Origin: a virus
Strand: one strand, 5' to 3'
Length of the DNA stretch: 64,000 bases
IMG/VR virus record: IMGVR_UViG_3300029258_004006
In this document: positions 1-64,000 of the stretch, piece by piece
Numbering within the stretch: position 1 is the stretch's first letter
Layout of the letters: each line of letters begins with the position of its first letter
Position numbers and translations under genes: made by a program
Notes under the pieces: generated by a model
Database searches by the model: none
Told to the model about the DNA's origin: nothing
Seen by the model: only the letters and a program-made list of their open reading frames with translations

Positions 1-939
1 CGACGGAAGATAGGGTTTTAAGGGTTTTACAGAGTTGTAAGTCCGTGCTGGGGTAGTACGAATGGTGACTCCACCTACTGCATCGATAGCAGAATCATGC
101 AGCATTTTCTCTGCCTTCTTTTTGCTAATAGGACTCCGCGCTACCCTCTTTTTATACAAGGCCTCAATTTTCTTACCCTCAACCTTTATCTTGTTAGCTT
201 CTTTTTTATCCCTAGCAACGGCTACAAAAACAAGGCTGGTCCCTTTGGGCGTTCGCTTACGAATTTGCGGTCTTCCCGGACCACCCTGAGCATTACTCGT
301 TTTTTTGCCGTCGAGCCTAACAAACCATTTAAGGGTCTTATTCAAAGCAGATATAAAAGGTCGGTCAAATTCATGAGGGTAACCACTCTGTATAAACATG
401 GTAGTTACACTGGCCCCGGTAGATACAGAAAGGTCTTCCTCCACCCTCATCTTATTCACTATCGCCTTGGGTGCCCCTTTTCCTGGAGCCCAGTCTATAT
501 CTACACCTTCAACCAATGTCAGCAAAGTATCGAGAACATTATTGAAATTACCGGGACCCTTTGTTCCACTAAAGGTGTAAGTATCAAAATCTATTGATCC
601 TACCTGGTCATCGGTAACTGAATCATAGAAACCAGCAAAACGGCTTTTCATTGTTTTAACTTCAGTCTTCTTCTTACCACGAGCGAACAGAGGTAGAAGT
701 TCCTTATAGGCCTCCTCCGTCAAACTAGCAGAGTGTTTAATTCTACCCTTTAGAATTAATATATATTCGCCAGAATAGGATATTGTACCACCGCTTTCAT
801 GCATCTCATCAACCGAGCTAGTCTCTGGAAAGACCTTTATTGTAAGTTCATCGGTAGATGCGGAACGGAGGGCTTCTGCCTTGCTAAATAAGTCAGCGGC
901 CTTTTGTTCAAAAAAATCAGCTAAAAGTTCGATATTCAT
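1..939 (-). CDS. hypothetical protein, C-terminus beyond window edge
   Basis: Absent from the ORF track because no stop falls inside the window. My hand translation of the minus strand from ATG 939-937 (MNIELLADFFEQKAADLFSK...) stays open for 313 codons to position 1. AGGAG lies about 6 nt upstream. Confidence 0.6.
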   Translation of the reverse strand, partial: MNIELLADFFEQKAADLFSKAEALRSASTDELTIKVFPETSSVDEMHESGGTISYSGEYILILKGRIKHSASLTEEAYKELLPLFARGKKKTEVKTMKSRFAGFYDSVTDDQVGSIDFDTYTFSGTKGPGNFNNVLDTLLTLVEGVDIDWAPGKGAPKAIVNKMRVEEDLSVSTGASVTTMFIQSGYPHEFDRPFISALNKTLKWFVRLDGKKTSNAQGGPGRPQIRKRTPKGTSLVFVAVARDKKEANKIKVEGKKIEALYKKRVARSPISKKKAEKMLHDSAIDAVGGVTIRTTPARTYNSVKPLKPYLPS

Positions 940-1025
940 GTTAACTCCTACTTTCTTTCATGAAGTTGAGCTAAAAACCGTCTAGTTAAATCTCTTGATA
1001 ATTCCAAGATGAGTTTGTTCATAGC

Positions 1026-1277
1026 CTATTTCCATCCCGCTTGTTGTAATGTTTGCATGGCCTTCTGCCGGGTCTTATTATTCTTCTGATGTTTGGGGTC
1101 GGTAAATTCGATATCAACAACCCGTTTTCCTGGCTTGGAAAGCCCAGCACAGATCACGTCTTTCCCTCGGTATACTTTTACGTAGCCATCCTCTTCAACC
1201 ACTTTCCAAATAGTAGATTCGAGAGAATAGAGAAGTTCTGTCCAACTCTTCTTCATGGTAGCGAATCCTAACCCCAT
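1026..1277 (-). CDS. small hypothetical protein
   Basis: 83-aa minus ORF. An internal ATG at 1256 (MKKSWTEL), 12 nt after the upstream stop, may be the true start. Confidence 0.45.
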   Translation of the reverse strand: MGLGFATMKKSWTELLYSLESTIWKVVEEDGYVKVYRGKDVICAGLSKPGKRVVDIEFTDPKHQKNNKTRQKAMQTLQQAGWK

Positions 1278-2356
1278 CGAGGGATATGGGCCTTTCTGGT
1301 TCTAACAGCTACTACCGCTTGAATTCCCGTGTCATATCGGTATTGTTTCTTGGCTGCTGGTAGGGTGCCGGCGGCTCCACCTCCCCCACCATCGGCTCCA
1401 ATGTCCCTCTCTAATCGACCAAGCTCTTCACTGAGAAAACTCAGGTGATCATATTCGAGGGTGATGGTCTGACCACCATACGAAAATTGCATGTCACCTT
1501 CGAGTAGATACTGCGTTCTGAGAGTCCACCACGCAGCGGCTTCCACGAGAAAATGCTCGAACCATTGCCAGGGGAAATTGCTGAAAGTCCAAGTGCTAAA
1601 GGGGTGTACGCGATTTACATAATTGAGAGCCTTTACATAATTGTTGCATAGCTCTCCATCGCTATACGCTTGGATAATCCCAGCCTGTTTTTGGATTTTG
1701 TCTACGTAAACTCGCAGTTGTTTGATCAGACTGAACATAACGTGAGGTGCTGACCAGACGATATCGACTACCCGTTCAAAAGGCTTTCCGGTGAGTGGAC
1801 GGTACTTCCAATAGATGAGGTATTCACCTCGCGTCAAACCAGGCAGTGAAAGCGTATAGCGGTACTGATCGGGTTCCTGTACTTCAATAACCTTGTTGCT
1901 GATTGCGTAGGTACCGATTGAAGTAGGTGTTGGGAACTTGATGCCTTCCAAACTGCCGATGTATTCCACTTGAACAGATAAATCCACCACTGGAAAATCA
2001 GAGAACATTTCCCAGACGTCGGATTCGTTTTCCATCACGAAACCAACTTGCTTGTACTCTTCTGTTATGGGGTGGGCTACTACCACGAAAAAGCGAGAGA
2101 TGGTATCCGTGTGGTCCCCACCACCGTATGTATAGGTCCACTCTATTTGGTGAGCCCCGAAAGTGGGATAACTGGGAACAGTCCAATCAAAAGCATACGC
2201 CTGAGGACCGGCCAAAGTGGCGGGGCCTTGCGTCAGGGTAGTGGTATTGGGATCCCGAATTACTACCTGCACCGCCCCATCTGGTACATGGGGAAGCGTT
2301 TCCCGAAAAGTAGTCTCCTTTTCGGGGAGTAGATTAGGTATGATTTGGTGAGCCAC
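1268..2356 (-). CDS. hypothetical protein (virion module)
   Basis: 362-aa minus ORF, co-oriented and contiguous with neighbours. No motif recognised. Confidence 0.65.
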   Translation of the reverse strand: MAHQIIPNLLPEKETTFRETLPHVPDGAVQVVIRDPNTTTLTQGPATLAGPQAYAFDWTVPSYPTFGAHQIEWTYTYGGGDHTDTISRFFVVVAHPITEEYKQVGFVMENESDVWEMFSDFPVVDLSVQVEYIGSLEGIKFPTPTSIGTYAISNKVIEVQEPDQYRYTLSLPGLTRGEYLIYWKYRPLTGKPFERVVDIVWSAPHVMFSLIKQLRVYVDKIQKQAGIIQAYSDGELCNNYVKALNYVNRVHPFSTWTFSNFPWQWFEHFLVEAAAWWTLRTQYLLEGDMQFSYGGQTITLEYDHLSFLSEELGRLERDIGADGGGGGAAGTLPAAKKQYRYDTGIQAVVAVRTRKAHIPRWG

Positions 2357-2371
2357 CTAAATCTCCTTGGG

Positions 2372-2554
2372 TTAGCGATCAAGACCGCCCCGACGACGTT
2401 TTCGTTTATTCTGCTTAATAAATTTCCTCACCAGAGGATCCTTACTAAGTTTGCGCATCCGCCGTTCGGCTTCCTCCAAGACTTCCTCGGTGATTTCCCC
2501 ACCCAATCCCATAGATACACTAACTTCTTCAGCAAAGCGCTTGATAGCACTCAT
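2372..2554 (-). CDS. small basic hypothetical protein
   Basis: 60-aa ORF filling the gap between neighbours. C-terminal KQNKRKRRRGG. Confidence 0.45.
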   Translation of the reverse strand: MSAIKRFAEEVSVSMGLGGEITEEVLEEAERRMRKLSKDPLVRKFIKQNKRKRRRGGLDR

Positions 2555-2573
2555 CTTTTCTTCTCCGGTTGTG

Positions 2574-3380
2574 TCAGTCGTTCATCGTATCAAAAACTTC
2601 TTTGACCATTAGGGAAGCCTCAACATCAGAGACTACTTTACCTGTCGGTTTAGTCATTTGATACGCCTTATGAATAGTCCATTGCTCCCCGGTTGCGTGG
2701 GGTACTAGGCAAACTCCCCTTTTCTTGGGGAAAACTACCAAGATTTTGTTGTGATCGGATTGAATTTGAACTGGGCCTCCAAAGCGCTTTGTGCGATGGC
2801 GGTTGTCCCAAATAGCCTGAGCAACGGCAGTATCTGCTAATTGAGGCTTTTTGTTCGGGGGATCATCACCCCCACAAGAGGCTTCCCCTGAATTATACAA
2901 AGGGCTAGGTGATTGAAACCGGCTATCACGACCTGTGCCCTGTGGTTGGGGGTTGGTTTGCCAATGAGGGGGATTGCCCCGGCCAGGACCAAATGGTAGA
3001 GGACTACGCCACCGCCAAGGAGCGGTTTGAGTATCATTATCGACGCGTGGACGGCGATACCAAGGTTTAGTGAAGTGCCAAGGCATCGCACCAGATGGAT
3101 CCAAAATAGATTTGGCCAAGAGAGCAGCTAGACGCGATCTACATCGTTGCTTTCGTTGTTCTTGACGACTTTCTAGTGAAGCAGCCAGTTGTTTTGCAGT
3201 TTTGATCCATCGTGGAGCATGAAGATCATCCATGGCCTCTTTGATTACTTTACAAATTCGCAAAGCAGCCTTACGCTTGGATGGACTTGTTGAGGGATTT
3301 CTAGCGAGTTTGTACAAACCCTGAGAGGTTTGATACAGGATGGTTTGCGCCTCGACTAGATCTTTGATAATATTACTCAT
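2574..3380 (-). CDS. hypothetical Pro/Trp/Arg-rich protein downstream of the actin-like gene
   Basis: ATG at 3380 overlaps the upstream TAA (ATGAGTAA). Occupies the position of a ParR-type adaptor, but no motif supports that. Confidence 0.6.
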   Translation of the reverse strand: MSNIIKDLVEAQTILYQTSQGLYKLARNPSTSPSKRKAALRICKVIKEAMDDLHAPRWIKTAKQLAASLESRQEQRKQRCRSRLAALLAKSILDPSGAMPWHFTKPWYRRPRVDNDTQTAPWRWRSPLPFGPGRGNPPHWQTNPQPQGTGRDSRFQSPSPLYNSGEASCGGDDPPNKKPQLADTAVAQAIWDNRHRTKRFGGPVQIQSDHNKILVVFPKKRGVCLVPHATGEQWTIHKAYQMTKPTGKVVSDVEASLMVKEVFDTMND

Positions 3381-4482
3381 CAGCATTCTCATCCAATTCA
3401 GTAACTTCAGGGTCCGGTGACGCTGCCGCCCTTTGCTTTTTGGTATTGGAAATGGCTTTGACTAAGCAACCATTAGCTACTGTGAAGAAGGGGTCTTCAG
3501 CCAGGCGGACTACCTTGGCTTGGAAAGGCAGACTAAATTGAGACAGTACCTCACGGAAACGCTCAATGAAACCAGGTACACAAGCCGTTCCCCCGGCTAC
3601 TACAATTTCAAGCGGGCTATCTATCTGAGTTTCCAATTTGTTGAATTCATTGGAGAGCTGTTTCAAAACCCCCTGGATCATCTCGGTATACGCATGGGTC
3701 AAGGCTAGTTTCTTGAGGTCTGTTGGATTCTTCTCTCGAAGATCAAGTTCTTTTTCTTTGAATCGCTGTAAAACCGAGACTTCCATGTCCAGCATGTTGG
3801 CTGCTTGCTGATCAATCCAATCACCAGATTGAGCAATCGAGAACATAATCAATGGCAGTTTTTTCCATGCCATACATATATTAACCATCCCAGCTCCGCA
3901 CGAGATAGAAATCCCGGAGAAGGGGTGTTCACCCTCTTCATCCTCAGCCACGGGGCACTCACTAAAGATGATAGCCAGTGCTTCCGGAATGCACTCAACC
4001 TGGTAACCCAGGCTCATAAAGAACCCAGTCATGATAGCCTGGTGAAAAGTGACCGTGATATTGGGGTTATCAATGGGTTGGGCGGGAGCGCAATACACCA
4101 AGTGTTGGTTCTTGCAGGGCTGACCGAGCAAATTGCGGAGAATTTGCTGGATAATGGCGATACTGAGTTTTTCTCCACCTGTGTTCAGGATTCCATGACG
4201 CATAGGACGGCGAAGAGCACCTACTCGGGTAGCAACGATATCAGTAGCATCACCCCCCAGGGACAGAGTGTTTTTCAGGCGAATAGCGTCCTCCCCTACC
4301 ACATAGTAGTCGCCATCTTGTTGAACAAAGGACCAGTCGTTTTCACGCAGAAACTCCTCCGTGTCAACGGTAGACGCTGCCTGTAAAAAACAGTTGCGTT
4401 CTTGGGTGAATTCTGTATCCCCTTCGTCAGACAATTTGCTTTTGACTAAAAAGGCGGTACCTACATCTAATCCAATGGCCAT
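3373..4482 (-). CDS. actin-like ATPase (ParM/MreB/Hsp70 superfamily)
   Basis: Phosphate-1 MAIGLDVGTAFLVKS, phosphate-2-like GISISCGAGMVNI and adenosine motif IVVAGGTACVPGF occur in the order expected for the actin fold. Superfamily-level call only. Confidence 0.6.
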   Translation of the reverse strand: MAIGLDVGTAFLVKSKLSDEGDTEFTQERNCFLQAASTVDTEEFLRENDWSFVQQDGDYYVVGEDAIRLKNTLSLGGDATDIVATRVGALRRPMRHGILNTGGEKLSIAIIQQILRNLLGQPCKNQHLVYCAPAQPIDNPNITVTFHQAIMTGFFMSLGYQVECIPEALAIIFSECPVAEDEEGEHPFSGISISCGAGMVNICMAWKKLPLIMFSIAQSGDWIDQQAANMLDMEVSVLQRFKEKELDLREKNPTDLKKLALTHAYTEMIQGVLKQLSNEFNKLETQIDSPLEIVVAGGTACVPGFIERFREVLSQFSLPFQAKVVRLAEDPFFTVANGCLVKAISNTKKQRAAASPDPEVTELDENADE

Positions 4483-4491
4483 CTTAGCTCC

Positions 4492-5043
4492 TTATAGTTC
4501 GTCAGCCAAATCCGCTGCCCGGCTTTTCTTCTTTGTTTTTTTCTTCTTCTTTTTACCCTGACCCTTGAGGCCCGATTGATCAATGGACTTCTGGGTAATT
4601 TCAGCTAACAGATGTGGGTCAACGGAAGTACCACTTTCCAGAGCACCTTCTACTGATCCACTTGTTACCGTTGTTGTAGATTGACCGATTTGGTTTTTGA
4701 TACCCAGCAAGAGGTCTTTCAACTCAGCTACTTGGGCATTAGCTTTTTCTTCGGCTCTTTTGTCGATTATTGTTGCCAACTTATCCAAATCAATTTCGGC
4801 TGAATGGTTATGTTGATGGGTTACTTTTCTTCCAACGACGGTTTTTGGTTTTTGATCTACTACCAGACGAAGTTTTTTCTCTCGGATCAAACGACGAAGT
4901 GTTTCGCTCGCACGAAGCTTCTTCCGAGAGATAAACTCTTCCAGATCTACGGTACGATTTTGGCCGATCTCTACATTCAATTCGGGAATGAAGACCGGAC
5001 CAGGATTGGGATTGAAAATGGTGTACAAGCCACTCGTCCTCAT
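4492..5043 (-). CDS. hypothetical protein with C-terminal poly-Lys tail
   Basis: 183-aa ORF ending GQGKKKKKKTKKKSRAADLADEL. Confidence 0.6.
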   Translation of the reverse strand: MRTSGLYTIFNPNPGPVFIPELNVEIGQNRTVDLEEFISRKKLRASETLRRLIREKKLRLVVDQKPKTVVGRKVTHQHNHSAEIDLDKLATIIDKRAEEKANAQVAELKDLLLGIKNQIGQSTTTVTSGSVEGALESGTSVDPHLLAEITQKSIDQSGLKGQGKKKKKKTKKKSRAADLADEL

Positions 5044-5366
5044 TAGTATTCTTCAGTAGCCAGGTTGGATCGAATTCTAGTGACCAATTCGCCAATTTCC
5101 CGCAAAACACATTCTAGTCGATGAAAGGAATCTGCGTAACCATGTTCTGCTTCATATTCAGCGGCTTTCCGGATGATTTTCTCAGATTCATCCAATATGG
5201 ACTTGGAATCGCACAATAATTGTCTTGCACGTAAAAGACCAGAACGAACTGCTCTTTCTCCCACTAGTGTTCGGTTTCCCAAAGAAACCGATTTGGCCCA
5301 TACCCTCTTTGCCTTCTGTAAAAGCAATCCCGCAGCAGACAGCAGAGACATTTCCGCTGGAGTCAT
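5043..5366 (-). CDS. hypothetical protein
   Basis: 107-aa ORF abutting its neighbours. Confidence 0.5.
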   Translation of the reverse strand: MTPAEMSLLSAAGLLLQKAKRVWAKSVSLGNRTLVGERAVRSGLLRARQLLCDSKSILDESEKIIRKAAEYEAEHGYADSFHRLECVLREIGELVTRIRSNLATEEY

Positions 5367-5421
5367 GGGGACACCATTTTCACCCCGGAGCGATAACGCT
5401 GGCTAGGGTTCCACAATCCTC

Positions 5422-5874
5422 TTATGGTAGGGGCCAGACTACGGTCCCGTCAACTAATTTGACCTCGTCAGTGGTCTCCCAATTGACATTGAAAAACACC
5501 TTCACTGGGTCTCCACCATCTTCAACAACGTCCATATTACAATCTATCTTGTCCTCACCGCTAGGTTTATCAAAGGTGAGAGTTATTTCTGAGGCGGTTA
5601 CGTCAACCTGACAGTCGGTTGCTGATGACTTAGCAATGTTATCAGCGGTCAGATTGGTTCCTGTGATGGTGATTATCTGCTGAGTGGCTATCCCATAGAA
5701 AGGGTCATGTATTAGAAAATCGTTTGGTGATTTTTCAAACAAGACACCACACTTATCAAAGAAATCAAAGGCTTCTGCGAGAACAAATTCCTCCTCATCA
5801 CTTATTGCCGGTACGTTAGGGTATTGATCATTTGTCTGCCGCATACTCGAAGCGGTTAAAGATTGAATATTCAT
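5422..5874 (-). CDS. hypothetical protein (possible Ig/IPT-like segment ITITGTNL)
   Basis: 150-aa ORF directly upstream of the spike gene in transcription order. Domain hint is weak. Confidence 0.55.
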   Translation of the reverse strand: MNIQSLTASSMRQTNDQYPNVPAISDEEEFVLAEAFDFFDKCGVLFEKSPNDFLIHDPFYGIATQQIITITGTNLTADNIAKSSATDCQVDVTASEITLTFDKPSGEDKIDCNMDVVEDGGDPVKVFFNVNWETTDEVKLVDGTVVWPLP

Positions 5875-5882
5875 AATTGCTC

Positions 5883-7487
5883 CTATGTCGCAAAATTGCC
5901 ATGTGATACATTACCAGGAAAAGTCCCATCCGCAGGGGAGAAGTTAAAACTAGAATATGCACTAACGGTACTGTTGGATATCGTGATAGTACAGTTGGAA
6001 CCTGCCGGTCCTTGGTACCCTGTTCCTCCGGTTAGATAGATACTAGTACCACCTCGGGAGTGTCCAAACAGCGGAAGACTAGATGTACCGGATCCATTTT
6101 GAATTACCTGTCCACCCCAGGTTAGGGTGGATTGTTGAGCAACATGGGCAAAGCCATCGTATTGGTTGACTCGGAGACTACTGAATGAACAACTAGCTCG
6201 GTTGATGATATACAAGAATATAGACGATAGCGTCCCAGGACCTTGCACACGACCACTAAAGGTAAAATTGCCTTGGCTAGAATCAAGCTGAATGAAGTAG
6301 CCTGAACTAGAAAAGGGGATTGTGGCGGTACTTGAAATACCAACTTCAATACAACTCGCTGAGTAACCATAGAACATCTTCATAGAACCGGGTGTGGTAA
6401 CTGTTAAAGAACCTAGTCCAGCTCGGTAATAAGAACCCATGGATACTTTGACCCCATATGCACCAATCGAGGTTAGTGACAGGTCACCACTCTGTTCCAG
6501 ATAGGATCCGTATTGAACATCCAACGCGTTTGTGACATCGCTAATAGTAATGTCACACAGGAGGAAAGCTCGCGAACGTTTCACCACGAAGCCCACAGTG
6601 TTAGCAACACCAGGCCCGGTGAAATTTAAATCCTGTTGGATATTAGCAGAGGAAAACTCATTTACCCAAAATCCTACCCACCCGGTGATACCACCATTAT
6701 GAGTAATGGTGATGGTAGTTGAATCATCTTCACCATAAAAACAACTACCGTTGATTACCTGAATACCTGTTTTGTCTGTGGGTACCCGGACTTGAAGATT
6801 GTCCTGAATAGTGAAAACGGAGTTTTTATCAACTTGGATACCAAAAGTAGGAGATGAAGTCTGTCCTACTCGAAGTTCAGTGAGGGCTGTGTATCGACTG
6901 TTTTCACATAGTATGCCCACTGCTGAAGTGTCAACCTCTACGATTCCATCACTTTGTACTACCGCACCATGATTGAGGACAAAAGCGTTGGCAGCACCGG
7001 TATTGGCGTAAAGATCCTTCAAAATCACGTTACAGTTTGCGAAGGTCGATTGAGAATTGAGAACAGTGCCACTGCCTCCAAAACTGGTGTAGTTACCTTC
7101 GATTGTAAGAGAGCCATTTGGTCCTACTGGAATACCCTGAAGATCAAATCCCGCAAAGGAAGCAGTTTCTTTGATATCAATGAGCACAGCAGCATCTATG
7201 CATCTGCCTTGTAGGTCTTGGATCGCCCTGTTGATGGTAGCATAGGCGGTTCCAGAAGTAGAGCCATCACCAGTGGTATCATTACCAGCCGCTCGGACAT
7301 AAATGGTGAGAGCGGTACTAATCGCACCTTCATTGGCCCACACTGATCCATCGTAAACGCGAAGACCAGCTACATTCTGGTTGAAGTACACCCTTCCTGC
7401 GGTTCCAACTGGATCAACCGCCAAATTTTCGAATCGGGGGTTTATTAGATAACCCCCAGCTAATTGAAGATCACCATTCAAAAGCAT
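5883..7487 (-). CDS. tail spike/fibre protein with probable right-handed beta-helix domain
   Basis: N-terminal fibre-like motif GRVYFNQNVAGLRVYDGSVWA. It is followed by YVRAAGNDTTGDGSTSGTAYATINRAIQ, typical of the start of pectate-lyase-like beta-helices. The remainder is repetitive and Gly/Ser/Thr/Asn-rich. Confidence 0.5.
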   Translation of the reverse strand: MLLNGDLQLAGGYLINPRFENLAVDPVGTAGRVYFNQNVAGLRVYDGSVWANEGAISTALTIYVRAAGNDTTGDGSTSGTAYATINRAIQDLQGRCIDAAVLIDIKETASFAGFDLQGIPVGPNGSLTIEGNYTSFGGSGTVLNSQSTFANCNVILKDLYANTGAANAFVLNHGAVVQSDGIVEVDTSAVGILCENSRYTALTELRVGQTSSPTFGIQVDKNSVFTIQDNLQVRVPTDKTGIQVINGSCFYGEDDSTTITITHNGGITGWVGFWVNEFSSANIQQDLNFTGPGVANTVGFVVKRSRAFLLCDITISDVTNALDVQYGSYLEQSGDLSLTSIGAYGVKVSMGSYYRAGLGSLTVTTPGSMKMFYGYSASCIEVGISSTATIPFSSSGYFIQLDSSQGNFTFSGRVQGPGTLSSIFLYIINRASCSFSSLRVNQYDGFAHVAQQSTLTWGGQVIQNGSGTSSLPLFGHSRGGTSIYLTGGTGYQGPAGSNCTITISNSTVSAYSSFNFSPADGTFPGNVSHGNFAT

Positions 7488-7502
7488 ATTTTTCTCCTGG
7501 GT

Positions 7503-8069
7503 TCAATGACCGGAATTTTCAAGTCCATGGAAGTTCCTCTCAGGATCGGATCCGACAGGAAACAAGAAACTCTCTTCATGAAGAGAGGGAGCAGCGGATA
7601 AACCTGATTCACCACATGCTGAATTCAAACCTCTTGAAACAGCCCGAGCAATGGCCAACACTGCACGAGCTTCATCCTTTTCTATCAATCCTGAGTAGAA
7701 AGTATTGAAATAACCCACGGTACTGGTCATAACCCCATCTACAACCACCACAACGACGGGCTGAATATTGGGTGTAAGAGGGAGTTTATCCAAAGCTTCC
7801 AGAGTTAGCTGACGGAGTTGTTCAAACGTAGCATTGGGATCATCCCAGTCTTCCAACGCCTCCGCCACATAACTCACCCCCATACAAATTTCTGGCTTAT
7901 GATTGGCCACTTCCGGGGAAGTAAAGGCTATGCGAGCACCAGTTGCACTGACGTGTTCAATGATGGGGCTAACTACGGTCCAATTGGTGGAAGCACAGCC
8001 ACCACTTAGACTAATCAGTCCGAGCAATAGAGCAGTTACAATAGCATGAGATACAGTAGGTATTACCAC
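7503..8069 (-). CDS. putative lipoprotein
   Basis: Signal peptide and lipobox ...LLLGLISLSGG|CAST near the N-terminus. Confidence 0.6.
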   Translation of the reverse strand: MVIPTVSHAIVTALLLGLISLSGGCASTNWTVVSPIIEHVSATGARIAFTSPEVANHKPEICMGVSYVAEALEDWDDPNATFEQLRQLTLEALDKLPLTPNIQPVVVVVVDGVMTSTVGYFNTFYSGLIEKDEARAVLAIARAVSRGLNSACGESGLSAAPSLHEESFLFPVGSDPERNFHGLENSGH

Positions 8070-8080
8070 GATAAACTCCT

Positions 8081-8560
8081 TTAGACAACCAGTCCGGCAT
8101 GTTTTAGTATCTGAGAATCCCGAAACGTCAAACCTGTTAATTCACCTAGTATCAATGCCCCCTCGGTAGCATCCATCTCTTCCGTGTATTCAAACCCAAG
8201 AAAATACTGGGGTGCGTCTGGATTAATATCCACTGATCCTGGAATCTGAATGGACAGCATTTGTCCAGCAACGACTGAGAAGCTCTTGACAGTGCATGAT
8301 ATCCCCTCATCAGGAGTTTGAGAAGCAGCCTTCTTTTCTTTGTAGTGCCACACTAGTTTTCCTGGTACGGTCCCATTGCCGCCGGCATGAATCAGATTCA
8401 ATCTAGGCTGGTGAATTGAAGTCAGCTTTCGTAGGCTAAGAGAGTCGGACAACGGAGCCCACTGTTCATTACCTAAGTTAATGTCCTTGTTAACCGGGAG
8501 TTTCATAATGAGTGATACTGGTAGTAACTGTAGATCTGACAAACCATTTCCTCCTACCAC
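8081..8560 (-). CDS. hypothetical protein
   Basis: 159-aa minus ORF, contiguous packing. Confidence 0.55.
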   Translation of the reverse strand: MVGGNGLSDLQLLPVSLIMKLPVNKDINLGNEQWAPLSDSLSLRKLTSIHQPRLNLIHAGGNGTVPGKLVWHYKEKKAASQTPDEGISCTVKSFSVVAGQMLSIQIPGSVDINPDAPQYFLGFEYTEEMDATEGALILGELTGLTFRDSQILKHAGLVV

Positions 8561-8562
8561 CG

Positions 8563-8937
8563 TTAGTTATTAACGTCGGGTTCCTCTAACACGAGGGATG
8601 CTCTTCCATCATGGGTCGCATCCTTGTATAATTCCCTATCTAAGACTTCGGGCTGTATGATCCCCGAATACTGCCCCGAATTAACATCAACAAAAATAGA
8701 AATGTCATCAAAGTTTTCTACCTTAAGACGATGGAAGTAAATCCGGAATACGTTATCACTATTAACTTGTTGGGGATAGAAGTACATCTCTGCTATGGGT
8801 AATTGACCCCGCCGAACCTGAACTAAGCCCAAAGTAACTAGAGAGGAGACGAAAGCACCATCTTCCATCAGGTAGGTGTAAACCGCCACTTCCTTACTTT
8901 GAGGGTGGATTTCAGCAGTACCATGCAGAGTGGCCAT
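8563..8937 (-). CDS. hypothetical protein
   Basis: 124-aa minus ORF, contiguous packing. Confidence 0.55.
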   Translation of the reverse strand: MATLHGTAEIHPQSKEVAVYTYLMEDGAFVSSLVTLGLVQVRRGQLPIAEMYFYPQQVNSDNVFRIYFHRLKVENFDDISIFVDVNSGQYSGIIQPEVLDRELYKDATHDGRASLVLEEPDVNN

Positions 8938-9203
8938 TACAAAATACTTCCATCGGGATTAGCTCGGGTGTATTCTACCCTCAGTGGTTGTAGGCGTTGT
9001 TCTATGTCCATTTTTACCACGGCGGGAATGATTCCCCCAGAATACCTGACTTCAACCACCCTAGATGATTGGCCATGTACGATAGCCAATATATGATGAC
9101 GGCCCACATATTGCTGGGCCAATAACACTAGTATGGTGTCATCTTCAGGAAATTCTTGACGTAGAGCCACATCAACCTCGACTAAGCATACTGTTTGAAC
9201 CAC
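8937..9203 (-). CDS. hypothetical protein
   Basis: 88-aa ORF. Start uncertain because it overlaps the upstream ORF by 22 nt. Confidence 0.45.
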   Translation of the reverse strand: MVQTVCLVEVDVALRQEFPEDDTILVLLAQQYVGRHHILAIVHGQSSRVVEVRYSGGIIPAVVKMDIEQRLQPLRVEYTRANPDGSIL

Positions 9204-9544
9204 GCTAGGGCTTCACGACAGGCCTCATTATGATGTTTAATTTCAAAATCTTGAACCACCATATCTTGAGGTGGCTTAAATCTCCCGATGGTTTCAACAC
9301 CATTATAGACCCCAAAGATCATCGTGACTATTTCATTCGCAAATTCTGTAGCTGATCGAAGGCCTTCGCCATGGAAAACTTCCATGTAGAAAGTCTTATC
9401 AACACCATCATGTGTTTTGGAAGCGGTCACATTGATGAAGGAGGAATCCACTTCTCTTTGGAGCCTGTATCCCCGACTCTTAAGGAGTTGTGAAACATCC
9501 CTTAGGAAAGTCCCAGCAAACTGGGTAACGATTTGAAGACTCAT
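9182..9544 (-). CDS. hypothetical protein
   Basis: 120-aa ORF with a 4-nt overlap onto the HNH gene end. Confidence 0.5.
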   Translation of the reverse strand: MSLQIVTQFAGTFLRDVSQLLKSRGYRLQREVDSSFINVTASKTHDGVDKTFYMEVFHGEGLRSATEFANEIVTMIFGVYNGVETIGRFKPPQDMVVQDFEIKHHNEACREALAWFKQYA

Positions 9545-9969
9545 AATTTTCTTCCAATTTGAAGGTTAGCCTGTCGATCTAGGATAGCCTGGATAAACCG
9601 AACATAGCTGGTTTCTCCAGCCGCCCTGGATTGTTCCTTCAACTTGAGGATTGTTCCAGGAGATAGGTTCAAACGAACTTGTTTCGTCTCGACCTCATCT
9701 GGTTCAATTATCTTATCAGCGATCGTCCGGGCCAAACTGAAACACAGTTGATATTTGGGTGATCCTGGCATCCATTTGGTACTGACCAGGGAAGAAGCGG
9801 CTCCAGAATTGCTGATCAATTTTAAAGCCACGGCATGAATCAACCGATGACAATTGGGGCAAATATCGGTTAGATTGTGTTGCTCATCGGATCCCCCAAA
9901 AGCCTGGGGGATCTTGTGATGTTCTTCACCAACCGGACAAAGTTCGGTACAGAGACCGCACCGAATCAT
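9541..9969 (-). CDS. HNH endonuclease
   Basis: HHKIPQAFGGSDEQHNLTDICPNCHRLIH with flanking Cys pairs. ATG 9969 overlaps the upstream TGA (TGATG), so I shortened the track ORF. Confidence 0.75.
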   Translation of the reverse strand: MIRCGLCTELCPVGEEHHKIPQAFGGSDEQHNLTDICPNCHRLIHAVALKLISNSGAASSLVSTKWMPGSPKYQLCFSLARTIADKIIEPDEVETKQVRLNLSPGTILKLKEQSRAAGETSYVRFIQAILDRQANLQIGRKL

Positions 9970-10226
9970 CAGACGATAACTAGTTGACGCGACAGGATGG
10001 CGTCTTTTAGTTTCTTGTTGCCTTTGAGGACACCGCCTGGGGCTTTCTTGCACAAATCTACAGATTGACCGGATTGAATTATGATCCGGGTCTTCTTAAA
10101 TTCACCACCTTTTTTATGGTCAATGAACTCAACCGGGATAGAAATCTCACCAGCTACGGTACTACGAACGGTGCAAGCACCAGCGTTCAACTTCTCAACT
10201 AATTTGCCAAACATTGAAGTTGCCAA
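9969..10226 (-). CDS. hypothetical protein
   Basis: 85-aa ORF between the tape measure and HNH genes. Confidence 0.5.
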   Translation of the reverse strand: MATSMFGKLVEKLNAGACTVRSTVAGEISIPVEFIDHKKGGEFKKTRIIIQSGQSVDLCKKAPGGVLKGNKKLKDAILSRQLVIV

Positions 10227-10237
10227 GGTACATCTCC

Positions 10238-13200
10238 TTATATACGAGTCTTCTTGGAATTCTGCTGAATAAAGTCGTTAGTTTTACTTAGAGTGTGTGG
10301 GAAATTCTTGACCTTAATGACCAATTTTCCGTTCTCAAACGTGGCTTCTCCATCCACACCTTCTCCTCCTCTTTGTACTGATCCAGCGGAGGTTTCTTTA
10401 GGAGGTATGTACATTGTTGGAGGTTGATTATACGTGGTGGCTTCTCCGAATGGCCTGTCAGGCTTAATACTCGGATTAGGTGCCAAGGGTGACCCCGACA
10501 ATGCTCTAGCTCGTAATAGATAAGCCTGGCTTTCCTCTCTGGCTTTTTCCAGATTCTCCTTGACTTTGCGAACCCATTCACTGTCCTTATTTTCATCCCC
10601 TTCCAATTCACCGAGAAGCTTTCTTTTTCTCTCGGCTATGGCTTCACGTTCTTTGGCATTGAGAGTATTGACATTCTCATCGGCCTTCATGTAACGTTCT
10701 TCCGCAGTCTGGGATTTTTCGGCTTGTTCTTGTAAACCTTGCAATCGATCAAACTGCTCAGAACGGAATTGCTGCTCATTAGCTAACAGCGATTGAGCCT
10801 TGTCCTCGCCAAACACGGTAGCAAAATATTTCTTGACTATCTCCGGATCAGCCCCTTCAGCCAACATCCCTAGGGCTTCATCGGTCATCCTAACCAATTC
10901 CTGCTGTTGCTTGAGTTCCTTTTCGGCTATCGCTTTCTTTTCCTTAGACTCAGTTATGCGAGTTGTTAATTCCTTAGCAGTAGCCACCCCAGCGTTTTTG
11001 AGCAGTTCCAATCGCTTTCTTTCGAAATCTCTCCTGATTCCGAAAGTAGCCTCATAGATCAAACTCTCTTCGGCTTCACCCAAGGCACGTTCACGCGTAT
11101 CCTCTATTCGACGCTGTTCTCTATCTGCCTTCTTTTGAACCCCGGCTGCTTGACGACGACCCATTATGAGTTTCTGACCTTTTTCATACGCGGCTTTACG
11201 ACCTAGAAGAGCATGCACCTCTCCGGTTTCAGCTATTAACAGGGAACCCTTGGAGGTATACTCATTGATAGTCTGAATGGATTGCAATTTTTTCTGAAGT
11301 TCTTCATCGGTCAGTTCGGCTTCTTTCTTTCCTTTCAACGCCCCCAGTGTTCGGAAAGCAGTTTGTAGCATCAGCATTTTGTCATCAAGTTCGGTTACTT
11401 CTCTAAGGCCTTCATCAGTCCTAACCGTTTTAGAAAGGCCCCTTTGTTGTAACAGAATTCCAAATTGATCGGCTGACATCCGAGCGGATTCCTGTACCAA
11501 ATCTTGGATGTCTTGATTATATTTTTCGATTTCTCGCTTGGCTGTAGTTTTTCTACTACCATACGAATCCCCCTGCCAATCCTCCATAGCCGATTTACCC
11601 AATCCTGTGATAGATCCCTTATCCAGATACAAGTGTTCAAATTGGGCGGCTAATTCCAAACGTCGAGCGGCTGCTAGGGTTTCCTCTGCCAAAGCTGAAT
11701 TACCAGCTTCTGCGGCTGCACGAAGTGAAGTGGAAAGGTCCATCAATTTCTGCTGAGTAATGGTAGTCTGTTCATTGGTTGCTATTTGAGCGGTAATTTT
11801 CTTTTGCTCATTTTCCAGATATTGACGAGTTAGATCGTCGTTGTACCCGGCCAAACGTTGAGATACTTCGGCTTCTCTTATACGAAGCCGGGCCAAATCA
11901 CGTTGGGCTTTTTTGGATTTCTCTACGGCTTTGAGTTCAATCAAATCCGCTTCGGTTCGCATATTTTCTAGTTTAGCAGCTCGTTTGGGATCAGCCATGA
12001 CATCCATAAATGCATCAGCGGCTGAGCCTCCCATTTTATGCCCCAATGCACCCCCACCAAAACCACCGATAATTCCACCGACCACACCACCAATAGCTGT
12101 TCCAATGATGGGGACCACCGATCCTACAGCAGCCCCGGCCATAGCTCCAGTAGCCATTCCACCCATTCCGCCAATAACCCCACCTGCTGCACCCCCTACA
12201 CCACGAGCAGCTCCACCATATTGAGCGGTTGCTAATTCGGTCAACCCTGCGGTAGCCTCTTTCTTCTGATCTTGTAGAGTTCGCAAGAGTGCCAGATTAC
12301 CATCGGCCTTGGCTTGTTCGATATCCAGATTGAGTTGAGAAACTTCTCTCTGCTTGATGGTGATTTGTTCGGTATCACTCAAAGCATCGATCACACCTTT
12401 AGTGGCTACGCCCATTTCCACTAGTCCCAATGCAAGTCCAATTGGTCCTAGAGCTTTACCGGCCCCTTTCAAGCCCACGGCGGCTCCACCTTGTAGTGCT
12501 CCAGCACCAGCTTTAGTCGCTTGTAAAGCTTTACCAGGTATCTGACCAGCGCCACGAATACGCGAGCCCCAACGAGCAGCAAAACCACCAGTTTTTGTTG
12601 CGGCTCCTGTTGCAGCGGCTCCCCCACCTCGACCACCAAGTTTACCTGCTAGACCCGGTATCCCACCGGCTTTTTGCAACAAAGCAGTCCCGGCCACAGT
12701 GGCAATTAGAGCATACAGTATACCCGTATGGCTCTTTAGTTCCTCCCAAATGGATTCCAGGTACATACCTGGTTTGGCTCGTCGGAGAATATCCGCGACT
12801 TCCTCCATAGGCTCAATAACTTCTTCACGAGCCTCATCTCCCAGCAAACCCATGTCCTTGATGTGTTTTGTGAAATCCTCCCGGCCGTACTCAGCTACTT
12901 TGGCCAGCTCTAAAGCGGTTTCTTCAGTACCACCAATCATGGCTTTGATAGCCCGGACATTACTTTGCTGGGCGAATCCAAAGATTTCATCCAGCCACGT
13001 TCTATTTTCACCCATCAATTGTTGTTGGGTCTTTTGATTCTTGCGAACTAGATCAAAATTAGCCTGACTGATCGTGTACATGTCTGCACGACCTTCCTTC
13101 ATCAGGCCAGTTTGCATAGCCAACTGTTTAGCGACTATCAATTGCTGATTATATTCTTCAGTACCAGCCTTTAACCCAGCGGTAAGTTTGGTAACCAACA

Positions 13201-14605
13201 CAGATTCAATTTCTGTACGATCAGTCAAACCACTCGTAATCTGGTTAATTTCCCTTTGCATCTGTAAGGCATACCGAATGCCCATAGGCATTTCTTTAGC
13301 AGAATCTCCCAGTAACATTTCGGTCAGATCACGAGCACGTTTAAGAGCTGTCTCCTGGCTATACCCGAATTCCTTTAGTTGACCAGTAAAACCAGTAAAG
13401 ATACGAGAAACGGTCTGAGTGCTAGAACCAAAATCACCCATCGTTTGAACGAGATCAAACAATACCTTATTGACAGCATCGATCTCCATGCGTCTAACAC
13501 CCGTCTCCTGTAGACGGTCGTTCATTTGAGTCACAGAGTTAGATATAGCAAATAGATTACGAGAAGCATCGGTAGCTGACATCCCAACAGTGTTTTTGAG
13601 ATGCGCTAATAGATCCACCATCGTATCTGTCTCGGTTTGGAACGTCCGAGACAGTAAGATTACGTCTTCAGTCAAGCTTCTCAGTTCTGATCGTGTTGCT
13701 GGAATGATCTTATCCCACACACTCTTTTGAATCTCGGAAACCTTATCGAACTCCATTCCCCAAGTTCGCGTTAGTTCAGCGGCATCAGCCCGGAGTTTAT
13801 CGGTTCGACCAAACACTCCAGATGACATATCATAAAAATCAGCAGTGGCCTCTCGGAGGCGGGTGGCTGCTGCTTCAGGGTCACTAAATTCTTGACCGCT
13901 AATGCCGAACGCCATGGCTCCCCCAATTCCAAATTCGGCTGCCTTGCCACGGGTCTCCAGAGCGGTACTAATAGCTCCGGCTACAGTCATAACCTGCAAC
14001 AGGGGTCCTGTTAGCTCTCGGAGGTAAGAACCAATTTCTTGGGAAGCGCGTCCACCACCCCCACCACCATATCCCCCACCACCACTGTCGTAATCATCTC
14101 CCCCGCCACCAGCACCCCCTGCACCTGCCCCAGCACCTATACCCTCAACAAATCGACCTTTAGTGTCACGACTCCGAGAAGACAGATCCTCACGTCGTAA
14201 ACGTTTGCGAAGTTTGTGCTCATCCATCATAGTATTGATGATGGAACCACGGGCTCGAATTTCTTTCCCTGTTGAGTCTACTTGCCTCTGCTGAATTTTG
14301 ATCCCGGCCTGATCCAGTCTCATAGACCGGAATCCTAATGCCAAGGCAGTACGCCCCATCATCAGACGGGTTTGATCTAGTTTTCTCCCAGCTTCTCCAT
14401 ATTGAGCCGCTGTAGCTGACATTTGGTCAAAGGCAGCAGAGACCCCCATGGTTCGGCTAGAAAGGAGATCTAGATTATTCCATAGCTGATCAACCGCCGT
14501 TCCTGGGGCTCCTCCGGGATCAACTGAATAACGAGTTGCACCGGGTACATCCCCACCACCAGACGGGGTATTCGGTAATTCAGGTTCTTTGGGGTGCATT
14601 GGCAA
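10238..14605 (-). CDS. tail tape measure protein
   Basis: 1455 aa. Long Ala/Glu/Lys/Gln-rich coiled-coil-like stretches. Central Gly-rich hydrophobic segments (GGVIGGMGGMATGAMAGAAVGSVVPIIGTAIGGVVGGIIGGFGGG). Sits in the tail module. Confidence 0.8.
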   Translation of the reverse strand: MPMHPKEPELPNTPSGGGDVPGATRYSVDPGGAPGTAVDQLWNNLDLLSSRTMGVSAAFDQMSATAAQYGEAGRKLDQTRLMMGRTALALGFRSMRLDQAGIKIQQRQVDSTGKEIRARGSIINTMMDEHKLRKRLRREDLSSRSRDTKGRFVEGIGAGAGAGGAGGGGDDYDSGGGGYGGGGGGRASQEIGSYLRELTGPLLQVMTVAGAISTALETRGKAAEFGIGGAMAFGISGQEFSDPEAAATRLREATADFYDMSSGVFGRTDKLRADAAELTRTWGMEFDKVSEIQKSVWDKIIPATRSELRSLTEDVILLSRTFQTETDTMVDLLAHLKNTVGMSATDASRNLFAISNSVTQMNDRLQETGVRRMEIDAVNKVLFDLVQTMGDFGSSTQTVSRIFTGFTGQLKEFGYSQETALKRARDLTEMLLGDSAKEMPMGIRYALQMQREINQITSGLTDRTEIESVLVTKLTAGLKAGTEEYNQQLIVAKQLAMQTGLMKEGRADMYTISQANFDLVRKNQKTQQQLMGENRTWLDEIFGFAQQSNVRAIKAMIGGTEETALELAKVAEYGREDFTKHIKDMGLLGDEAREEVIEPMEEVADILRRAKPGMYLESIWEELKSHTGILYALIATVAGTALLQKAGGIPGLAGKLGGRGGGAAATGAATKTGGFAARWGSRIRGAGQIPGKALQATKAGAGALQGGAAVGLKGAGKALGPIGLALGLVEMGVATKGVIDALSDTEQITIKQREVSQLNLDIEQAKADGNLALLRTLQDQKKEATAGLTELATAQYGGAARGVGGAAGGVIGGMGGMATGAMAGAAVGSVVPIIGTAIGGVVGGIIGGFGGGALGHKMGGSAADAFMDVMADPKRAAKLENMRTEADLIELKAVEKSKKAQRDLARLRIREAEVSQRLAGYNDDLTRQYLENEQKKITAQIATNEQTTITQQKLMDLSTSLRAAAEAGNSALAEETLAAARRLELAAQFEHLYLDKGSITGLGKSAMEDWQGDSYGSRKTTAKREIEKYNQDIQDLVQESARMSADQFGILLQQRGLSKTVRTDEGLREVTELDDKMLMLQTAFRTLGALKGKKEAELTDEELQKKLQSIQTINEYTSKGSLLIAETGEVHALLGRKAAYEKGQKLIMGRRQAAGVQKKADREQRRIEDTRERALGEAEESLIYEATFGIRRDFERKRLELLKNAGVATAKELTTRITESKEKKAIAEKELKQQQELVRMTDEALGMLAEGADPEIVKKYFATVFGEDKAQSLLANEQQFRSEQFDRLQGLQEQAEKSQTAEERYMKADENVNTLNAKEREAIAERKRKLLGELEGDENKDSEWVRKVKENLEKAREESQAYLLRARALSGSPLAPNPSIKPDRPFGEATTYNQPPTMYIPPKETSAGSVQRGGEGVDGEATFENGKLVIKVKNFPHTLSKTNDFIQQNSKKTRI

Positions 14606-15551
14606 TTAAATCCGCTTTATTGGCTCGACCATCAGCATCAAAAGACTTTTGTGTGGTAGCCTGATCTTGTGGTGTCCCGACTGGAACCGATTGCATAATT
14701 TGCACGAAGGTGCGTTTATCCAAGTTCCAGAGTTCTACCAAACCAGGCTTATCTGAACCACGGTACATTTGGTGTTCACTAACTGTGTGAGCTTGTTCAA
14801 CTGTCAAGGTACGATCCTGAGTAGCCTTCACTACCTCGGCTTGTTCTCGAACTTCAGGATCTTGAGAAAGAGAGGCTTGTTTGACAGCTACTTGCTGATC
14901 TAACTGTCTTTGTTCTTTGGCTTCCGCGATCTTAGGAGCTAGTGAACGTTTGATTTCCTTCAGAATGCGGGGCTCAATAACTTGTGCCAGAGGAACTCTG
15001 ATTTCACTAGTAGATTCAACGATATTGGCTCCCTCACTAGCGGCTAGATCATCAGCACTCCACAATACTCCAAGAGATTTTTCTAACCGCTCCATTTGCT
15101 GAGCACTTTGATAACTCTGGAAGATAGAGCGAAGTCGGTTGGTTAGATAGTTGACTCGGACTGGATCTCCTAGACCAGCAAAACTTTTGCTGATCTTCCA
15201 AGCCGAATCCAGTATCTGTTCATAGTCAGGTAAAGGAAACACTTGGAGCAGAGCCAACGAAATGCCTGTTACCAATGCATAGGGAACCTGATAGTACGAA
15301 TTAGCCAGGTCCAAAAAACTTTGCGGACCGGTTACGATTTCTGGCCCAATGGAATAAGTTAGAGCGCTACAAACAGCACACTCTCTATCAGGGGCGGAGT
15401 AAAACAGATCAGAGTAGGTGGAAAACCGATCAAAAGTCCATTCCGTGAAAACTATGCCCTTCCAATTCCAACGACGGGGGTTAATGCCCCCAAATTCCAA
15501 GAGAACTTGTCGTTGGAGAGCCTCAGTAGTAGTGGTAGGGGCGGTGGTCAC
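14580..15551 (-). CDS. hypothetical protein upstream of the tape measure
   Basis: 323-aa ORF with a GTG start overlapping the upstream TGA (GTGA). Position is compatible with a tail assembly protein, but no motif supports it. Confidence 0.6.
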   Translation of the reverse strand: MTTAPTTTTEALQRQVLLEFGGINPRRWNWKGIVFTEWTFDRFSTYSDLFYSAPDRECAVCSALTYSIGPEIVTGPQSFLDLANSYYQVPYALVTGISLALLQVFPLPDYEQILDSAWKISKSFAGLGDPVRVNYLTNRLRSIFQSYQSAQQMERLEKSLGVLWSADDLAASEGANIVESTSEIRVPLAQVIEPRILKEIKRSLAPKIAEAKEQRQLDQQVAVKQASLSQDPEVREQAEVVKATQDRTLTVEQAHTVSEHQMYRGSDKPGLVELWNLDKRTFVQIMQSVPVGTPQDQATTQKSFDADGRANKADLIANAPQRT

Positions 15552-16192
15552 AGGTTACCACGTTGTAGAATTTCTTTCTGGCTAGCTACTTGAGCCGAGT
15601 GATCTTCAGGATGTTGGGATGGTGGTGTTTGGTCACTCGCCTCGCTCAGTTGAGCCTTAACTTCCTCTCGTGTAGCATCCTCTTCTGTCGGTTGAGCGGG
15701 TGCTGCGGCGGCGGCTTCAGATTCTACTTTCGTTTGCAGAGAGTCTAAAAACTGCGTATCCATGAAGGTCTTATGACCATCCATCATCATGTTGTAGGCT
15801 GCAACTACTACATCGACGGGAAGTTGATCAACCACGTCCAGTAGATTATTAGCGATGACATGACGAAGGTTGGTATGCCAGACCCAAAAGTCCAGTTTGG
15901 TATAATCACCCGGATAGCCAAGTTCGACGGGATCGATATCCAATTCATCAAATATCAAAACCGGTTCTTCATCGCGAAGACGAACCTGATAAGTAGCCAT
16001 GGCTAAAGTTCTACGGGCGGCTGATTGGATTTGACTCATCCGGCTGGTACCATCCACACCAGCAGCCACCCAACGAGCAGGCTCTCCACTGAGAGGGTAG
16101 CAGTTGAAGAAATACCCCGGTAAAATTTCTACCCATACGAAAGCTGCTTCACCGTTGAGTCGGTTTACTAGATCATCTAGTATGCGTGGCAC
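15548..16192 (-). CDS. hypothetical protein
   Basis: 214-aa ORF with an acidic C-terminal third. Confidence 0.6.
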   Translation of the reverse strand: MPRILDDLVNRLNGEAAFVWVEILPGYFFNCYPLSGEPARWVAAGVDGTSRMSQIQSAARRTLAMATYQVRLRDEEPVLIFDELDIDPVELGYPGDYTKLDFWVWHTNLRHVIANNLLDVVDQLPVDVVVAAYNMMMDGHKTFMDTQFLDSLQTKVESEAAAAAPAQPTEEDATREEVKAQLSEASDQTPPSQHPEDHSAQVASQKEILQRGNL

Positions 16193-16210
16193 AACCTTAC
16201 TCCTCTGTGT

Positions 16211-16831
16211 TTACCGGTCTAAAGTTTTGTTGTACTGAGCGACTTCTTTTTTTAGTCTCTCATAATCCTTCCGCGTGTTTTTTACGATTACCTCATCATC
16301 AGCCGTCTTTTGAGATTTTTGCATCCTCCTCAATAGCTGACTCATTCCGTGGACCATCTGATTGATGTCTTCTAGCACCTCAGGAGATGGTCCCTTGGCC
16401 TTTTTCTTGGCCTTTTTACCCTTCTTGGCTACCTGGGGCTTACTCTTGGTCTTCCTAGCCTTCCTGGGGGTTTTCTTGACCTTCTTTTTGACCTTTTTCT
16501 TGGCTGCTGCCAAAGCAAAAGATTCGACATCAGTGATAGCGGTGGCGCCCGGAGAGGGGCCGAAAAGCTGCCAAGGAGCCCGCTTTCGCTTCTTGGCGAA
16601 ACGAACCACCTCAGCCAAAAACTGCTTCATGCGGTCACCGGATAGTTTCCGCGTAACCGGGTCACCCTCAGATCGTTGGAGGGTGACCCGGACAGAATGG
16701 GGATCGAGAGTCTGGATTAGACAGGAATTCTTTTGATCCCCAAATAAGACTCGTTGATTAGAACTTCTAACCCAGTAGTAACTCATAGCAATCTCTATCA
16801 AACATGTTCTTCTAGTCAGCGATAAGACCAC
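16211..16831 (-). CDS. hypothetical Lys-rich protein
   Basis: Contains KKKVKKKVKKTPRKARKTKSKPQVAKKGKKAKKKAKG. Start uncertain (GTG 16831 or ATG 16786). Confidence 0.55.
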   Translation of the reverse strand: MVLSLTRRTCLIEIAMSYYWVRSSNQRVLFGDQKNSCLIQTLDPHSVRVTLQRSEGDPVTRKLSGDRMKQFLAEVVRFAKKRKRAPWQLFGPSPGATAITDVESFALAAAKKKVKKKVKKTPRKARKTKSKPQVAKKGKKAKKKAKGPSPEVLEDINQMVHGMSQLLRRMQKSQKTADDEVIVKNTRKDYERLKKEVAQYNKTLDR

Positions 16832-16858
16832 CTAGTTTACTCACGGTTTTCTCCAATT

Positions 16859-17341
16859 TCAAAAGATGAAAGCGTACCCATCTTGGGCACCCGCAAAATC
16901 AATTTCCAGGGTGTCAGGACCCATAACTCGTATGGCGTTGGGGAACAACAAAGTATCTGCGTTGTCATAGACCGCCACGTCTGCGAACTGCTGGCCCAGA
17001 CCATGTGAAATTGTCCAGGTAGTAGCGGCTGCGCCTTGTATGTGATGATACGTAGGAACGGATGATCCAACGATGTCAATCACAAATACCGTTCCTGCCT
17101 GGGGCGAGGAGAAGGTAGCAACTGAATTGTTGACTGTTAGCACCAACGAATTGGGGTATAGCTCTTGGAATGCCGAATCAAAGAAACGGCAAACCACCTC
17201 TTTACCTAGATGGTGAACGATATTCCATGTGGGCGATGGGGTAGTAAATTCGTATCGCTCCAGGAAGATACCTTCGGCCAGATGATGCTCACCTAATACT
17301 AGGTTGTATCCGGGATAAGTTGTATGAACGCGATTTAGCAC
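16859..17341 (-). CDS. tail-fibre-associated protein with two tandem W-x-I-x-H-x-L-G modules
   Basis: Two ~65-aa modules (TWNIVHHLGKEV...FSSPQAG and TWTISHGLGQQF...FAGAQDG). They are homologous to the C-terminus of the 1007-aa fibre. Confidence 0.6.
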   Translation of the reverse strand: MLNRVHTTYPGYNLVLGEHHLAEGIFLERYEFTTPSPTWNIVHHLGKEVVCRFFDSAFQELYPNSLVLTVNNSVATFSSPQAGTVFVIDIVGSSVPTYHHIQGAAATTWTISHGLGQQFADVAVYDNADTLLFPNAIRVMGPDTLEIDFAGAQDGYAFIF

Positions 17342-17350
17342 GTTGATCTC

Positions 17351-18046
17351 CTAGTCGTAAGGGTCAAATGATACATCATAAGCGTAGAAGCACCAATCGA
17401 CGTTTACCTTTTGGTATAGTAGGTTCTTAAAGGTAACCACAAAACCACAAACGTTGGGGTCGCAGTAAGGCACAACCTCTGATCTGGTTATGGAATCATC
17501 GTCGGTAATTATTACGAGGTCTGCCTCGGTGAAGTTTTGTGGGAACTCATATCCCTCAAACGCCACCCCATACACACCATTTTCTAATTGACCTACTACA
17601 TAGCCATAACCATTGAAGGCGGTTCCGTCGTTATTGACACACCCTAGGGCTACAGCATAAAGGTCTTCGCCATCAGCGCCATCGGTACCATCAGCGCCAT
17701 CTGTTCCATCAGCGCCATCTGTTCCATCAGCGCCATCTGTTCCATCAGCGCCATCTGTTCCATCTGTTCCATCGGTACCATCTGTTCCATCAGCACCATC
17801 AGCACCATCAGCACCATCAGCACCATCAGCACCATCAGCACCAGTTTCACCCTGGGGTCCTGCTTCACCTTGAAGGCCGGGCAGGCCCTGAAGAAGAGGT
17901 GGTCTATTAGCCTCTTGGGCATTATCGATTACTTCACTAATGAATGCGGCAGTTCCGACTCCTAATAGGTCTACACCAGAGACGGGGCATCCCCCGCTAA
18001 GAACCGGAATAAGAACAAGTGCCAATACAATACAATAACGTTTCAT
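17351..18046 (-). CDS. collagen-like repeat lipoprotein
   Basis: Signal peptide and lipobox VLSGG|C. About 30 G-X-Y triplets follow (GLPGLQGEAGPQGETGADGADG...GTDGADGED), then a globular C-terminal domain. Confidence 0.7.
   Translation of the reverse strand: MKRYCIVLALVLIPVLSGGCPVSGVDLLGVGTAAFISEVIDNAQEANRPPLLQGLPGLQGEAGPQGETGADGADGADGADGADGADGTDGTDGTDGTDGADGTDGADGTDGADGTDGADGTDGADGEDLYAVALGCVNNDGTAFNGYGYVVGQLENGVYGVAFEGYEFPQNFTEADLVIITDDDSITRSEVVPYCDPNVCGFVVTFKNLLYQKVNVDWCFYAYDVSFDPYD
17669..17842 (-). repeat. in-frame tandem 9-bp / 18-bp repeats encoding G-[AT]-D collagen-like triplets
   Basis: Plus strand reads catcagcgc / catctgttc / catcggtac / catcagcac units about 19 times. catcagcgccatctgttc occurs x4 and catcagcac x6. 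Confidence 0.85.
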
Positions 18047-18057
18047 TGCGGATTCCT

Positions 18058-21000
18058 TTAGTAAACACCCTGTTCATCCGGGACCAAATAACGACCCAGG
18101 ACCGGTGCGATGAACGCTTGAGCAGGAGTAATCTCTCCAAAACCAGACCGATTTACACCGGTAAACAATTTGAGGACACCTGCATCATTGACCAGGTTAA
18201 CCAAGGCGACTAGACCCGAAGTAATAGGAGGTAGACCAGTGAGAGTAGCCCTACCAGCCTGCGGGGTAGACCAAGTAACACGAGTTACTGATTCGTCTAT
18301 GTTTTCCACAGAGTTGGGGAATACATCGGTCCAGGTACCCATGACATCTTCATAGAACTTGGCAGTCACAACACGTGTGCCGAATCCATGTGTGATGGTC
18401 CATACGGTAGATGGAATGGTTTGATTATGAACCAATTGACTACCGGTGTCACTCTTAGGCTCAAGCAAGTCACCCTTGGGATAAGCAAGAGCGGTTACCT
18501 TATCGATCCACACCCCGGCTATAGGAATATCTGACACGAAGGGATAAGACTTCAAGTCCATGACTGCGGTATCACCACGCACATACAGGGATGGGTCAAG
18601 AGCAGCGTTGCGACCAGCATCACCAATGATGTGTTTAACACCACCGAACTGAGGGAAGACCTGACCAATGGGGGTCAAGTAATTGGCACCCGGATTAGCT
18701 GTACCATCTGTTGTGGCTATAAAGCGACCTTCAGATAAGAAGTAAAGCTGATCAGCGGTAGCTGTGGAGAGAAGCTGGAATTGTTCTTGTCTGGGCAACA
18801 TGTTGTACCAGACTCGAATTATATCTGATTGATCCAGGTGACGGCTTTGGATTACACCTAGGTAAGCACTAGGTGCCACACCTGTTACCAGACTACCGTT
18901 TCGTGTTCCCGTGGTGGTTTGATAAACAAAGCTGCCTACCTCCAAGTTGCCTCCGGCTGGAACCGGACCAACTCGATCACGGGTTAACATGCGAACGAAG
19001 CCACGCATTCCCGGACGCCAATCAAGATAAACCTGACCTGGTTCCATGGGATGAATGGTCAGGGTATCGCCCGGATTAATGGCTCCACTAAAAGCACTAT
19101 CAACCTCGACTTCTTGCGTGGTGTGATCATAGGCAATGATGAGACGAAGCTCTCCAGCCGAACCGGTAGACGAGCCAATAACCTGTAACCATTCACCCAC
19201 GTACGATCCAGCAACAGTAGAACCGCTGGTCAAGATGACATGCGTAGGAGCACCACCGGGTGTGGAGCTAGTGGCAACGCCATTGAAAGTAAAGTTATCC
19301 AGATTAACCAAGTCCCCATCGATAAGGGGATAAGCAGTAGAACCATCTTCAGCTAGAAGGGGCAGGCCCTCGGTAACGTGGCGGAAACCACCGCCAGCGG
19401 GATAAAGAATTTGACACCAGATTACGCAAGTTTCACCGGAGTGAGCAGCGTGATCAGTTACATCGACCACACAAGCTGCTGAACTAGTGCCCAGGCCGCT
19501 CCAAGGAGTTGACAGAACCACTGACGAAATGTTACCTGATGCGTCCACCCAATGCATAATTGGGGCTGTAGTATGGACATATGGGTCTCCGCTCAGAGAA
19601 GTTGTATTCAGAGTAACTGCTCGACTGGAGGGGTCATATGTCAGGAGATTAGCGGGATTTTCTGAGCCAGGTAGACCTTGAGTAAAGCGGCTCACCATAT
19701 CCATGAGATTAGCTTTATCTGACCAGTGATTTCGGCAGTTGTCTGGGAACATGGTCAGAGAAGCATCATTACCCTCATCCAGCCAAACACCGACTTGGTG
19801 TCCAGCACCGAAAGGATTGTTAGTCCCAATGCCCCCGCCTGTTAGCATGTTGGTACCTCGGATACCATTTCCAGAGATGGCACCAGAAGCAACACCAAAC
19901 TCATCCTCTCCCCAATCCACCACGTTTTGGCCAGACAGTAAAGCCTGCGACATGGATTCCATGATAGTTGAAAGGCCATTCAACAGCACTGTATGACGGA
20001 AGTCACAAATGTCCTGAGGATAGACCACATCAAAGAATTGGGCGTCTGGACGACCGTTCTGGCCACCACCACCGGCTAGACTGCCTTGGGTACCATCAGC
20101 GGTATTCAGGGCAGAACCATTGCCATTGGTATGACTCCAAATGTCTTGGTTACGACGGTGGATACCACACAGAGGAATAGCGTAGACAAAACCATCGACA
20201 GTTTCTAGACCAGAACCAGTTTTGTCTCCAGCCCCACCAGTACCAGCCCGGAATAACATGGTATCACCCAACAGTTCATTCATCTGCTGGAAGATTTTAC
20301 CAGAGACGGGTGCGCCAGTTGCGCCACGTGCCTCAACGGCTGCGTTATCGATACCGAATGGTGTAGCACCGGCTGGATCGAGCCAATCAGCACTGGCTGG
20401 ACCATCAATTACACGAACACGATATCGGATTTGGAAATATTGGCCATTGGTTTGGTGGCCAATGGTACTTACTACGGCAGGATCCACAGGATCAGCAACT
20501 GAGCCACCAACGTAATCAACGTTGCCATACGGGAAGAACGTTGGACTGGTAGTGCTGACTTCTTCCATCCAGACTTCTAGGAAGACCAAGTCCTGCCGAT
20601 ACCCAGTTCCAGGGGCGGCTGACAAAGTAATAGGGAATTCCCAACCGCTGGTATCGTCTTGAATCAACGACAGAAGAGTGCCATTGACCAGAGCCAATGG
20701 TGCTTCTCGGCCAATATCGTGGCGAGCGAGCAGGAATTGATTGGCGACGGTTAGATCACAATAGACACCAGGGAATGCGGGAGTAAGACCAGCAAAGGGT
20801 CTACGTGAACCCAAATTAGTGAAACCGCTCTTACCAAGTGCTTGGGCCAAACCGCGAAGACGACCCAAGGCGTTTTCACCACTAGCAAGTAAACTACTAG
20901 CAGAGGAAACAGGTTCCCAGGCGGAATTGCCACCCACATAGAAAACACCTGCACCAATGTCATACAGGAGCCTACCTAGATCGGCAGGATTACTGTAGGT

Positions 21001-21081
21001 AGGGAGAGAATTAGGTGGAACGGAAGTATCCACCCTCTGGACGATGATTGGCCCAGTTGCTTCAATTTTATGAAACTTCAT
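18058..21081 (-). CDS. large tail fibre / receptor-binding structural protein
   Basis: 1007 aa. N-terminal fibre-like motif GRLLYDIGAGVFYVGGNSAWEPV. Gly/Thr/Ser-rich. C-terminal module VWTITHGFGTRVV...WSTPQAG is shared with 16859-17341. Confidence 0.6.
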   Translation of the reverse strand: MKFHKIEATGPIIVQRVDTSVPPNSLPTYSNPADLGRLLYDIGAGVFYVGGNSAWEPVSSASSLLASGENALGRLRGLAQALGKSGFTNLGSRRPFAGLTPAFPGVYCDLTVANQFLLARHDIGREAPLALVNGTLLSLIQDDTSGWEFPITLSAAPGTGYRQDLVFLEVWMEEVSTTSPTFFPYGNVDYVGGSVADPVDPAVVSTIGHQTNGQYFQIRYRVRVIDGPASADWLDPAGATPFGIDNAAVEARGATGAPVSGKIFQQMNELLGDTMLFRAGTGGAGDKTGSGLETVDGFVYAIPLCGIHRRNQDIWSHTNGNGSALNTADGTQGSLAGGGGQNGRPDAQFFDVVYPQDICDFRHTVLLNGLSTIMESMSQALLSGQNVVDWGEDEFGVASGAISGNGIRGTNMLTGGGIGTNNPFGAGHQVGVWLDEGNDASLTMFPDNCRNHWSDKANLMDMVSRFTQGLPGSENPANLLTYDPSSRAVTLNTTSLSGDPYVHTTAPIMHWVDASGNISSVVLSTPWSGLGTSSAACVVDVTDHAAHSGETCVIWCQILYPAGGGFRHVTEGLPLLAEDGSTAYPLIDGDLVNLDNFTFNGVATSSTPGGAPTHVILTSGSTVAGSYVGEWLQVIGSSTGSAGELRLIIAYDHTTQEVEVDSAFSGAINPGDTLTIHPMEPGQVYLDWRPGMRGFVRMLTRDRVGPVPAGGNLEVGSFVYQTTTGTRNGSLVTGVAPSAYLGVIQSRHLDQSDIIRVWYNMLPRQEQFQLLSTATADQLYFLSEGRFIATTDGTANPGANYLTPIGQVFPQFGGVKHIIGDAGRNAALDPSLYVRGDTAVMDLKSYPFVSDIPIAGVWIDKVTALAYPKGDLLEPKSDTGSQLVHNQTIPSTVWTITHGFGTRVVTAKFYEDVMGTWTDVFPNSVENIDESVTRVTWSTPQAGRATLTGLPPITSGLVALVNLVNDAGVLKLFTGVNRSGFGEITPAQAFIAPVLGRYLVPDEQGVY

Positions 21082-21139
21082 CTAGTTTCTCCTTCGTGGT
21101 AACTTGTCCCGATTCAACACCATGTTGAATCGTCGAAGG
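21082..21139 (-). promoter_or_regulatory. conserved 5' leader RNA motif, copy 1 (SD-sequestering stem plus inner hairpin)
   Basis: Minus strand reads CCTTCGACG-ATTCAACATGGTGTTGAAT-CGGGACAA-GTTACCACGAAGGAG-AAACTAG-ATG. CCTTCG can pair with CGAAGG of the SD. The inner hairpin CGATTCAACA/TGTTGAATCG has 10 bp. Confidence 0.6.
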
Positions 21140-21148
21140 TACATAGAC

Positions 21149-22189
21149 CTAATGGACTGGTTTTTGTTGCCCCTTCCGACGAATAGCTTGATTCAAGGCT
21201 TTGTTCTGTGTGACGAGTTTACGAATTTCAGTTTGTCCGCTTGCTAGACCTTTGAGTATTTCCAGCATCCTATCGATAGATTTCTCCAATCTCTTGATGT
21301 CACCCTTACCCCGGAGAAAATCAAAGAGCCCCGATTGAATAGGAGTGCTTTCTACTATTTCTGATACCGTGGCTAGTTCAGCGTAGATTCGATCCCACGG
21401 ATCTGGATGGCATTCGGCCAGCAACAAACATTGTGAGGCCAATACTGATTTGATAGGCCCGGACTGATTACCAATTACTTGAACTGGGCAATTTAGGGCC
21501 ATGGCTACGTTTTGTGGAGCTTGTTGTTCAAATGGGCTACTGTGCCACTTCCAATACAAAGACCCCGACCCAGGCTGACTGAGCGTGTCCCTGATCTTCT
21601 GGCCATTATCTCGATAAGGGATTTTCTGGGAGCCAAACCAGAATTCGGCGATTTGGGATCCAGTTTGGCCTCGCCAAACATCAAACCCTTTCTTCCTGAT
21701 TTCCTCTAGATCGGGGGTTTGATTGAGGAGGTGATAGGTAGCTTGGCTTGGGGACTCCATCACCTCTAGTACAATGGCATCCCCAGGTAAACCGGGGAAT
21801 TCGACCAACAAACGATTTGGGAACCCTTTGGTTTTCTGTCCCAGAAACCTGGACTCCCGAAGTGGTTTCGGACCGATCATCTGTCTAACTGATTCAATAA
21901 TCGGGGTTGCCCAGTTTTTTGGATTGGAAGAGACCACACGGCGCTGCTCACCAGCCAAAGTGATAACAGCCGAAAGGCTTTTATTTTTTTGTAATAGAAC
22001 AACCAAATCACTAGGACGAAAATGGACACCAACTTCAAAAGGTTTCTTGCCCACAGCCGCTTTGTATAGCAGAGTGAGTATCCCTTTGTTTTGTTTAGCA
22101 GAATAAATCTCGGCTTGGTTAGTGACCAGCCTTATTTCGCGGAGCAAGGGCTTGACTAAATTGGTTTTGATTCGCTTTAAGACAGTCAT
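21149..22189 (-). CDS. hypothetical protein
   Basis: 346-aa minus ORF. Confidence 0.6.
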   Translation of the reverse strand: MTVLKRIKTNLVKPLLREIRLVTNQAEIYSAKQNKGILTLLYKAAVGKKPFEVGVHFRPSDLVVLLQKNKSLSAVITLAGEQRRVVSSNPKNWATPIIESVRQMIGPKPLRESRFLGQKTKGFPNRLLVEFPGLPGDAIVLEVMESPSQATYHLLNQTPDLEEIRKKGFDVWRGQTGSQIAEFWFGSQKIPYRDNGQKIRDTLSQPGSGSLYWKWHSSPFEQQAPQNVAMALNCPVQVIGNQSGPIKSVLASQCLLLAECHPDPWDRIYAELATVSEIVESTPIQSGLFDFLRGKGDIKRLEKSIDRMLEILKGLASGQTEIRKLVTQNKALNQAIRRKGQQKPVH

Positions 22190-22197
22190 TATAAGAC

Positions 22198-22779
22198 CTA
22201 CTTATTGGGGGTACCGATTGGACCCTCGGTCCGTTCCCTTGCCCATTTTCCACTATAACCTTTACCCCAGGTATTAGTGCCTTGGCGGAAAGTACGTCCA
22301 CCCATTGTACGAACTTGCATCCGACGATCACGAGCAGACATACCCGCCATGCCTTTGCCAAAACGACCCTGAGGACTGGTATTCCATCCGCGTCCCAAGT
22401 AGCTACGTTCGAATGGCTGGTGGGGCATGGTAGCTACGAATCCAATATAATGTAATTGGTTATCGAATAGCCCCTTTTCAATACCCACTCGAAGCTTGTC
22501 ATACAACAGAGCAATTTTGTTGAGAGGATTCATGCCCACTTCGATCACAATAGGATCTGAAGCGAACTGGACTGCTGCTCTTGCTGGCCACGGCATAGTT
22601 CCGTGCTCAAATCGCATAGCAGACATCCAGTGGTGTGGAATGTCCTTGAATTGCGCACTGAGAGTATACTGCGGCATCATCAGATAGAAGATACCCCAGT
22701 CATTATGGAATCCCTCAAATATGGGATTCGGAATATGCTGTAGTTGCAAATCAGGACGAATAGTGAGGGTCTGTGACAT
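22198..22779 (-). CDS. hypothetical structural-module protein
   Basis: ATG at 22779 (MSQTLTIRPD) sits directly after leader copy 2. The track ORF starts 39 nt earlier, inside the leader. Confidence 0.6.
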   Translation of the reverse strand: MSQTLTIRPDLQLQHIPNPIFEGFHNDWGIFYLMMPQYTLSAQFKDIPHHWMSAMRFEHGTMPWPARAAVQFASDPIVIEVGMNPLNKIALLYDKLRVGIEKGLFDNQLHYIGFVATMPHQPFERSYLGRGWNTSPQGRFGKGMAGMSARDRRMQVRTMGGRTFRQGTNTWGKGYSGKWARERTEGPIGTPNK

Positions 22780-22832
22780 ACTAAAAACTCCTTCGTGGTA
22801 ACTTTGTCCCGGCACCACTTAGCCGTCGAAGG
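22780..22832 (-). promoter_or_regulatory. conserved 5' leader RNA motif, copy 2
   Basis: Minus strand reads CCTTCGACG-GCTAAGTGGTGC-CGGGACAAAGTTACCACGAAGGAG-TTTTTAGT-ATG. The three conserved blocks match copy 1. The inner hairpin has a different sequence but can still pair (CGGC/GCCG). Confidence 0.6.
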
Positions 22833-22838
22833 AAAGGG

Positions 22839-24107
22839 TTATTGTGATTGTTGTTCTATATAAGTCTTAATTCTGTTTACAAATTGCTTATAATTGGTCT
22901 TCCCCTCCGTAAAGACAAACACTCTATAGCCTGCTTTTTTCAATTTCGACATTTTAGTTTTAATAGCCTGTTGTCTTTTCTTATCCCCATAGAGGAAATC
23001 GGACTGGTGCGCGGTTCCATCATACTCCACCACCAGGTTTAATTTGTGATTAATGGCATCTACGACTGCCCGAAGATTATCTATGCCAGGGGATTTCCTT
23101 CGTTCAAAAAGAACACCTGTATCACGTTGCAAAGTGCTGATAAATGTTTCTTCGGCTCCACTACTAATCTTGGTCAGACCTAATCGCCGAATAAACTCTG
23201 ACCAATTCCCAAAGACATGTTCTGCATGGGCAGCAGTGTACCGTTTACTATGTTTGTTAAAGAGGGGACGAGTCAAGAACTCTCTTCCCGTGTCTTGCTT
23301 GATCAGTTTTACGATCCGGCGACCTTCCAACATCAAAGCCATATCTGGCTTCACCAAGGAACGGTCCATAATTTTGTGTGTTTTGACATCTTGAGTTTTG
23401 GTGATATAAGTGGTGTGTTGTTCCGGTACAAAAACATCTTCCCACCCCTTAGTGGTTTTACACCGAAAAATGTACCCCAACCGAGCGTGGCCATCTAGTA
23501 GAACAACTGAGTGTTTCTCATCAGCTTTCTTAGTTTTACGAAGTTTATGGCCTTTTCGTAAACTTAACTTGGTTTGAATCCGGTCACGACCCGTATTGAG
23601 GCCATAAGCGATAGCCTCTGGTACCCACACCTTAATTTTGTCGTCTACGAATTGAACTTGAACCAAACCACGTTTGGGATTAAAATCAATTGTCTTTGCC
23701 CAGAACCATGCTAATCCACCTGTCTTAGCAGCTACGGGATTGTCATTTTTATCGAGCCAGATTTTGACCTTCTTATTTAAGGATCGTTTAAGAGTCCACT
23801 TACGGGCCTTGTCTTGAACTACTCGATAAACTGTCATAGGACGAATAGTAGAGTATTCACCACCAGGACTAGCCATTCCTACTGCCATCGCTTGGAGATC
23901 ATGGCGAGTATAAAATCCTGGAGCAGGACCAAGCCCAATCTTCTCTAAAGCCTCGACAAACCGAGAGAATTGACTCCGCTTGGGAAACCTATGCACATAT
24001 TCTGGCCAAGTAGTAGAGGTGGTGGGTCGACCTTTTCCCGGCCAATCCAAAAACTCTTCTAGGTGAATACTGGTACCTATGCGTTGTAGTAGCTGAGTGA
24101 AAGTCAT
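22839..24107 (-). CDS. protein with C-terminal PD-(D/E)XK (DUF559/Vsr-like) endonuclease-like domain
   Basis: C-terminus AVVDAINHKLNLVVEYDGTAHQ...LKKAGYRVFVFTE fits the D...(I/V)E.DG..H...G..V..F pattern of Vsr/DUF559 nucleases. Possible homing endonuclease. Confidence 0.45.
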   Translation of the reverse strand: MTFTQLLQRIGTSIHLEEFLDWPGKGRPTTSTTWPEYVHRFPKRSQFSRFVEALEKIGLGPAPGFYTRHDLQAMAVGMASPGGEYSTIRPMTVYRVVQDKARKWTLKRSLNKKVKIWLDKNDNPVAAKTGGLAWFWAKTIDFNPKRGLVQVQFVDDKIKVWVPEAIAYGLNTGRDRIQTKLSLRKGHKLRKTKKADEKHSVVLLDGHARLGYIFRCKTTKGWEDVFVPEQHTTYITKTQDVKTHKIMDRSLVKPDMALMLEGRRIVKLIKQDTGREFLTRPLFNKHSKRYTAAHAEHVFGNWSEFIRRLGLTKISSGAEETFISTLQRDTGVLFERRKSPGIDNLRAVVDAINHKLNLVVEYDGTAHQSDFLYGDKKRQQAIKTKMSKLKKAGYRVFVFTEGKTNYKQFVNRIKTYIEQQSQ

Positions 24108-24982
24108 TAGTACATCACATCAATAGGAACATCGAATTCGTCTTCCAGAGCGATTTTGAGACGACTGTCTCGATACCCGGAAATCCAGTAGAGATAGACG
24201 ACTTCATTCTTTCTCTTCAACCATCGCTTGATTTGATCTAGTTTAACCAAGCGATGTTGGGATTTACCAAAGAAAATTATTGCACGAACTGCGTGCCCAC
24301 CCGTACTAAGTTGAAGTTTTTCAATTCCCTCGTAATCTTCTATGATGGTTTGTGGATCGTAGTGATCACCCATCAAAGCATAGCTGTGTCCACCGGCTAA
24401 GCCCTTTTTGAAAGGGGGCGCACCTTTAATTTCAATCCAGTGAGAATCAATTGTCTTAGGAAGACGGGTGGCAAAAGCCCGAGGGACCCTAAAAGTCTGA
24501 TAAGACCTACCGTCTTCGGCTTTGTTGCCCCTCCTCAGAGGCTTCTTAACGACCGCCGATGCCGTTGTATCTAGTTTTTTAGTTAAACTTTCTACCTCTC
24601 GAAAGAGGGTGGGGAGAAAAGCCCGTTTGTCTTTGGGTTTGATCACCCTCTTTTGAGTATTAATAGAAATTACAGCCTTAGTGATTTTAGGATCACCACG
24701 AGAAGGATGACGCATTTCTGCCCGTGACACGTGGATGTGAAATTCGATGAGTTGAATTCGCTTACGCCATTCTGCTTTTAAGTAAGCAGAAAACACCCTG
24801 CCATCGTATTCCAAAGGATCCCGAATATCGATATCCTGAAACCCAAGTCTCTGTAATTCAATAACTAATGGTCGCAAATAGTCAAGAGTGTATTGTTCCA
24901 GTAAAGACTCAATAAGGTTTTCCACCGTTTGAGTCGTAGCGGTCAGATAAGCAACGGCTGTACTAAACATACTAAACCCCAA
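24107..24982 (-). CDS. hypothetical protein
   Basis: 291-aa ORF. Start and stop abut the neighbours. Confidence 0.6.
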   Translation of the reverse strand: MGFSMFSTAVAYLTATTQTVENLIESLLEQYTLDYLRPLVIELQRLGFQDIDIRDPLEYDGRVFSAYLKAEWRKRIQLIEFHIHVSRAEMRHPSRGDPKITKAVISINTQKRVIKPKDKRAFLPTLFREVESLTKKLDTTASAVVKKPLRRGNKAEDGRSYQTFRVPRAFATRLPKTIDSHWIEIKGAPPFKKGLAGGHSYALMGDHYDPQTIIEDYEGIEKLQLSTGGHAVRAIIFFGKSQHRLVKLDQIKRWLKRKNEVVYLYWISGYRDSRLKIALEDEFDVPIDVMY

Positions 24983-26315
24983 TTACGAATCCGGAGTCCG
25001 TGACCCCAATGTCAGAGTGTAAGTAGCCCTCATTAACATGTGGCCAATAAGGTTTCATGATAGGTGGCTCAAACAGAATGTCATAGTCCTGCCACAACCG
25101 ATCATCATTAGCCACTAACAGGACACTGAATTGCATATACCCGAGGGGTAAACTAGGTTGCAATCCCGAAATAGCAACTGGGGCTCCTGTTTCACTGCGA
25201 ATAGTTACCCGAATTGATTCAACGGGTTTCTCCAATAGGGAAGGCCCTAAAAACCGCAGAACCTCTTGCCCAGAAAAGGTTCTCTCTTGTATGGGATTGG
25301 GATAGAACTGTACCTGGATACTAGCAGTCTGATTACAACGAACGCTGGCCAGGTAGTAATCTACCTGATGATTAGGCCAAACAGGATTACAAGTAGTTTC
25401 GATTGTACAAGAGTGATCTGTAGTGGTAGCGGGATGCATCCACAAGTTGCTACCATCAAAGTCCAGTTCACCCCGAAGTAAATCCCAAAGAAGCATGTTT
25501 CCTGCATCGATGGGTTGGTTTAAAACGACCAACTCTTGCTTGGTACCTGGCGGTGTTAATTCCTGCTCAAAGAACAGGGCTTTAGTGGGACTGTATAAGC
25601 GAACAGTCCAGTAGCAGGTATAGTCCAGTTTCAAGTGGGTAGCTATCGGCAATTCCAAAATGAAGGGACTCTGCGGCAGGTTATTCATCAACAGAAACTG
25701 TTCGCTCTCATAGTAAGGAGAGGCTAACAGATAAACCTCTTGGTCTAAATCCTTGTTGTGGATGATCTGCCGAACTATCAGTTCTGTTTCATCTTCCCCA
25801 TAGTTGACCCGCTCGACTTCAAAAATTGAATCCCCGATTTGGACTCGGTCATGGCGAATGAAAGGATAACCACCATCAGACAGAGAAGGACGCACTCGAA
25901 AAGCGTGGTCCGAGATGATGTCTACCAATTCTAGGGGGGCGGCTGCTAAGTTAGCCCAAAACTGGTTACTAACTTCCTCTCTTAAGCCTGGGGTAATCAC
26001 ACAAGCCCCGGTGGAATCAGTCCCCTCATAGGTGTGTTGATTACCGTTGATGTCCAAAATCGAGCCTGGGTCAGCCCCACAACTATTGAAAAAACGGACT
26101 GTGGAATTACCCACGGGATACATGGCGTCAAAACGATTGCTAGTTCCTGGCCCCATCACGATAGGATTAGACCCCACCGTTTTCAGAAACCTCCCTCTTG
26201 TAAGAGAGAAATCCGAAATACACAGTTGGTGGAAGTTACCCCGGTAAATGGGTAAAACTTCCACCAACGGTATAACGGATTGGTCTAATTCTTTCTTAAG
26301 AAAAGAAGAAGGCAA
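24972..26315 (-). CDS. hypothetical structural protein
   Basis: 447-aa ORF in the virion module. Confidence 0.65.
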   Translation of the reverse strand: MPSSFLKKELDQSVIPLVEVLPIYRGNFHQLCISDFSLTRGRFLKTVGSNPIVMGPGTSNRFDAMYPVGNSTVRFFNSCGADPGSILDINGNQHTYEGTDSTGACVITPGLREEVSNQFWANLAAAPLELVDIISDHAFRVRPSLSDGGYPFIRHDRVQIGDSIFEVERVNYGEDETELIVRQIIHNKDLDQEVYLLASPYYESEQFLLMNNLPQSPFILELPIATHLKLDYTCYWTVRLYSPTKALFFEQELTPPGTKQELVVLNQPIDAGNMLLWDLLRGELDFDGSNLWMHPATTTDHSCTIETTCNPVWPNHQVDYYLASVRCNQTASIQVQFYPNPIQERTFSGQEVLRFLGPSLLEKPVESIRVTIRSETGAPVAISGLQPSLPLGYMQFSVLLVANDDRLWQDYDILFEPPIMKPYWPHVNEGYLHSDIGVTDSGFVIGV

Positions 26316-26323
26316 AATGGATC

Positions 26324-26914
26324 CTATCCATTGGATGTGAGATGACGAACCACATAGTTAATAGTAACCGAAGCTCGAACGGCGGGGTCAGATTCTGCCC
26401 CAAATTCATCGAGGGTCTTTTCTGTAAACCAACAACCACGATAGGTCCAAACACGATGATTGCCGTTTCCGCGCATCCAGACTTCATTACACTGGAAAGC
26501 TTGGGTTTGATCGCAAAGGTCGGACCATTCGACTGTCGGGTTGTCACGACCTTGGCCAACTGGGGCAAACCCCTGATCAACCGAGGCACCAAAAATGGTT
26601 TCTACTTCAGACAACCAGGTTTCAACGCGAGTACAAGTAATCTGACGACCAGATTCTTTACCAGGAACATAATCGATTGGACGGCCCCACGTTTGACTAT
26701 TCAGCTCGTAAATGTGTATACCTTCACGAGAAGCAAACGTAGGATTCCACCCTTGAATCCGACCAATGATCTCACCAGCCGCACCATTGGCCCCAACTTG
26801 AATGGAGATGCCGTGGTAAGTTTTGGTCATGTCCAGAACAACAGTCTGGTCAGCGGCGCCAGTTTGGACACCAAAAGTATTGGCTGCTGGATGCGGTGTG
26901 GCTTGAGCTGCCAA
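26324..26914 (-). CDS. hypothetical structural protein
   Basis: 196-aa ORF with a strong SD (AAGGAGG) before its TTG start. Size is compatible with a tube or major tail protein, but this is unproven. Confidence 0.6.
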   Translation of the reverse strand: MAAQATPHPAANTFGVQTGAADQTVVLDMTKTYHGISIQVGANGAAGEIIGRIQGWNPTFASREGIHIYELNSQTWGRPIDYVPGKESGRQITCTRVETWLSEVETIFGASVDQGFAPVGQGRDNPTVEWSDLCDQTQAFQCNEVWMRGNGNHRVWTYRGCWFTEKTLDEFGAESDPAVRASVTINYVVRHLTSNG

Positions 26915-26944
26915 GGTACACCTCCTTATTCTAGAGAACTAACC

Positions 26945-27160
26945 TTATTTCGTAGGCATCCCGGTTGTCGCGTGGGGCGAATATCCGGCTGCTAGAAGAC
27001 GGCTAATAGAAATCGCTACGTCAGCGGGAATTTCTGCGTAATTACTCTTTTGCAAAGTATCAGTCAAAACACAATTGGTAGGTGGAGTATATGGGCTACC
27101 GTCGTCATATACAACATGACCAACCCATTCGATATTAACGGTATTGAAAATTAGTCGCAT
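26945..27160 (-). CDS. small hypothetical protein
   Basis: 71-aa ORF. Confidence 0.45.
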   Translation of the reverse strand: MRLIFNTVNIEWVGHVVYDDGSPYTPPTNCVLTDTLQKSNYAEIPADVAISISRLLAAGYSPHATTGMPTK

Positions 27161-27229
27161 CCATTTTCTCCTGTTATTGAATTAGCGACTGGAACTAGTA
27201 AATTTCCTAAATACGCTACGACCGAACTC

Positions 27230-27814
27230 TCAACTGTTCGATGCCCTCAACTCATCTCGCAAAGCAGTGTCGCCGTATTCTTTTTCATCCTGAGCCAATG
27301 AGGCTTGGATTACCAACTGAGATGGACGACCCGTTTGCTTGAAGTGTTGCAGCTTAGTTAGGAAATTGGTAAACCGGGATACATCTAGAGTGGGCGATTT
27401 CTCGCCTAGTCCAAGAGCATACCGCAAAATGGTCTCGGGAGTCACATCCATACGCTCTTGTGGGGAAGTATATGGTGCTGTTCGTTCTCCCTGTGATCGT
27501 AATTGATCGGCTTGGGAAAGCAATTTTGCTGCTTTCTTTTCCATCGCACTGGCGAGTTGCAATAATTTGCTGGACATTCGAATATTCTCCGATTTAATTT
27601 TAGGTTGTGACCAACCCTGGGGAAGTTCCCTATTTCTTGATACTTCAATTCGTTTGTAGATATCAGTAGCTAAGCCATAGGCGTTGGCCTTTTTTAAGAC
27701 CTGCTTGGCTTCTTCATGGGAAAGAATCTTACGTTTAGCGATGGAAGAAGCAGCAGCCTTAACTGCTTTTTTCCAACTCTCCTCGTTTCTTTTTGTTTTG
27801 ACAAATGCTGGCAT
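27230..27814 (-). CDS. hypothetical protein
   Basis: 194-aa ORF with ATG at 27814. Confidence 0.6.
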   Translation of the reverse strand: MPAFVKTKRNEESWKKAVKAAASSIAKRKILSHEEAKQVLKKANAYGLATDIYKRIEVSRNRELPQGWSQPKIKSENIRMSSKLLQLASAMEKKAAKLLSQADQLRSQGERTAPYTSPQERMDVTPETILRYALGLGEKSPTLDVSRFTNFLTKLQHFKQTGRPSQLVIQASLAQDEKEYGDTALRDELRASNS

Positions 27815-27834
27815 ATACTTTCAGATTTTAAAAG

Positions 27835-27924
27835 GGGGCGAAGAGAGATTCGAACTCCCACGGCCCGTTCAACTAACGGGGTGCTACCCAAGTCGCTTTT
27901 CAACACGATTACATCATTCGCCCC
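27835..27924 (-). ncRNA. tRNA-like element (non-canonical; expanded D region)
   Basis: Read on the minus strand: acceptor GGGCGAA/TTCGCCC, an extra 5' G opposite C73, and U8. T arm is GGGAG-TTCGAAT-CTCTC. A 5-bp stem CCCGT/ACGGG carries the 7-nt loop TAGTTGA. About 34 nt sit where a 17-nt D arm should be, and they do not fold canonically. Confidence 0.4.
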
Positions 27925-27926
27925 AG

Positions 27927-28586
27927 TTAGACGATTCCAGCACGCTTATTTAGGATATACAGGGCTGATCTAGCTTTTACCATGTTCTTAGTGCCTTCAA
28001 CTAGTTTGCGAACGACAGCAATAAGCCATTTGACTGCAGCTTTTGCCATGTCTCGCAATCCGGATTCTACACTAACTTCCAATCTGGTAAATTCGGTTGT
28101 TTTTTCCAGACTAGCGTGCAGAGCATCCATGATTTGTCGTTGGGCAGCACTCAGTTTATTGAAGGCTTTTTCATAGAGAGACTTCCAAGAAACGGTGGTA
28201 CGCGAGTTTGTTTTGATCGCGACCAATTGAGAATCAGTTTTGAAGGTTTCAACCTCTGCTTTATCAGCGGCTTTGAGAATTTTGGCCTCTACAGTATCTC
28301 GTCTCGCAATCGCTTCTTCTAGATCCGCTTTCATCTTCCGAATCTTCTCGTTAAAACTTAAAAACTCATCACACAGTTTTTCGACACCCTTCGCATTCTT
28401 AATCTTCGTAACTTTGGGAACTTTTGGTTTCGGAGCCTTGGTAATCTTTTTCTGCACACTTTCGATGTCCAGATCAGATTCCAATTCCTCATCGTCGGGT
28501 CGTATCCATTTTGCACGATCCCCCTTCTTCTTGGGCTTAACGGCGGATTTGAGCAAAAAACCATTTGTGTCTGAGTATCGAATCAT
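27927..28586 (-). CDS. hypothetical protein (Lys/Glu-rich)
   Basis: ATG 28586 with AGGTGA 5 nt upstream, just after the upstream TGA. Its stop lies 3 nt from the tRNA-like element. Confidence 0.6.
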   Translation of the reverse strand: MIRYSDTNGFLLKSAVKPKKKGDRAKWIRPDDEELESDLDIESVQKKITKAPKPKVPKVTKIKNAKGVEKLCDEFLSFNEKIRKMKADLEEAIARRDTVEAKILKAADKAEVETFKTDSQLVAIKTNSRTTVSWKSLYEKAFNKLSAAQRQIMDALHASLEKTTEFTRLEVSVESGLRDMAKAAVKWLIAVVRKLVEGTKNMVKARSALYILNKRAGIV

Positions 28587-28590
28587 TTGT

Positions 28591-28953
28591 TCACCTAATA
28601 GACCCAAATTCTTTTAGTTGAACAGCCGCATCAAGATGCTGCTGCATAATCTGAAGGTTACGCATCCCTCTTTCTGTGTAGCTATCTCGATCACGAGATG
28701 AAGCCAGCTTAAGTTGCTTTTCTACTAGCGTTTGTCGCCTTCGAATTTCTGGAAGGTCTAACTTCGCGAGCCAAGCGATCAGCTTTTTGTGCTGGCCCTG
28801 AGTGAGTTTCTGAAGATCATGCGGATAGTTCCCCCGAGACCAGATCCCCTTGTAAGTCTTGACCGTAATGCCATCTTCAGTTAGCTTAGCGGCAGCACTG
28901 AGAAGCAGATGGGCCTTAGCTTCCAGTTTATCAGCGAGATTATGATGTCGCAT
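28591..28953 (-). CDS. hypothetical protein
   Basis: ATG 28953 (MRHHNLADKL) preceded by GAGAGGAAG. The track ORF starts earlier, inside the upstream gene. Confidence 0.55.
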   Translation of the reverse strand: MRHHNLADKLEAKAHLLLSAAAKLTEDGITVKTYKGIWSRGNYPHDLQKLTQGQHKKLIAWLAKLDLPEIRRRQTLVEKQLKLASSRDRDSYTERGMRNLQIMQQHLDAAVQLKEFGSIR

Positions 28954-29944
28954 AAACTTCCTCTCTACACATTCTTTCATCAGGGAAATTGTCGCAGTAC
29001 CATCCAACATGGCCAGCCATTTCTCCGCGACTTAACTCCTTGGGGAGGTTCACCTTGAATATCTTTTTGAAGATAAGCGGATAAATGGTAACTTCAGTTG
29101 GAAAAGCCGATCCCACCCACGCCAAAGAGGGCATTCCTACTCCAATCATGATAGCGGGAATAACCGCGTTCTCTATGGTTTCAACAATGGCGATGGCCAC
29201 CCCAATTTTCCAACCGTGAATCTTAACCATCTCTTTGACATATTTGTAGATGGTCTTGGGATTCATACCATGGATAACCCCTTTACCCACATGCATGATC
29301 GTTTCTTCTGTGATTTTGTGTTCGACTTGGTCGTGAACTCGTCGAATTAGGAGTTTACGTTCAAAGTTGGTTGGTTGTCGCCCCTTCTTCTCTGCAAACT
29401 TGTCCACGGCCTCTTGGATCTCATTATTCATCACCGCCTTGATCACCTTGGGGGCAACGTGTTCGAGAACTTCATCCATAGCATCATCAATATCCTTGCG
29501 GAAGAACTTGACGAATTGCTTAAGGGCCAGAGGTAACGGTAAGGAAAGAGTCTTCCATAACCGTTTTACAGCTTTGTTATGCTGGAATTTCCTCCCCAGC
29601 GTACCTAATTTTCTCTTTCCTGTCCTAGCCCAATCCCGTAGACCAGCCTCCAGTTCAATCTCTTCTATTAAAGAAACCAATTCTGGAGTCATTTTTATCG
29701 ACGCATCTACGTCGGCCGGTTTTTTGTCTAGAATGGCCCGGAGTTTCTTGGAGAGACCCTTCATAAAAGCCTTTAGAACTAGAGAACGGATCTGTTTTGA
29801 GTCTAAATCAGTCCCCTCCTTAAGAATCCTTGCCTGATCAGCAACAGCGTTAACCGCAGCTTGAACCACCTCTTTTTCAATCATATCCGCTGGTTTGTCA
29901 GTAGTCTCGGATGTGGCTTTGGTTTTAGCTTTGCTTTGTGACAT
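28940..29944 (-). CDS. hypothetical protein with C-terminal hydrophobic segments
   Basis: Start moved to ATG 29944 (MSQSKAKTK) because the upstream 45 nt of the track ORF are the terminator hairpin. Contains WKIGVAIAIVETIENAVIPAIMIGVGMPSLAWVGSAF. Confidence 0.65.
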   Translation of the reverse strand: MSQSKAKTKATSETTDKPADMIEKEVVQAAVNAVADQARILKEGTDLDSKQIRSLVLKAFMKGLSKKLRAILDKKPADVDASIKMTPELVSLIEEIELEAGLRDWARTGKRKLGTLGRKFQHNKAVKRLWKTLSLPLPLALKQFVKFFRKDIDDAMDEVLEHVAPKVIKAVMNNEIQEAVDKFAEKKGRQPTNFERKLLIRRVHDQVEHKITEETIMHVGKGVIHGMNPKTIYKYVKEMVKIHGWKIGVAIAIVETIENAVIPAIMIGVGMPSLAWVGSAFPTEVTIYPLIFKKIFKVNLPKELSRGEMAGHVGWYCDNFPDERMCREEVYATS

Positions 29945-29958
29945 GTGTGTTTCCTGAT

Positions 29959-29990
29959 AAAATAAAGACCGGTGGGGCCGAAGCCCCACC
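29959..29990 (-). terminator. rho-independent terminator after the capsid-like gene
   Basis: Minus strand reads GGTGGGGC-TTCG-GCCCCACC (8-bp GC stem, UUCG tetraloop) followed by GGTCTTTATTTTAT. It lies 27 nt after the stop at 30018. Confidence 0.75.
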
Positions 29991-30017
29991 AGTCCAGGGG
30001 GAGGAGGAAGGTCTGGT

Positions 30018-31133
30018 CTAGATCTTCACCCCGCGAGCAATCGCATTGACATTAGGCAGACACGTCGCGTAGATTGACGAGAGGAACCAACCCTTGGCGG
30101 GACGACCAATATTGTACTGGTCAACGGGCTCACTCTTCAATGGCTGACGCACAAAGTGCTTGCCAAGTGACTTCGGTGTACTGAGGAAATAGGTTTCACC
30201 CGGACGCAAGACGCGGAGGTCATGATTGACGAACGCATCAGTAATCAGGGTAACACCCAAAATCGAACCCAAAACACCAGTCAGAACCAACTCATGCTTA
30301 GTCACTGGATCGAACCAGTTGGCGAAATCCGTTTGACCAATGATGTCATTCCAAAGGTCTGAAGCCAGCAGGGCTGTGCTGACAGGCAGACCACGAGACG
30401 CGATTAGGTTGCGCAACGTTTGGAAGAACGCCGGGGTAAAGGTGGAGAAGAAAATTTGGTTTCCACTAGCGCTAACCGCAACATTCAAGAGGCGACGCAA
30501 TACCGCGTCTTCCTGAACCTGCACACGCTCTTGGCCATCTTCCAGGCGCTCGGTGAGGAGATCACCAGCAACTTGGCTGATTTCCTTGTCTTCCACCAGT
30601 ACATGACTGGTGATGTAATACTCTGGCGGGTAGAAATACTGCTCACGAGGAGTGGTAACGAATGGCTTAAAGCCACCCTGACCCTCGACGTGGGCTACCG
30701 CCCAATTCTTCCGAATACGAGCGCGAGGAAGCTGACCAGCCGCCAATTCAGATTCATCGATGACCCGACGCAGGAAACCCTGACGACGAACGTGATCATA
30801 GATCAAATCCGAAACTTCTTCACCCAAGAGACGCCACTTTTCCCCAGTCGTATCACTGAGTGCTTCAGAAAGCAACTCGATACGCTCTTCCGAAAGAGTT
30901 TGAGGGGTCTGTTCCATGACTTCGCCGCGAGCGGCCATGTCAATTAGACCATTAATGGCAGAAAGGAGTTCAGTGCGATTACCGGCATTGAATTCGCCAT
31001 TAGCACCCACCATCGCGGTGGCTGATTGGCGAACCTTGCCAGTCTTTGGATCCCTGAAGGTACCCTTCAGGGAAGTAACGGGTTCGCCCTTTTTGGTGAC
31101 GAACTTACGACGATATGGATTGTTCACTTTCAT
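30018..31133 (-). CDS. putative major capsid protein
   Basis: 372 aa from ATG 31133 with GAGGA upstream. Followed by the strongest terminator in the window. Preceded by two very acidic scaffold-like ORFs. The HK97 fold cannot be verified by eye. Confidence 0.5.
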   Translation of the reverse strand: MKVNNPYRRKFVTKKGEPVTSLKGTFRDPKTGKVRQSATAMVGANGEFNAGNRTELLSAINGLIDMAARGEVMEQTPQTLSEERIELLSEALSDTTGEKWRLLGEEVSDLIYDHVRRQGFLRRVIDESELAAGQLPRARIRKNWAVAHVEGQGGFKPFVTTPREQYFYPPEYYITSHVLVEDKEISQVAGDLLTERLEDGQERVQVQEDAVLRRLLNVAVSASGNQIFFSTFTPAFFQTLRNLIASRGLPVSTALLASDLWNDIIGQTDFANWFDPVTKHELVLTGVLGSILGVTLITDAFVNHDLRVLRPGETYFLSTPKSLGKHFVRQPLKSEPVDQYNIGRPAKGWFLSSIYATCLPNVNAIARGVKI

Positions 31134-31214
31134 ATCCTCACAGTTGTTGGTTAATCGTTCACTAGGTACACGGGTGTGAATCAGTAACAACAGTGAAATT
31201 ACAGCAGAGATAAA

Positions 31215-31265
31215 TAGCGGGATGAGGATTCGAACCTACGAATAGACCCAGAACATCTTCCCGCG
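31215..31265 (-). ncRNA. truncated tRNA-like remnant (acceptor, one 4-bp arm and T-loop only)
   Basis: Minus strand reads CGCGGGA-AG-ATGTTCTGGGTCTATTC-GTAGG-TTCGAAT-CCTCA-TCCCGCT-A. The acceptor pairs at 6 of 7 positions and the T loop is canonical. The T stem has only 3 bp and there is no D arm. Confidence 0.3.
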
Positions 31266-31270
31266 ATACA

Positions 31271-31294
31271 GGTGGGGGCAAAATTGCCCCCACC
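31271..31294 (-). other. GC-rich 10-bp hairpin without U-tract, between acidic-protein gene and capsid-like gene
   Basis: GGTGGGGGCA-ATTT-TGCCCCCACC. It shares the GGTGGGG core with the terminator at 29971-29990. Confidence 0.6.
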
Positions 31295-31306
31295 TTAAAG
31301 TCTTGA

Positions 31307-31858
31307 TTAGTCGTCTTTTTCCAGCAGCGCTTTCAAAGCCGCTGCAACAGGACGATATCGTTTACTATACTGCTTGATCTTGGCCTTGTTACGCTTGCGG
31401 CGTAATTTAGCCAAACGGTAAGCTTTGGGATCAGTGCGCTTCAGCCCACCACGAGCCGCAGTGCGCTTACGCTTTCTGGCGGCGGCTGCTTTTGCTTTGG
31501 CAGAACGTCGTTTGACGCTCTCCAGACCACTCAGCCAGGTAGCGACTTCCTGAGCGTCGTCTTCGCTACCATCGCTCAGAACATCCAGTACATCGGTAAG
31601 GCTGTAATTACTTTCCAATTCATCATCACCAGGACTGTCCTGATCATCACCACTGGTAAGATACTCGATGAGATCATCCATCATCTCTTCGTCAGCCATA
31701 TCGTCGTCGTCGTCTTCATCACTGGTCTCTTCTTCATCACGGTTCAGAAGATCCTTGATGTCTTCCTCGTCTAGACCCTCGATGAGTTCATTAACCTCAT
31801 CCGATGAATCATCCAGATCCAGATCGCCGAGAAGTTCCTGCAACATTTCCATATCCAT
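31307..31858 (-). CDS. hypothetical protein, hyper-acidic N-terminal two-thirds and poly-basic C-terminus
   Basis: Contains DEEETSDEDDDDDMADEEMMDD... and then KRRSAKAKAAAARKRKRTAARGGLKR...KLRRKRNKAKIKQYSKRYR. Scaffold or internal-protein position. Confidence 0.6.
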   Translation of the reverse strand: MDMEMLQELLGDLDLDDSSDEVNELIEGLDEEDIKDLLNRDEEETSDEDDDDDMADEEMMDDLIEYLTSGDDQDSPGDDELESNYSLTDVLDVLSDGSEDDAQEVATWLSGLESVKRRSAKAKAAAARKRKRTAARGGLKRTDPKAYRLAKLRRKRNKAKIKQYSKRYRPVAAALKALLEKDD

Positions 31859-31867
31859 GGTTATCTC

Positions 31868-32545
31868 CTATTCATCGTCTTCGTCGTCTTCGTCCTCTGC
31901 GTTGAGGAGATTTTGAAGAATCTCAAAGTCCTCTTCCGCAGAGTCATCATCCGACAAAGCAGCTATTAGGTCGTCTTCAACGGCTTCTAAGGCAATGGAT
32001 TGACTGTTTTCAACAATTACCTTAACTAAGGATTCTTCTCCATCGGCTGAAAGAACACTAGCAATAATGTAACCATCACCCGTAGCCGAATCCAAATTGA
32101 TGAAGTGAGGATCAACTGATTCAGTTAGATTGTCTGGGTTCTTTTCGTCCCAACTTGTCGAAATTAAACCAGCGATAAGGGGGTCTTCTTCAGAATGAGT
32201 CTCAAGATCCTCGGAAATACCAAGATCTTCATTAAACTTGAGACTAATTTCCTCGATTTGAGCAGTAATCGTTCCAACCTTGGTGAGTAGTTGCTCTAGT
32301 TGTTTAAAAGGAACCGCTTCAATTGCATTGGCGGCTCTACAAAGAGCACCAGCTTCAAGCTGAATGTCTTCGCTTTCCTTATCATCATTATCTAGAGTAT
32401 CCCTAGCGGCCGTTAGGAAGGCGGCTATCGGATTCAAGGCTTCGGATTGCAACTCCTGTACCGCTTTGATAGAGCTTTTTACAACTTTATCGAGGCTGAG
32501 AAGAAGGTCCAACTTTGGTGCAACTCGTTTCATATCGTCGTTCAT
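31868..32545 (-). CDS. hypothetical acidic protein (scaffold-like position)
   Basis: 225 aa ending NAEDEDDEDDE. Confidence 0.6.
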   Translation of the reverse strand: MNDDMKRVAPKLDLLLSLDKVVKSSIKAVQELQSEALNPIAAFLTAARDTLDNDDKESEDIQLEAGALCRAANAIEAVPFKQLEQLLTKVGTITAQIEEISLKFNEDLGISEDLETHSEEDPLIAGLISTSWDEKNPDNLTESVDPHFINLDSATGDGYIIASVLSADGEESLVKVIVENSQSIALEAVEDDLIAALSDDDSAEEDFEILQNLLNAEDEDDEDDE

Positions 32546-32569
32546 ACTGACCTCCTTTTCTACTACTAA

Positions 32570-33316
32570 TTAGTAGTTGGTGTCGTAAGCAACGCCGAGG
32601 AAAGGGTCACCTGCGGTTGGAAGTTTGATGATCTGCGCATCTGCCCAAGTCCAACCAGTACCGGTTTGAGTTAGAATGGCACCAGCAGTGATCTTAACAG
32701 CGGTGTTAAGAGCCCACTCGGAAGCGGTGTCATACTGTAGTGTGTAAATTTCACACTTACCGGCAAGAATGGGTACCTGCTGGAAGATGTCAGAGGCGTT
32801 ACGGAAGTCGAACGACTCGCCGAACAAACTGAGAACCTCAGCCATGGTGGGCTCGTAACGATAAGCAATAACTAGCTCATCATCGGCACTGAATCCACCA
32901 AGCAGAGTAATTACACCAGTTGCGGGGACAAAGGTGAAGTTACCTGGAGGAACCAGGTAAGCTGCAGTGGTCTTGTTGTAGATACTAACCGAACCCACAA
33001 CAATGTTGGTGTAAGCCAACTGAATTACAAACGGAGCAACCGAAGGAACCTGCGCCGTTTCACCAGCTACAGGAACATAAACGGCGGAGGGCTTGTCCAC
33101 TTGGACCATGCCCAGAACTTCTTTGCTGGAGTTGTCAAATGGCTCGACTAGACTACCACCATCTGGGGCGGCGGTACTGGAGCGTTGGGCAACGAGCAAG
33201 TCTTGAGTAAATGCGGCTGAAGAAGCTAGAGGCAATTCATACTTCGCACCAATACGTGAACGAACTGTGTCTAGCATGTATGGGGCGGTATTATACGGGG
33301 GCTGTCCACCTGCCAT
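32570..33316 (-). CDS. hypothetical structural protein
   Basis: 248-aa ORF in the head module. Confidence 0.65.
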   Translation of the reverse strand: MAGGQPPYNTAPYMLDTVRSRIGAKYELPLASSAAFTQDLLVAQRSSTAAPDGGSLVEPFDNSSKEVLGMVQVDKPSAVYVPVAGETAQVPSVAPFVIQLAYTNIVVGSVSIYNKTTAAYLVPPGNFTFVPATGVITLLGGFSADDELVIAYRYEPTMAEVLSLFGESFDFRNASDIFQQVPILAGKCEIYTLQYDTASEWALNTAVKITAGAILTQTGTGWTWADAQIIKLPTAGDPFLGVAYDTNY

Positions 33317-33326
33317 GTGTTATCTC

Positions 33327-34178
33327 CTAGTCTTGGGTACCACGAAGAGTTTGACGGAACCGATCACGCACATCTTGCGGTTGCCCGCCGTTTCCAGTTG
33401 TCAAACTAACAGAATTGTCCTCAAGTTGAGAAGCCAGACTCTGAGTATCTTCATTGCCCTCTTCGAGGACAGCAGCACTCATGTCTTTCTTCTCTAACAT
33501 CCCAATTTGAGATTCCAATTCACTCAATGCATCCTCGGACAAATTCATCCATTCTACGGCCTTAGAGACCAGAGTTTGGAGAGTTTCCTGACCACCTTCT
33601 TCAAATATACTTTCCACGATGGTGTAGGGGTTAGCCACCCCATTGCTGGAAAGGACATCAAAGAAGTGGGCCTTGAGCGGATTGTCCACCAAGTTCTTGG
33701 CCATTGCTGAGTTGGCCATCTCGGCCGCTCGCGTAAACCGCTTGATGAAGGTGTCCCTAATTTGGCCTTCGTCAACGCCAGATTTTTCAATCTGAACTAC
33801 ATGGCCATTACTGATGATATTCGCCTTAACTGATTCTAAAGCATTCTTCCAAGTGTTCTGAGTCTTGACGGCTTCCAATACCGCCGATTTGTACTCAGAA
33901 CTGGAAAAATACGAAGCGATCGCATCTGAATTGTCCTGATCAGATAGACAGATAGTGGCAACTGGATCAACACCTTCGCAGATGACCCAGGAGACATTTC
34001 CATCCTGTGAACGGACCATAAACATATCGGTCGATTCGCTGGTATCCAACCGCTTTACTACTTCCGAAAGCAGATTAGTGTCATCGCCTAGTGGGGGTGA
34101 TCCCACTGGTTCTGCGTCTGCCTTGATAGCACTAAGACGGCCTTCTACCTCTTCCCGAAGGGCAGAAATATTCGGCAT
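33327..34178 (-). CDS. hypothetical protein, first gene after the long non-coding region
   Basis: ATG 34178 with AGGAG 8 nt upstream. Confidence 0.65.
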   Translation of the reverse strand: MPNISALREEVEGRLSAIKADAEPVGSPPLGDDTNLLSEVVKRLDTSESTDMFMVRSQDGNVSWVICEGVDPVATICLSDQDNSDAIASYFSSSEYKSAVLEAVKTQNTWKNALESVKANIISNGHVVQIEKSGVDEGQIRDTFIKRFTRAAEMANSAMAKNLVDNPLKAHFFDVLSSNGVANPYTIVESIFEEGGQETLQTLVSKAVEWMNLSEDALSELESQIGMLEKKDMSAAVLEEGNEDTQSLASQLEDNSVSLTTGNGGQPQDVRDRFRQTLRGTQD

Positions 34179-34219
34179 TTCAACGCTCCTAACATGGTAA
34201 CAATTTTTGATGTATGCTT

Positions 34220-34267
34220 ATATCGCCAAAGAAAATTGGCAGCTAATATCGCCAAAGGAAATTGGCA
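34220..34267. promoter_or_regulatory. two tandem 22-bp repeats, each containing a GCCAA-N6-TTGGC palindrome
   Basis: atatcgccaaagaaaattggca (34220-34241) and atatcgccaaaggaaattggca (34246-34267). Period is 26 bp, with one mismatch. Confidence 0.5.
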
Positions 34268-34271
34268 AGCT

Positions 34272-34290
34272 GTTACCAGCTCGTGGTAAC
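34272..34290. promoter_or_regulatory. inverted repeat GTTACCA-N5-TGGTAAC
   Basis: gttaccagctcgtggtaac. On the minus strand it shares the 10-mer GTTACCACGA with the conserved leader motif. Confidence 0.4.
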
Positions 34291-34526
34291 AAACACTAAA
34301 GTTGTATCATCAGGAGATGATCTGCGTCGTCTGAGTCGGTCTATCTGACCTCCCAACGATGCAGAAATGGGGAGGGATCACTAAAATTACACCTCTAAAA
34401 GAGGCTCACTTCTATTTACGAGTGTGTTACAGGAAGGAAATTTGAGGCTAATTGGTAGGCTAAAAACCTACTTGGTACACCGCCGCCTCTTCTTTTCGGG
34501 AGAGATTAAGTGGAGCACGTTTCTTC

Positions 34527-35225
34527 TTAGCCATTAACCGACTCAATCAAGATATGTAGGTCATTGAGATCGGTGAATTCATGATCTGGCCTGTGGGTGC
34601 CAATATCATAAATGCGGTTGGCTCTATTTACCCACCCACTACAAATACCCGCCCGAATTGCGCCCCCTACGTCACTATATAGTGAATCACCAACATGAAT
34701 GACGTGTTCACGTCGCCAGCCAGTAAATTCAAGTGCATCCTCGAAAATGCGTGGATTGGGCTTGTAAGAACGAGAGTCCTCGGATGTTACCACCCCAGTT
34801 ACTTGAATATCATGCAGTGCCAACGCCTGATCCACATCGGCTCGGTCAGTATTTGATACTATGCAAATAGGCGTGCAAAAATTCGCCAGAAAAGACCTCA
34901 CTTCTGGCTGCAACGGTGGATTCTTACAAGACACGACTAAGGTTTTGACGTATGGAACTGGATCAAGATCAACGATACCTATCGCTGCCATCGTTTCCCG
35001 TAACGTTTGCACCTCGATCTCGAATAGCGTCAGGAAGTTGCCATCGTTATGATAGTCTACGGCCCTCAAAAACTTTTCACCCCAGGCAACACTAAGCTTG
35101 GATGGTGACAATTCGATGCCCGTATCTCTAATGATGGTGGCACATACCATCTCAACAGCGGCGCGATCACCAGCCGTGAGCGTCCCATACATATCCATGA
35201 ATACGCCATCAAATCTCGTCATCAT
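34527..35225 (-). CDS. HAD-superfamily hydrolase (haloacid-dehalogenase-like subfamily)
   Basis: Motif I FMDMYGTL, motif II IVSNTD, Lys in YKPNPRIF, and motif IV HVGDSLYSDVGGA. Confidence 0.8.
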   Translation of the reverse strand: MMTRFDGVFMDMYGTLTAGDRAAVEMVCATIIRDTGIELSPSKLSVAWGEKFLRAVDYHNDGNFLTLFEIEVQTLRETMAAIGIVDLDPVPYVKTLVVSCKNPPLQPEVRSFLANFCTPICIVSNTDRADVDQALALHDIQVTGVVTSEDSRSYKPNPRIFEDALEFTGWRREHVIHVGDSLYSDVGGAIRAGICSGWVNRANRIYDIGTHRPDHEFTDLNDLHILIESVNG

Positions 35226-35255
35226 CTCGTCATCATCTCGTCATCGAGTAACAGT

Positions 35256-35585
35256 TTATGGTCTGGATTCATCAATTGCCTTTTGTTCTACCACTTGCGG
35301 ACCTTTGTTGACTAGACGAATGCAACACTTTTTAAATTTCTTTCCGCTACCACAGGGACACGGGCGATTACGCAAACAATTCTTAACCTGTCTTATCTCG
35401 GTTACATCTTTATTCTGACAAGCCTTGTCATATGCTTTCTGTAAACGAGGCTTTAAAGCCCCCTCGTCTTCTTCCCCTATAAACTCTCTCGTTACCCTTT
35501 TGGCTTCTGTTATATTTCCGGCGACTTCACTTTCAGAGGTGGTACCGCCCGGACTGGTTCTGTCAACGCTGGTTTCTTCATGCAT
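35256..35585 (-). CDS. SEC-C motif (zinc-binding) small protein
   Basis: CPCGSGKKFKKCC near the C-terminus. Start is ATG 35585 or upstream 35630. Either choice overlaps the 3' end of the DpdA-like ORF out of frame. Confidence 0.6.
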   Translation of the reverse strand: MHEETSVDRTSPGGTTSESEVAGNITEAKRVTREFIGEEDEGALKPRLQKAYDKACQNKDVTEIRQVKNCLRNRPCPCGSGKKFKKCCIRLVNKGPQVVEQKAIDESRP

Positions 35586-37378
35586 TTTTGTTGTTCCTTT
35601 ATTCGTTGTTTTTCTGCTTGTTTTAACCAAATTTTCTTGGCTTTTTGCTGCAGAGTCTTCTGTACCTTGGCATTCCCTTTTCCTCTACCGGTTCGTCCCC
35701 TCTTTTTCTCCACTTCTCTTTTAGAGAATTTGTGTTTAGTGGATAATTTACCAGTTGCAGTGGCCCGCAAATCCTGGATGTATGCCAAATAGCCCTTGTT
35801 ATTTTTAACCTCTTTCCACCAATTTTGGACTAACGGAGGAAACTGACCTAAAACTGCCGGGTCATCCATATTCATATAGAGAGGCATCAATTCTAAATTA
35901 CTTCCCTCCCTAACCCCCGTCATCACTGGGTCTCCATCTTCATCCATTAAGTCCCGATCTTCACTAAACACGATATCAGGTTTTAAACTAGACTTCTTTC
36001 GAGTTTCAGCGTAATACAAACTACGAAATTCCTGAAAACCCGCATCCACCCCATATTCGATGGTGTGTTCTACATAAGCCACTAATTTGGCTGAACTAGT
36101 CCCGAAAGTCTTTTTGACCCATTGATAATAATCTTCATAATCACTTTTTTTGGCCGTCTCATGAAGTAAGTTAGTGAAATTATTTAATGCCCAGATGTTA
36201 TGAATAGCTAAATACGGACCAATTTTAGTATTCTCGCTCCAGAAGGGGTCCATAAATCCAAGAGAGGAACAAACAGGACAAGCACATGTGGTTGGCAACC
36301 GACCCATGTGAGCAAAATCATTCAGCGGAACTCCGTGGTTGTTTTTCTTGGTTTTTCCGTCTAGATGAAATTCAGTTCCAATCCGATCCGTTGAAATATA
36401 TCCAGAGGGGTGTTGGATGAGTATTTTACGGTGACCTACCCCTAGAAACTGACTGCTGGAATCGCAAGTAACCCGAATTTCCATTCGTTTAGCGAACCAC
36501 GCCATAGCAGGCATAATCTTGATTCCCGATACTCCCAGGACATGGACCCATTTGGCCTCTCTTTCTGTTGCTACCAAAAGGGCTCCTCTTAGGGCGGAAG
36601 CAAAATCTTGAGAATCCCCAGAACCTGCACTAGCCCACCCAAAGAATTGTGGGCGATCAACCACATCAATCCATCGCCTTTGATCATCTGGGGTACAACT
36701 ATGCACGATGTTAAAGACCTTTAGATCAGGTCTCATGTTAGCAGTGTAACAATCAGCGAATTGCGATTGTAAATGAGAGAGGGTAGAAAAAATATCTTTT
36801 TGTCCAAAATCAGTTCCCTCTCGGGGAGGCGCGTCCAAAATCAAAGCATAGTCAGAGGTTTGGTTTTGCCATTCAATAACTGCCTTCGGATCAAGATAAT
36901 CAACTGTTCTAACTCGAAGTTGATACCCTCCGGAATCCGTCATATGCACCAGGCCTGATGTCTTAGCCCAGTTGGTTCTCTGGTTTTTTCTAATTCCATA
37001 TGCAGCAGAACTAAGAATGATCCCGACTTGCCTGTTAATAGATCCTTCTTCACAGAAAGGGTCTAATTCATGAACTACGTCAAAATCCCGTGGGTCAAAC
37101 GGAGCCATGGAAGGGTAAGAAACAGAACTCCGACCAAAATTGTTTAAGAACACGGTGCGATCGGGAAGATCGTATATTTGAATTTGGTTGTTTAGTTTAT
37201 GATAACCCACTCCGAACCGAGAAACATGATCTATTTGTTTCTTAAACCGTACTCCAATAGACGGGTGAAAGGAAACTTCCGCTCCAGCCATGATCCAAGT
37301 AAGTCCACCCGGATCGGCGTCAGTGCCAAAAGTCCCTAGGATTTCGTCTCGTCGAGAAGTCAAAATTACTGCCTGCAT
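35510..37378 (-). CDS. dpdA: TGT-family transglycosylase, DpdA-like (7-deazaguanine DNA insertion)
   Basis: MTDSGGYQ (compare TGT DSGGFQ) and ILDAPP. Zinc site CACPVC plus His in AIHNIW about 25 aa later. About 150 aa of Lys-rich C-terminal extension. Phage context with queC and queF. Confidence 0.8.
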   Translation of the reverse strand: MQAVILTSRRDEILGTFGTDADPGGLTWIMAGAEVSFHPSIGVRFKKQIDHVSRFGVGYHKLNNQIQIYDLPDRTVFLNNFGRSSVSYPSMAPFDPRDFDVVHELDPFCEEGSINRQVGIILSSAAYGIRKNQRTNWAKTSGLVHMTDSGGYQLRVRTVDYLDPKAVIEWQNQTSDYALILDAPPREGTDFGQKDIFSTLSHLQSQFADCYTANMRPDLKVFNIVHSCTPDDQRRWIDVVDRPQFFGWASAGSGDSQDFASALRGALLVATEREAKWVHVLGVSGIKIMPAMAWFAKRMEIRVTCDSSSQFLGVGHRKILIQHPSGYISTDRIGTEFHLDGKTKKNNHGVPLNDFAHMGRLPTTCACPVCSSLGFMDPFWSENTKIGPYLAIHNIWALNNFTNLLHETAKKSDYEDYYQWVKKTFGTSSAKLVAYVEHTIEYGVDAGFQEFRSLYYAETRKKSSLKPDIVFSEDRDLMDEDGDPVMTGVREGSNLELMPLYMNMDDPAVLGQFPPLVQNWWKEVKNNKGYLAYIQDLRATATGKLSTKHKFSKREVEKKRGRTGRGKGNAKVQKTLQQKAKKIWLKQAEKQRIKEQQKCMKKPALTEPVRAVPPLKVKSPEI

Positions 37379-37389
37379 TGGTTCTTGCT

Positions 37390-38001
37390 TCAGCGACCAG
37401 AGTTAACCAGATCAATTCTAGATGATCCGGCCAGAGCACCGGTCTCCACAAGCGTAAATTCCCGAGCGGCCCTCGGTATACAAAGATTGTGTGCCGCATT
37501 ACCATCGCGATCCAAGACCGCGTGGCAATTGGGGCACGTCCATTTCCTCATACATAACGATAAAGAATCAACTTTAAACCCACAGTGATGACAAATCTTA
37601 CTGGAGGGGTAAAACCGATCCCGAACTACGAGAGATGATCCAGAGGCTTCGCATTTGTAAATTAATTGCCTGCGGAATTCACTCCAAGAGGCATCACTGA
37701 TATGGCGGGCTAGAGCGTGGTTTTTGATCATGCCGGCCACGTTTAGGTCCTCGATGCAAATCTCTTGGAACATGTTGGACAACTGAGTAATCAGTTTGTG
37801 CAGGAAGTCTTGGCGGTGATTGGTGATTCGCCAGTGATGACGAGCCAGTGTCGCTGCTGATTTCCTTCTGTTGTTAGAACCTTTTTGTTTACGGCTATGA
37901 CGGCGAGACAACTTACGAAGTTTAGTCAAACCCTTGCCTAAAGCTTTGATGGGTTTCTTCTTGATGAACCTCCGAAAAGATGGGGTCGGAAAGTCTCTCG
38001 T
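37390..38001 (-). pseudogene. tnpB: 5'-truncated tnpB remnant (IS200/IS605-type RNA-guided nuclease)
   Basis: Frame is open 38001-37393. Motifs present: KLRKLSRRHSRKQKGSNNRRK, RuvC-II ICIEDLNVAGM, zinc ribbon CHHCG...CPNC, and RuvC-III DRDGNAAHNL. The N-terminal half, including the RuvC-I Asp, is missing. Only a TTG start is available, and there is no room for a right end or omega RNA. Confidence 0.7.
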
Positions 38002-38040
38002 TTACATTTGAACCCTCCTCGGCTAATTCTGGCACCCCAT

Positions 38041-39303
38041 TTACGCAACCACGCCTTGGCACATTACTGATTTGATTGGATTCCAGTCAGCCCCAACATC
38101 CGTCAGGTAGTACACTCCCGCTCCTTCAATCTTTGTTGTACATTCATACAAATTTTTAACGGATTCAGGGATGTCCTGACCAAAAGCTGTTACAAGGCAA
38201 ATATCTTCGGAGGCTTCGGATGCCAAGAAATGGCCGTTTTTTGTTATCCCGGCGGTATTGGAAATTGCCCATTTATTTGTATCTTGGGGTGGAGTGCTCA
38301 CTAAATATTGTAAGGCTGGGATACCATTTTTGATCAAAACCGAAGCAAAATACTTCGAGCGAACCGGGAATTCCTTCATGCCCTCCCATAACCCAAAGAG
38401 CAATTCAGTATAACTAAAAGCGCAAGCCGCCACCTGGGCTTCAGTAGGATGTGGCATACGGGTAGTGTATTCTAAGAAATACATTTCCCCATCCGGAGTA
38501 ACCATACAGTTGATATCGAAAAACCCTACGTGTCCTCTTATTTTGACCTCATGTGCTCGCATGAGATCGCCAATCGGAAAGGACAGTTGATCCAATTCCG
38601 TCCAGGTCATAAATTGACCACAAGATCCTGATTCCCCAGTCATCTCAGTGGACCTGATCTGTTTAGGGTACCGTCGCTTGTATTCTTGAATCATGGTAAA
38701 AGGTTGTAGGAATTTGCCCTCTGCCCCCATGAACCCACCGAATCCAACTTCTTCACCTTCTATAAACTCTTGGTATACGGCACCCTGAAAATTAGTGGTC
38801 TTCAAAAACAAATCGCGTTTGTACAGCACCATTGTTCGGATAGAATTGCCCGGAAATCGTTGCTTAACCACATACTGATTTTCATCGAACTTAACCACTA
38901 CTTTATCACCAGGAAACATTTGTGCTTTATCTGGATCAGTAGTCGTCCGAGGAATTTTTATCCAGGGAGCCAACTTTTTGATAAACATAGCAGCAAACCC
39001 ACGATCTAGTTCTAGTCTAGCACCAAGATCAACTGCTCGAATTTGCTGAGCTTCCCCCAGATTTGAAAAATGGTCTACGTAAAAAATCAAATCCGAAGGT
39101 CGGGAAATCTCTTTTACGCCCTCCCCCAACTGCCGCCAAGTCGAATACCACCGGATAGACATTCCAGGAGGTAAAACTTTTTCTTCGTCTGGGGGTTCGG
39201 GGGCCACTACATGAAAAAACACCTCCACCGTGTCTTTAATCAAAGCAATAGCCAAAGCAAAGGGACACCAGTCCCCCACGAAATGAACTCTCCGAGTAGT
39301 CAT
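38041..39303 (-). CDS. PurD-like ATP-grasp amide ligase (divergent)
   Basis: By-eye alignment to E. coli PurD from memory. LELDRGFAAMFI~LEGSKAFTKDFL. QEFIEGEEVGF~EEFLDGEEASF. IQEYKR~SQDHKR. GFFDINCMVTPDGEMYFLEYTTRMPHPTEAQ~[30 protein letters not shown]. The N-terminal GNGGREHA is replaced by GDWCPFA. Confidence 0.7.
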   Translation of the reverse strand: MTTRRVHFVGDWCPFALAIALIKDTVEVFFHVVAPEPPDEEKVLPPGMSIRWYSTWRQLGEGVKEISRPSDLIFYVDHFSNLGEAQQIRAVDLGARLELDRGFAAMFIKKLAPWIKIPRTTTDPDKAQMFPGDKVVVKFDENQYVVKQRFPGNSIRTMVLYKRDLFLKTTNFQGAVYQEFIEGEEVGFGGFMGAEGKFLQPFTMIQEYKRRYPKQIRSTEMTGESGSCGQFMTWTELDQLSFPIGDLMRAHEVKIRGHVGFFDINCMVTPDGEMYFLEYTTRMPHPTEAQVAACAFSYTELLFGLWEGMKEFPVRSKYFASVLIKNGIPALQYLVSTPPQDTNKWAISNTAGITKNGHFLASEASEDICLVTAFGQDIPESVKNLYECTTKIEGAGVYYLTDVGADWNPIKSVMCQGVVA

Positions 39304-40034
39304 ACCAATTCCTTTGGTTTAACATCATACTCAGTTGAATCCTGGCCTTCAGCAGTCATAAAAGCCCAGTGCCTACCTCGACAAGCAAAACAACCACCAC
39401 AATGATCTGATTTGCTATTTTGAAAACAAGACACCGTCGTTTCCAATGGAGCCCCCAATGCTCTACCCAAACGAACAACTGCGGCTTTGTCTAGCCCAGC
39501 TAACGCATCGATCATTCCAAAATGGACTGCTGTTCCAGGGTGATTTTCGTGATAAGGTGTAAAATCGTTGTACAAAGAGCCGATTTCTCCACGGAATTCA
39601 CTAGAATCCATAGTATCAAACACACCCCCAAGAAATTCATTCGTAAAATCTTTAGTGGCCGGGTCATTCATTCCAGAACCCCCAGTATCAGCATCCATCT
39701 CGCCAGTGTATACTTTTTCCACACCTATCTTTTCAGCCATCGCCAAAGCAAGGGAGTATTGAAATAACTTGAACCCAGGAATGTAATTACTTCCTGGAAT
39801 TTGCAACTTGTCCAAAACATCCCGCATATCCACACGAGTCAATTTAAGACCAAGAAGACATGCAATTCTATTCTGCGATTCAACGACCTTTTCTTGTCCC
39901 CATAAATTCAGCGATAACAATAGGGGGTAGGCCCCGGCTTTCTGGAGCATAGCAGCTACCACAGTGGAATCCAAACCGCCGCTAAAAAGTACCAGAGATT
40001 TGTAAACTTGCGTATGTGTATGCGTGTGGGTCAA
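39300..40034 (-). CDS. divergent QueC-like PP-loop ATPase (second paralogue)
   Basis: PP-loop LVLFSGGLDSTV and C-terminal Cys cluster HCGGCFACRGR, as in QueC. The core QueC motifs YGQ(K/R)H, VPNRN and YPDCR are degenerate. TTG start overlaps the upstream TGA (TTGA). Confidence 0.65.
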   Translation of the reverse strand: MTHTHTHTQVYKSLVLFSGGLDSTVVAAMLQKAGAYPLLLSLNLWGQEKVVESQNRIACLLGLKLTRVDMRDVLDKLQIPGSNYIPGFKLFQYSLALAMAEKIGVEKVYTGEMDADTGGSGMNDPATKDFTNEFLGGVFDTMDSSEFRGEIGSLYNDFTPYHENHPGTAVHFGMIDALAGLDKAAVVRLGRALGAPLETTVSCFQNSKSDHCGGCFACRGRHWAFMTAEGQDSTEYDVKPKELV

Positions 40035-40750
40035 ACGAGAGCCTCCGGAGTATCTTTACTCTTCTTAACCATAGCGATGAAATGCAAACAGCATTCTATT
40101 TGATTACGGGGAAACCCCAAGTGTTCAACACAATACCGAATTACTTGATCGGAATCTAAAGATTTAGTGTGCGTCCCAGCGCGACCCATGATGGTAAGTT
40201 TACCTCCACGAGTACCAGCCACCAACTGCTCCATGGATTCCTTCACAAGTCTCCTGGTGAAAATAAACCGGGAAGTGATGTGTTCTTGGGTTAGACAATA
40301 GGCCAGTTGTTTTCCATACACTTCAGCATCAAAAGAATCGGCGTGAAATTTGTACAGGGTTTGGGGTGTAGTCGCAACACCCTGACGAATAACAGCACCA
40401 TTGCATAGGGAAGCCCTCCCCGGAATAGAATAATCTTGTTCGACGCCCCAAAGATCAAAAGCAAGGAACATAAAAGAGGGGTCGATAATCCAGCGGTGGT
40501 CCACCAGCAAAATTGAGTGGGTCAATTGCCCCTTCACTTCCACAACTACTAGTTGGCCTTGTCCCAACAGTTGTTGTGCCTGTCGGGCTAAGTGAAAGCA
40601 GTTTCCTGATTTGGCCCCGTAGGCCAAATCTTTTTGAGGATAATCCGGGGTGCCTCTTCCCTTGGCAAGAGCCGTGATCTTAGAGATGGTCTCAAATAAC
40701 CAGGTTTGAGGATTCAGTTTTTCTACGGCCTGTTGCAAAAAAGAAGTCAT
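40031..40750 (-). CDS. hypothetical protein with possible Cys-His-Asp (transglutaminase/papain-like) arrangement
   Basis: SGNCFHLA, then THSILLVDHRWIIDPS. Weak by-eye hint only. Confidence 0.55.
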   Translation of the reverse strand: MTSFLQQAVEKLNPQTWLFETISKITALAKGRGTPDYPQKDLAYGAKSGNCFHLARQAQQLLGQGQLVVVEVKGQLTHSILLVDHRWIIDPSFMFLAFDLWGVEQDYSIPGRASLCNGAVIRQGVATTPQTLYKFHADSFDAEVYGKQLAYCLTQEHITSRFIFTRRLVKESMEQLVAGTRGGKLTIMGRAGTHTKSLDSDQVIRYCVEHLGFPRNQIECCLHFIAMVKKSKDTPEALV

Positions 40751-40754
40751 GGTA

Positions 40755-41216
40755 TCACCTCAAATGAGGTTCGAGGGTGGGGAAAGTACCAAATCTATCT
40801 GATGCCCATTGTGCCCACTCCTCACTGTGTCTCTGTGCGAATGGTTGGATGGCTATGCCCCCACGAGAATTAAAACACCCAATTACTTCAACATACTTGG
40901 GGGTCAACAAACTCATCAAATCTTCGACTATGACGTTGACAACTGCTTCGTGGAAAGCTCCATGATTTCTAAAACTGCCCAGGTAAAGCTTCAGAGCTTT
41001 GCTCTCGACTAAACGCTCCTGAGGAACATAATTGATGTAGATCGTACCCCAATCAGGTTGACTGGTGACGGGACAAATACTGGAGAATTCTGAACAGATC
41101 AAGCGAATCCAAAATACCGACTCCCGTGATGGGCTGGGTACATGTTCTAGAAGTTCAGGATTGTACTGTTGAGTCTGGGAACCAAATCCGGAATTACCTG
41201 AGCCTAAATGATTCAT
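40755..41216 (-). CDS. queF: NADPH-dependent 7-cyano-7-deazaguanine (preQ0) reductase, unimodular type
   Basis: QueF motif ESKALKLYL and catalytic Cys context SSICPVTSQPDW. 153 aa. Confidence 0.85.
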   Translation of the reverse strand: MNHLGSGNSGFGSQTQQYNPELLEHVPSPSRESVFWIRLICSEFSSICPVTSQPDWGTIYINYVPQERLVESKALKLYLGSFRNHGAFHEAVVNVIVEDLMSLLTPKYVEVIGCFNSRGGIAIQPFAQRHSEEWAQWASDRFGTFPTLEPHLR

Positions 41217-41535
41217 TATCTTCTGCCAACCTTTCCACTAAACTAGCGACTCGTTTGCAAATCCATTGAATATCATGATCAGTTAACTGCGATGGATCAG
41301 CTCGACCCAGTAAAAGCAGTTTTTGAAGTCGCTGCCATATAGCTTTATGAACAGCGGACTCAACGTGTTCTGAAAGCAGACGGATACTACCGGCTTCCCC
41401 CGGAACCATGTCATTACAGGTGAATAGGCAGTCCTTGTACAGACACCCGTAGTATTCACCACGTGGATTCCATGCGAAATGATCCCGGTTACAAATTGGA
41501 CAACTAACAGCGGTCATTTCAGTCCTGATTGACAA
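41194..41535 (-). CDS. hypothetical Cys-rich (zinc-ribbon-like) protein
   Basis: SCPICNRDH...YGCLYKDCLFTC. Confidence 0.5.
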   Translation of the reverse strand: MSIRTEMTAVSCPICNRDHFAWNPRGEYYGCLYKDCLFTCNDMVPGEAGSIRLLSEHVESAVHKAIWQRLQKLLLLGRADPSQLTDHDIQWICKRVASLVERLAEDNESFRLR

Positions 41536-41568
41536 GAGGGATTGTTGTGATACATCAACTTCCTTTTA

Positions 41569-42357
41569 CTAACGATTAGGACACAAAATCAGACCACTGC
41601 GAATCTCCAGTTCTTCCAGCGTAACAGTGTAGTTCTGAAAGTTGGCCTTGCGAGGTGTATCCTGGGGCAAAAGATAAGCTGTCGGAGTTTCCCCTCTGAT
41701 CATCACGATTTTCCAAAAAGCGGAGGGAACACAGTGGGGTTCATCTGCTCCAGGTAATTGAGGCATGCTATCGTCTTCGAATAGTGGGCCGGTGAGAATC
41801 CAGGTTTCCCCATGTTCCCATGTCAGTTCTCGCACGTAGATTTCCAATCCTAGCCAAGTTCCCTGATTGAGACCAGGATACTGAGGTGCGATGTTGCTCA
41901 GATAGTTTACTTGAGAAGCATCTTTGGACCCCCGGAAAGAAGCCAATGGAGCTAGGTGACCCCGATCAAAATCACTGGCTCCCTTGTAGTCGGCTGGTTC
42001 CAAAGTTTCAGCCGGATCCAATAGAGGATCACTTCTCCACACCCGAGCTAAATCCAGTGTTCCTCTTGTTTTACTGGGGGTTAAGTGATAAGCCACCCAG
42101 TCTGCTAGCTTGGTTTCGATGTTAGCACTAAGGGCGTAAGATTCACGCACAACAATGACATTGGTTTCGGGGGTGCCGATTGGACAACCAAAAAGGAAAT
42201 GTTCACATCGAATCTGACCGGTGGGGAAGGGGATGGGAGCAACAGCCATTAAAGGCTTGGGGGTAGAAACGGTGAGCGTCAAGAATGCCCGGATGAGGAT
42301 GATGAGACAAATCGAGCACACAATCCACGTACAAGTCCGACGGGGTTTAGTCGACAT
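41569..42357 (-). CDS. DNA/RNA non-specific endonuclease (Serratia/NucA/EndoG family) with N-terminal membrane anchor or signal
   Basis: DRGHLAP...NIAPQYPGLNQGTW signature. N-terminus MSTKPRRTCTWIVCSICLIILIRAFLTLTV. Start moved to ATG 42357. Confidence 0.85.
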   Translation of the reverse strand: MSTKPRRTCTWIVCSICLIILIRAFLTLTVSTPKPLMAVAPIPFPTGQIRCEHFLFGCPIGTPETNVIVVRESYALSANIETKLADWVAYHLTPSKTRGTLDLARVWRSDPLLDPAETLEPADYKGASDFDRGHLAPLASFRGSKDASQVNYLSNIAPQYPGLNQGTWLGLEIYVRELTWEHGETWILTGPLFEDDSMPQLPGADEPHCVPSAFWKIVMIRGETPTAYLLPQDTPRKANFQNYTVTLEELEIRSGLILCPNR

Positions 42358-42886
42358 GAAGTTTCTCCCAACCGGTTTCTGGATAGTACACGCGATTGCC
42401 ATCAAAAATGTAAATTAGCATATAGTCGTCCCCCAAGTTGCTATTGGTGAAACATCTGTGTCCGCCTTCATAAATCAACAGGTAATTCCCACCGCCAATC
42501 CACATCCAGCTATCAGTCACGAAATTCCACAGATACAGTTCTTTGCTAAACCACGTGTAATAGCTGTATTTCTTGCATTTTTTATAACCCGGCGGTATTA
42601 CATATACTGAATCATCCCTGGTCACTTCTAAAACTGGAGTCGTTTCTATCTTTTGACACTTCCTCATTTTCAGACACTGTTTACAGGTAACGCGCTGCCA
42701 ATGGGGGCTGGTACGACTCTCACTTGCCCAAAACTCCAACCCACATACCGCAAAATCATACGAGCCATAATTAACTACCCTCCCGCCTTGATATCCTCGG
42801 TCTCTACGTTTCCGCTTATGTATAATCTTTCGCTTCTCTAAAGGCTGCGGGCTACTTACCGTCATCTCATTTCCTAACCGGGCCAT
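42347..42886 (-). CDS. hypothetical protein, translationally linked to the nuclease gene
   Basis: 179-aa ORF with a basic N-terminus. Overlaps the nuclease start by 11 nt. Confidence 0.55.
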   Translation of the reverse strand: MARLGNEMTVSSPQPLEKRKIIHKRKRRDRGYQGGRVVNYGSYDFAVCGLEFWASESRTSPHWQRVTCKQCLKMRKCQKIETTPVLEVTRDDSVYVIPPGYKKCKKYSYYTWFSKELYLWNFVTDSWMWIGGGNYLLIYEGGHRCFTNSNLGDDYMLIYIFDGNRVYYPETGWEKLHVD

Positions 42887-43535
42887 AGACGGTAGGATCG
42901 GTTACCTCGGCTAACCGAAATGCCTCTCGTCGTTCCACACAGGTTCCACATTTACCGCAATGAGTGACTTGTCCTTTGTAGCATGACCATGTCTCCCCGA
43001 AGGGCACGTGTAATTCATGACCGAGACGGCATATCCTGGTTTTATCATACCGAAGAAAGGGAGTCCAAATAGGTACCGGATAATAATGACACACATCAGC
43101 GATCTGAGACAAGGCTATCACAAAGGCTGGTCTACAGTCTGGGTAGATGGAGTGATCCCCAGCGTGAGCAGCATAAGCCACGGCGTCATATTTCTCATTG
43201 ATGCAACACCCAATAGCGATCGATAACATGATCATATTACGATTGGGAACTACCGTGGTCTGCATATTCTTGTCAGCATAATGCCCCTCCGGCACCACCG
43301 TTGCTGAATCCATCAAAGCGTTATCGCCCAAGAGTTGACCCACGGAACGTAAGTCTAAGATATGATGGGGACACTTATACTCGATTGCCAAAGCGGCTGC
43401 GGCTTCGATCTCCCGTCGTCCGTGTTTCTGACCGTAATTGAAGGTCAAACACTGACAAGTATGGCCTTGTGCCAATAAACTGGCCAGAAGTACAGTAGAA
43501 TCCATCCCACCGGATAGGGATACAATCACTTTCAC
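42867..43535 (-). CDS. queC: 7-cyano-7-deazaguanine synthase
   Basis: VIVSLSGGMDSTV, NYGQKHGRRE, VVPNRNMIM, HSIYPDCRPAF and SCYKGQVTHCGKCGTCVERREAF. GTG start 43535 overlaps the upstream TGA (GTGA). Confidence 0.85.
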   Translation of the reverse strand: MKVIVSLSGGMDSTVLLASLLAQGHTCQCLTFNYGQKHGRREIEAAAALAIEYKCPHHILDLRSVGQLLGDNALMDSATVVPEGHYADKNMQTTVVPNRNMIMLSIAIGCCINEKYDAVAYAAHAGDHSIYPDCRPAFVIALSQIADVCHYYPVPIWTPFLRYDKTRICRLGHELHVPFGETWSCYKGQVTHCGKCGTCVERREAFRLAEVTDPTVYGPVRK

Positions 43536-44476
43536 TGGGGTGCCTCCGCCAACATCGGAATTTCCGAGGACACGGCTCGAAGAATATCGCGTTTGTATTC
43601 CCCTGCCACATCGGGAGTCCCCAGGGACAAAGATTTGCACTGCTTTTCATAAGCGGTTTGCATCAGAAACAGGATCATCAACGTTATGGGATCAAACTTC
43701 TTAAATCCAGGTAGGGACCATACTTCTACCAGACGTAGTTGGTCCGTCTCCTGGAAATATAAGATCAACCCCAGTGGTTTGCCCTCGAATTCGAGTACCA
43801 GAGCCTCTGCGTGAATTCCGGCCAGAATCAAATAGTCCCAACGTGATTTGTTGGTCGTCGCCCATTTGGTAAGAGGGGTCTCTTTTAGAGGCGAAGTAAG
43901 ATGTTGCAATTCCCCAAACCAAAAATCTGGGGTCTTTGGCTGACTTACCACCTTGGGGCTAAACTTTCGCCAGGTCGTTCGAGTATAACGACAATCAGTA
44001 CCTTTCAAGTGGCTCTCAAAATCAGAAGCGGCAAGAGGTAAAATCAATTCTGTCTGAGTCGGAATCCCCTCCCCATACAGCAGCTTGATCAGAGATTCAA
44101 AATCGGGGCCACTTAAAGCCAGGAGGTTTCTAGTCAAGCCGAGGTTGTTCAAAGGAAAGACTAGCAGTGGAGTGTAGCCATCATCCTTCATCTCTGATAC
44201 ACGAACAATGCCACTCTGCTCCCGTTTAGCAATTAGATGAAGGATACCGGGTGGAACATCCAAATTAATAGGGTTTAGGCCCTGAATTCCCCTCATTAAA
44301 ACATCAGACCATTCTTGGTGGTGTTCAACCAAAAAACACCGGCCATCACGTTCTACTCGTGTACCTAGCTGGGGACGAGGGGGTTTATCCCGTTTAACAA
44401 CCAATCGTTTAGATCGTGTTTTCTTCTTAACGGCTGGTTTTGATGGTAATGACGACGACGTCATGTTATCTCTCAA
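43532..44476 (-). CDS. hypothetical protein, C-terminal third GNAT/FemAB-like (weak)
   Basis: ALVLEFEGKPLGLILYFQETDQLRLVEVWSLPGFKKFDPITLMILFLMQTAYEKQCKSLSLG resembles acyl/aminoacyl-transferase folds. By eye only. Confidence 0.5.
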   Translation of the reverse strand: MRDNMTSSSLPSKPAVKKKTRSKRLVVKRDKPPRPQLGTRVERDGRCFLVEHHQEWSDVLMRGIQGLNPINLDVPPGILHLIAKREQSGIVRVSEMKDDGYTPLLVFPLNNLGLTRNLLALSGPDFESLIKLLYGEGIPTQTELILPLAASDFESHLKGTDCRYTRTTWRKFSPKVVSQPKTPDFWFGELQHLTSPLKETPLTKWATTNKSRWDYLILAGIHAEALVLEFEGKPLGLILYFQETDQLRLVEVWSLPGFKKFDPITLMILFLMQTAYEKQCKSLSLGTPDVAGEYKRDILRAVSSEIPMLAEAPQ

Positions 44477-44536
44477 TATGGAGGTGTGGAGCAGAGCAGA
44501 GATAAGGGATTTCCCTACCCTGCCCCACGGAGCGGG

Positions 44537-44830
44537 TCACGTTGTAGGAGACGACTGGTGTTGAAGTTCCCTATCCCAGAGTAAAATCTCAGACAACCAT
44601 TGCCATTGTTGTTTCGGATCGAGACGATCTAAAACCGATTGCGTTATTTCGGAACAAACAACAGTAATACCGAAGGCGAGGAATTCCTTACCATCCTGGT
44701 TCTTCACAAGTGGAACCCCCTTTCTTCCACCAGCTTTTCCATACATCTCAACGAAGGTTCCAATCACATATCCCTCAGTGAAATCATTTGAGCGGACGAT
44801 TACTTTTGAACCAACGAGTAGTTCCATCAT
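44537..44830 (-). CDS. hypothetical protein
   Basis: 97-aa ORF abutting the topoisomerase gene. Confidence 0.5.
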   Translation of the reverse strand: MMELLVGSKVIVRSNDFTEGYVIGTFVEMYGKAGGRKGVPLVKNQDGKEFLAFGITVVCSEITQSVLDRLDPKQQWQWLSEILLWDRELQHQSSPTT

Positions 44831-47055
44831 TACTTCCCTGAAATTGGAATAACGCGATGGACATGTTTACCCCTCAACATCTGCTTGTCCATCTCTATCG
44901 GAGTGTGCAACCCATCTTTTTGGACCAAATAGTTCTCTGCCGGGGCAAGAACGTCCAAGCGGAATCTCCTGAACTTCCAGGTATCAATAATCTTGGGATC
45001 ATCCCCATCCTGTACCGTGTTGATAATTGATTTTGAAGCCTTGACTTCTGAAGTACCAGAAAACATCTTCCATCCCTGCGGGACTACAGTTACGTCTTTA
45101 ATGGGATTTTTCCTGCCATTCAATTGATGGCTCCACCCGCGAAATAGTCCCTCAGAGAACCGGTGTTTCCTCAACCACTCGTAGGTCATCATGGTGGTTG
45201 AACCATCTTTATACCGGATGACTACCAATGCCTTTGGTCTAATACCAACTGCGAAAGTAATTGTCTTATTCTTAGGATACACCTTTTCAAAATAATTACT
45301 CTCAACATGGGGGTAACAGACCAGGTAATTGTCCTCGGAAATCAATAATACCAAATCATCTGCATCGGATATCAGATTCACCGGACACATGGCTTCGTGA
45401 GTGGAAAAACCAGGACACTCAAAACTGAAGTGTTGTTCCTGGTACCCATCCGAGTGTATAATGCTGAAGAACCTAGCGGCTCGAATTATATGATAATCAT
45501 TCACTTTCTTCTTGGTCTTGAAGGAAGTAAACTCATCAGTCGTAGACCTCAATTTCCCATCGACTAAAACAATTCCATAGCTAATCATCCGGGTGTCTAG
45601 ACCAGTTTCTTCGTTTCCATCAAAATCCACCCCCAGAATTTTAGTTCGCCTTTCATCTCCAAATTTCTTAGTGAATTCCTTAAGTTCACGAATGATAACA
45701 CCAGGAATATCTTGTAAATCAATTTGGTAGGATTTTAGTTCCTGCAAAAACCCATCCCGTTTGTCGGTTAAAGATTGTTTGTTCCCTTTTAGGATAGAAC
45801 GAATTTGACAAGTTAAGATGTACTCAGCCTGACGCAGGTTCAATCCAATAGACTTAAGCCACTCAATGGCCGTCTTTTCTGTCCCCTGAGTAAGCTTATC
45901 CAATTCAGTTCTATTGGCGATGACAGCTAAAACTGCTTCTACCTTTTCGATTTCCCACTGAATCTTTGTAATCCAGTCCTCAAGCCGGGTTCGAACTACC
46001 CGTCGCCGGAACCGATACCAATCTTTTAACAGCCCCTGCAGACCAGCGTACCGGATGCGAGCAGTTTTTCCATTGGCTTGGGACCGATCAAACACTGTAA
46101 ATTCATAGTGTTCTTTATACCCTCGAAGCATGGGTTCTATTTTAGTGGACAGAACCTGGGGATCATCGGCCATAATGATCAGTTTGATAGTGGTAGTGCT
46201 TTGATCCAAGACTGAGATAATCCCCTGCTCAGCCATTTCTTTAATTTCGGAGTTATCAATCCATTTATTAAGATTGGTACCCGGTGGGAATCCAGTAATT
46301 ACTAACGCTTGGGTACCATCATTCATGTCCTCGTAATGATAGTTAGCGTTATAATAACACGTTCCTTTGCCCTTCTTGTACAAGGCGGGTAGGATTTCTG
46401 GATTGGTAAGCACTCCACCCGTCGATTGGTCTGGCCCCCGAAGAACTCTTAGTAAGGATTTGGTCTTAGCCTTAGGGTTCTTAACAAATAAAATGCAAGT
46501 ACGACAAACATCGCGCAAGTTGTGAGAAGGAATCGACCCTGCCACCCCCACGGCTATACCAGTGTAACCGTTCAACAACAACAGAGGAACAGGAGCAGGG
46601 AGGACAGTTGGCTCTTTGTCGGTTTGATCATAGTTGTTTGCCATACGCACATACTGGATGTCTCGAAATAGTTCCCACCCAAACTCGGAGAGCTTAGCTT
46701 CTATGTACCTAAACGCTCCATGAGGTTCCCCATGAGGACTACCCCAATTCCCCTGCCCTTCGAACAGAGGGTATCTGGTTTTCCAGTGCTGTGTTAATAC
46801 AGCGAGAGCTTCCCCGATTGACAAATCCCCATGGGGGTGGTAATTACCCATGGTTTCACCGATAATCTTGGCCGATTTCCGGAAATAACCAGAGGGTCTC
46901 AAACCCAGTTTAAAAGCGGCATAAGCTACTCTACGTTGAACGGGTTTCAATCCATCTCTTACATCAGGAATAGCCCGTTCTTCGGCCACATACAAAGCGT
47001 AATCTCTTAACCCGGTTTCCACAACAGCGGTCAAGGGTTTTTGTTGGGTTTTCAA
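44830..47055 (-). CDS. type IIA DNA topoisomerase, A subunit (GyrA/ParC/T4 gp52-like)
   Basis: LKPVQRRVAYAAF...KSAKIIGETMGNYHPHGDLSIGEALAVLTQ, with active-site Tyr context GAFRYIEAKL. Confidence 0.9.
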   Translation of the reverse strand: MKTQQKPLTAVVETGLRDYALYVAEERAIPDVRDGLKPVQRRVAYAAFKLGLRPSGYFRKSAKIIGETMGNYHPHGDLSIGEALAVLTQHWKTRYPLFEGQGNWGSPHGEPHGAFRYIEAKLSEFGWELFRDIQYVRMANNYDQTDKEPTVLPAPVPLLLLNGYTGIAVGVAGSIPSHNLRDVCRTCILFVKNPKAKTKSLLRVLRGPDQSTGGVLTNPEILPALYKKGKGTCYYNANYHYEDMNDGTQALVITGFPPGTNLNKWIDNSEIKEMAEQGIISVLDQSTTTIKLIIMADDPQVLSTKIEPMLRGYKEHYEFTVFDRSQANGKTARIRYAGLQGLLKDWYRFRRRVVRTRLEDWITKIQWEIEKVEAVLAVIANRTELDKLTQGTEKTAIEWLKSIGLNLRQAEYILTCQIRSILKGNKQSLTDKRDGFLQELKSYQIDLQDIPGVIIRELKEFTKKFGDERRTKILGVDFDGNEETGLDTRMISYGIVLVDGKLRSTTDEFTSFKTKKKVNDYHIIRAARFFSIIHSDGYQEQHFSFECPGFSTHEAMCPVNLISDADDLVLLISEDNYLVCYPHVESNYFEKVYPKNKTITFAVGIRPKALVVIRYKDGSTTMMTYEWLRKHRFSEGLFRGWSHQLNGRKNPIKDVTVVPQGWKMFSGTSEVKASKSIINTVQDGDDPKIIDTWKFRRFRLDVLAPAENYLVQKDGLHTPIEMDKQMLRGKHVHRVIPISGK

Positions 47056-47109
47056 TTTCTCTGCCTTACCTGTGTTGTTGTTTTTCTCTCTCTTTTAATA
47101 ACGAAATTC

Positions 47110-47826
47110 CTAGCCCGCACGCCAAAGGGAGCCGTGTTTGAAAGGTCGTTTCAAAAACTCCGGAAAAAGACCTTGACCGAATAATATCCGATGGAAACAC
47201 TCTGCTTCCATCTTAGCCCCGGTCAAAGCATTGTGGGGACGCGGTTCTGGACTCAAACCACACCAGGTAATTGTATCGTTGGAGTTGATATCGCTTCGAT
47301 CTCCACGAAGAGGAATTCTTTGACCCAACCCTCTTCGAATTACATAGGAAGTGGAATGCAGATCAACTGATCTATAACCCGTGTGAAAACGCAGCCCACA
47401 ACGAGTCATGGCATTCATCATGAATTCAATATCGAACATAGGGTTTTCACCCGCGATAGTACGATCTTTTATAGGTTGAACCCATTCTATGAAGTGTTCG
47501 AGAACATCCTGTAGGAGAGGCAACTGAGGACTTCTGATCTGCTTTATTGTGAATCCGTTGATTTTCATCGCCTCTTTTGTAATCTCAACCGGACCCGAAT
47601 ACAAGTGGGGTGATTTGTATTTTTGTACTATTCCTGGAATGGGCTCAGGCTTTGGAACGGGTTCCCACACTTCAGGAACCCGAACCTCTGCGTAGAAGAG
47701 ACGGGAGGGGTTTTCAAAATCTACCGCACCTATTGAGACCATGGCGCATTTTTGCCGATCTACTCCAGTCGTCTCCACATCAAGCACAATCATGTTATAG
47801 CTTCCACCAAAGACCTTCCCCGTCAA
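47110..47826 (-). CDS. DnaQ-like 3'-5' exonuclease
   Basis: Exo I MIVLDVETTG, Exo II GENPMFDIEFM and Exo III HNALTGAKMEAE. Start may be the internal ATG at 47793. Confidence 0.75.
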   Translation of the reverse strand: MTGKVFGGSYNMIVLDVETTGVDRQKCAMVSIGAVDFENPSRLFYAEVRVPEVWEPVPKPEPIPGIVQKYKSPHLYSGPVEITKEAMKINGFTIKQIRSPQLPLLQDVLEHFIEWVQPIKDRTIAGENPMFDIEFMMNAMTRCGLRFHTGYRSVDLHSTSYVIRRGLGQRIPLRGDRSDINSNDTITWCGLSPEPRPHNALTGAKMEAECFHRILFGQGLFPEFLKRPFKHGSLWRAG

Positions 47827-48151
47827 TGCGCATCACAGTCGCCGTTCCTTCCAACCCAGAGACAGTGCTTAATTCAAAAGTGTCTCCTGAGTTAAGACCT
47901 TCCATTGCAAAATTAGGTTTAGTGAGGACTCCACGAGTTACTAAAGACGTGGGATAACGAAGCGATCCACAATTCAAACAACGATTCTCTATGATAGCGA
48001 CATGTTCACAACCTCTGGCTGGCGCTCCCGCCACTTGCCCAGGACATTTAATCCATTTGTAAAGAAGATATGACCAGTAACGACCTTGCGGAAATGTGCC
48101 TGTTGCTACAATCATGTTGCACCTCTCATCGTATGAGTAGTTAGGATGCAA
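47795..48151 (-). CDS. hypothetical Cys-containing protein
   Basis: 118-aa ORF between the ClpS and exonuclease genes. Confidence 0.5.
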   Translation of the reverse strand: MHPNYSYDERCNMIVATGTFPQGRYWSYLLYKWIKCPGQVAGAPARGCEHVAIIENRCLNCGSLRYPTSLVTRGVLTKPNFAMEGLNSGDTFELSTVSGLEGTATVMRIDGEGLWWKL

Positions 48152-48470
48152 TTTTCTCTAAGGTCGCATCCATAGAACCCTGACATCCCAAAACACGATC
48201 ATCAGCCCCATAGGAAGTGATTTGATCTTTCTTCCACTCGGCTTTTTCAAAGTGACTACGATAGACAGCCGCTTTACCGGTCTCATCCACTAGCTTCGCT
48301 AGTTGAAAAGCTTCTTCCCTACTGTGACCACAGGTTTCAGCCAGCATCCGAACCACATACTCATACGTGTGGTAGTCATCGTTCCACAGGATAACGGTCC
48401 ATTCGGGAGATAACTGGGTTTCAACAACGGGAACGGGAGCGAGAGTGGGGGTGGCGGCTGATGAAGTCAT
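48141..48470 (-). CDS. clpS: ClpS-like ATP-dependent Clp protease adaptor
   Basis: Alignable end to end with E. coli ClpS from memory. VILWNDDYHTYEYVV~VILVNDDYTPMEFVI. AFQLAKLVDETGKA~ATQLMLAVHYQGKA. ATLEKI~CTLEKA. Confidence 0.85.
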   Translation of the reverse strand: MTSSAATPTLAPVPVVETQLSPEWTVILWNDDYHTYEYVVRMLAETCGHSREEAFQLAKLVDETGKAAVYRSHFEKAEWKKDQITSYGADDRVLGCQGSMDATLEKIAS

Positions 48471-49555
48471 TTGATTCTCTCCAACATTGACATAGGCTTA
48501 TCTTGAGCCCACACCTCCAGGAAATAGGTCAACACGAAGATGCTGAAACCATTTCTCTCGAAGTGATAATGAGCGGCGTGAAACAGACTGTTTAGCTCAA
48601 TCAGAGTACCCACCCCAGCTTTGGGGAAATAGGCCTTTTCTTTGTCTTTCTTGGTGCCATGACACTGGCGGTTAATTTCTGCTCGTAGGATTATCAAGAT
48701 AGTTCGAATCACCCGAACCGGATCTTCCAGGATGCCTTTACATACGTCGTAGAGTTCTTGATTGCTCTTAGTCAAGAAAGCAACAATTACTGCCCGCGAT
48801 TTGGCTTGATCGTAATACCCTGAACTATCCAGGATTGCTTTGGTCTTGACTGTCTTCCCACCCGAATACAACCAGCAAGTCTCCAACAACTGCAAGGCGT
48901 CCCTGCAGTGACCGCGAGACAGGGTAACGATCATCCTGACCGCTTCCTTAGTTATCTTGATCTTCTCTTTAGCGGCGATCTTAGAAATGTGAGCCATCAA
49001 GTCTTCTTCATTCAGAGTATTGATCTGAATGGGGATAGCCCGAGATTTGATGGTGTCTAGAACTTGGTGGGCTTCCGTGGTACATAGTACGAAAACATCA
49101 CTGGTTTTTCTTCCACCACGTTCTTCTTCAAAGACCTTTAGTAGTGCAGCAGCCCCATCTTTGGTCAAGGCATGACATTCATCCAAAACGACGATTCTTT
49201 TGGGCCACCGGCATTTAAAATTCAACTTGGCCTTGAGGTCCCGAACATCATCGATACCTCGATTAGAAGCGGCGTCTATTTCGAGCAGCCCATCTGAAGC
49301 ATCTCGATCTACTGCCTTACAATGATCACACTTTCCACAAGCAACCAGTGGACCCTTATCGCAATTCAAATAGCGAGCCAACAGACGAGCACTGGTAGTC
49401 TTTCCGCTTCCGTGACTACCATAGAACAAGAACATTCTAGGTAAATCGTCGAACTCAGCATACCTGCTGAGGACACCCTTTAGGATTTTCTGTACATGTG
49501 GTTGCCCGGCCAGATCATCTATTGTTTTTGGTCTGTAATCAAGTGCTAATGGCAT
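48467..49555 (-). CDS. AAA+ clamp-loader subunit (DnaX gamma/tau-like)
   Basis: Walker A GSHGSGKTT, zinc module CGKCDHC, Walker B VVLDECH, sensor-1 LCTTE, and SRA in TIKSRAIPIQ. Confidence 0.85.
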   Translation of the reverse strand: MPLALDYRPKTIDDLAGQPHVQKILKGVLSRYAEFDDLPRMFLFYGSHGSGKTTSARLLARYLNCDKGPLVACGKCDHCKAVDRDASDGLLEIDAASNRGIDDVRDLKAKLNFKCRWPKRIVVLDECHALTKDGAAALLKVFEEERGGRKTSDVFVLCTTEAHQVLDTIKSRAIPIQINTLNEEDLMAHISKIAAKEKIKITKEAVRMIVTLSRGHCRDALQLLETCWLYSGGKTVKTKAILDSSGYYDQAKSRAVIVAFLTKSNQELYDVCKGILEDPVRVIRTILIILRAEINRQCHGTKKDKEKAYFPKAGVGTLIELNSLFHAAHYHFERNGFSIFVLTYFLEVWAQDKPMSMLERIK

Positions 49556-49580
49556 CGCTCCTCCTCCTCAGTCTATCCGA

Positions 49581-49991
49581 TTATGTTTGAAGCTCGGGGA
49601 AGATACAGAATCCTGCTTTGAGAAGGTCATTCTGTGTAGCAGAGACCCCCGACTCTATAATTGCGTGATCTAAATGCACGTGGATTTCATGTTGTGAATC
49701 TTGCCAAGTTACGGAAGATATTTCACAAAACACAACTACCCCAAGCGATTCAAAGGCGATTAACGTTTCTTCGTTTGGAAATCCAGGTAACGTCCCTTCT
49801 TTAGCCAATAGTATTCCACCGGATTCAACGAGATACAAACATTTTACCACTGGTTGCTGCTTTTCAATTTGTCGGGTTTGCACCATAGGTGTCTTTTGAA
49901 TTAGCGGCAAGAATGTCAAAAACAGTATGACGATGATGCCGACTACGATTAGAACTTCAACAAAGGACATTCCCTTTACCATTACTTTCAT
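49581..49991 (-). CDS. pseudopilin / type IV pilin-like protein
   Basis: N-terminus MKVMVKG|MSFVEVLIVVGIIVILFL fits the prepilin-peptidase cleavage/methylation motif, with Glu at +5 and a hydrophobic helix. Confidence 0.55.
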   Translation of the reverse strand: MKVMVKGMSFVEVLIVVGIIVILFLTFLPLIQKTPMVQTRQIEKQQPVVKCLYLVESGGILLAKEGTLPGFPNEETLIAFESLGVVVFCEISSVTWQDSQHEIHVHLDHAIIESGVSATQNDLLKAGFCIFPELQT

Positions 49992-51034
49992 CTATTCTCC
50001 TTGCAATCCGCCACGCAAGACACGTCTACTTCCAGGGCCGTGCATAGCCTGTCCTTTAGCGTAGCTAAGTTTACACCATAGTGGGCGGCTAACTCTTGTA
50101 TCGAGTCCTGCCTTCCACCAGTGTGTTCTAGGGGAAATGCCAGCCGCCCGTTGATCACATCACACAAGAATTTATTCTCTGGGGAATTGGCTCCAAATTG
50201 ACCACGAAGTTCATCGATCATATCGACTATTCTAAAACCTTCTTCAGCGGTAGAAGGGAGAATCTGACTATGGGTACACTGTTCTTGTGGTGAGTGAGTG
50301 GCATCGATTGATTGAGTTCGAACGCGGAATCCATTTGATCTACTATAGGTATGGTAAGACCGTTTAACAGCACTGTAATAACGCGCCCGATCACACATAT
50401 GAGAGTTAGCTACAAAAGTGATGATTTTTTGACCTTCGGTCATTCCCGCCCAGTGCCGCCAAAACAAATTAACGACTGCTTTATACCGAATTTCTCCTAT
50501 GAAATCATCGGCACAACAATACATATCAATCAAATATTTGTATTTATGACCCCGACAAAGGGACATGGTGATCTGAGTTATATATGGGTCATACCGGGTA
50601 ACCAAATCATGATAAGTGGGAGCCGGTTGAATCATCATCTCAGGATCGGGGTAGTAGAGAATCTTGGGACAACCCTGCTTTACCCACCAGTGGGCAAGGA
50701 TATCGAAATCTTGAGGTTTGGCTTGGAAAAACCGTACGGCCCGCGAAGGGGTCATGGATTCATAATAGAAGACAGCAAAAAAAGCCATACTGGCCCGGAG
50801 AGATGACTCAGAAGTGGTGATACCCCTCTTAAAATCACTGGTAGATTCCCAGACCACCCCATTCTTACCAAGAAATTTGCTCCTTAGGTTAGCAAAGCGG
50901 ACCCCAGTTTGTCCTAGTCCACACGCCTCGCAAAACATTAGATTGACAAATTTTTGGATCTCACCCCTAGGGGCCGCCCCCACCACTTCTGCCCTAAATT
51001 TCCGCAACGCCTGGACGATCAAGGTAACCCTCAC
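49988..51034 (-). CDS. hypothetical protein with C-terminal sigma-70 region-4-like HTH (weak)
   Basis: DSIQELAAHYGVNLATLKDRLCTALE. Confidence 0.55.
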   Translation of the reverse strand: MRVTLIVQALRKFRAEVVGAAPRGEIQKFVNLMFCEACGLGQTGVRFANLRSKFLGKNGVVWESTSDFKRGITTSESSLRASMAFFAVFYYESMTPSRAVRFFQAKPQDFDILAHWWVKQGCPKILYYPDPEMMIQPAPTYHDLVTRYDPYITQITMSLCRGHKYKYLIDMYCCADDFIGEIRYKAVVNLFWRHWAGMTEGQKIITFVANSHMCDRARYYSAVKRSYHTYSRSNGFRVRTQSIDATHSPQEQCTHSQILPSTAEEGFRIVDMIDELRGQFGANSPENKFLCDVINGRLAFPLEHTGGRQDSIQELAAHYGVNLATLKDRLCTALEVDVSCVADCKENR

Positions 51035-51078
51035 TTTCGCCTTGGCTCTGATTTATCCCTTACTCCATCCCCATTATA

Positions 51079-52023
51079 TCAGATGGGAACCCTTTTGTCA
51101 AGTAGTCTAGACAACTTCTTTGAGACTTCTTGTAGGATTTCTTGGGTACCCTCAGTTGGCTCATTTCCTAGGAGGATTTCTTCCCACAATGGGCTGGAAA
51201 GAGCGTCCAAAACACCTCCGGGGAGCTGCCTCCCTGGACGACCACTAAACATCCGGGGAGTGCCTTCCACAGTCGAGGCGCCGCAGAATACTAACACTTC
51301 GCCGTACATCTTCATGTCTAAACCCAAAGAAGTGGCTTGGTCTTGAAAAGTTTGGTGTAATTTTTTAACCCCCTGTACTAAATCCCGAATTGGAATTAAG
51401 AATTTCCGCTCTAACATGATACAGGGTGAAGGCTGATCCGTGGTGATTGATTCTGGTATAAGGGTGGGTTCTATCCCTAAGATAGATTGGATCAATCCAG
51501 ATTCAGCAGACCCAAGGAATTGAATGGCTTCTTCATAGTGGTGTCTGGCTTCCCCAGCGGTTATGTTTAAAGCAGTAGCTATGGATTCAATGGACCGATG
51601 TTCATCAATATCACAATGTGATGCTTTGTATTTGGTATAGCCCGGACATTCCGTTTTCTGACATGGGGTTATCATGATAATTTCCCCAAGGGGAGGACAA
51701 AAAAACCATTCTTCTCTTGGTAAAATACTCTGCCCGATTTTTACCAAGTATTTGCATAATCTAGGATAGTATTCGTAAAGAGAAGACACTGTCTCTGCAA
51801 CACTTGGAGTCAATTCATCTAGAAAATCAAAGAATTCATCCGAGAATAAAGCCCAGAAATCATATTTGTACAATTTACTTTTGGGGATAGTCAGAGAGGG
51901 TAAATCATATGTTTTTGCGATCTGATTGAAAGCTCGCATGTCCAAGTTGATCAGACACATGAAGACAAGAATATCTAGACGATTTCCAGGTACGTCATAC
52001 TTTTTATACAGATCATCAAACAC
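51079..52023 (-). CDS. hypothetical protein with sigma-70 region-4-like HTH (weak)
   Basis: RSIESIATALNITAGEARHHYEEAIQFLG. Confidence 0.55.
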   Translation of the reverse strand: MFDDLYKKYDVPGNRLDILVFMCLINLDMRAFNQIAKTYDLPSLTIPKSKLYKYDFWALFSDEFFDFLDELTPSVAETVSSLYEYYPRLCKYLVKIGQSILPREEWFFCPPLGEIIMITPCQKTECPGYTKYKASHCDIDEHRSIESIATALNITAGEARHHYEEAIQFLGSAESGLIQSILGIEPTLIPESITTDQPSPCIMLERKFLIPIRDLVQGVKKLHQTFQDQATSLGLDMKMYGEVLVFCGASTVEGTPRMFSGRPGRQLPGGVLDALSSPLWEEILLGNEPTEGTQEILQEVSKKLSRLLDKRVPI

Positions 52024-52026
52024 CGA

Positions 52027-52830
52027 TCACCTCGTACTGGTTGTTCCACTTTTCAGAATACGAAATGGAGGGGTTGTTATGCCCTTTGGATAATACCGCG
52101 AGAGAATAGAATAGAATTGATCTTCATCAGCGTCCCCCTCAATTCTTTCCCCGCCCTTAGAGGTAGTCATTGTGAATGTACCCACATCGGGGTGTTGTAT
52201 CTCGATTATGCCATCGAAGAAAACGATGGTTGTGTTTTCTATGGCCATGTCGGCGATATGAATGGCCAGGGGTACCATATCATCAGGGAAGAGTCCAATG
52301 ATACGGTAGATTCCAAGAGAGAGCGTTTCAATCCCTGAGCCTAGTTGCTTTTCTCCCTGCGGTCCAACCACCTGAGAGTGAGAAGCAAATGCACGGGTAA
52401 ACCGGCGGGAAGGAAAAGTGGTGCCATCCTCTCGAATAGGCTCCACCAGTTTAAAGCTCTCTTCCAACTCGGCATCCGTAATATCTGGCTCGTAAAACCG
52501 GGCTCTGAGTTCTTCACTATCAGTGGAGTAAAGATCATACTGAATCGTCACTTCAGGAATTTCTTGATCAGGTTCAAGTGGAACTCGATCAAGTGTACAA
52601 CGATAAATCTGCACCCCCTTATCGTCGGTGGTTCTTCCAACTGATACACGATAGGTCGGCACCAAGCAATACTCAATTATCTTCTTGAGTAAATGAGCGG
52701 GGTTATCCTCCACCACCCTTGCTTCTGAACGGCTCAGAATCATTCCAGAATCCGTCAACAACCATGGAACTAAAATCATTGCATTTCCTACCCTATAGAG
52801 AGATAAACCCGACAGATTTATACCATTCAA
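52027..52830 (-). CDS. hypothetical protein
   Basis: 267-aa ORF. Confidence 0.6.
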   Translation of the reverse strand: MNGINLSGLSLYRVGNAMILVPWLLTDSGMILSRSEARVVEDNPAHLLKKIIEYCLVPTYRVSVGRTTDDKGVQIYRCTLDRVPLEPDQEIPEVTIQYDLYSTDSEELRARFYEPDITDAELEESFKLVEPIREDGTTFPSRRFTRAFASHSQVVGPQGEKQLGSGIETLSLGIYRIIGLFPDDMVPLAIHIADMAIENTTIVFFDGIIEIQHPDVGTFTMTTSKGGERIEGDADEDQFYSILSRYYPKGITTPPFRILKSGTTSTR

Positions 52831-53812
52831 CAGTAGAGATAACTCCTGCTGAGAGGGGCGTCTTTGGTTGATACCCCAATTGAAGTTTAGCTTTACTAAT
52901 GTCGGCTATGTAATAAGTTACTTCACCACGAAGAGGATCAGTGAACGTAACGACTGGTTCTTTACCAATGGAGAGACTAAGTAAATTCACCAGATCCCAC
53001 AAGGTACTACCCCGCCCATAGGCAAGGTTGAACGTAGCACCAACTACAGTGCCATGTCTTTTATGATTGGCCAGAAGTGCTCGCATTGCTCTGGTCAACC
53101 CATCAATGGCGTCATCGATGTAAGTAAAGTCCAAAGTCTTGTTTTTTCCAAAGACTTCGATTGGTTCTCCCTTACTAATTCTCTTAGCAAAGAGGGGGAT
53201 AACTCGTTCCATTCGTTCTAAGTCATTGTCATATCGACCATAGACGTTACTGAAACGAACGATAACAAAAGGCAGATCGTAACTCTTATGACAAGCATGG
53301 AGCATAGCCTCTCCAGCTAGTTTGGTAGCCGAGTAGGGACTTTCCTGAGCTTGAATATGAGCGTCGTCTTCCCGAACAGACCTCACTTCAAATTCTGGCT
53401 TATTTCCATACACCTCCCGGGAACTAGCAAAGACAACCGGCGTGTTATGACGACGACACGCCTCGGCCACCCGATAAATAGACATGAAATTAGACACTGC
53501 TCTATCAGGATATTCTACTAATTCGTGAACTTTGGCATACGCGGCTAAATGAATCACCACGTCAGCCCATTCCATTAGGGGGCTGAGATCAAAAGAGGAC
53601 TCAGCAATATCGCCTCTGTAAAAATCTTTTACGACAGCGGATTGGGATAAATCCCACCAAGGAAAACTGTTTTTATCGATACCAATAGCCTGGTATTTCT
53701 CCGGACCTTGTTGTTCCAACCACCGAATAAGGTTACTACCAATTTGCCCGCTAGCCCCGGTTATCACTACTTTAGTTGGTTCCACTACATTCACCCTTAA
53801 ATAGCGCCCCAT
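52793..53812 (-). CDS. NAD-dependent sugar-nucleotide epimerase/dehydratase (extended SDR)
   Basis: Rossmann motif VVITGASGQIGSNL and catalytic YSATK. Start set at ATG 53812. Confidence 0.85.
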   Translation of the reverse strand: MGRYLRVNVVEPTKVVITGASGQIGSNLIRWLEQQGPEKYQAIGIDKNSFPWWDLSQSAVVKDFYRGDIAESSFDLSPLMEWADVVIHLAAYAKVHELVEYPDRAVSNFMSIYRVAEACRRHNTPVVFASSREVYGNKPEFEVRSVREDDAHIQAQESPYSATKLAGEAMLHACHKSYDLPFVIVRFSNVYGRYDNDLERMERVIPLFAKRISKGEPIEVFGKNKTLDFTYIDDAIDGLTRAMRALLANHKRHGTVVGATFNLAYGRGSTLWDLVNLLSLSIGKEPVVTFTDPLRGEVTYYIADISKAKLQLGYQPKTPLSAGVISTVEWYKSVGFISL

Positions 53813-54462
53813 TTTTGTAAGCGAACAAACGCATATAAAGCAATGCAACCGGCATCAGCTTCGTGATCCGTTTGGGCTTCAGGAAAGTAATCTCTACTAG
53901 TCATTTCATATTGATTTAGGATCACTGTCTTCCACATAGCGGCTGTGAAGACATCGACAGGTCTTTTAGAAGTGGCTACTATCGCACCAATTAACAGATT
54001 AATTGGTTCAATGTCCCCCGTTGCTTTACCCCGCTTAGAATATCGTTCGATAGCCAATAACTGCGGATTTTGAGCAGTGTGTTTAACACACTTTTTTAAC
54101 TCTTCCTGGACAACCCGAAAACCATCATGACAAATGCTTTTCTTAAATTTTTTAGTGGTCTTTAATAAGCCAGAAGCCAAACTCCGGTATTGGTCACTTT
54201 CGAAATCCGTGACCTCAACCATGTGCCAACCAAAATGTTTAGTACCAGGATCCAATCCCAGAATAATCGTAGGCACCAAAAATTCAACACCTTCCCATAA
54301 ACCGCGAGAAGGTTGTTCAGAAGGGGCTGGAAGGTTTAACTCTGATTGCGACTTCGTTTTCTTCTTTACCTTCCCCATGTTACCTTTCTTTTTGGCGAGT
54401 TTTTTTGCAGTAAGTTTCTTTCTTGGTTTGTCTAATTTGTCCTTCGCACCCTGTGGTGGCAC
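53797..54462 (-). CDS. RuvC-like Holliday junction resolvase with Lys-rich N-terminal extension
   Basis: ILGLDPGTKHFGW (Asp), LLAIERY (Glu) and DHEADAGCIALYA (His/Asp). These parallel the RuvC catalytic motifs. Confidence 0.75.
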   Translation of the reverse strand: MPPQGAKDKLDKPRKKLTAKKLAKKKGNMGKVKKKTKSQSELNLPAPSEQPSRGLWEGVEFLVPTIILGLDPGTKHFGWHMVEVTDFESDQYRSLASGLLKTTKKFKKSICHDGFRVVQEELKKCVKHTAQNPQLLAIERYSKRGKATGDIEPINLLIGAIVATSKRPVDVFTAAMWKTVILNQYEMTSRDYFPEAQTDHEADAGCIALYAFVRLQKWGAI

Positions 54463-54483
54463 TCTACACCTCGATTACCCAGA

Positions 54484-55470
54484 CTATTTCACTCGGGCAA
54501 GGGGTTCGTCGGTTTGAATCATTCTGACTTGTACATCATCGAATATTCGCCCACCATCAGTGGTTCTATCTCCCCATTGCGATTCGAGAGGATGCAAAGG
54601 CATTCCTCCGGTCAACAATGGTTGCAGAGGCTCGTGTGATACGATTTTGAAGCGATAGTCGGTTCCACCGTTGGCATCGATGTGTTCAAAGAAATCATTT
54701 AGTCTGACATCTGGAGTCTCAGAATAGTTGATAGCCAGATTGTATGTCTCTAAAATTGGTACGATTCCTAGATCATCTCGTTCTCGGGAGAAGTTAAACT
54801 TGGGTATGTCTCCCCGAATAGCTGGGAATTCAACATTCTGATACCGGAATTTCAAACCTGAGATTTCAGGTCTTGGATGAGTGGCATCACTGCGAGCCAT
54901 AGTAACCATGAACTTGACTCGAGTAGCCTGCCGGAATGCATCGACAAAAGTATCATCTAAAACATCCAGCCAAGTAACCCCATCGAATGTAGCCTCAACC
55001 GTGACTCCCCCCGAGGTCAACACATCCACCAAGTCCAAACCCCAGTTGTTAACCAGCGGAACCCAATCAGATTGAACCGTCGTCAAAACGGCAGTGGAAT
55101 CCATACGGAATGATGGATGGTGCTTCCCTTGACTATAATCCCATTTCCCATTAACCGAATAAGTGGTCGTGTTGGGTTGAATAGGTAGGATGGTTTTGAA
55201 TCCTCGTTTAGAATACCCTGGAAGTATCCCTACCCCATGACATAGTTGACAAGTATCGGGGGTATCAAATTCAGCCTCCTTACACGGACAAGGTTCCTGT
55301 TGTTGAATAGTCCAAACGTAAAACCATTCAGGAAGCACACGAGCTGCCTCATCCAGATTGGCTCGAATTCGCTCCATCAAAAATTTGCTGGTATTGGTTA
55401 CATGGACTCTCTTTTGCTGAGTCCCATGGTGGTGCTCGTTGTGTCGTTGACGACTAGTTCGTGCGGGCAT
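54484..55470 (-). CDS. hypothetical protein (Cys cluster CPCKEAEFDTPDTCQLCHG)
   Basis: 328-aa ORF with a 1-nt overlap onto the upstream gene. Confidence 0.65.
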   Translation of the reverse strand: MPARTSRQRHNEHHHGTQQKRVHVTNTSKFLMERIRANLDEAARVLPEWFYVWTIQQQEPCPCKEAEFDTPDTCQLCHGVGILPGYSKRGFKTILPIQPNTTTYSVNGKWDYSQGKHHPSFRMDSTAVLTTVQSDWVPLVNNWGLDLVDVLTSGGVTVEATFDGVTWLDVLDDTFVDAFRQATRVKFMVTMARSDATHPRPEISGLKFRYQNVEFPAIRGDIPKFNFSRERDDLGIVPILETYNLAINYSETPDVRLNDFFEHIDANGGTDYRFKIVSHEPLQPLLTGGMPLHPLESQWGDRTTDGGRIFDDVQVRMIQTDEPLARVK

Positions 55471-58112
55471 TAGTATCTGCTCCCTATTGCGGAGATCATA
55501 TCTTTATCCTGCCGACTCAAATTCTCCAGCAACAGTTTGACAGCAGCCATTATGCGAGATCGCCAGACAGAAGTAGAAGTAACATCGTCTGGGCCATGCC
55601 CATATTGATCCATGATCTGGGCCATTGACTCAGTGGGAACATACCCATTTAGAGCGTATAGGAGTTCATCTATTTCTTCACTAGCGATACCTGATTGCTC
55701 CAGCAATTGGGTGGTTTTAGCCGTAGCCAATTGGATTGCTGAATCAACCATTGCTCTGGGGTCTCCCAATTCTCTGGCTCGATCCATCGTCTGGTTCATC
55801 AATTCGACCCCCAATTCGGGGGTGTAAGAACCAGCTACTTTAGCCTCATCAATGAGACCAGTCAGCACATCAACAGTGTCTCCCACAACCGTTGATCCTG
55901 CAAATGAATCAGGATATGCATCCACGAGAGATTGGGCTGTTTGATTGTCCATGGCCGTCAAACCCATGCGATCGTTACCCACAGTACCAGAATCAGGAGA
56001 CAAAGCGGTCCAATTGGGGTTCCCGCCACTAGTAGCTTGTATTACTTTTTTCAGGGGATCAGTCGCCTTTTGGGGTAATCCTGCGTTCTCTACAGATTTT
56101 GCAGTATCTGATGATAGGGGTGTGTCAAAATTAGAACTAGGACCACCCCCGGTGTACCCAGGAAAAGAAGCTACTGCATCGGCGGGGTTTAAGGAGCGTG
56201 CTGCCCCCAGTTCCCCCGGAGAAACCAGTCCTACTTTTTGGAGGTCTTTAGAAGCAGACCACAAAATCCCCGGCGTGGGGTCGGCGCATAAACCATTTTC
56301 AGTGTTTTGGCCGATCTCGAAATCTTTGAAGCTGAAAATTTCAGTAAATCCAAAGGGGGAGCCGTCCGTATCCATCCCAATCAATGTGTGCATCTTTTCT
56401 CTGGGATTGTAGGTGCGGAGATTACTGATGGACAGCCCACTAGTCAAGGTTCCACTAGTCATGTCAATCGAATCTTCTACGGAAGTGATGATCCCATAAG
56501 TGTTCACCCATTCCAAGAAAACAGGCTTGTTGGGCAAGAACAATCGCCAAGGTAAGGTACCAACATCATAGGTAAAAGCGTTGGAAATGGATTCGGATAA
56601 CCGCAACATTCCCACCCGGCGTAAAATGTCACAGTCAAAAACGTAGGGGAATGAATAAGTGTCCTGGTTAACTCCATACCTCAAAATCAAAGAAGGAATA
56701 TGAATGATGACCCGCTTAAACTGAGTAGCCTCTTGTCCACTCTCATCGGTCAGATAATTCAGCATTCCTCCAGTGACAATAACTGACGTGCGCACATTGT
56801 CTGGAGTCTCGGTGTATTTGATCGCATCTTCTTGATCAGGTCTTCCAATTATGAGGGTATCTTGATAACCTGCATACAACTGCGGATAAATGTCCCACTG
56901 AGGATATTCAAATACTGGATCTCCTAGAGGACTGATCCAAAACCGATACATCAAACGTTCGATGTACCCCTCGATTATATCCAAACGAGTCGCCCAATCA
57001 ACCTCTTCTCTGTTAACTCCAGAAACATCCCCAATATTCCGGAACCCAAAGGAGTTCTTGGGGTAGAGCACTCTAGGACGAATGTTCTCACCATGAGGGC
57101 TCCAACTCCCACCATAGTAAGAATTTTCCCCGATTTCTTTAACCTCGGATAGCGTTAAGGCTTGAGATTGATCTCCAGTCAAAAGGCGGTCATACCAAGG
57201 AGTCCAATCTGAGCTTAGATCGGGGGTAAAAACGTCAACCTTTTCCCCATCGGCGTATGCTTGAGCAATCCGGCCAACCCCATCTAGGATGATTTCCCCT
57301 GCCCCCGTTTCTTCAGCGGCTTTTCTCCCCTGAGTTACCTTACCTAGCAGGATTAACTCTACCACCCCGAGTAAGGTGAGAGTGGTAACAATGCTAGAAA
57401 AGCTATGGCCCTCCTGTACAAAACGAGTATCACTGAACAAAGACTCGGTTAAGAACTCTGCCGCCGGCCCCTCGTCCATCACCTTTTGGAAAGAGACTGC
57501 ACTCCCCGGTGCAAAAACAGGACTTCCCCCTCGGACCTCCTCAGCAGTGAGAACTGGATTTTGGGCCACTCTTTGTTTTTGTAAGATACCACGAAGGTCA
57601 ATACAAGTCAGTGTCAGGGGTTCTGCTTTCTCGGAGATTTCCCCAGAGACCTCATTGACATAACCGCAGAAAAAAGGAATCCAGACACGATCTGATTCAG
57701 ATTTGAACCTATCCCCTACCCAGGGCAATCTCATGAAAACCCTAACCGTGTCGTTCTTGTGGAGAATGAAATTCCACTCGTTTAAGGACCAACGACTAGT
57801 CCGGTATTTGGGATCATAGAAATTGTTGATGGTCTTGTACTGATAGAGACGATATTTGGTGGACTCATCTACTTGAGGGTCAGTGTGATTACGGAACTTT
57901 CCCTGTAAATTATCCGGTGTTAAAACCCACCCGTAATTAGCATTGGCAATCGAAATGGAACAACTACCAATGTCCCCATCAGACATGGTTCGAGATACAG
58001 TTTGGATGTAGGGTGTGATGTCAATTCCTTGAACATACACCCGAACATCCAATAACTGTACGATGGAACCTAGTTCTTGTTCAGCAAGAACTGTCCGCTG
58101 AGGTATGGCCAC
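55470..58112 (-). CDS. large hypothetical (possibly virion/hub-like) protein
   Basis: 880-aa ORF. No secure motif. Confidence 0.65.
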   Translation of the reverse strand: MAIPQRTVLAEQELGSIVQLLDVRVYVQGIDITPYIQTVSRTMSDGDIGSCSISIANANYGWVLTPDNLQGKFRNHTDPQVDESTKYRLYQYKTINNFYDPKYRTSRWSLNEWNFILHKNDTVRVFMRLPWVGDRFKSESDRVWIPFFCGYVNEVSGEISEKAEPLTLTCIDLRGILQKQRVAQNPVLTAEEVRGGSPVFAPGSAVSFQKVMDEGPAAEFLTESLFSDTRFVQEGHSFSSIVTTLTLLGVVELILLGKVTQGRKAAEETGAGEIILDGVGRIAQAYADGEKVDVFTPDLSSDWTPWYDRLLTGDQSQALTLSEVKEIGENSYYGGSWSPHGENIRPRVLYPKNSFGFRNIGDVSGVNREEVDWATRLDIIEGYIERLMYRFWISPLGDPVFEYPQWDIYPQLYAGYQDTLIIGRPDQEDAIKYTETPDNVRTSVIVTGGMLNYLTDESGQEATQFKRVIIHIPSLILRYGVNQDTYSFPYVFDCDILRRVGMLRLSESISNAFTYDVGTLPWRLFLPNKPVFLEWVNTYGIITSVEDSIDMTSGTLTSGLSISNLRTYNPREKMHTLIGMDTDGSPFGFTEIFSFKDFEIGQNTENGLCADPTPGILWSASKDLQKVGLVSPGELGAARSLNPADAVASFPGYTGGGPSSNFDTPLSSDTAKSVENAGLPQKATDPLKKVIQATSGGNPNWTALSPDSGTVGNDRMGLTAMDNQTAQSLVDAYPDSFAGSTVVGDTVDVLTGLIDEAKVAGSYTPELGVELMNQTMDRARELGDPRAMVDSAIQLATAKTTQLLEQSGIASEEIDELLYALNGYVPTESMAQIMDQYGHGPDDVTSTSVWRSRIMAAVKLLLENLSRQDKDMISAIGSRY

Positions 58113-58124
58113 CTCTATCTCCGG

Positions 58125-59198
58125 TTAATCGTCATCATCTTCTAGACCTGGGAGCACGCCGCCAGGGGTTGCAGGTGCCAAAGAGGTCTTCTTTTTCTTT
58201 TTCTTCTTATCACTTTTCTTGGTGATTTTCTTACCACTCTTGCTGCTTTTCTTACTACTCTTACTGCTTTTCTTTTTTCTCTTGGGCGGAGTCTCTTCTG
58301 TTTCCTCGGAGTCTTCGTCTTCGTCGCCCACGAAATGATAATCGGGTTTCTTGTGAATGGTATGAACTGCCTTTAAGGTGGGATCAACTTGATCCTTAGT
58401 CATGAGATTCGCGGCAGTTGCCCAATCCACAATCTCTGGCACAAGTTTGAACGGAACATACCCATTTGCAAACATGGAGATAAGGGTATCTCTGTAATCC
58501 CCGGTAGTGGTCTTAGCATTGTGGGTACCAGGAATCAGGGCAGCATACACCTTACCCAAATCGATCAGTTCATATTCACATTCTTCTTCAGTAAGAGCAC
58601 AATTGGGATCAGGTTCAGAACCGGCCGGACACAACGCGATAGACACATTCTTACGCGATGTTTGGTCCAGGCCAACCGTCAATTCCAGATCATAACCCTT
58701 CTTCTTACCAGTGGGCTTACGCCCCTTGATACGATTCATGGCCTTGTTCAACTCTTTGACATTGTACCAGTTAAGCCACAAGAGTTGAATTGGGTCTGCC
58801 GCCCCCGAGTCTTGTAATTCTCGGTTGATCATGTTGATAACATCAGCAACCGATGGCTTAGACCTCTTAGCAGGAAGAAAAGCACACGCCAGGCAATGCC
58901 ATTCGTGTGTCTCATCATCCATCCGTTCAGCTTCAGGATCCCAACGAGAACAAATGAGTGGGAATACTTTGTTGTTTTTGGTGGTAATCCAATGCCGCCG
59001 AAGCGGTAGGATATTCCCCAGCAGTCTGATACGAATGACCGTATCTACAGCGTGATCGTGAAGATTGAAAACTCTCCCACCATCCCGAAGCTCATCCATG
59101 TAAGTGGGCTGACGATTCTCGTCCTGAGTCCCTTCCTTGGTTTTGGACACATCTTTCCCAGCGTAGGCACCTGATGATGCCGAAGTCTTAAATGCCAT
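58125..59198 (-). CDS. possible ssDNA-binding protein (gp32-like; weak)
   Basis: VIRIRLLGN...HEWHCLAC region is reminiscent of the T4 gp32 OB/zinc region. It also has a Lys/Ser-rich linker and an acidic tail LEDDDD. Confidence 0.35.
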   Translation of the reverse strand: MAFKTSASSGAYAGKDVSKTKEGTQDENRQPTYMDELRDGGRVFNLHDHAVDTVIRIRLLGNILPLRRHWITTKNNKVFPLICSRWDPEAERMDDETHEWHCLACAFLPAKRSKPSVADVINMINRELQDSGAADPIQLLWLNWYNVKELNKAMNRIKGRKPTGKKKGYDLELTVGLDQTSRKNVSIALCPAGSEPDPNCALTEEECEYELIDLGKVYAALIPGTHNAKTTTGDYRDTLISMFANGYVPFKLVPEIVDWATAANLMTKDQVDPTLKAVHTIHKKPDYHFVGDEDEDSEETEETPPKRKKKSSKSSKKSSKSGKKITKKSDKKKKKKKTSLAPATPGGVLPGLEDDDD

Positions 59199-59264
59199 CA
59201 GATCTTCTCCTATTGGCCTCTACACGTCCATATCAGGACTCTAAACGGCCATAGATGGCGTAAT

Positions 59265-59711
59265 TCACTCTGATATTGTCTTAATTCTTTGTACTAGTTT
59301 GCGGTTGGTCTGGGCTTGAAGGATAAACTCCCTCAGTTTTTTAGAATTAGCAGCTTTCCTAATTTTAGGAACGAACCCACAAAGCATAGCAAGTCTAAGC
59401 AGTTCCTGAGGGTGAAAACGCGATAACTGAGCACGCTTGTAAGGAAACCCCTTACGGCGGTGTAAGTCCAAAACCTCATTATAGCATTCGGTTTGTTGAG
59501 CGATTGCGCACAATTGACAAAAGGTGTCCTTAAGAGTGTTTAGACATTTAGAAGCACGCAGTGTTTCCCGGAATGGCTTGTTTCTCCTAGCCTCTTGTTT
59601 GATAATCTCTTTCAATTCAAAGATGGCTACTGGAGGATCGGGGGATTTCCCCAATAATCTGGCTTTGATCCCTTTTACATCGGCCTCTAGCGACTTGAGT
59701 CTTGATTCCAC
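59265..59711 (-). CDS. hypothetical protein
   Basis: 148-aa ORF. Confidence 0.55.
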   Translation of the reverse strand: MESRLKSLEADVKGIKARLLGKSPDPPVAIFELKEIIKQEARRNKPFRETLRASKCLNTLKDTFCQLCAIAQQTECYNEVLDLHRRKGFPYKRAQLSRFHPQELLRLAMLCGFVPKIRKAANSKKLREFILQAQTNRKLVQRIKTISE

Positions 59712-59775
59712 AGCAGTGTCCCCAAAAAAGCCACGTTACCAAAAAACCCCATTATACCACAAAAGAGTCCCTTTG

Positions 59776-60225
59776 TCAAGTATTTCTCTTGGGTATTAGC
59801 ATCCAGCCAAGAATGAGAGGGGCCAAACAGATTAGTAACATGCCACGATTCACGATGAGAGTCCAGATAACAAGCTCATGCATAGCTTTCCACGTCTGAA
59901 TCACGTTGTTATCGTCGCGGATTTTAACTTGGTGGATTCTCTGCCAAATTTCTCGTTCAATACAAGTGAATTCTTGCTCAGTCCAAATTTGCGTCGGAGA
60001 CGGGGTATTGGCGCATAACGCAATCGCAGCGTTAATGGAATCCTCTATAATCGCAAACGTTTTATCGTCTATGGATTCCGGAAATTCAATTTTTGCATTA
60101 CGGATCTCATCCCGTTGTTCAAACATCTTAAAACGGATGCGGTATCGCAGGAATGGAGCCAGTACGCTTTCGTACAAATAACACACCAACATGTACACAC
60201 CGATGAAGGCGATAACAATGGTCAT
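59776..60225 (-). CDS. hypothetical membrane protein
   Basis: Hydrophobic N-terminus (MTIVIAFIGVYMLVCYLY) and C-terminus (MLLICLAPLILGWMLI). ATGA overlap with wecB. Confidence 0.5.
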   Translation of the reverse strand: MTIVIAFIGVYMLVCYLYESVLAPFLRYRIRFKMFEQRDEIRNAKIEFPESIDDKTFAIIEDSINAAIALCANTPSPTQIWTEQEFTCIEREIWQRIHQVKIRDDNNVIQTWKAMHELVIWTLIVNRGMLLICLAPLILGWMLIPKRNT

Positions 60226-61328
60226 TGCCGCCCCTCCTCGTTTGCAACTCCAAGTAAGGTTGCAATGCGAGTCGCGGCCTTACCATCCCCAAAAGTAGTA
60301 ACAGGGGTGGTGTATTGTTGCCGGTCTCCTAAGATGCTCTCAAAAACACTTACTATCTCATCCTTGCCCAAGGCCGGATCAACTAATTTCCCGCATTGCA
60401 AAGCGGCCGGTCGTTCAGTGGCCGCTCGAAGCACGACAAAGGGTACACCCAAACACGCGCATTCTTCTTGTATTCCCCCGCTGTCGGTTAAGACCACATA
60501 ACTTGCTAACATGCTTTGAACAGTTTCGCGATACGACAAGGGTTCAGTTAGTGTGACCCCATATCGAGCACGATCTGCGGGAGAGATTATGGCCTTAACT
60601 TCTTGTCTAATTGCGGGGTTGGGATGAAGAGGCCACACGAATTCTACATCATGGTATTTTTGGGCCAACTGTTTCACTGATTCGGCAATGGTCCTCATGA
60701 ACGGCCAGTTTTCCCTACGATGGGCAGTTATAAGAGCTTGGTTTAGTTCTGGTTCCTCAGTGATTTCGCTCCGCATCAAAAAGAGTGCGTCAACGACTGT
60801 GTTCCCCACTACTTCGATTTTACCCTTTACGCCTTCTCTGATTAACTGCGTTTTCTCAACTTCACTAGGACAAAAATGGTGGGTGGCTATATCTGCCATC
60901 AGAACCCGGTTCAGTTCTTCAGGAAAGGGATTGTGCTGATAAGTTCGTAAACCAGCTTCAACGTGTCCAACAACTTCGATCCCGGCCAACTTAGCAGCAA
61001 GCCCCATTGCTAGTACAGTTAGTGTGTCACCTTGAACCAGAACCGCATCGATGGTGCCAATGAGTGAAGCTAAGAAATTGGAGCACAAGCGAAGCATTTC
61101 ACCAAACTGGTGAGCAAGAGTCGGGCTATTCTGATATTGTCTATTCGCTCGGGCATTCAGATAAAAACTTTTAGGTGACTGAATACTGAATTCCTTCAGG
61201 AAACTATCCAAATCATCATGCTGGCCAGTATTCACAAAAGCAACATCGGCACCCCGTTCTTGCAAGGCCAAGTAAACCGGAATCATCTTGATTGCTTCTG
61301 GTCTTGTCCCAATAGTAACTAGAATCAT
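60222..61328 (-). CDS. wecB: UDP-N-acetylglucosamine 2-epimerase (non-hydrolysing)
   Basis: MILVTIGTRPEAIKM, VLVQGDTLT, GHVEAGLRT and VGNTVVDAL. A near-continuous match to WecB/MnaA as I remember it. Confidence 0.9.
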   Translation of the reverse strand: MILVTIGTRPEAIKMIPVYLALQERGADVAFVNTGQHDDLDSFLKEFSIQSPKSFYLNARANRQYQNSPTLAHQFGEMLRLCSNFLASLIGTIDAVLVQGDTLTVLAMGLAAKLAGIEVVGHVEAGLRTYQHNPFPEELNRVLMADIATHHFCPSEVEKTQLIREGVKGKIEVVGNTVVDALFLMRSEITEEPELNQALITAHRRENWPFMRTIAESVKQLAQKYHDVEFVWPLHPNPAIRQEVKAIISPADRARYGVTLTEPLSYRETVQSMLASYVVLTDSGGIQEECACLGVPFVVLRAATERPAALQCGKLVDPALGKDEIVSVFESILGDRQQYTTPVTTFGDGKAATRIATLLGVANEEGRQ

Positions 61329-61337
61329 CGAACTTCC

Positions 61338-61580
61338 TCAATACACACATACCGTTTTGGGGGAATGGATGGGAACAAGGATAGATGTAGCTCGTTCAGC
61401 CGAAGTCAAGGCAGTCTCTTGATGCTGAACCAGTTTCTCGGGGTCTCTCGATGCCACAATTTGGATTTTTTGGCCATTCCAATAAGCTAAGGCGGCACCA
61501 CCAGGAACTCGTTTTTCCAACTCATCCCGTTGAAACTCAATTACCTCAAGTCCGTAATTGGCATATTCTAAATCATTCAT
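61338..61580 (-). CDS. small hypothetical protein
   Basis: ATG 61580 (MNDLEYANYG) with AGGTG 6 nt upstream, just after the glycosyltransferase stop. Confidence 0.45.
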   Translation of the reverse strand: MNDLEYANYGLEVIEFQRDELEKRVPGGAALAYWNGQKIQIVASRDPEKLVQHQETALTSAERATSILVPIHSPKTVCVY

Positions 61581-61587
61581 ACAACAC

Positions 61588-63765
61588 CTATTGATGCCAT
61601 TTAATGGCTTGCAATACGGCTTCAGATAAATCCTGATCAAAGGTGGGGTTCAAGTCCACCGATTCTCGGACGGTCATATGCATGTTAGTATGACATCGTT
61701 CCATAGCCTCAGCAATCGATTCCACTGACACAACAACTTCGGGAAAGATAATACCATCTTCACGAGTAACCAGTTTGTCCACTTTGATCAACTCCCCATA
61801 CTTGGGGGTGATGAATTCGTTCATAGGAGGATGGTCTGTTGTCACCGTAGGAATACCGGCGAATATAGCTTCAGGTAAACACAGTCCCAAACCATCTAAT
61901 TTAGAGGGGTATACGTGAATAGCACCTAAGTTATATGGAAGCAAAAGGTCATCTTCCGTACTCTCTTCTATCCAGGTGATGGAGGAATCGCGTTCGTTCA
62001 ATACTCGTTGACACTCCAAAGGTAGTTTGTCTCTGCTGGTCTGACACCAAATTCCCAATGTCCATTCGGGGTGTTCCTGGAGCAGTTTATCAAAAGCTAA
62101 GATCAGTTTATCTGTTCCCTTGCGGTAATTGATTCCTAACCAACCAGCATTGTGAACAAAAGTAAACCTCCTATTACGAGTCACACGTTCGAGGGGTGTG
62201 TAATAGCCCTCAAGGCCCTGGGCATCAAACCGCCAGTCCAGTTTGACATAATTGCACAGTCCTTTGATTTGAGCGGAAGCCCATTCAGTGGAGGTCAACA
62301 CCAGATCATAGATGTTGAGAGCGGGCTTCCAATCCTCCTTGAAATAATCCAAGTAGGTCATAACCAAACAGTGGCCACGAAGCACAAACGGCAAGGAGAA
62401 ATCATACTCCTCGTTGAATATGACCACATCGAGGTTGTTTGCTTTCACCCAATTCAACAAATCCGTTGGCTTGATCTGATACTGGGGATAAGACGTAATC
62501 CTGGGATGTGCCCATTTACCTGTGGTTATCGGTGGTTTGTCCTCACCATGCACACCTCCGGTTCTGGCCAAGATGTAGGTTTCAATCTGAGGGTGTCTCT
62601 CCAAAGCGCCCGCCATCATCCTAGCTACATAAGATTGGCCACGTTCAAACCAGATGTTCACAAACCCTACACGATAAGGAGTGTTTCGACGCGATAAAAG
62701 AGGCTTGCGTCTCTTGTATGAGGATACGACACGACCAGCATGAGCTAACTTGGTAATATTAGAACCCATTACCGCAGCTTGAACGATGTTCTCTACTTCA
62801 GCAGGACTCTCCGTAAATATCTTTGGCGGTATCTCCTGCACCTGTAACGCTACGGAGGGTTCTTCTTTTTGAGGAACAGGGAGTTTTTCTTTTCCTAGTG
62901 CGATCCTCTTTATGATGGAGAGGAATTGTTTGCACTTATTGGAATACGTATGAGTATCCCAGACTTCCGTCTGCCCAGCAGCCGCAGTTCTAGCGAAATC
63001 AATGGTCTTATTTGAGAGAGCTTCGACTACATCATCGGGAGAATGAACTACCACATGAGAAGGTAATTGTGATGCGGAGAGGGGTTCGGTCAGTAAACAA
63101 GCACCACAACCCGTAACTTCAAAAACACGAGTCTCGGTGTTGATTCGTTTCGAGCAGTGGATGTTCAAAAAGAACTGACAGTTCTTGATGAATTTGAACA
63201 TCTCATCGCCCTCTGTTCGTCCTCCCTTTTTCCAATTAGCTGGCAGCATAATCTGAAAGTGCTTGCTTATCTGATCGATCCATTCAATCCGACGAGGTGT
63301 GGGGTGCCCAACGAATCCAACCTGAAAGGGTCTCTTTTCCCATTTCGGGCCTTTAACTTCTCGACCAACACTTACACCATAGCTGGGAGCACACACCACA
63401 CGAGGATGGAGGGTTTGCATGTACTCTAAGCAAGAGGGTTCGTGGACAGCAAGAATATCAAAAGCAGCAAGGTTCTGCTGGAGCTGTTTCAGTTTAAGAT
63501 CGGCAAGGTCATCCTCCGATCCATCAGGTAGTAATTCGCTGTACCAATTGATTGTAATACCAGACAGACCCTGAATCCAATTTGGGTTAACTCCATCTCC
63601 CTTAATAAACAACTGTATATCGGCTACTTGGGCCTGTTGTATGTAATCTTTTGACTGGCGAGTGTCAAAAGTATTAACCTCTACACCCAGACTCCGAAAT
63701 CCTTCTGCCATTCCCGCTTCAGTAGACGCCGGATTAGCAAAACTACCGAACATGTTAATTTTCAA
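61588..63765 (-). CDS. two-domain glycosyltransferase (CgeB-like N-domain plus GT-B/GT4-like C-domain)
   Basis: C-terminal YPSKLDGLGLCLPEAIFAGIPTVTTD. N-terminal NTETRVFEVTGCGACLLTE. Confidence 0.75.
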   Translation of the reverse strand: MKINMFGSFANPASTEAGMAEGFRSLGVEVNTFDTRQSKDYIQQAQVADIQLFIKGDGVNPNWIQGLSGITINWYSELLPDGSEDDLADLKLKQLQQNLAAFDILAVHEPSCLEYMQTLHPRVVCAPSYGVSVGREVKGPKWEKRPFQVGFVGHPTPRRIEWIDQISKHFQIMLPANWKKGGRTEGDEMFKFIKNCQFFLNIHCSKRINTETRVFEVTGCGACLLTEPLSASQLPSHVVVHSPDDVVEALSNKTIDFARTAAAGQTEVWDTHTYSNKCKQFLSIIKRIALGKEKLPVPQKEEPSVALQVQEIPPKIFTESPAEVENIVQAAVMGSNITKLAHAGRVVSSYKRRKPLLSRRNTPYRVGFVNIWFERGQSYVARMMAGALERHPQIETYILARTGGVHGEDKPPITTGKWAHPRITSYPQYQIKPTDLLNWVKANNLDVVIFNEEYDFSLPFVLRGHCLVMTYLDYFKEDWKPALNIYDLVLTSTEWASAQIKGLCNYVKLDWRFDAQGLEGYYTPLERVTRNRRFTFVHNAGWLGINYRKGTDKLILAFDKLLQEHPEWTLGIWCQTSRDKLPLECQRVLNERDSSITWIEESTEDDLLLPYNLGAIHVYPSKLDGLGLCLPEAIFAGIPTVTTDHPPMNEFITPKYGELIKVDKLVTREDGIIFPEVVVSVESIAEAMERCHTNMHMTVRESVDLNPTFDQDLSEAVLQAIKWHQ

Positions 63766-63767
63766 CG

Positions 63768-64000
63768 TTATGCCCCTTCCGGTTGAGAATTAGCACTAGA
63801 GGAAACTACAATCAGGTTAGCTCCATCTGGATTGATCTGGACGAAGTTAGAAATGGCAATGTTGTTGGAGAAACCAGTAACGATGAAACCTACGGTTGCT
63901 AAAGCGTGATCTATTGCCAGGTGATCTAGTAAAACGACAGTTTCTGCTCGATTCTGATAGGCTCCAAACGCAATCAAAGCCTGATCATGGGTACCGCTAA
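63768..64000 (-). CDS. hypothetical protein, N-terminus beyond window edge
   Basis: The frame stays open from 63977 to the window end, and the track start is only a TTG. Confidence 0.5.
   Translation of the reverse strand, partial: SGTHDQALIAFGAYQNRAETVVLLDHLAIDHALATVGFIVTGFSNNIAISNFVQINPDGANLIVVSSSANSQPEGA

Follow-up and report, generated by a model that had tools for sequence, protein, structure and literature searches.

Two minus-strand spacers in the stretch of DNA analysed here, from an uncultured jumbo phage (64,000 nt, referred to as the window), are filled by copies of one leader of about 55 nt. The similarity between the copies, A and B, is far beyond chance. We tentatively read them as two paralogous RNA leaders, each acting in cis on the start of translation of the cistron that follows, on a long polycistronic late transcript of the tail module. 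RNA-level translational control is the general mechanism that we favour; it may work through coupling to the upstream ORF or through a trans-acting factor. The leader, present in two copies and with no relatives found, is most probably a translational control element of an ordinary kind.

Architecture of the two leaders

Both minus-strand spacers (21139-21082 and 22832-22780) contain, in the same order, the blocks CCTTCGACG, CGGGACAA(A) and GTTACCACGAAGGAG, followed by 7-8 nt and an ATG. A first-pass annotation of this DNA had reported these shared blocks and the complementarity of CCTTCG to CGAAGG within the Shine-Dalgarno sequence (SD); all of its sequence statements on both points were verified. 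The leaders and their neighbouring genes are as follows.

18058..21081, minus strand: 1007-aa fibre-like gene, downstream of copy A; adjoins a collagen-like fibre gene
21082..21139, minus strand: leader copy A, occupying the whole spacer from the 346-aa ORF (stop codon 21151-21149) to the start codon (ATG, 21081) of the 1007-aa gene
21139-21131, minus strand: copy A block 1, CCTTCGACG
21134..21139, minus strand: copy A anti-SD arm CCUUCG, partner CGAAGG at 21096-21091
21132-21110, minus strand: copy A inner hairpin CGATTCAACA/TGG/TGTTGAATCG, 10-bp stem, loop UGG
21111-21104, minus strand: copy A block 2, CGGGACAA
21103-21089, minus strand: copy A block 3, GTTACCACGAAGGAG, then 7 nt and the ATG at 21081
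21089..21111, minus strand: copy A conserved 3' block CGGGACAA-GTTACCACGAAGGAG, comprising an unpaired loop (GGGACAAGUUACCA), the 3' arm of the outer helix and the SD
21149..22779, minus strand: 193-aa ORF (22198-22779) and 346-aa ORF (21149-22189), bracketed by both copies; both ORFans
22780..22834, minus strand: leader copy B, occupying the whole spacer from the 422-aa ORF (stop codon 22841-22839) to the start codon (ATG, 22779) of the 193-aa gene
22832-22824, minus strand: copy B block 1, CCTTCGACG
22827..22834, minus strand: copy B anti-SD arm UUCCUUCG, partner CGAAGGAG at 22795-22788, 8 bp including one U-G pair
22825-22810, minus strand: copy B inner hairpin CGGC/TAAGTGGT/GCCG (RNA loop UAAGUGGU)
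22811-22803, minus strand: copy B block 2, CGGGACAAA
22802-22788, minus strand: copy B block 3, GTTACCACGAAGGAG, then 8 nt and the ATG at 22779
22788..22811, minus strand: copy B conserved 3' block CGGGACAAA-GTTACCACGAAGGAG
22839..24107, minus strand: 422-aa ORF, homing-endonuclease-like, directly upstream of copy B; low GC (0.43)

Upstream of each leader is a weakly signalled ORF, whose stop codon precedes the start of the leader by 6-9 nt; at the other end, the leader closes with a strong SD, GAAGGAG, located 7-8 nt before the ATG. Both are sense-oriented and keep the same SD-ATG spacing. Tail-module genes otherwise overlap or abut, and the leaders make up 2/3 of all spacers >30 nt within the ~25-kb module. 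CCUUCG, the conserved 5' block, is exactly complementary to the likewise conserved CGAAGG, which forms the 5' half of the SD. The conserved blocks are mutually complementary, yet their spacing differs between the copies (12 vs 19 nt). The arms enclose an apical hairpin, most of whose sequence differs between the copies, and an invariant stretch of 14-15 nt, GGGACAA(A)GUUACCA, which is mostly unpaired in the predicted fold. The earlier description of two hairpins of different sequence does not hold throughout; (A/G)TGGTG is contained in both, and because UGGUG is common to them the inner hairpins are not independent sequences. None of the 32 block positions has changed between the copies alongside a largely replaced centre, which rules out uniform neutral decay. 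The identity of the copies could stem from recent recombination or gene conversion, not from selection.

Predicted folding and pairing of the SD

The outer helix CCUUCG:CGAAGG is part of the minimum-energy fold of both copies and has a probability of 0.84-1.0 in local contexts (-62/+6, -80/+30), with arm pair probabilities of 0.95-1.0 for copy A (-80/+30 context) and 0.84-0.90 for copy B (local context). In a 400-nt context the probability of the helix falls to 0.08-0.15 (copy A arm 0.08). The helix takes in only the 5' half of the SD in copy A and all of GGAG in copy B. A perfect complement of at least 6 nt to the -18..-5 region was present upstream of 7 of 68 genes. The proposal of a cis-regulatory RNA with SD sequestration gains from the complementary blocks, from the filling of the spacers in sense orientation and from the local probability of the outer helix (0.9-0.99). 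Against it stand the predicted SD occlusion of 0.62-0.64, mid-range among 67 genes of the window, and the fold of copy B (-15.4 kcal/mol, z = -0.3), no better than shuffles; copy A folds with -19.2 kcal/mol (z = -2.7 vs shuffles).

The inner hairpin had been described as covarying, with structure conserved rather than sequence. Its base keeps pairing through two double changes: 2 of 10 pairs covary (A-U to G-C, U-A to C-G) and the other 8 are invariant. This covariation score was equalled by 118 of 500 shuffles, a comparison of only two sequences has no statistical power, and support for a conserved structure is thin. The loop of copy B, GUGGU(G), is complementary to (U)ACCAC of the conserved block (duplex energy -8.3 kcal/mol), and the alternative fold lies only 2 kcal/mol above the minimum.

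In ribosome-free RNA, the closing helix of 6-8 bp would keep the first half of the SD in duplex and so lower initiation. A ribosome terminating on the upstream ORF could open the helix, since its footprint would extend to the 5' arm, although less clearly for copy A than for copy B. Alternatively, a trans-acting phage factor reading the invariant loop, whose core GUUACCAYG recurs at -22/-23 from a third start codon, could open or lock the helix. The leader also equips the gene that follows an accessory ORF with a strong start site of its own. TIR-sequestering helices have phage precedents in T4 e, soc, 49, 25, 26 and I-TevI (PMC3014915, PMC2988022) and in Mu mom/Com (PMC6483171).

Several other functions for the spacers were considered and rejected. 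A scan flagged the leaders neither as sigma-70 promoters nor as simple terminators. A promoter inside the leader would have an inconsistent -35/-10 spacing (16 vs 23 nt), or its start site would fall inside the ORF. The phage encodes its own sigma-like factor. The argument of the first-pass annotation against a terminator, the lack of a U-tract, applies to copy A and to the inner hairpins, but copy B has UUUUU directly 3' of the outer helix. Besides the negative scan and the lack of a U-run in copy A, an intrinsic (Rho-independent) terminator is contradicted by copy B, where U5 follows a helix enclosing a large internal loop. A leader peptide was dismissed as well: the loop ATG of copy A opens a 13-codon ORF ending at a TAG that abuts the main ATG, while the equivalent GTG of copy B shares the frame of the main ORF, and the frame used through the conserved block differs. 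Nothing was found in support of a riboswitch or thermosensor, both suggested earlier, and no Rfam family matched. The phage encodes QueC, and a preQ1-like pseudoknot considered on that account had no Rfam support.

Copy number and search for relatives

The 15-mer GTTACCACGAAGGAG occurs exactly twice in the window. A covariance model built on both copies scored them with 87.5 (A) and 78.1 (B) bits; the next best match, with 13 bits, was copy A's own palindrome on the opposite strand, and no other match exceeded 12 bits in the window and its ~20-kb flanks. A run with filters off added no further copy, whether in the window, in both flanks of the same genome or in the contigs of two relatives. 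The leader is thus present in only two copies in ~84 kb of genome. The pattern search and the covariance model had both been proposed in the first-pass annotation: the former uncovered an excess of the loop motif (see below) and no third leader copy, the latter recovered its own two copies without further members and with the covariation limits given above.

Exact searches of IMG/VR with the 15-mer returned 25 matches, all by chance and none with the upstream blocks. The pattern GGGACAA-N0-1-GTTACCACGAAGG had zero matches in JGI metagenomes or GTDB genomes, and blastn of both copies against GenBank phages gave short chance matches only. No Rfam 15 family matched at gathering thresholds in the whole window; with E up to 10, the sole overlap with a leader in the region 20900-23000 was freshwater-2, with 18.4 bits (gathering score 49.9) and E = 9.2. 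Across the collections searched, leader-bearing relatives were not found. The nearest capsid relatives, 55-58 % identical, are on contigs of at most 6.3 kb that do not reach the leader region. On one distant contig that looked syntenic, the fibre homologue overlaps the upstream gene and has no leader.

Genomic context and possible recombination

The first-pass annotation had overlooked the genomic context: the copies are direct repeats that exactly bracket an ORFan pair beside a homing-endonuclease-like gene, a position that raises an explanation at the DNA level. The 422-aa ORF resembles DUF559 (E = 4.5e-4) and HNH_repeat (E = 8e-3) and matches phrog_559, 'HNH endonuclease'. Together with its 291-aa neighbour it has a GC content of 0.43, compared to 0.46-0.50. 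It is unrelated to the 346-aa ORF, the other ORF upstream of a leader, and PDB sequence searches with both proteins gave nothing informative. For the 346-aa protein one partial match, to a 55-aa repeat, was obtained among 1.84 billion representatives. The 193-aa protein, which is basic, had no homologue among 5.8 billion proteins; the earlier view that both leaders precede structural genes is not supported for this ORFan. AlphaFold gave no usable model for either the 193-aa or the 346-aa protein (pLDDT 32 and 39, respectively). The 1007-aa fibre-like protein has matches at 20-34 % coverage only; over ~350 aa at the N-terminus it shares 32 % identity with a protein of 1023 aa that another phage contig encodes in its tail module.

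The main rival to an RNA leader is a recombination linker like the T4 PeSL cassettes, which we consider a serious but rather unlikely explanation. The copies would be a duplicated translation-start cassette, direct repeats left by or mediating the insertion of the 193-aa and 346-aa ORFan pair beside the endonuclease-like gene. Recent duplication or gene conversion would account for their identity, SD supply would be the sole function, and the hairpin either would have no role of its own or would serve as a recombination or structural signal. The exact bracketing of the two ORFans, the endonuclease-like adjoining ORF and the low GC there and in its neighbour are consistent with such an insertion. 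T4-type PeSL cassettes also end in SD and ATG, hold a stem-loop and flank ORFans (PMC2839356). Moreover, a second pair of near-identical translation-start regions, ATAAGGAG[A/G]TGTACCTTGGCA, was found at 10241-10218 and 26929-26906; reuse of start regions therefore occurs in this genome. However, the sigma-70-type promoter, the defining part of PeSL, is lacking, there are two copies only, and the same arrangement was present in all seven contigs carrying these genes (7/7), with no variant lacking the cassette. A simple recent duplication leaves unexplained the replaced centre between perfectly kept, mutually complementary flanks, as well as the occurrence of GTTACCAYG at an equal offset before a third gene.

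The GTTACCAYG motif

The loop core GTTACCAYG was observed five times in the window, compared to 0.74 expected, and none of 100 shuffles reached five. Four copies are on the sense strand within the intergenic 5.7 % of the window, and three begin 22-23 nt upstream of an ATG. The partial echoes outside the leaders reported earlier, at 34290-34272 and 34201-34193, are real.

34193..34201, minus strand: third motif, GTTACCATG, beginning 23 nt before the ATG of a 283-aa gene (34178), then TTAGGAG
34272..34290, minus strand: fourth motif, GTTACCACGA, 10 nt identical to copies A and B

Within a 348-nt regulatory spacer, the fourth copy is part of a palindrome, GTTACCA-CGAGC-TGGTAAC (34290-34272), whose 7-bp inverted arms match perfectly and are 5 nt apart. 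The fifth copy has the opposite orientation and is located 2 nt before the start codon at 15551.

A speculative extension of the RNA reading, to which we assign a low probability, is that GUUACCAYG at -22/-23 may mark a small phage-specific translational regulon read by a factor acting in trans, which would be a protein or else an RNA with the sequence CGUGGUAAC. Its members would be the fibre-like gene, the 193-aa gene and the head operon's first gene (34178). In copies A and B the motif sits in the putative anti-SD switch, where binding or a loop-tail pseudoknot (UGGUG:UACCA) would decide whether the SD is free. This would amount to a Com/mom-like activator or RegA-like repressor system of a new sequence family in a jumbo phage.

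The motif could also be read at the level of DNA, with GTTACCA(CGA) as the operator half-site of a phage regulator or as the recognition site of the neighbouring endonuclease, acting on transcription or DNA instead of mRNA. The perfect inverted repeat GTTACCA-N5-TGGTAAC, which contains the same 10-mer, has the form expected of a dimeric DNA-binding site; the oppositely oriented fifth copy and the inner hairpin of copy A, a perfect DNA palindrome, point in the same direction. A precedent is the endonuclease I-TevI, whose second role is repression at an operator similar to its homing site (PMC2988022). Yet the matching inverted half-site is absent from copies A and B, and no recognisable promoter lies beside either for an operator to control. 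The fixed distance to SD and ATG, the bias to the sense strand (4/5) and the conserved anti-SD block would all be left unexplained, and we regard a DNA site as improbable.

Least probable, and in our view doubtful, is an RNA processing or stability element: an RNase III or RNase E type cleavage site, or a protective 5' stem-loop, which would segment the late transcript and stabilise the downstream cistron, with copy B maybe a weak attenuator. The intercistronic position inside a long unidirectional transcription unit and the UUUUU after the outer helix of copy B would suit this function, and the two-helix shape with an internal loop is loosely like T7 RNase III sites. RNase III usually needs ~20 bp (about two helical turns) of near-continuous double-stranded RNA. 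The stacked helices of 6+10 bp in copy A and 8+4 bp in copy B total 16 and 12 bp and are interrupted by the one-sided loop of 14-15 nt, so that a site of the T7 R type was rejected. Such an element would have a U-run in one copy only, was flagged as a terminator in neither and leaves the helix built from the SD unexplained.

Comparison with known systems

The leader is a new sequence family of an already known kind, and its novelty is low. If functional, the leader would illustrate, in compact and portable form, the setting of translation levels for single cistrons within the very long late transcripts of a jumbo phage. It would show in particular the restoring or gating of expression behind inserted genes of an accessory or selfish nature, and GUUACCAYG would offer a short motif with which to look for the regulator. 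As a mere recombination linker, it would document that PeSL-like cassette shuffling extends beyond the T4 group. The advance would be incremental in both cases, since phages are well known to have SD-masking leaders as well as ORFan cassettes flanked by repeats.

Control of several mRNAs by a single repressor has a precedent in RegA. At the operators of T4 gp43 and RegA, a phage protein recognises a hairpin and an adjacent single-stranded sequence overlapping the ribosome-binding site (PMC3014915). The leaders have no sequence similarity to these operators and precede a fibre-like and an ORFan gene, and the cognate protein is hypothetical. In the com/mom system of phage Mu, as predicted for our leaders, the translation-inhibiting structure includes the start signals; there, a small phage protein binds an adjacent specific site and opens the structure (PMC6483171). 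Neither a Com-like protein nor a Com motif was identified here, and a trans-acting factor is suggested purely by the invariant loop and the recurrence of GUUACCAYG.

Recombination between PeSL copies shuffles genes in T4-like phages (PMC2839356, PMC4122927). These cassettes number in the tens within early hyperplastic regions, and each has a GC stem resembling a terminator and a strong sigma-70 promoter with an AT-rich upstream region, whereas the leaders have no recognisable promoter and occur as two copies, flanking two ORFans in a late tail module. No promoter-like site was called at 21082-21148 or 22780-22838; true TTGACA-17-TATAAT promoters were located elsewhere, upstream of the starts at 51034 and 59711.

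A close parallel to the favoured reading is provided by the inhibitory TIR helices of the T4 type (e, soc, 49, 25, 26; I-TevI, segB, Aeh1 mobE), where, on longer polycistronic transcripts, the SD of a late gene is paired within a helix of its leader (PMC3014915, PMC2988022), as is predicted for both copies here. They likewise belong to large lytic phages and lie beside endonuclease genes (PMC3014915, PMC2988022). In T4 a late promoter inside the hairpin yields late transcripts without the 5' arm, whereas neither a sigma-70-like site nor TATAAATA was called in either leader; promoters of the phage's own sigma-like factor could differ. In contrast to the T4 type, the genes putatively regulated here are downstream of the endonuclease-like gene and not that gene itself, and the helix is short, 6-8 bp that close a large conserved internal loop.

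Genomic context of the leaders

We tentatively read the two related leaders as RNA-level translational control elements, a possibility still short of probable. They are located in the tail module of an uncultured jumbo phage, and the window is part of its 262.5-kb metagenomic contig (ENA ERZ27256770, k141_1680089). The major head protein is ~33% identical to its counterparts in ~265-kb Erwinia and Dickeya jumbo phages; the nearest capsid relatives in a search of 5.8 billion proteins had 55-58% identity, on contigs of at most 6.3 kb. Nearly all window genes are on the minus strand. In the ~25-kb tail module the leaders make up two of the three longer spacers, the other genes being overlapping or less than 30 nt apart.

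Gene order around the leaders, minus strand
291-aa ORF
422-aa ORF
22780-22834: leader copy B
193-aa ORF, ATG at 22779
346-aa ORF
21082-21139: leader copy A
1007-aa gene, ATG at 21081
17351-18046: collagen-like fibre gene, 231 aa

Copies A and B are direct repeats on either side of two ORFans. Protein database searches gave no homologue of the 193-aa protein, and for the 346-aa protein one partial match only, to a 55-aa repeat. The structural role assigned to the 193-aa ORFan by the first-pass annotation is not demonstrated. The 1007-aa protein appears fibre-like from its neighbourhood and from distant homology between its N-terminal part and a protein of a tail module elsewhere. The 422-aa ORF directly upstream of copy B had borderline matches to DUF559 (Vsr-like nuclease) and to homing-endonuclease repeats, and GC is reduced in this ORF and the 291-aa ORF alike. 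Phages are known to carry free-standing Vsr-like homing endonucleases (PMC2677866). In the collagen-like fibre gene the repeat number differs between otherwise identical contigs (219 vs 231 aa).

Several features lie apart from the leaders. The starts at 51034 and 59711 (minus strand) are each preceded by a sigma-70 promoter close to consensus (TTGACA-17 nt-TATAAT); the two have the extended context ACTTGACAAAGGG...TATAATGGGG in common and are probably early promoters. A 373-aa protein containing a Sigma70_r3 domain is encoded in the same genome outside the window (L029 14944-16065), so promoters of the late or middle class may depart from the canonical form and escape a consensus scan. A QueC homologue (42867-43640, minus strand; Pfam E = 1e-58) suggests 7-deazaguanine modification of the phage DNA; a gene for a non-specific DNA/RNA endonuclease lies nearby (41569-42405). 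Two intergenic spacers (~27830-27915 and ~31215-31270, minus strand) hold tRNA-like fragments with a GGTTCGAATCC-type T-arm and flanking complementary acceptor-like ends, called as tRNA by neither ARAGORN nor Rfam. A strong intrinsic terminator (29966-29995, minus strand; 13-bp stem, UUCG loop, U-tract) follows the major head protein gene by ~25 nt.

Sequence and copy number

The blocks described earlier as shared by both spacers were confirmed on the minus strand, where copy A reads CCTTCGACG-attcaacatggtgttgaat-CGGGACAA-GTTACCACGAAGGAG-aaactag-ATG and copy B CCTTCGACG-gctaagtggtgc-CGGGACAAA-GTTACCACGAAGGAG-tttttagt-ATG. None of the 32 block positions differs between the copies, the centre is largely replaced and the inter-block distance varies. 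The inner hairpins had been described as different in sequence; they are not unrelated, because (A/G)TGGTG is common to both.

The shared 15-mer occurs exactly twice in the window. A covariance model derived from copies A and B was run with filters off on the window, ~20 kb of same-genome flanks and two contigs of distant relatives; ~84 of the 262 kb of genome sequence were read. It scored 87.5 and 78.1 bits on its own two copies, the next-best match (13 bits) was the palindrome of copy A itself, read from the other strand, and no further hit in this sequence exceeded 12 bits. Leader copies were found neither in GenBank phages, IMG/VR, JGI metagenomes nor GTDB genomes, and no Rfam family matched. 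The leader elements are identical across all contigs carrying them. Among seven contigs with these genes no variant without the cassette was found, which speaks against a recombination linker, similar to the promoter-early stem-loop (PeSL) cassettes of T4-like phages, or a duplicated start cassette. Such an origin would fit the bracketing of the ORFans and a published description (PMC2839356), but the promoter that defines PeSLs is absent, and we consider it doubtful.

Another two translation start regions, at 10218-10241 and 26906-26929 (minus strand), are nearly identical to each other, ATAAGGAG[A/G]TGTACCTTGGCA[A/G]CT, and serve TTG-start genes for an 85-aa ORF and the 196-aa tail-tube-like protein.

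Predicted fold and Shine-Dalgarno pairing

Both copies are predicted to share one architecture: an outer helix CCUUCG:CGAAGG, which copy B extends to 8 bp, a bulge of one base, an inner hairpin whose stem has 10 bp in copy A and 4 bp in copy B, and a 14-15-nt 3' stretch, GGGACAA(A)GUUACCA, essentially unpaired but for weak 2-bp pairing.

Predicted folding of the leaders
Fold energy, kcal/mol: copy A -19.2; copy B -15.4
z-score vs shuffles: copy A -2.7; copy B -0.3
Outer helix probability, -62/+6 and -80/+30 contexts: copy A 0.95-1.0; copy B 0.84-0.99
Outer helix probability, 210-nt context: copy A ~0.6; copy B ~0.54
Outer helix probability, 400-nt context: copy A 0.08; copy B 0.15
Predicted pairing of the Shine-Dalgarno (SD) zone: copy A 0.62; copy B 0.64

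The SD pairing of both copies is mid-range among 67 window genes, and a perfect complement of at least 6 nt to the -18..-5 zone was present upstream of 7 of 68 genes; therefore the pairing by itself is unremarkable. What is remarkable is the perfect retention of both complementary blocks despite changed spacing, a pattern at odds with uniform neutral decay. The proposed covariation comes down to two basal pairs of the inner hairpin (A-U to G-C, U-A to C-G); eight of ten shared pairs are invariant and 118 of 500 shuffles performed equally; it is compatible with the structure model and proves nothing. The absence of a U-tract, also claimed, does not apply to copy B, which has UUUUU directly 3' of the outer helix. 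As a lead only, pairing is conceivable between the shared UGGUG and UACCA(C) of the conserved stretch (duplex energy -4.7 kcal/mol in copy A, -8.3 in copy B; joint chance probability ~0.02 by post hoc estimate). The alternative fold with this pairing costs copy B just 2 kcal/mol relative to its minimum.

The gene starting at 31858 (31859-31900, minus strand) has a 7-nt anti-SD, ATCTCCT, within the upstream ORF, 35 nt upstream of the SD AGGAGAT, and is a further possible case of translation-dependent unmasking.

The GTTACCAYG motif

The partial echoes of this motif reported in the first-pass annotation are statistically real, since five copies were observed in the window vs 0.74 expected, a count reached by 0 of 100 shuffles. 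Four are sense-strand and intergenic, intergenic sequence making up 3.7 kb (5.7%) of the window. From motif start to ATG the distance is 22 nt in copy A, 23 nt in copy B and 23 nt at the 283-aa gene (34178), the SD following within 1-3 nt. The fourth copy (34290-34281), a 10-nt match to copies A and B, forms the palindrome GTTACCA-CGAGC-TGGTAAC (34290-34272), which overlaps a possible GUAA-tetraloop hairpin. The fifth (15554-15562) is reverse-oriented and lies 2 nt ahead of the GTG start at 15551; its sense-strand sequence, CGTGGTAAC, is perfectly complementary to the leaders' GUUACCACG.

This distribution suggests a recognised motif, whether read on RNA or DNA. The palindrome (34290) and the copy in reverse orientation favour an operator on DNA or a site recognised by an endonuclease; the fixed motif-ATG offset, the bias towards one strand and the presence of the anti-SD block argue against this reading, and it is decidedly improbable. 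A small GUUACCAYG regulon with a putative trans-factor is unlikely as well, if slightly less so. An element acting in RNA processing or stability is the least probable reading.

The 348-nt spacer before the 283-aa gene (34179-34526, minus strand) resembles a complex control region; it contains the fourth motif copy with its palindrome, and two 26-nt direct repeats, GCCAATTT(C/T)CTTTGGCGATAT(T/A)AGC (34267-34216), each containing an internal GCCAA/TTGGC palindrome.

Proposed translational control and known systems

As a translational control element, the leader would keep the 5' half of the SD paired within its outer helix in ribosome-free RNA; the balance might shift when a ribosome terminates 6-9 nt upstream, or when a factor binds the invariant loop. 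This reading and its rivals are not fully exclusive, as a functional leader can also be spread by recombination. RegA is a precedent for translational control. Precedents for such leaders are the T4 late genes e, soc, 49, 25 and 26 and I-TevI (PMC3014915, PMC2988022), together with Mu mom/Com (PMC6483171) and the gp43 operator (PMC3014915). The sequence family of the leader is new; its kind is well known, be it leaders that mask the SD or ORFan cassettes flanked by repeats.

Follow-up and report, generated by a model that had tools for sequence, protein, structure and literature searches.

What does a phage build when genes for a 7-deazaguanine base stand in one string with ligase-type enzymes that the known pathways do not use? 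The question is raised by an uncultivated jumbo phage, of which a stretch of 64 kb (the window), taken from a contig some 262 kb in length, was analysed. On its minus strand, at 34.5-44.5 kb, are found QueC, QueF, a DpdA-like transglycosylase, a second QueC-family protein (QueC2), a PurD-like ATP-grasp protein and an HAD hydrolase. A sequence-only reading had proposed from these genes that preQ1 or a related base is derivatised further. All ORFs it named were confirmed at their coordinates; two genes of the same string, one a TnpB remnant and the other a nuclease of NucA type, had escaped it.

34527..35225, minus strand: HAD-superfamily hydrolase
35510..37378, minus strand: TGT-superfamily transglycosylase whose C-terminal tail is rich in Lys/Arg; predicted to exchange guanine in DNA (DpdA-like)
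37390..37929, minus strand: truncated C-terminal TnpB (IS200/IS605) remnant
38041..39303, minus strand: PurD-like ATP-grasp, predicted amide ligase
39300..40034, minus strand: QueC2, QueC-family PP-loop ATPase
40031..40750, minus strand: orf239, an ORFan, noted earlier as a Cys/His ORF
40755..41216, minus strand: unimodular QueF (preQ0 to preQ1, NADPH-dependent)
41194..41535, minus strand: orf113 (called as 107 aa)
41569..42405, minus strand: DNA/RNA non-specific endonuclease, NucA/Serratia type (called as 262 aa)
42347..42886, minus strand: orf179 (called as 172 aa, 42347-42865)
42867..43535, minus strand: canonical QueC (CDG to preQ0)
43532..44476, minus strand: orf314, an ORFan (310 aa by the gene caller, start 44464)

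The genes are co-oriented and tightly packed, as had been described. The stop of one gene overlaps the start of the next by 4 nt in three pairs (orf314/QueC, orf239/QueC2 and QueC2/ATP-grasp), overlaps of 11 and 23 nt join orf179, as called, to the nuclease and orf113, as called, to the start of QueF, and spacers of 1-4 nt separate QueC from orf179 and QueF from orf239. Wider gaps occur only on either side of the TnpB remnant and ahead of the HAD gene. Because the stop/start overlaps follow directly after QueF, orf239, QueC2 and the ATP-grasp gene appear to be co-expressed; the TnpB remnant and the nuclease indicate that the string is also partly mosaic.

The deazaguanine core

The assignment of a phage 7-deazaguanine island is supported by canonical QueC and QueF sequences and by TGT-like motifs. 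QueC scores 183 bits with TIGR00364 (cut-off 150) and 198.6 bits with Pfam QueC, and has SGGMDS, YGQKH, VPNRN, YPDC and the Cys4 zinc motif, when compared with the published signature (PMC13329287). QueF scores 139 bits with the QueF-II model TIGR03139 (cut-off 86.9) and 112 bits with Pfam QueF; a cysteine motif, CPVTSQPD, and an NADPH motif, ESKALKLY, can be read directly. Both identifications of the earlier reading thus hold. Phages encoding QueF carry dPreQ1 (PMC12028318).

The transglycosylase is too divergent for the Pfam TGT family: the ORF alone gives zero Pfam matches, and no PADLOC model matched it. A profile built from it and five phage homologues, however, finds archaeosine TGT (1iq8, E=7.6e-10). 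DSGG(F/Y)Q, LD, D306, C365xC367PxC370 and H393 are invariant in this family, in agreement with the DSGGYQ motif and intact zinc site pointed out before. Its phage homologues (n=20) are 18-26% identical, and it groups with those of the jumbo phages Motura, NCTB, vB_PpuM and PhiXhv. The homologues in two further phage loci, L015 and L017, adjoin PurD-like ligases.

The deazaguanine island of Achromobacter phage Motura (genome about 220 kb), described as DNA-modifying (PMC7824862), has a member of the same TGT-like family, set among genes for QueC, QueE, FolE and an AsnB-like protein. The likeness extends to an extra ATP-dependent amide-forming enzyme, in Motura the AsnB-like one. In the stretch of Motura examined, however, there is no PurD-like ATP-grasp, QueF or QueC2, whereas the window has no FolE or QueE. 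The absence of FolE, QueD and QueE from the 64-kb window, noted earlier, was borne out by phmmer searches with phage queries, the contig being about 262 kb long.

A remodelled QueC

QueC2 is a divergent QueC, as had been suggested: it scores 77 bits with Pfam QueC, yet only 53 with TIGR00364 (cut-off 150). The PP-loop SGGLDS and the zinc site C(x)8CxxCxxC are retained. IPGFK, however, replaces VPxRN, so that the essential Arg is gone, and the YPDC motif is missing entirely. R99 and Y131 have no counterpart in QueC2, and alanine mutants of these residues are inactive (PMC13329287). After this loss of residues essential for preQ0 synthesis, QueC2 cannot be counted as a preQ0 synthase; the prediction is an amide ligase whose substrate has changed. 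The replacement of RN by (F/Y)K is shared only with a protein of L017 (7913-8713), a locus that also has an A4-type TGT and PurD-like ligases.

Precedents for such a change are Cap9 of type IV CBASS and QatC of QatABCD, which join CDG to amines (PMC13329287, PMC13279940). Both use the QueC scaffold, with PP-loop and zinc site kept and ammonia replaced by another amine, and the substrate pocket of QatC is remodelled, as is that of QueC2. They belong, however, to bacterial defence and modify the N-termini of proteins, whereas QueC2 is phage-encoded and lies beside QueF and a ligase.

A predicted PurD-like ligase of phages

The second ligase-type enzyme has the fold of PurD. Its AF2 model (pLDDT 78.7) matches GAR synthetases across all domains and over the full length, these being the best 15 Foldseek matches in PDB (E ~1e-17), and residues 94-404 match PDB PurD 2yw2 (E=3e-5). 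QEFIEGEE, EYK, GESG and LEYTxRxxxPTE correspond to EEFLEGEE, DHKR, NTGGMG and LEFNVRxGDPE of PurD. Yet identity is 15-17%, the score with purD model TIGR00877 is 37.7 bits (E=1e-9) against an equivalog cut-off of 288, and neither GARS_N nor GARS_A is matched in Pfam. Residue 94 is the first one aligned, with TIGR00877 as with the PDB entry, and conservation is poor in the N-terminal part of the family alignment; in PurD the N-terminal region binds phosphoribosylamine. The Asn of the PurD metal motif E-x-N is an invariant Thr in this family, and with this change catalysis is to be taken as predicted. On the equivalog score and the lack of a GARS_N match, ordinary PurD was rejected as an identity, as the earlier reading had assumed in treating the gene as something other than purine biosynthesis.

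Unlike PurD, the family is known from phage contigs only: a search of 1.84 billion representatives yields just 7 clusters, each of them on phage-like contigs, and tblastn against 50,697 phage records gave no match. The literature searched contains no report that connects a PurD-like ligase of this type with phage deazaguanines.

Does the ligase keep company with deazaguanine genes?

QueC-family genes are present in four of the five family contexts of at least 7 kb (the window, L001, L007 and L009), and in these four, read at the 20 kb scale, they adjoin the ATP-grasp gene. The fifth, L010, has a radical-SAM gene similar to one in L016, and the L016 gene matches QueE of Motura. Of the same kind are the three outgroup loci with the best scores: L016 has two QueC genes, L015 a TGT, and L017 FolE, a TGT and two QueC genes. 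Members of the family and their three nearest relatives adjoin QueC, Gat-QueC, ArcS-like or TGT genes on independent phage contigs, against a background in which a QueC-family tblastn query matches 141 of the 50,697 phage records. L001, L007 and L009 have a number of genes in common, as well as a UDG-PolA neighbour, and do not count as independent observations, so that overall about three or four independent lineages are represented. Among lower-scoring, more distant viral PurD-like loci, none of 20 has QueC or TGT within 10 kb, which shows that the wider PurD-like clade is not dedicated to deazaguanines. Partner families B, C, D and F, which are conserved in the other loci, were not detectable in the window. 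As far as gene neighbourhoods can tell, the comparison favours a functional link of the ATP-grasp protein with deazaguanine genes.

A proposed pathway

With moderate confidence, we favour an anti-restriction island that replaces guanine of the phage DNA with a 7-deazaguanine base, probably elaborated past preQ1 by amide ligation. CDG, supplied by the host or by genes beyond the window, would be converted by QueC to preQ0 and by QueF to preQ1, the 7-aminomethyl base, and the basic-tailed TGT-superfamily enzyme would put the deazaguanine in place of G in DNA; family membership supports these steps. All that lies beyond preQ1, including the amide step and the product, is inferred from context. 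Translationally coupled and directly downstream of QueF, orf239, QueC2 and the ATP-grasp protein might lengthen the side chain at C7 by amide linkage. If it works as PurD does, the ATP-grasp enzyme would phosphorylate a small carboxylate, most likely an amino acid such as glycine, and couple it with a primary amine. Neighbouring genes in the window make one amine only, namely the aminomethyl group that preQ1 carries. If QueC2 works as QueC, Cap9 and QatC do, it would adenylate a carboxylate, either that of CDG or a new aminoacyl group, and transfer it to some amine that is not ammonia. The product could be a preQ1-type base that bears an N-acyl or aminoacyl group, or else a 7-amido base substituted at N, and is probably a larger, undescribed DNA base built with the PurD-like ligase and QueC2. 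Amino-acid substrates fit with L017, where a lysine-2,3-aminomutase-like radical SAM enzyme adjoins the ligases.

How does this compare with known DNA modifications? Phage sets of QueC, QueF and a TGT-family protein have the same gene trio and the same logic of decorating the preQ1 amine. They use a methyl- or formyl-transferase, however, where a PurD-like ATP-grasp and a remodelled QueC are found here, enzymes that predict an amide-linked and larger substituent. The best functional precedent, by analogy, is the CmoA/CmoX/CmoY system of Synechococcus phage S-B43, which makes 5-glycylcarboxymethylcytosine: CmoY, an ATP-dependent amide ligase, extends a carboxyl handle on phage DNA with glycine (PMC12783734). 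There the base is cytosine, the ligase is AsnB-like and AMP-forming, no ATP-grasp takes part and the chemistry is proven; here the base would be a 7-deazaguanine and the chemistry is inferred from the genes.

The earlier proposal of a further derivatised base is partly supported by the comparative loci, by an ATP-grasp that is not PurD and by the losses in QueC2. Its specific form, preQ1 plus an amino acid, is weakened, because QueF is found in the window only and related loci have Gat-QueC or ArcS-like genes instead. With QueF absent from every related locus, preQ1 cannot be the amine acceptor in all of them.

Alternative readings

Might the island make plain preQ1 (or preQ0), with dPreQ1 as its known product and the ATP-grasp, QueC2 and the ORFans as unrelated cargo that merely shares an early or nucleotide-metabolism gene block? 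The mosaic nature of the string and its two ORFans, orf239 and orf314, are compatible with this, as is the lack of deazaguanine genes at 20 of 21 IMG/VR PurD-like loci. The ligase also adjoins DNA polymerase in L001, L007, L010 and L016, and a common replication module might account for the synteny. The overlaps that follow QueF nevertheless indicate co-expression, and unrelated cargo is a difficult reading for QueC2, which itself belongs to a deazaguanine enzyme family and has its pocket remodelled. Moreover, the nearest ATP-grasp relatives co-occur with QueC or TGT in phages of quite different genome organisation (jumbo contigs of 262 kb and 209 kb versus about 50-120 kb). On balance, we regard cargo as rather unlikely.

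It is improbable that the target is not DNA at all, i.e. that QueC2, like Cap9 or QatC, attaches CDG to a metabolite or to the N-terminus of a protein, on a phage or host factor or as a counter-defence that drains or mimics substrates of QatABCD or type IV CBASS, with the ATP-grasp modifying the same target. Amine ligation by QueC-family enzymes is proven for defence systems, QueC2 matches PDB entries of QatC and Cap9 about as well as QueC (all at 1e-5 to 3e-4 only), the PADLOC QatC model gives 42 bits and a pairing of QueC-like and TGT-like proteins also defines type IV CBASS (Cap9/Cap10). QueC2, however, fails the QatC equivalog (39.7 bits, cut-off 280) and, at 244 aa against about 400, lacks the N- and C-terminal extensions of QatC. 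RN and YxDC, kept in Cap9, are absent from it. The TGT-like protein has catalytic Asp residues, a zinc site and a basic tail and matches no defence model in PADLOC, and no partner with an N-terminal Gly is encoded nearby.

Very improbable is a divergent phage PurD that raises purine (GTP) supply and relates to deazaguanines indirectly: sequence and structure both match PurD best, CDG derives from GTP and L009 carries a PurC-like SAICAR synthase gene, but the TIGR00877 and Pfam results and the unmatched N-terminal region speak against it, no further pur genes occur among the window ORFs scanned, and of a mere 7 clusters the four read at 20 kb scale adjoin QueC-family genes.

Other genes of the string

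The Cys/His ORF, orf239, had been listed among the genes that the known scheme does not explain; nothing links it to the pathway and no relatives are detectable: it is alone among 5.8 billion proteins, has no PDB, Pfam, PHROG or PADLOC match, and its single-sequence AF2 model (pLDDT 36) is too poor for use. By inspection, a Cys51...His78...Asp84/90 pattern in its sequence may resemble triads of the NAT/transglutaminase type. The HAD hydrolase is correctly named (PF00702, 60 bits; NCBIfam equivalog matches all below cut-off), although nothing ties the gene to the pathway.

The GNAT/Fem-like label of orf314 is retained in weakened form. Also alone among 5.8 billion proteins and with no phage tblastn match, orf314 has one Pfam match, below threshold, to Acetyltransf_6 (PF13480, E=0.032, 14.8 bits, cut-off 22, residues 222-296), and hhalign to families F and G was not significant. 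A PF13480-related gene occupies the same position in L007, directly upstream of canonical QueC, and orf314 is possibly a CelD/FemAB-like GNAT.

No Rfam families were found in the window. orf113 has no significant family match (PHROGs, Pfam, PADLOC); orf179, with no Pfam or PADLOC match, finds phrog_30413 only (E=0.0041, 18.2 bits). The TnpB remnant, which separates the transglycosylase gene from those of the ligases, covers model positions 207-355 of 360 in NF038281 (174 bits) and also matches Pfam Cas12f1-like_TNB and OrfB_IS605. The nuclease (PF01223, 137 bits) has a hydrophobic N-terminal segment, CTWIVCSICLIILIRAFLTLTV.

Architecture of the island

All substantial open reading frames of the window, a stretch of a metagenomic phage genome, lie on the minus strand, its G+C content runs from 44 to 50% with no compositional break at the island, and no tRNA genes are present in it. 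Structural, replication and sugar-nucleotide genes flank the island. Searched by megablast, the 9 kb region matches none of 50,697 phage records, and no sequenced phage relative emerged; the ATP-grasp protein, a PurD-like ligase, is present on contigs of up to 262,650 bp. The ORFs named in the sequence-only reading all exist, but its gene string was not complete, as a TnpB fragment and an endonuclease gene had been left out.

Genes of the island (coordinates, strand, identity)
35256-35630, minus: SEC-C motif ORF (CPCGSGKKFKKCC, E=1.6e-8)
35510-37378, minus: TGT-like transglycosylase
37390-37929, minus: TnpB C-terminal fragment (IS200/IS605; RuvC-II/III and zinc ribbon), between the ATP-grasp and transglycosylase genes
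38041-39303, minus: PurD-like ATP-grasp ligase
39300-40034, minus: divergent second QueC (QueC2)
40031-40750, minus: orf239, a Cys/His ORF
40755-41216, minus: unimodular QueF
41194-41535, minus: orf113 (orf107 in the version of the gene caller)
41569-42405, minus: NucA/Serratia-type DNA/RNA non-specific endonuclease with an N-terminal hydrophobic segment, within the modification island
42867-43535, minus: canonical QueC
43532-44476, minus: orf314

The genes are closely packed: overlaps of 4 nt join orf314 to QueC, orf239 to QueC2, and QueC2 to the ATP-grasp gene. Wider gaps separate the nuclease gene from orf107 (51 nt) and the ATP-grasp gene from the TnpB remnant, and another precedes the HAD gene. 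A promoter and terminator scan gave nothing exceeding shuffled expectation, and there are no convincing internal promoters or terminators.

A full-length, RuvC-containing TnpB of about 360-400 aa is ruled out for 37390-37929: the ORF covers model positions 207-355 of 360 and scores 174 bits against a cut-off of 425, and the N-terminal half is absent. It is thus a remnant. Rfam families are absent from the window, and this includes any omega-RNA-like match near the remnant. The endonuclease could degrade unmodified host DNA or could be exported. As for the HAD hydrolase, its identity is clear at the superfamily level only, and nothing links the gene to the deazaguanine pathway. The SEC-C ORF, which is absent from the metagenome gene calls, runs in a different frame into the 3' end of the transglycosylase gene; its motif is located in the 284-nt gap ahead of the HAD gene. 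A search of all window ORFs found no FolE, QueD or QueE, in agreement with their reported absence, and no ArcS-like or AsnB-like gene.

The transglycosylase and the preQ1 genes

Taken alone, the transglycosylase ORF (622 aa) has no Pfam TGT match, reaches only 18 bits with TgtA and is not matched in PADLOC. Phages with genomes of about 200-260 kb yielded 20 homologues (18-26% identity) in a tblastn search, which gave no match to Cellulophaga or Campylobacter phages at E<=1e-3. An alignment of the window protein with five of these homologues shows DSGG(F/Y)Q, LD, a later Asp, CxCPxC and a His in every sequence. Archaeosine TGT 1iq8 comes first among the matches of the family profile (E=7.6e-10, 326 profile positions), with dozens of bacterial TGT entries next. 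The invariant motifs, which include the DSGG(F/Y)Q loop, the Asp residues and the CxCxxC...H zinc site, together with the ArcTGT profile match bear out the earlier claim of a TGT-family protein with an intact zinc site, and establish membership in the TGT superfamily.

Is DNA the substrate? The window protein and its homologues carry a Lys/Arg-rich C-terminal tail, which fits nucleic-acid binding. In Achromobacter phage Motura a homologue is set between QueC, an AsnB-like gene, QueE and GTP cyclohydrolase, and this gene set has already been read as a deazaguanine DNA-incorporation system (PMC7824862). The phage context, the tail and the Motura precedent lead us to infer that the substrate is DNA rather than tRNA, as for DpdA.

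The canonical QueC is upheld, with 183 bits to TIGR00364 (cut-off 150). A 2026 study gives the QueC signature as SGGxDS, YxQxHxxE, VPxRN, YPDC and C(x)8CxxCxxC, and reports that mutants Y35A, R99A and Y131A abolish function (PMC13329287). SGGMDS, YGQKHGRRE, VPNRN, YPDC and SCY...CGKCGTC are present in the window protein, the Glu of YGQKHGRRE being one residue further along than in the consensus. The unimodular QueF is likewise upheld, with 139 bits to TIGR03139 against a cut-off of 86.9. The motif E(S/L)K(S/A)hK(L/Y)(Y/F/W) distinguishes NADPH-dependent QueF from the amidinotransferase QueF-L, and the catalytic Cys lies in CPxTxQPD. Both can be read directly from the window sequence, as VESKALKLY (ESKALKLY) and SICPVTSQPD (CPVTSQPD), and preQ1 is therefore predicted rather than an archaeosine-type product.

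The ATP-grasp ligase

By sequence the ATP-grasp protein matches only PurD, and weakly. Identity as PurD itself (GAR synthetase) is rejected, as TIGR00877 gives 37.7 bits (E=1e-9) against a cut-off of 288; the sole Pfam match is GARS_C at E=0.052, and PDB entry 2yw2 is matched at E=3e-5 over residues 94-404. The N-terminal region of the protein has no sequence match to PurD, since the TIGR00877 and PDB alignments both start at residue 94. An AlphaFold (AF2) model built on ten relatives (pLDDT 78.7, pTM 0.81) gives 597 PDB matches at E<=0.001, and the top 50 listed are all ATP-grasp enzymes with PurD first. The best 15 neighbours are all GAR synthetases, matched over the full length; biotin carboxylases, PurK, PurT and PylC rank after them. 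Across the family K138, E179-E185, E207, K209, D263, E278 and R282 are conserved, and the ATP-grasp motifs are kept except for the E-x-N metal motif, where Thr stands for Asn. The three-domain fold and the conserved Lys/Glu ligands for nucleotide and metal sustain the assignment as an ATP-grasp amide ligase. On the model, the protein is PurD-like in fold and not PurD. Its chemistry is probably PurD-like as well, an amine attacking the acyl-phosphate formed from a small carboxylate.

The family is rare. Phage genomes gave no tblastn match, and a word-indexed search of 5.8 billion proteins returned the query and one relative only. In a full HMMER scan of 1.84 billion representatives, seven proteins were found at E<1e-60, after which scores fall to 1e-24 and below.

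The second QueC

QueC2 keeps the PP-loop (SGGLDS) and the zinc motif C(x)8CxxCxxC. It is not a canonical QueC: TIGR00364 gives 53 bits against 150, and the motifs that carry R99 and Y131, VPxRN and YPDC, are lost. IPGFK stands in place of VPxRN, WGQEK in place of YxQxH, and there is nothing like YPDC. Nor is it QatC, as NF041925 gives 39.7 bits against a cut-off of 280 for this 244-aa protein, or Cap9, which retains the RN and YxDC that are both missing here. In PADLOC, QueC2 reaches 42 bits with the QatC model, a match confined to the PP-loop region, and 27.7 bits with the Cap9-type QueC model. It is roughly equidistant from QueC, QatC and Cap9 structures, and close relatives in phages are lacking (identity about 26%). 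A split Gat-QueC made of QueC2 and orf239 is also rejected, as orf239 has neither an N-terminal Cys nor a GATase match, and Gat-QueC keeps the RN that QueC2 does not.

With the PP-loop and zinc site kept and the catalytic motifs lost, QueC2 is, by its motifs, an ATP-pyrophosphatase with a rebuilt substrate pocket. QatC is a model for such a rebuilt pocket on a QueC scaffold, and in QatC and Cap9 that scaffold joins CDG to an amine other than ammonia. Among eight QueC-family proteins of related loci, the change of RN to (F/Y)K is shared only by that at 7913-8713 of outgroup locus L017, the other jumbo-size contig that pairs the TGT family of the window with PurD-like ligases.

Two orphan ORFs

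The word-indexed search of 5.8 billion proteins returned for orf239 and orf314 each query itself only. For orf239, Pfam, PHROGs, PADLOC and a PDB sequence search gave nothing, and its single-sequence AF2 model (pLDDT 36) is unusable; a Cys...His...Asp pattern is visible by reading. For orf314, tblastn against phages gave no match, and there is a single sub-threshold match to PF13480 (Acetyltransf_6, CelD/BioF2/FemAB-like GNAT; E=0.032, 14.8 bits against 22) in the C-terminal half only. In L007, another ligase locus, the place of orf314 directly upstream of canonical QueC is taken by a gene that has a homologue in L009 scoring above the PF13480 threshold. Comparison of the orf314 profile with partner families F and G, which are conserved in other ligase loci, is non-significant, as are all hhalign and hmmsearch comparisons of window ORFs with partner families B-G and expanded F. 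The two ORFs as orthologues of partners in other ligase loci were accordingly dropped.

Neighbourhoods of the ligase family

Genomic contexts were read for all seven members of the core family, and nearest outgroup loci were added.

Contexts of other core loci (L001, L007-L011) and outgroup loci (L015-L017; bits to the core family)
L001: Gat-QueC fusion, second QueC-like gene, GT2, radical SAM, PRTase-like
L007: stand-alone ArcS-like DUF5591 protein (PCxxxKPYxSxxH), QueC-like gene, PF13480-related gene, canonical QueC
L009: Gat-QueC, PurC-like gene, glycosyltransferase-like genes
L010 (7 kb): radical-SAM gene resembling that of L016, which matches Motura QueE
L008, L011: contexts too short to judge
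L016 (138 bits): QueE-like gene, QueC, 473-aa QueC fusion
L015 (two tandem ligases, 127 and 114 bits): Pfam-positive TGT of the window's family, GT2, methyltransferase
L017 (110 bits): FolE, window's TGT family, two QueC-family genes, two PurD-like genes; further, three family F paralogues and a lysine-2,3-aminomutase-like radical SAM enzyme

A TGT of the window's type was found in only two of the other ligase loci, L015 and L017. Twenty lower-scoring IMG/VR loci have no QueC, TGT or QueF within 10 kb of the PurD-like gene; as background, matches to a QueC-family query occur in 141 of 50,697 phage records. Set against these, the association with deazaguanine genes is strong in the core family and its closest relatives but does not extend to viral PurD-like ligases in general. 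All viral PurD-like proteins examined have a weak GARS_A and no GARS_N. L001, L007 and L009 share several partner families and are therefore counted as one lineage, so that independent lineages number about three or four in total.

Several of these loci have features of their own. The closest analogue of the island is L017 1-20699 (IMGVR_UViG_3300045988_171246, 209 kb), which also encodes a DUF7487 protein; its three paralogues of the unknown family carry a C-terminal DLG...YK motif, and one of its two QueC-family genes has YK for RN. In L015 (4998-9275 and 12788-14422) the two PurD-like ligase genes are separated by two ORFs and accompanied by the methyltransferase, GT2 and Pfam-positive TGT. 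In L007 a 283-aa DUF5591 protein (12700-13551) with an ArcS-type motif, PCAADKPYPSPLH, lies beside two QueC-family genes and the ATP-grasp gene, which suggests an archaeosine-type branch in that phage. Fusions of a UDG domain with DNA polymerase A lie directly upstream of the ligase region in L001 (1-2896), L007 (5256-7961), L010 (1203-4007) and L016 (5194-8004); that of L001 contains an intein with a LAGLIDADG endonuclease.

A putative hypermodification tier

What might these genes do together? By family membership, the canonical QueC produces preQ0 and QueF preQ1; with them is a TGT-superfamily enzyme that is catalytically intact and would act on DNA. The translationally coupled orf239-QueC2-ATP-grasp unit would then elongate the C7 substituent via amide bonds; in the window this would be acylation of the preQ1 aminomethyl group, by analogy with PurD. 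On phage DNA, CmoY joins glycine to a carboxyl handle (PMC12783734), and this precedent, with those of Cap9 and QatC, makes amide-extension chemistry plausible. Related loci carry Gat-QueC or ArcS-like genes and not QueF, so that different phages may use different acceptors; alternatively, the QueC paralogue may install a first substituent, which the ligase then lengthens.

The proposal, to which we give somewhat less than even confidence, is that uncultivated phages decorate DNA 7-deazaguanine with amino-acid or short peptide-like chains by means of the PurD-like ATP-grasp clade and remodelled QueC-family PP-loop ligases, to which relatives add FemAB/CelD-like transferases and a lysine-aminomutase-like enzyme. 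The window product might be an aminoacyl-preQ1, e.g. glycyl-preQ1, or an N-substituted 7-amido base.

Were the island a plain dPreQ1 one, with the other genes as unrelated cargo, QueC, QueF and the transglycosylase would be accounted for, but this reading is a poorer fit to the 4-nt coupling of the remaining genes and to the neighbourhood pattern. Conjugation of a protein or metabolite in the manner of Cap9 or QatC, or a counter-defence role, would draw on the QueC-type scaffold of QueC2, yet fits both coupling and neighbourhoods less well. A PurD for purine supply, which the fold alone might recall, fares less well on these same two points.

Phage deazaguanine modification of the DpdA type is known, and the predicted hypermodification tier is what is undescribed here. 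A search of a literature library on phage 7-deazaguanine with ATP-grasp or PurD found nothing relevant, and ATP-grasp enzymes are unmentioned in both the 2023 catalogue of eight deazaguanine bases and the 2026 QueC-family survey. The largest substituents of the eight 7-deazaguanine bases known in DNA are at the methyl, formyl and amidino level. How far does the deazaguanine chemistry of DNA extend? If the proposal is true, the decorated base would represent a class of hypermodified purine new to DNA. Through the amide-ligase tier, the natural chemistry of DNA would come to include aminoacylated purines, parallel to the recent discovery of glycyl-carboxymethylcytosine. A new QueC subtype and a PurD-like ligase clade specific to phages would each gain a function, and both are potential enzymes for site-directed DNA functionalisation. 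The outcome would also bear on the restriction and glycosylase defences that sense deazaguanines. E. coli as a host supplies CDG and preQ0, which makes the prediction directly testable there.

Flanking genes

Close by, upstream of the island, are a 741-aa topoisomerase IV/GyrA-like subunit and a ClpS homologue, and further along are genes of sugar metabolism and transfer.

Genes upstream of the island (coordinates, strand, identity)
44830-47055, minus: topoisomerase IV/GyrA-like subunit
48141-48470, minus: ClpS homologue
52793-53848, minus: NAD-dependent epimerase/dehydratase
60222-61328, minus: UDP-GlcNAc 2-epimerase
61588-63765, minus: 725-aa protein with two glycosyltransferase domains

Glycosyltransferases also adjoin ligase and QueC genes in L001, L007, L009 and L015. 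With the glycosylation genes of the window, this makes glycosylation of the modified base in this phage conceivable.

Follow-up and report, generated by a model that had tools for sequence, protein, structure and literature searches.

The gene at positions 38041..39303 (minus strand) of the window, the 64,000-nucleotide stretch of viral DNA analysed here (IMG/VR record IMGVR_UViG_3300029258_004006), encodes a PurD-like ATP-grasp ligase as an intact open reading frame of 420 amino acids in a jumbo phage. Very probably, the product is a functional ligase other than PurD that is dedicated to 7-deazaguanine hypermodification. We draw on its predicted fold, the catalytic residues it has kept, the PurD substrate motifs it has lost, its operon and its conserved genomic association. 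Tentatively, we propose that it (amino)acylates the aminomethyl nitrogen of preQ1 and that the product reaches phage DNA via a divergent DpdA-type neighbour.

Fold and substrate motifs of the ligase

The likeness to PurD noted in an earlier, sequence-only reading of this DNA was borne out, far beyond chance, by phmmer, a family profile, NCBIfam and Foldseek. With the ligase as query, phmmer retrieved PurD chains only from the PDB sequences (2yw2, E=3.2e-5, residues 94-404), and a profile of seven ligase-family sequences found seven PurD structures and nothing else (E=5e-11 to 1e-4). The NCBIfam purD model matched at E=1.1e-9. The AlphaFold2 model, for which a 53-sequence alignment served as input, showed an ATP-grasp fold with N, B, A and C domains (pLDDT 87.4, pTM 0.89). 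Foldseek gave 546 matches in the PDB at E<=1e-3. ATP-grasp enzymes made up the whole of the 50 listed, with PurD at the top, and the 15 best were GAR synthetase entries (E 8.5e-20 to 1e-16, TM 0.62-0.66). PurT, PurK and biotin carboxylase have the ATP-grasp core in common with the ligase but ranked clearly under PurD in Foldseek (E about 1e-14 versus 1e-19), and they were not found from the ligase by phmmer or the family-profile sequence search. No match to the ligase was found in Pfam or PHROGs (Pfam GARS_N, GARS_A and GARS_C were searched at E<=0.01), and the BFVD viral structure library held nothing close to the model.

PurD (EC 6.3.4.13; PDB 1gso, 2yw2 and 2qk4) and the ligase share the four-domain N-B-A-C architecture along their full length at 15-20% identity. 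Residue roles in this comparison were taken from PMC2978367 and PMC8880213. The residues kept from E. coli PurD are E102 (E98 in the ligase), K145 (K138), E194 (E185), K216 (K209), E286 (E278), R290 (R282) and D418 (D402), and R101 of the ligase is kept as well. As candidates for the ATP-binding Lys, the acidic hinge residues and the Mg-binding acids of ATP-grasp enzymes, the ligase has K138, E179 to E185, K209, D263 and E278, all of them conserved. All core ATP-grasp residues are among the 42 columns invariant across the seven-member family, as are E224, H251, D263, Y298 and W407. PurD-type chemistry, in which an acyl-phosphate is formed and then an amide, would be expected of the ligase. The usual Asn that acts as third Mg ligand (N288 in PurD) is Thr280, and it is Thr throughout the clade. 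The ligase has an additional acid, D263, where PurD has YAG. This position corresponds to E267 of PurT, the first Mg-ligand acid, which was lost from PurD, and it suggests a ligase clade that is sister to PurD and not recently derived from it.

The replacements at the N-terminus and at GDPETQ described in the sequence-only reading are real in the alignment with E. coli PurD, where VIGNGGREHALA is matched by FVGDWCPFALAI. The GxGGREHA loop, in which Arg13 and Glu14 of PurD bind the phosphate and ribose of PRA (PMC2978367), is replaced by GDWCPFAL. The loop occurs in none of the seven family members and, in a scan of 167 PurD-like proteins (17 cluster members and the top 150 hits of an exhaustive search), only in one canonical PurD. 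RFGDPETQ of E. coli PurD aligns with RMPHPTEAQ, and the RxGDPE signature is absent (RMPHPTE in the ligase): the Arg is kept, D295 is replaced with H and E297 with T. In PurD, the Asp of GDPE is the general base and binds the glycine amine; in relatives of the ligase this residue is F or Y. QDHKR has become QEYKR, with the Lys kept and D217 replaced with E. The GLAAGK B-loop, which in PurD lies over the gamma-phosphate of ATP, has become FDENQYVVKQRFPGNS, and residues 134-140 at this replaced loop form the sole internal segment of the model with pLDDT <50. The absence of a glycine-rich B-loop, together with the Asn-to-Thr change at the Mg ligand, points to unusual catalytic details in the ligase clade. 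Because residues that bind the glycine amine have changed in addition to the PRA region, the acid substrate may not be glycine.

Within the family, the target has the most divergent N-domain, and it is missing the N-terminal G-x-Q common to most of its subclade. Predicted pI ranges from 4.6 to 8.7 in the family and is 5.5 in the target, values that lend no support to direct DNA binding. Against TIGR00877, the purD equivalog model, the ligase scored 37.7 bits, the cut-off being 288. Judged by this score and by its motifs, the ligase is not PurD, though PurD is nearest to it in sequence and fold. Every PurD substrate motif tested is missing, in agreement with the earlier view that the gene is not a purine-synthesis auxiliary.

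Operon and neighbouring genes

The operon runs in the order QueF, a 239-aa ORF, a QueC-like gene and the ligase, all on the minus strand. QueF (40755..41216), a unimodular preQ0 reductase that makes preQ1, matched PF14489 at E=1.5e-32 and TIGR03139 at 139 bits (cut-off 86.9), and its translation contains catalytic-type CPVT and ESKALKLY motifs. Four nucleotides separate it from the 239-aa ORF (40031..40750), an ORFan without a match in Pfam, PHROGs, NCBIfam or PDB; a search of 5.8 billion proteins returned only itself. This ORF overlaps the QueC-like gene by 4 nt, as does the QueC-like gene the ligase. As stated in the sequence-only reading, the ligase start overlaps the stop of the QueC paralogue (ATGA within GTATGA, with AAAGGAA upstream). 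The paralogue (39300..40034, 244 aa) matched Pfam QueC at E=1.6e-21 but scored only 53 bits against TIGR00364 (cut-off 150); its translation has the PP-loop motif SGGLDS and a C-terminal Cys cluster, and its nearest match among the loci compared is the second QueC of locus L004.

Upstream of the operon on the same strand lies QueC, the preQ0 synthase (42867..43640; PF06508, E=1.1e-58), with 183 bits against the same TIGR00364 model. Judged by these curated cut-offs, which both exceed, the QueC and QueF of the window are genuine. Immediately upstream of QueC there is a weak candidate for a GNAT/Fem-type protein (Acetyltransf_6; 43532..44476, minus strand, 314 aa), whose match to PF13480 (E=0.032) is below the cut-off; the public gene call is 310 aa long and abuts QueC. 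A DNA/RNA non-specific endonuclease (41569..42405, minus strand; PF01223, E=9.2e-40) is encoded inside the cluster and possibly degrades unmodified DNA.

Downstream of the operon, a 622-aa protein with a K/R-rich tail (35510..37378, minus strand) is a candidate for a divergent DpdA/TGT-like DNA transglycosylase. It showed weak collinear matches to TgtA (E=6.8e-4, residues 144-191) and Pfam TGT (E=0.047, residues 361-422). It has the motifs DSGG[YF]Q and CxCxxC...H in common with a Pfam-TGT-annotated protein of locus L011, and these motifs (DSGGYQ, CxCxxC...H) are also found in its homologues at L014/L019 and L021. In cultured jumbo phages, DpdA homologues were found with no que genes nearby. 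Between the ligase and this candidate lies a TnpB (IS605 OrfB) remnant of 179 aa (37390..37929, minus strand), which matches PF01385 from model position 52 of 120 and also PF07282 (Cas12f1-like TNB domain). The sequence-only reading had placed the remnant directly after the ligase stop; the gap is 111 nt, so the two are close only. The remnant is present in the public contig too and is probably a passenger rather than a part of the pathway.

The identical 420-aa ligase is on record on contigs of up to 262,650 bp, and seven contigs carrying it were read; the phage is metagenomic and has no isolate. FolE, QueD and QueE were not found within the 64-kb window, and Rfam and tRNA scans of the window were empty. 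The ligase is adjacent to preQ0/preQ1 synthesis genes, as expected of a phage 7-deazaguanine DNA-modification system, which reportedly combines DpdA with preQ0/preQ1 genes (Hutinet 2019, Cui 2023).

Distribution and genomic association of the ligase family

The exhaustive search, over 1.84 billion representative proteins, yielded only seven close family members (representatives). Beyond these there are hundreds of PurD-like proteins with E-x-T-x-R-x-G-x-P-T replacing E-F-N-x-R-x-G-D-P-E; the non-PurD E-x-T motif was present in 139 of the 167 proteins scanned. No member of the tight family was found in 185,579 species genomes (GTDB) or by a scan of IMG/VR, and a scan of JGI metagenomes gave one locus, from an already known phage. 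Against cultured phages, tblastn with the target ligase found nothing; with two relatives, the only matches were a single uncultured contig, fragments that carry no annotation, and canonical PurD. Those PurD matches are bacterial sequence entered under phage records. The ligase family is rare and virus-only.

A rough NJ tree divided the relatives into the target's subclade and a sister subclade. QueC, Gat-QueC, TGT/DpdA, FolE or QueF was encoded within 10 kb at 12 of 14 phage loci in the target's subclade versus 0 of 11 in the sister subclade (Fisher p=2e-5, uncorrected for phylogeny). The loci with the ligase within 10 kb of QueC, Gat-QueC, ArcS2, TGT, FolE or QueF come from different phages and are L001, L004, L007, L011, L012, L014, L021, L022, L035, L042 and L043. 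On this comparison, the link between the ligase and 7-deazaguanine DNA modification is far stronger than one locus could make it.

This deazaguanine link partly supports the earlier proposal of an amino-acid:preQ1 ligase, but preQ1 cannot be the acceptor for the whole family, because QueF occurs with the ligase only in the window and at L022, while most other loci encode Gat-QueC (L001, L007, L012, L014) or ArcS2 (L004). Gat-QueC and ArcS2 belong to the route to archaeosine (G+). An enzyme that makes a nitrogen nucleophile (QueF, Gat-QueC or ArcS2) was present at seven que-linked loci. Since most relatives occur with Gat-QueC/ArcS2 and not QueF, an acceptor common to the family may be the amidine of G+ or some other group, which may make the window an exception. 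No covariation of the N-terminal loop with QueF versus Gat-QueC was seen, because the QueF-linked ligase of L022 retains G-x-Q.

Four relatives are ligase-GNAT fusions, and both of the two looked up lie in QueC clusters. At L006 a GNAT gene overlaps the ligase gene, and at L020 a gene for a Leu/Phe-tRNA protein transferase lies directly upstream of it. These partners are consistent with a free amine on the product, to be capped or extended later, and they indirectly support the direction assumed in the sequence-only reading, from amino acid onto amine. Locus L011 encodes two ligase paralogues. The target is without the co-conserved partners of its relatives, namely a methyltransferase-like protein (X), a protein of unknown type (Y) and a Cys-rich protein (Z); for X, Y, Z and a further partner, U, both an HMM search of the window and hhalign against its unknown ORFs were negative. 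We also considered Z as a relative of DpdM. It had no Pfam, PHROG or tblastn match, and hhalign against phiSM DpdM (gp53) gave a probability of 0.25% from small alignments; this relationship is unsupported.

Proposed reaction, alternatives and known systems

According to the proposed mechanism, the protein would be an active ATP-grasp amide ligase of PurD descent that no longer makes glycinamide ribonucleotide and works in the 7-deazaguanine DNA-modification pathway of the phage. With ATP, a small carboxylic acid (an amino acid being the likeliest) would be phosphorylated, and the acyl-phosphate would be held by the kept set of Arg282, Lys209, Glu278 and Asp263. The acceptor of the acyl group would be a side-chain nitrogen at C7 of a 7-deazaguanine; for this phage, we suggest the aminomethyl of preQ1 supplied by the adjacent QueC and QueF. 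The candidate divergent DpdA-type transglycosylase encoded nearby would finally bring N-acyl (aminoacyl)-preQ1 into phage DNA. Ligation could precede insertion of the base, with the free base as substrate, or follow it, with dPreQ1 in DNA as substrate. What the two substrates are, which way the ligation runs and whether it uses the free base or DNA are inferred from the gene context. Several observations speak against the model: most relatives occur with Gat-QueC or ArcS2 instead of QueF, the target is missing G-x-Q and the partners X, Y and Z, the Mg ligand and the B-loop are altered, the pI gives no hint of direct DNA binding, and FolE, QueD and QueE were not found in the window.

The polarity could be reversed, which we consider rather unlikely. 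The acid activated by phosphorylation would then be 7-carboxy-7-deazaguanine (CDG), either as the free base or within DNA, and the ligase would couple its carboxylate to an amine (for example an amino acid or polyamine) to form an N-substituted 7-amido-7-deazaguanine; the coupled QueC-like paralogue may act jointly with the ligase or alongside it. CDG is the sole pathway intermediate bearing a carboxylate, and all loci share it, even where QueF is absent; there are two or three QueC paralogues per cluster, and a distal free amine on such a product would also account for the GNAT partners. DpdA is able to insert CDG into DNA (Cui 2023 Table 2, PMC10516641), and the PP-loop amide ligase CmoY does such chemistry on a carboxylated phage DNA base (PMC12783734). 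However, every locus encodes a genuine QueC, which consumes CDG, and the QueF of the operon would be left without a role. Moreover, the acid site of PurD-type enzymes is a small pocket by ATP, whereas the remodelled N-domain corresponds to the site of the nucleophile (PMC2978367).

Less likely still, the ligase may act in the same DNA-modification island on a target other than deazaguanine, for example by amidating a sugar acid of a DNA glycan or by modifying a protein or small metabolite. Sugar-related genes lie near the ligases of several loci (GT2 at L001 and L011, GT2/GT9 at L004, GT1 and PIG-L at L007/L008, GFO_IDH_MocA at L014), in the window, genes for an epimerase and for a double glycosyltransferase lie at 52.8-63.8 kb, the sister subclade is without que genes, and a single distant homologue carries fused portal and Mu-F domains. 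Yet the sugar genes of the window are at least 13 kb from the ligase, which is coupled to the QueC-like gene and located between QueF and DpdA, and association with que genes is specific to its subclade.

It is highly improbable that the ligase is a divergent genuine PurD, a purine auxiliary that would feed deazaguanine synthesis with more GTP: no family is nearer than PurD, a SAICAR synthase is encoded at L007 and one relative was named phosphoribosylamine-glycine ligase by JGI, but the TIGR00877 score, the replaced R13/E14 loop, B-loop, D295 and E297, the prevalence of the E-x-T motif and an operon without other purine genes all speak against it. A decaying or non-catalytic relic beside an IS remnant, as the nearby TnpB fragment and the divergent N-domain might suggest, is equally hard to reconcile with an intact reading frame, translational coupling to the QueC-like gene, a confidently predicted fold, identical sequence on the seven contigs and the invariant catalytic columns.

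We return to acylation of a 7-deazaguanine side chain as the preferred reading. The lost PurD motifs and the near-exclusive occurrence in phage deazaguanine clusters probably indicate a new, larger decoration on the base. More speculatively, the ligase and its relatives may make undescribed amino-acid- or peptide-conjugated 7-deazaguanines in DNA, aminoacyl-preQ1 here and possibly acyl-G+ elsewhere; in some phages the conjugate would be acetylated, extended by tRNA-dependent transferases or methylated, and a dedicated divergent DpdA subfamily would install it. Eight 7-deazaguanine derivatives are known from phage DNA, and to our knowledge the only decorations of dPreQ1 among them are methyl and formyl. 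From an ATP-grasp ligase in deazaguanine clusters one would predict an amide-linked derivative of amino-acid type, far bulkier than these, that is made by a new enzymatic route. Modified 7-deazaguanine bases serve in evasion of restriction, CRISPR and DNA-glycosylase defences and offer chemical handles on DNA; for enzyme evolution, the clade would be sister to a core purine enzyme, with both substrate sites rewired. The target, its six close relatives and the wider que-linked subclade make up a ready panel for expression and LC-MS, and E. coli already supplies preQ0 and preQ1.

Our literature search found no published description of this group of ligases and no paper connecting DpdA/7-deazaguanine with PurD, glycine ligase or ATP-grasp in such a sense. 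Closest in proposed step are DpdM and DpdN, which decorate dPreQ1 in phage DNA with methyl and formyl, respectively (Cui et al. 2023, PMC10516641); that paper makes no mention of an ATP-grasp or PurD-like enzyme. The ligase would share their position in the pathway, further modifying the nitrogen of the preQ1 aminomethyl group within a phage QueC/QueF/DpdA cluster. However, DpdM (a YkgJ/DUF3109 Cys-metal protein) and DpdN (a formyltransferase) are unrelated to the ligase in fold and cofactor, and neither makes an ATP-dependent amide. The genomic setting also sets the ligase apart from PurD, which is found in a purine operon rather than a phage deazaguanine operon. By analogy, CmoY provides a precedent for joining an amino acid to a modified phage DNA base with ATP: it links glycine to 5-carboxymethylcytosine to give 5-glycylcarboxymethylcytosine in the DNA of Synechococcus phage S-B43 (PMC12783734). 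CmoY and the proposed ligase would both be phage enzymes that carry out a hypermodification step by forming an ATP-driven amide between an amino acid and a modified base. They differ in that CmoY is an asparagine-synthetase-like PP-loop enzyme acting through an adenylate, whereas the ligase is of the ATP-grasp type and would act through an acyl-phosphate, and in that with CmoY the base, a cytosine instead of a 7-deazaguanine, gives the carboxylate and glycine the amine.

The ligase gene and its junctions

The ligase gene (38041-39303, minus strand; 420 aa) lies in a region in which every gene is on the minus strand. An identical protein was recorded on contigs reaching 262,650 bp (seven carrier contigs were read), the close-family alignment contained homologues at 29-35% identity, and structure prediction with a 53-sequence alignment as input was confident (pLDDT 87.4, pTM 0.89). 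These findings mark it as a genuine gene of the expressed type, not a chance ORF. As the sequence-only reading had it, its start overlaps the stop of the upstream QueC paralogue (QueC-like), at the sequence GTATGA, and a Shine-Dalgarno-like AAAGGAA is located upstream. The same reading placed a TnpB remnant directly after the ligase stop; the remnant is the next gene downstream but starts 111 nt past the stop. This TnpB/IS605 OrfB fragment (37390-37929, minus strand; 179 aa) lacks its N-terminal half, aligns to the 120-position OrfB_IS605 model from position 52 onwards only, also matches a Cas12f1-like TNB domain, and is wedged between the ligase and, after an 11-nt gap, the DpdA-like gene, a divergent transglycosylase candidate. 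It is present in the public contig too; no omega-RNA or Rfam match for it was found in the window.

The cluster order is Acetyltransf_6-like, QueC, a 179-aa protein, endonuclease, a 113-aa protein, QueF, a 239-aa ORFan, QueC-like, ligase, TnpB remnant, DpdA-like and HAD. The ORFan (40031-40750, minus strand), within the QueF-to-ligase operon, shows a GNCFH...H...D pattern that by eye recalls papain-like thiol enzymes; no homologue was found in any search of protein databases or PDB. The DNA/RNA non-specific endonuclease inside the cluster (41569-42405, minus strand) has a hydrophobic N-terminal segment and could be a nuclease sparing modified DNA. Upstream, in the same minus-strand block, are an NAD-dependent sugar epimerase/dehydratase (52793-53848) and a 725-aa protein carrying a pair of glycosyltransferase domains (61588-63765); glycosyltransferases recur near the ligase in relatives. 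Downstream of the cluster, beside probable structural genes, are two adjoining D/E-rich, extremely acidic proteins (183 and 225 aa; 31307-32545, minus strand).

Relation of the ligase to PurD

PurD was the sole top family in all sequence and structure comparisons. It was the best match in a phmmer search of PDB (E=3.2e-5) and the only one of the family profile (seven entries, best E=5e-11), and the NCBIfam purD model matched at E=1.1e-9. In Foldseek, GAR synthetase (PurD) entries took ranks 1-15 (E 8.5e-20 to 1e-16, TM 0.62-0.66), followed by biotin carboxylases (E ~1e-14). Yet the ligase reached 37.7 bits with the purD model, whose curated cut-off is 288, and substrate motifs are replaced; the protein is PurD-like but not PurD, as had been proposed.

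In human GAR synthetase, Arg13 and Glu14 of GxGGREHA bind the phosphate and ribose of phosphoribosylamine (PRA), glycine is bound by Asp295 (the general base), Asp217, Glu297 and Arg292, and the GLAAGK B-loop is a conserved feature of every such enzyme (PMC2978367). In Aquifex PurD, the ATP ligands are K103, K143, E185, E192 and K214, and the glycine ligands D212, R287 and E292 (PMC8880213). Alignment with E. coli PurD bore out the motif replacements noted earlier: in the ligase, GDWCPFA stands in for the Arg/Glu loop and there is no B-loop; His replaces Asp295 (relatives have Phe or Tyr), Thr replaces Glu297 and Glu replaces Asp217. A Mg ligand, usually Asn, is Thr, and an invariant Asp263 occupies the position of PurT's first Mg ligand, where PurD has Gly/Ala. 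Both proteins share Arg292, Lys219, Glu286, the hinge acids and the lysine that binds ATP. Because the PRA residues, several glycine ligands and the B-loop are replaced while the ATP, Arg and Lys residues are retained, the catalytic machinery looks preserved and both substrate sites rebuilt.

When 1.84 billion representative proteins were searched exhaustively with HMMER, the close family came to seven representatives (E<=1e-64); after a gap, the hits resumed at E=7e-24, and overall 407 hits reached E<=1e-3. Among 167 PurD-like proteins scanned (the best 150 of the 407 hits plus 17 cluster members), 139 carried E-[FYW]-T-x-R-x-G-x-P-T and one, the canonical PurD, carried GxGGREH; judged by sequence, the ligase thus belongs to a large, unnamed, non-PurD clade. 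The close family had no member in 185,579 species genomes and no match in 50,697 phage records, the IMG/VR scan or PHROGs. Some homologues are fused to a C-terminal GNAT (P0023, P0044, P0046, P0132) and others split by intein-type (LAGLIDADG or Hint) domains (P0047, P0084, P0147); in P0066 (1236 aa) the ligase is fused to portal and Mu-F domains.

Association with que genes in related phages

Within the close family, locus L001 carries Gat-QueC, QueC-like, GT2 and radical SAM, L004 ArcS2/DUF5591 and two QueC, and L007 Gat-QueC; L005, L006 and L009 were too short to judge. In the next tier, L011 has two ligase paralogues and a Pfam-TGT protein, L012 QueC, Gat-QueC and radical SAM, and L014 FolE, DpdA and Gat-QueC. 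An IMG/VR scan with the mid-tier alignment gave 22 loci, and a phmmer screen detected que genes in L019 (from the L014 phage), L021, L022 (QueC, QueF, FolE) and L035; the loci of a separate sister group, L023-L039, gave none. A rough NJ tree separated the two groups, with QueC, Gat-QueC, TGT/DpdA, FolE or QueF within 10 kb at 12 of 14 loci in the target's group versus 0 of 11 in the sister group (Fisher p=2e-5; L042 and L043 included, shared ancestry ignored by the statistic).

The DpdA-like protein of the window (35510-37378, minus strand) is homologous to those of L011, L014 and L021 (E ~1e-20), so a particular putative divergent transglycosylase subfamily travels with the ligase. Homologues annotated as hypothetical (23-25% identity, E to 1e-25) also occur in cultured jumbo phages of 200-258 kb (P. 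putida vB_PpuM phages, Xanthomonas PhiXhv, phage NCTB); at the sole such locus inspected, that of Pseudomonas phage vB_PpuM-Lauda (L041, 12226-13596), no que genes were nearby.

Relatives share a module of SAM-methyltransferase-like X, ligase, Y (266-291 aa) and Cys-rich CxxCC Z (L001 9185-12526; L004 9151-12544; L007 9361-12903; L011 5924-8871; L012 11326-13469). Z resembled DpdM/YkgJ by eye, a relationship that was not confirmed. X, Y and Z are not in the window, which shares with relatives only QueC, QueC-like, the DpdA-like candidate and, with L022, QueF; its cluster is a pared-down variant of theirs. L001 (6097-7041) and L012 (14926-15885) share a 314-319-aa radical-SAM protein (E=1e-91) distinct from the QueE-like 211-aa radical SAM of L012. 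A family-A DNA polymerase whose N-terminus carries a UDG-like domain is beside or near the ligase in L001 (1-2896, intein-containing), L004 (5256-7961), L009 (1203-4007) and L012 (7194-10004).

Candidate substrates and comparison with known systems

The protein is probably a working ATP-grasp ligase, distinct from PurD, whose dedicated role is the hypermodification of 7-deazaguanines in phages; this reading is well supported. Seven QueC-type loci also carry an enzyme placing a nitrogen nucleophile on C7: the preQ1 amine via QueF (the window, L022) or the archaeosine (G+) amidine via Gat-QueC or ArcS2 (L001, L004, L007, L012, L014). For L021, L035, L042 and L043, QueC-type genes are the only ones of these within reach. 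In L014, an arginase-family (ureohydrolase) gene between Gat-QueC and the ligase (9285-10010), overlapping the ligase start, suggests that this phage may use guanidino or amidino chemistry.

GNAT and Leu/Phe-tRNA protein transferase-type enzymes act on primary amines. Besides the four ligase-GNAT fusions noted above, a GNAT gene overlaps the ligase gene in L006, a Leu/Phe-tRNA protein transferase is immediately upstream of it in L020 (PF03588, E=5.6e-32), L007 has a faint Acetyltransf_6 match with a homologue in L004, and the window has its own weak match. Such partners would be consistent with a ligation that leaves the product with an additional exposed free amine, as attachment of an aminoacyl group would. 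The two paralogues in L011 suggest stepwise extension.

Our best specific model, a tentative one, is that the ligase would activate an amino acid or small acid as an acyl-phosphate and join it to the aminomethyl nitrogen of preQ1, free or in DNA. Against it, G+-type partners predominate among relatives, the target lacks the N-terminal G-x-Q motif of its subclade, and no consistent basic charge is seen across the family. The main rival, rather unlikely, has the carboxylate of 7-carboxy-7-deazaguanine activated and then joined to an amine. CmoY, a PP-loop enzyme, offers a published precedent by forming an amide between glycine and a modified base of phage DNA (PMC12783734), which makes both preQ1 acylation and this reverse polarity chemically credible. 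It is less probable still that the ligase acts on something other than the base (a sugar acid or a protein, for example), and a true PurD or a relic is highly improbable.

The two main papers on 7-deazaguanines in phages name DpdL, DpdM and DpdN and no ATP-grasp enzyme, and our literature searches found no description linking DpdA or deazaguanine to PurD, glycine ligase, ATP-grasp or hypermodification. The ligase would represent a new enzyme family with a predicted new product, within the already known field of hypermodified 7-deazaguanines in DNA.
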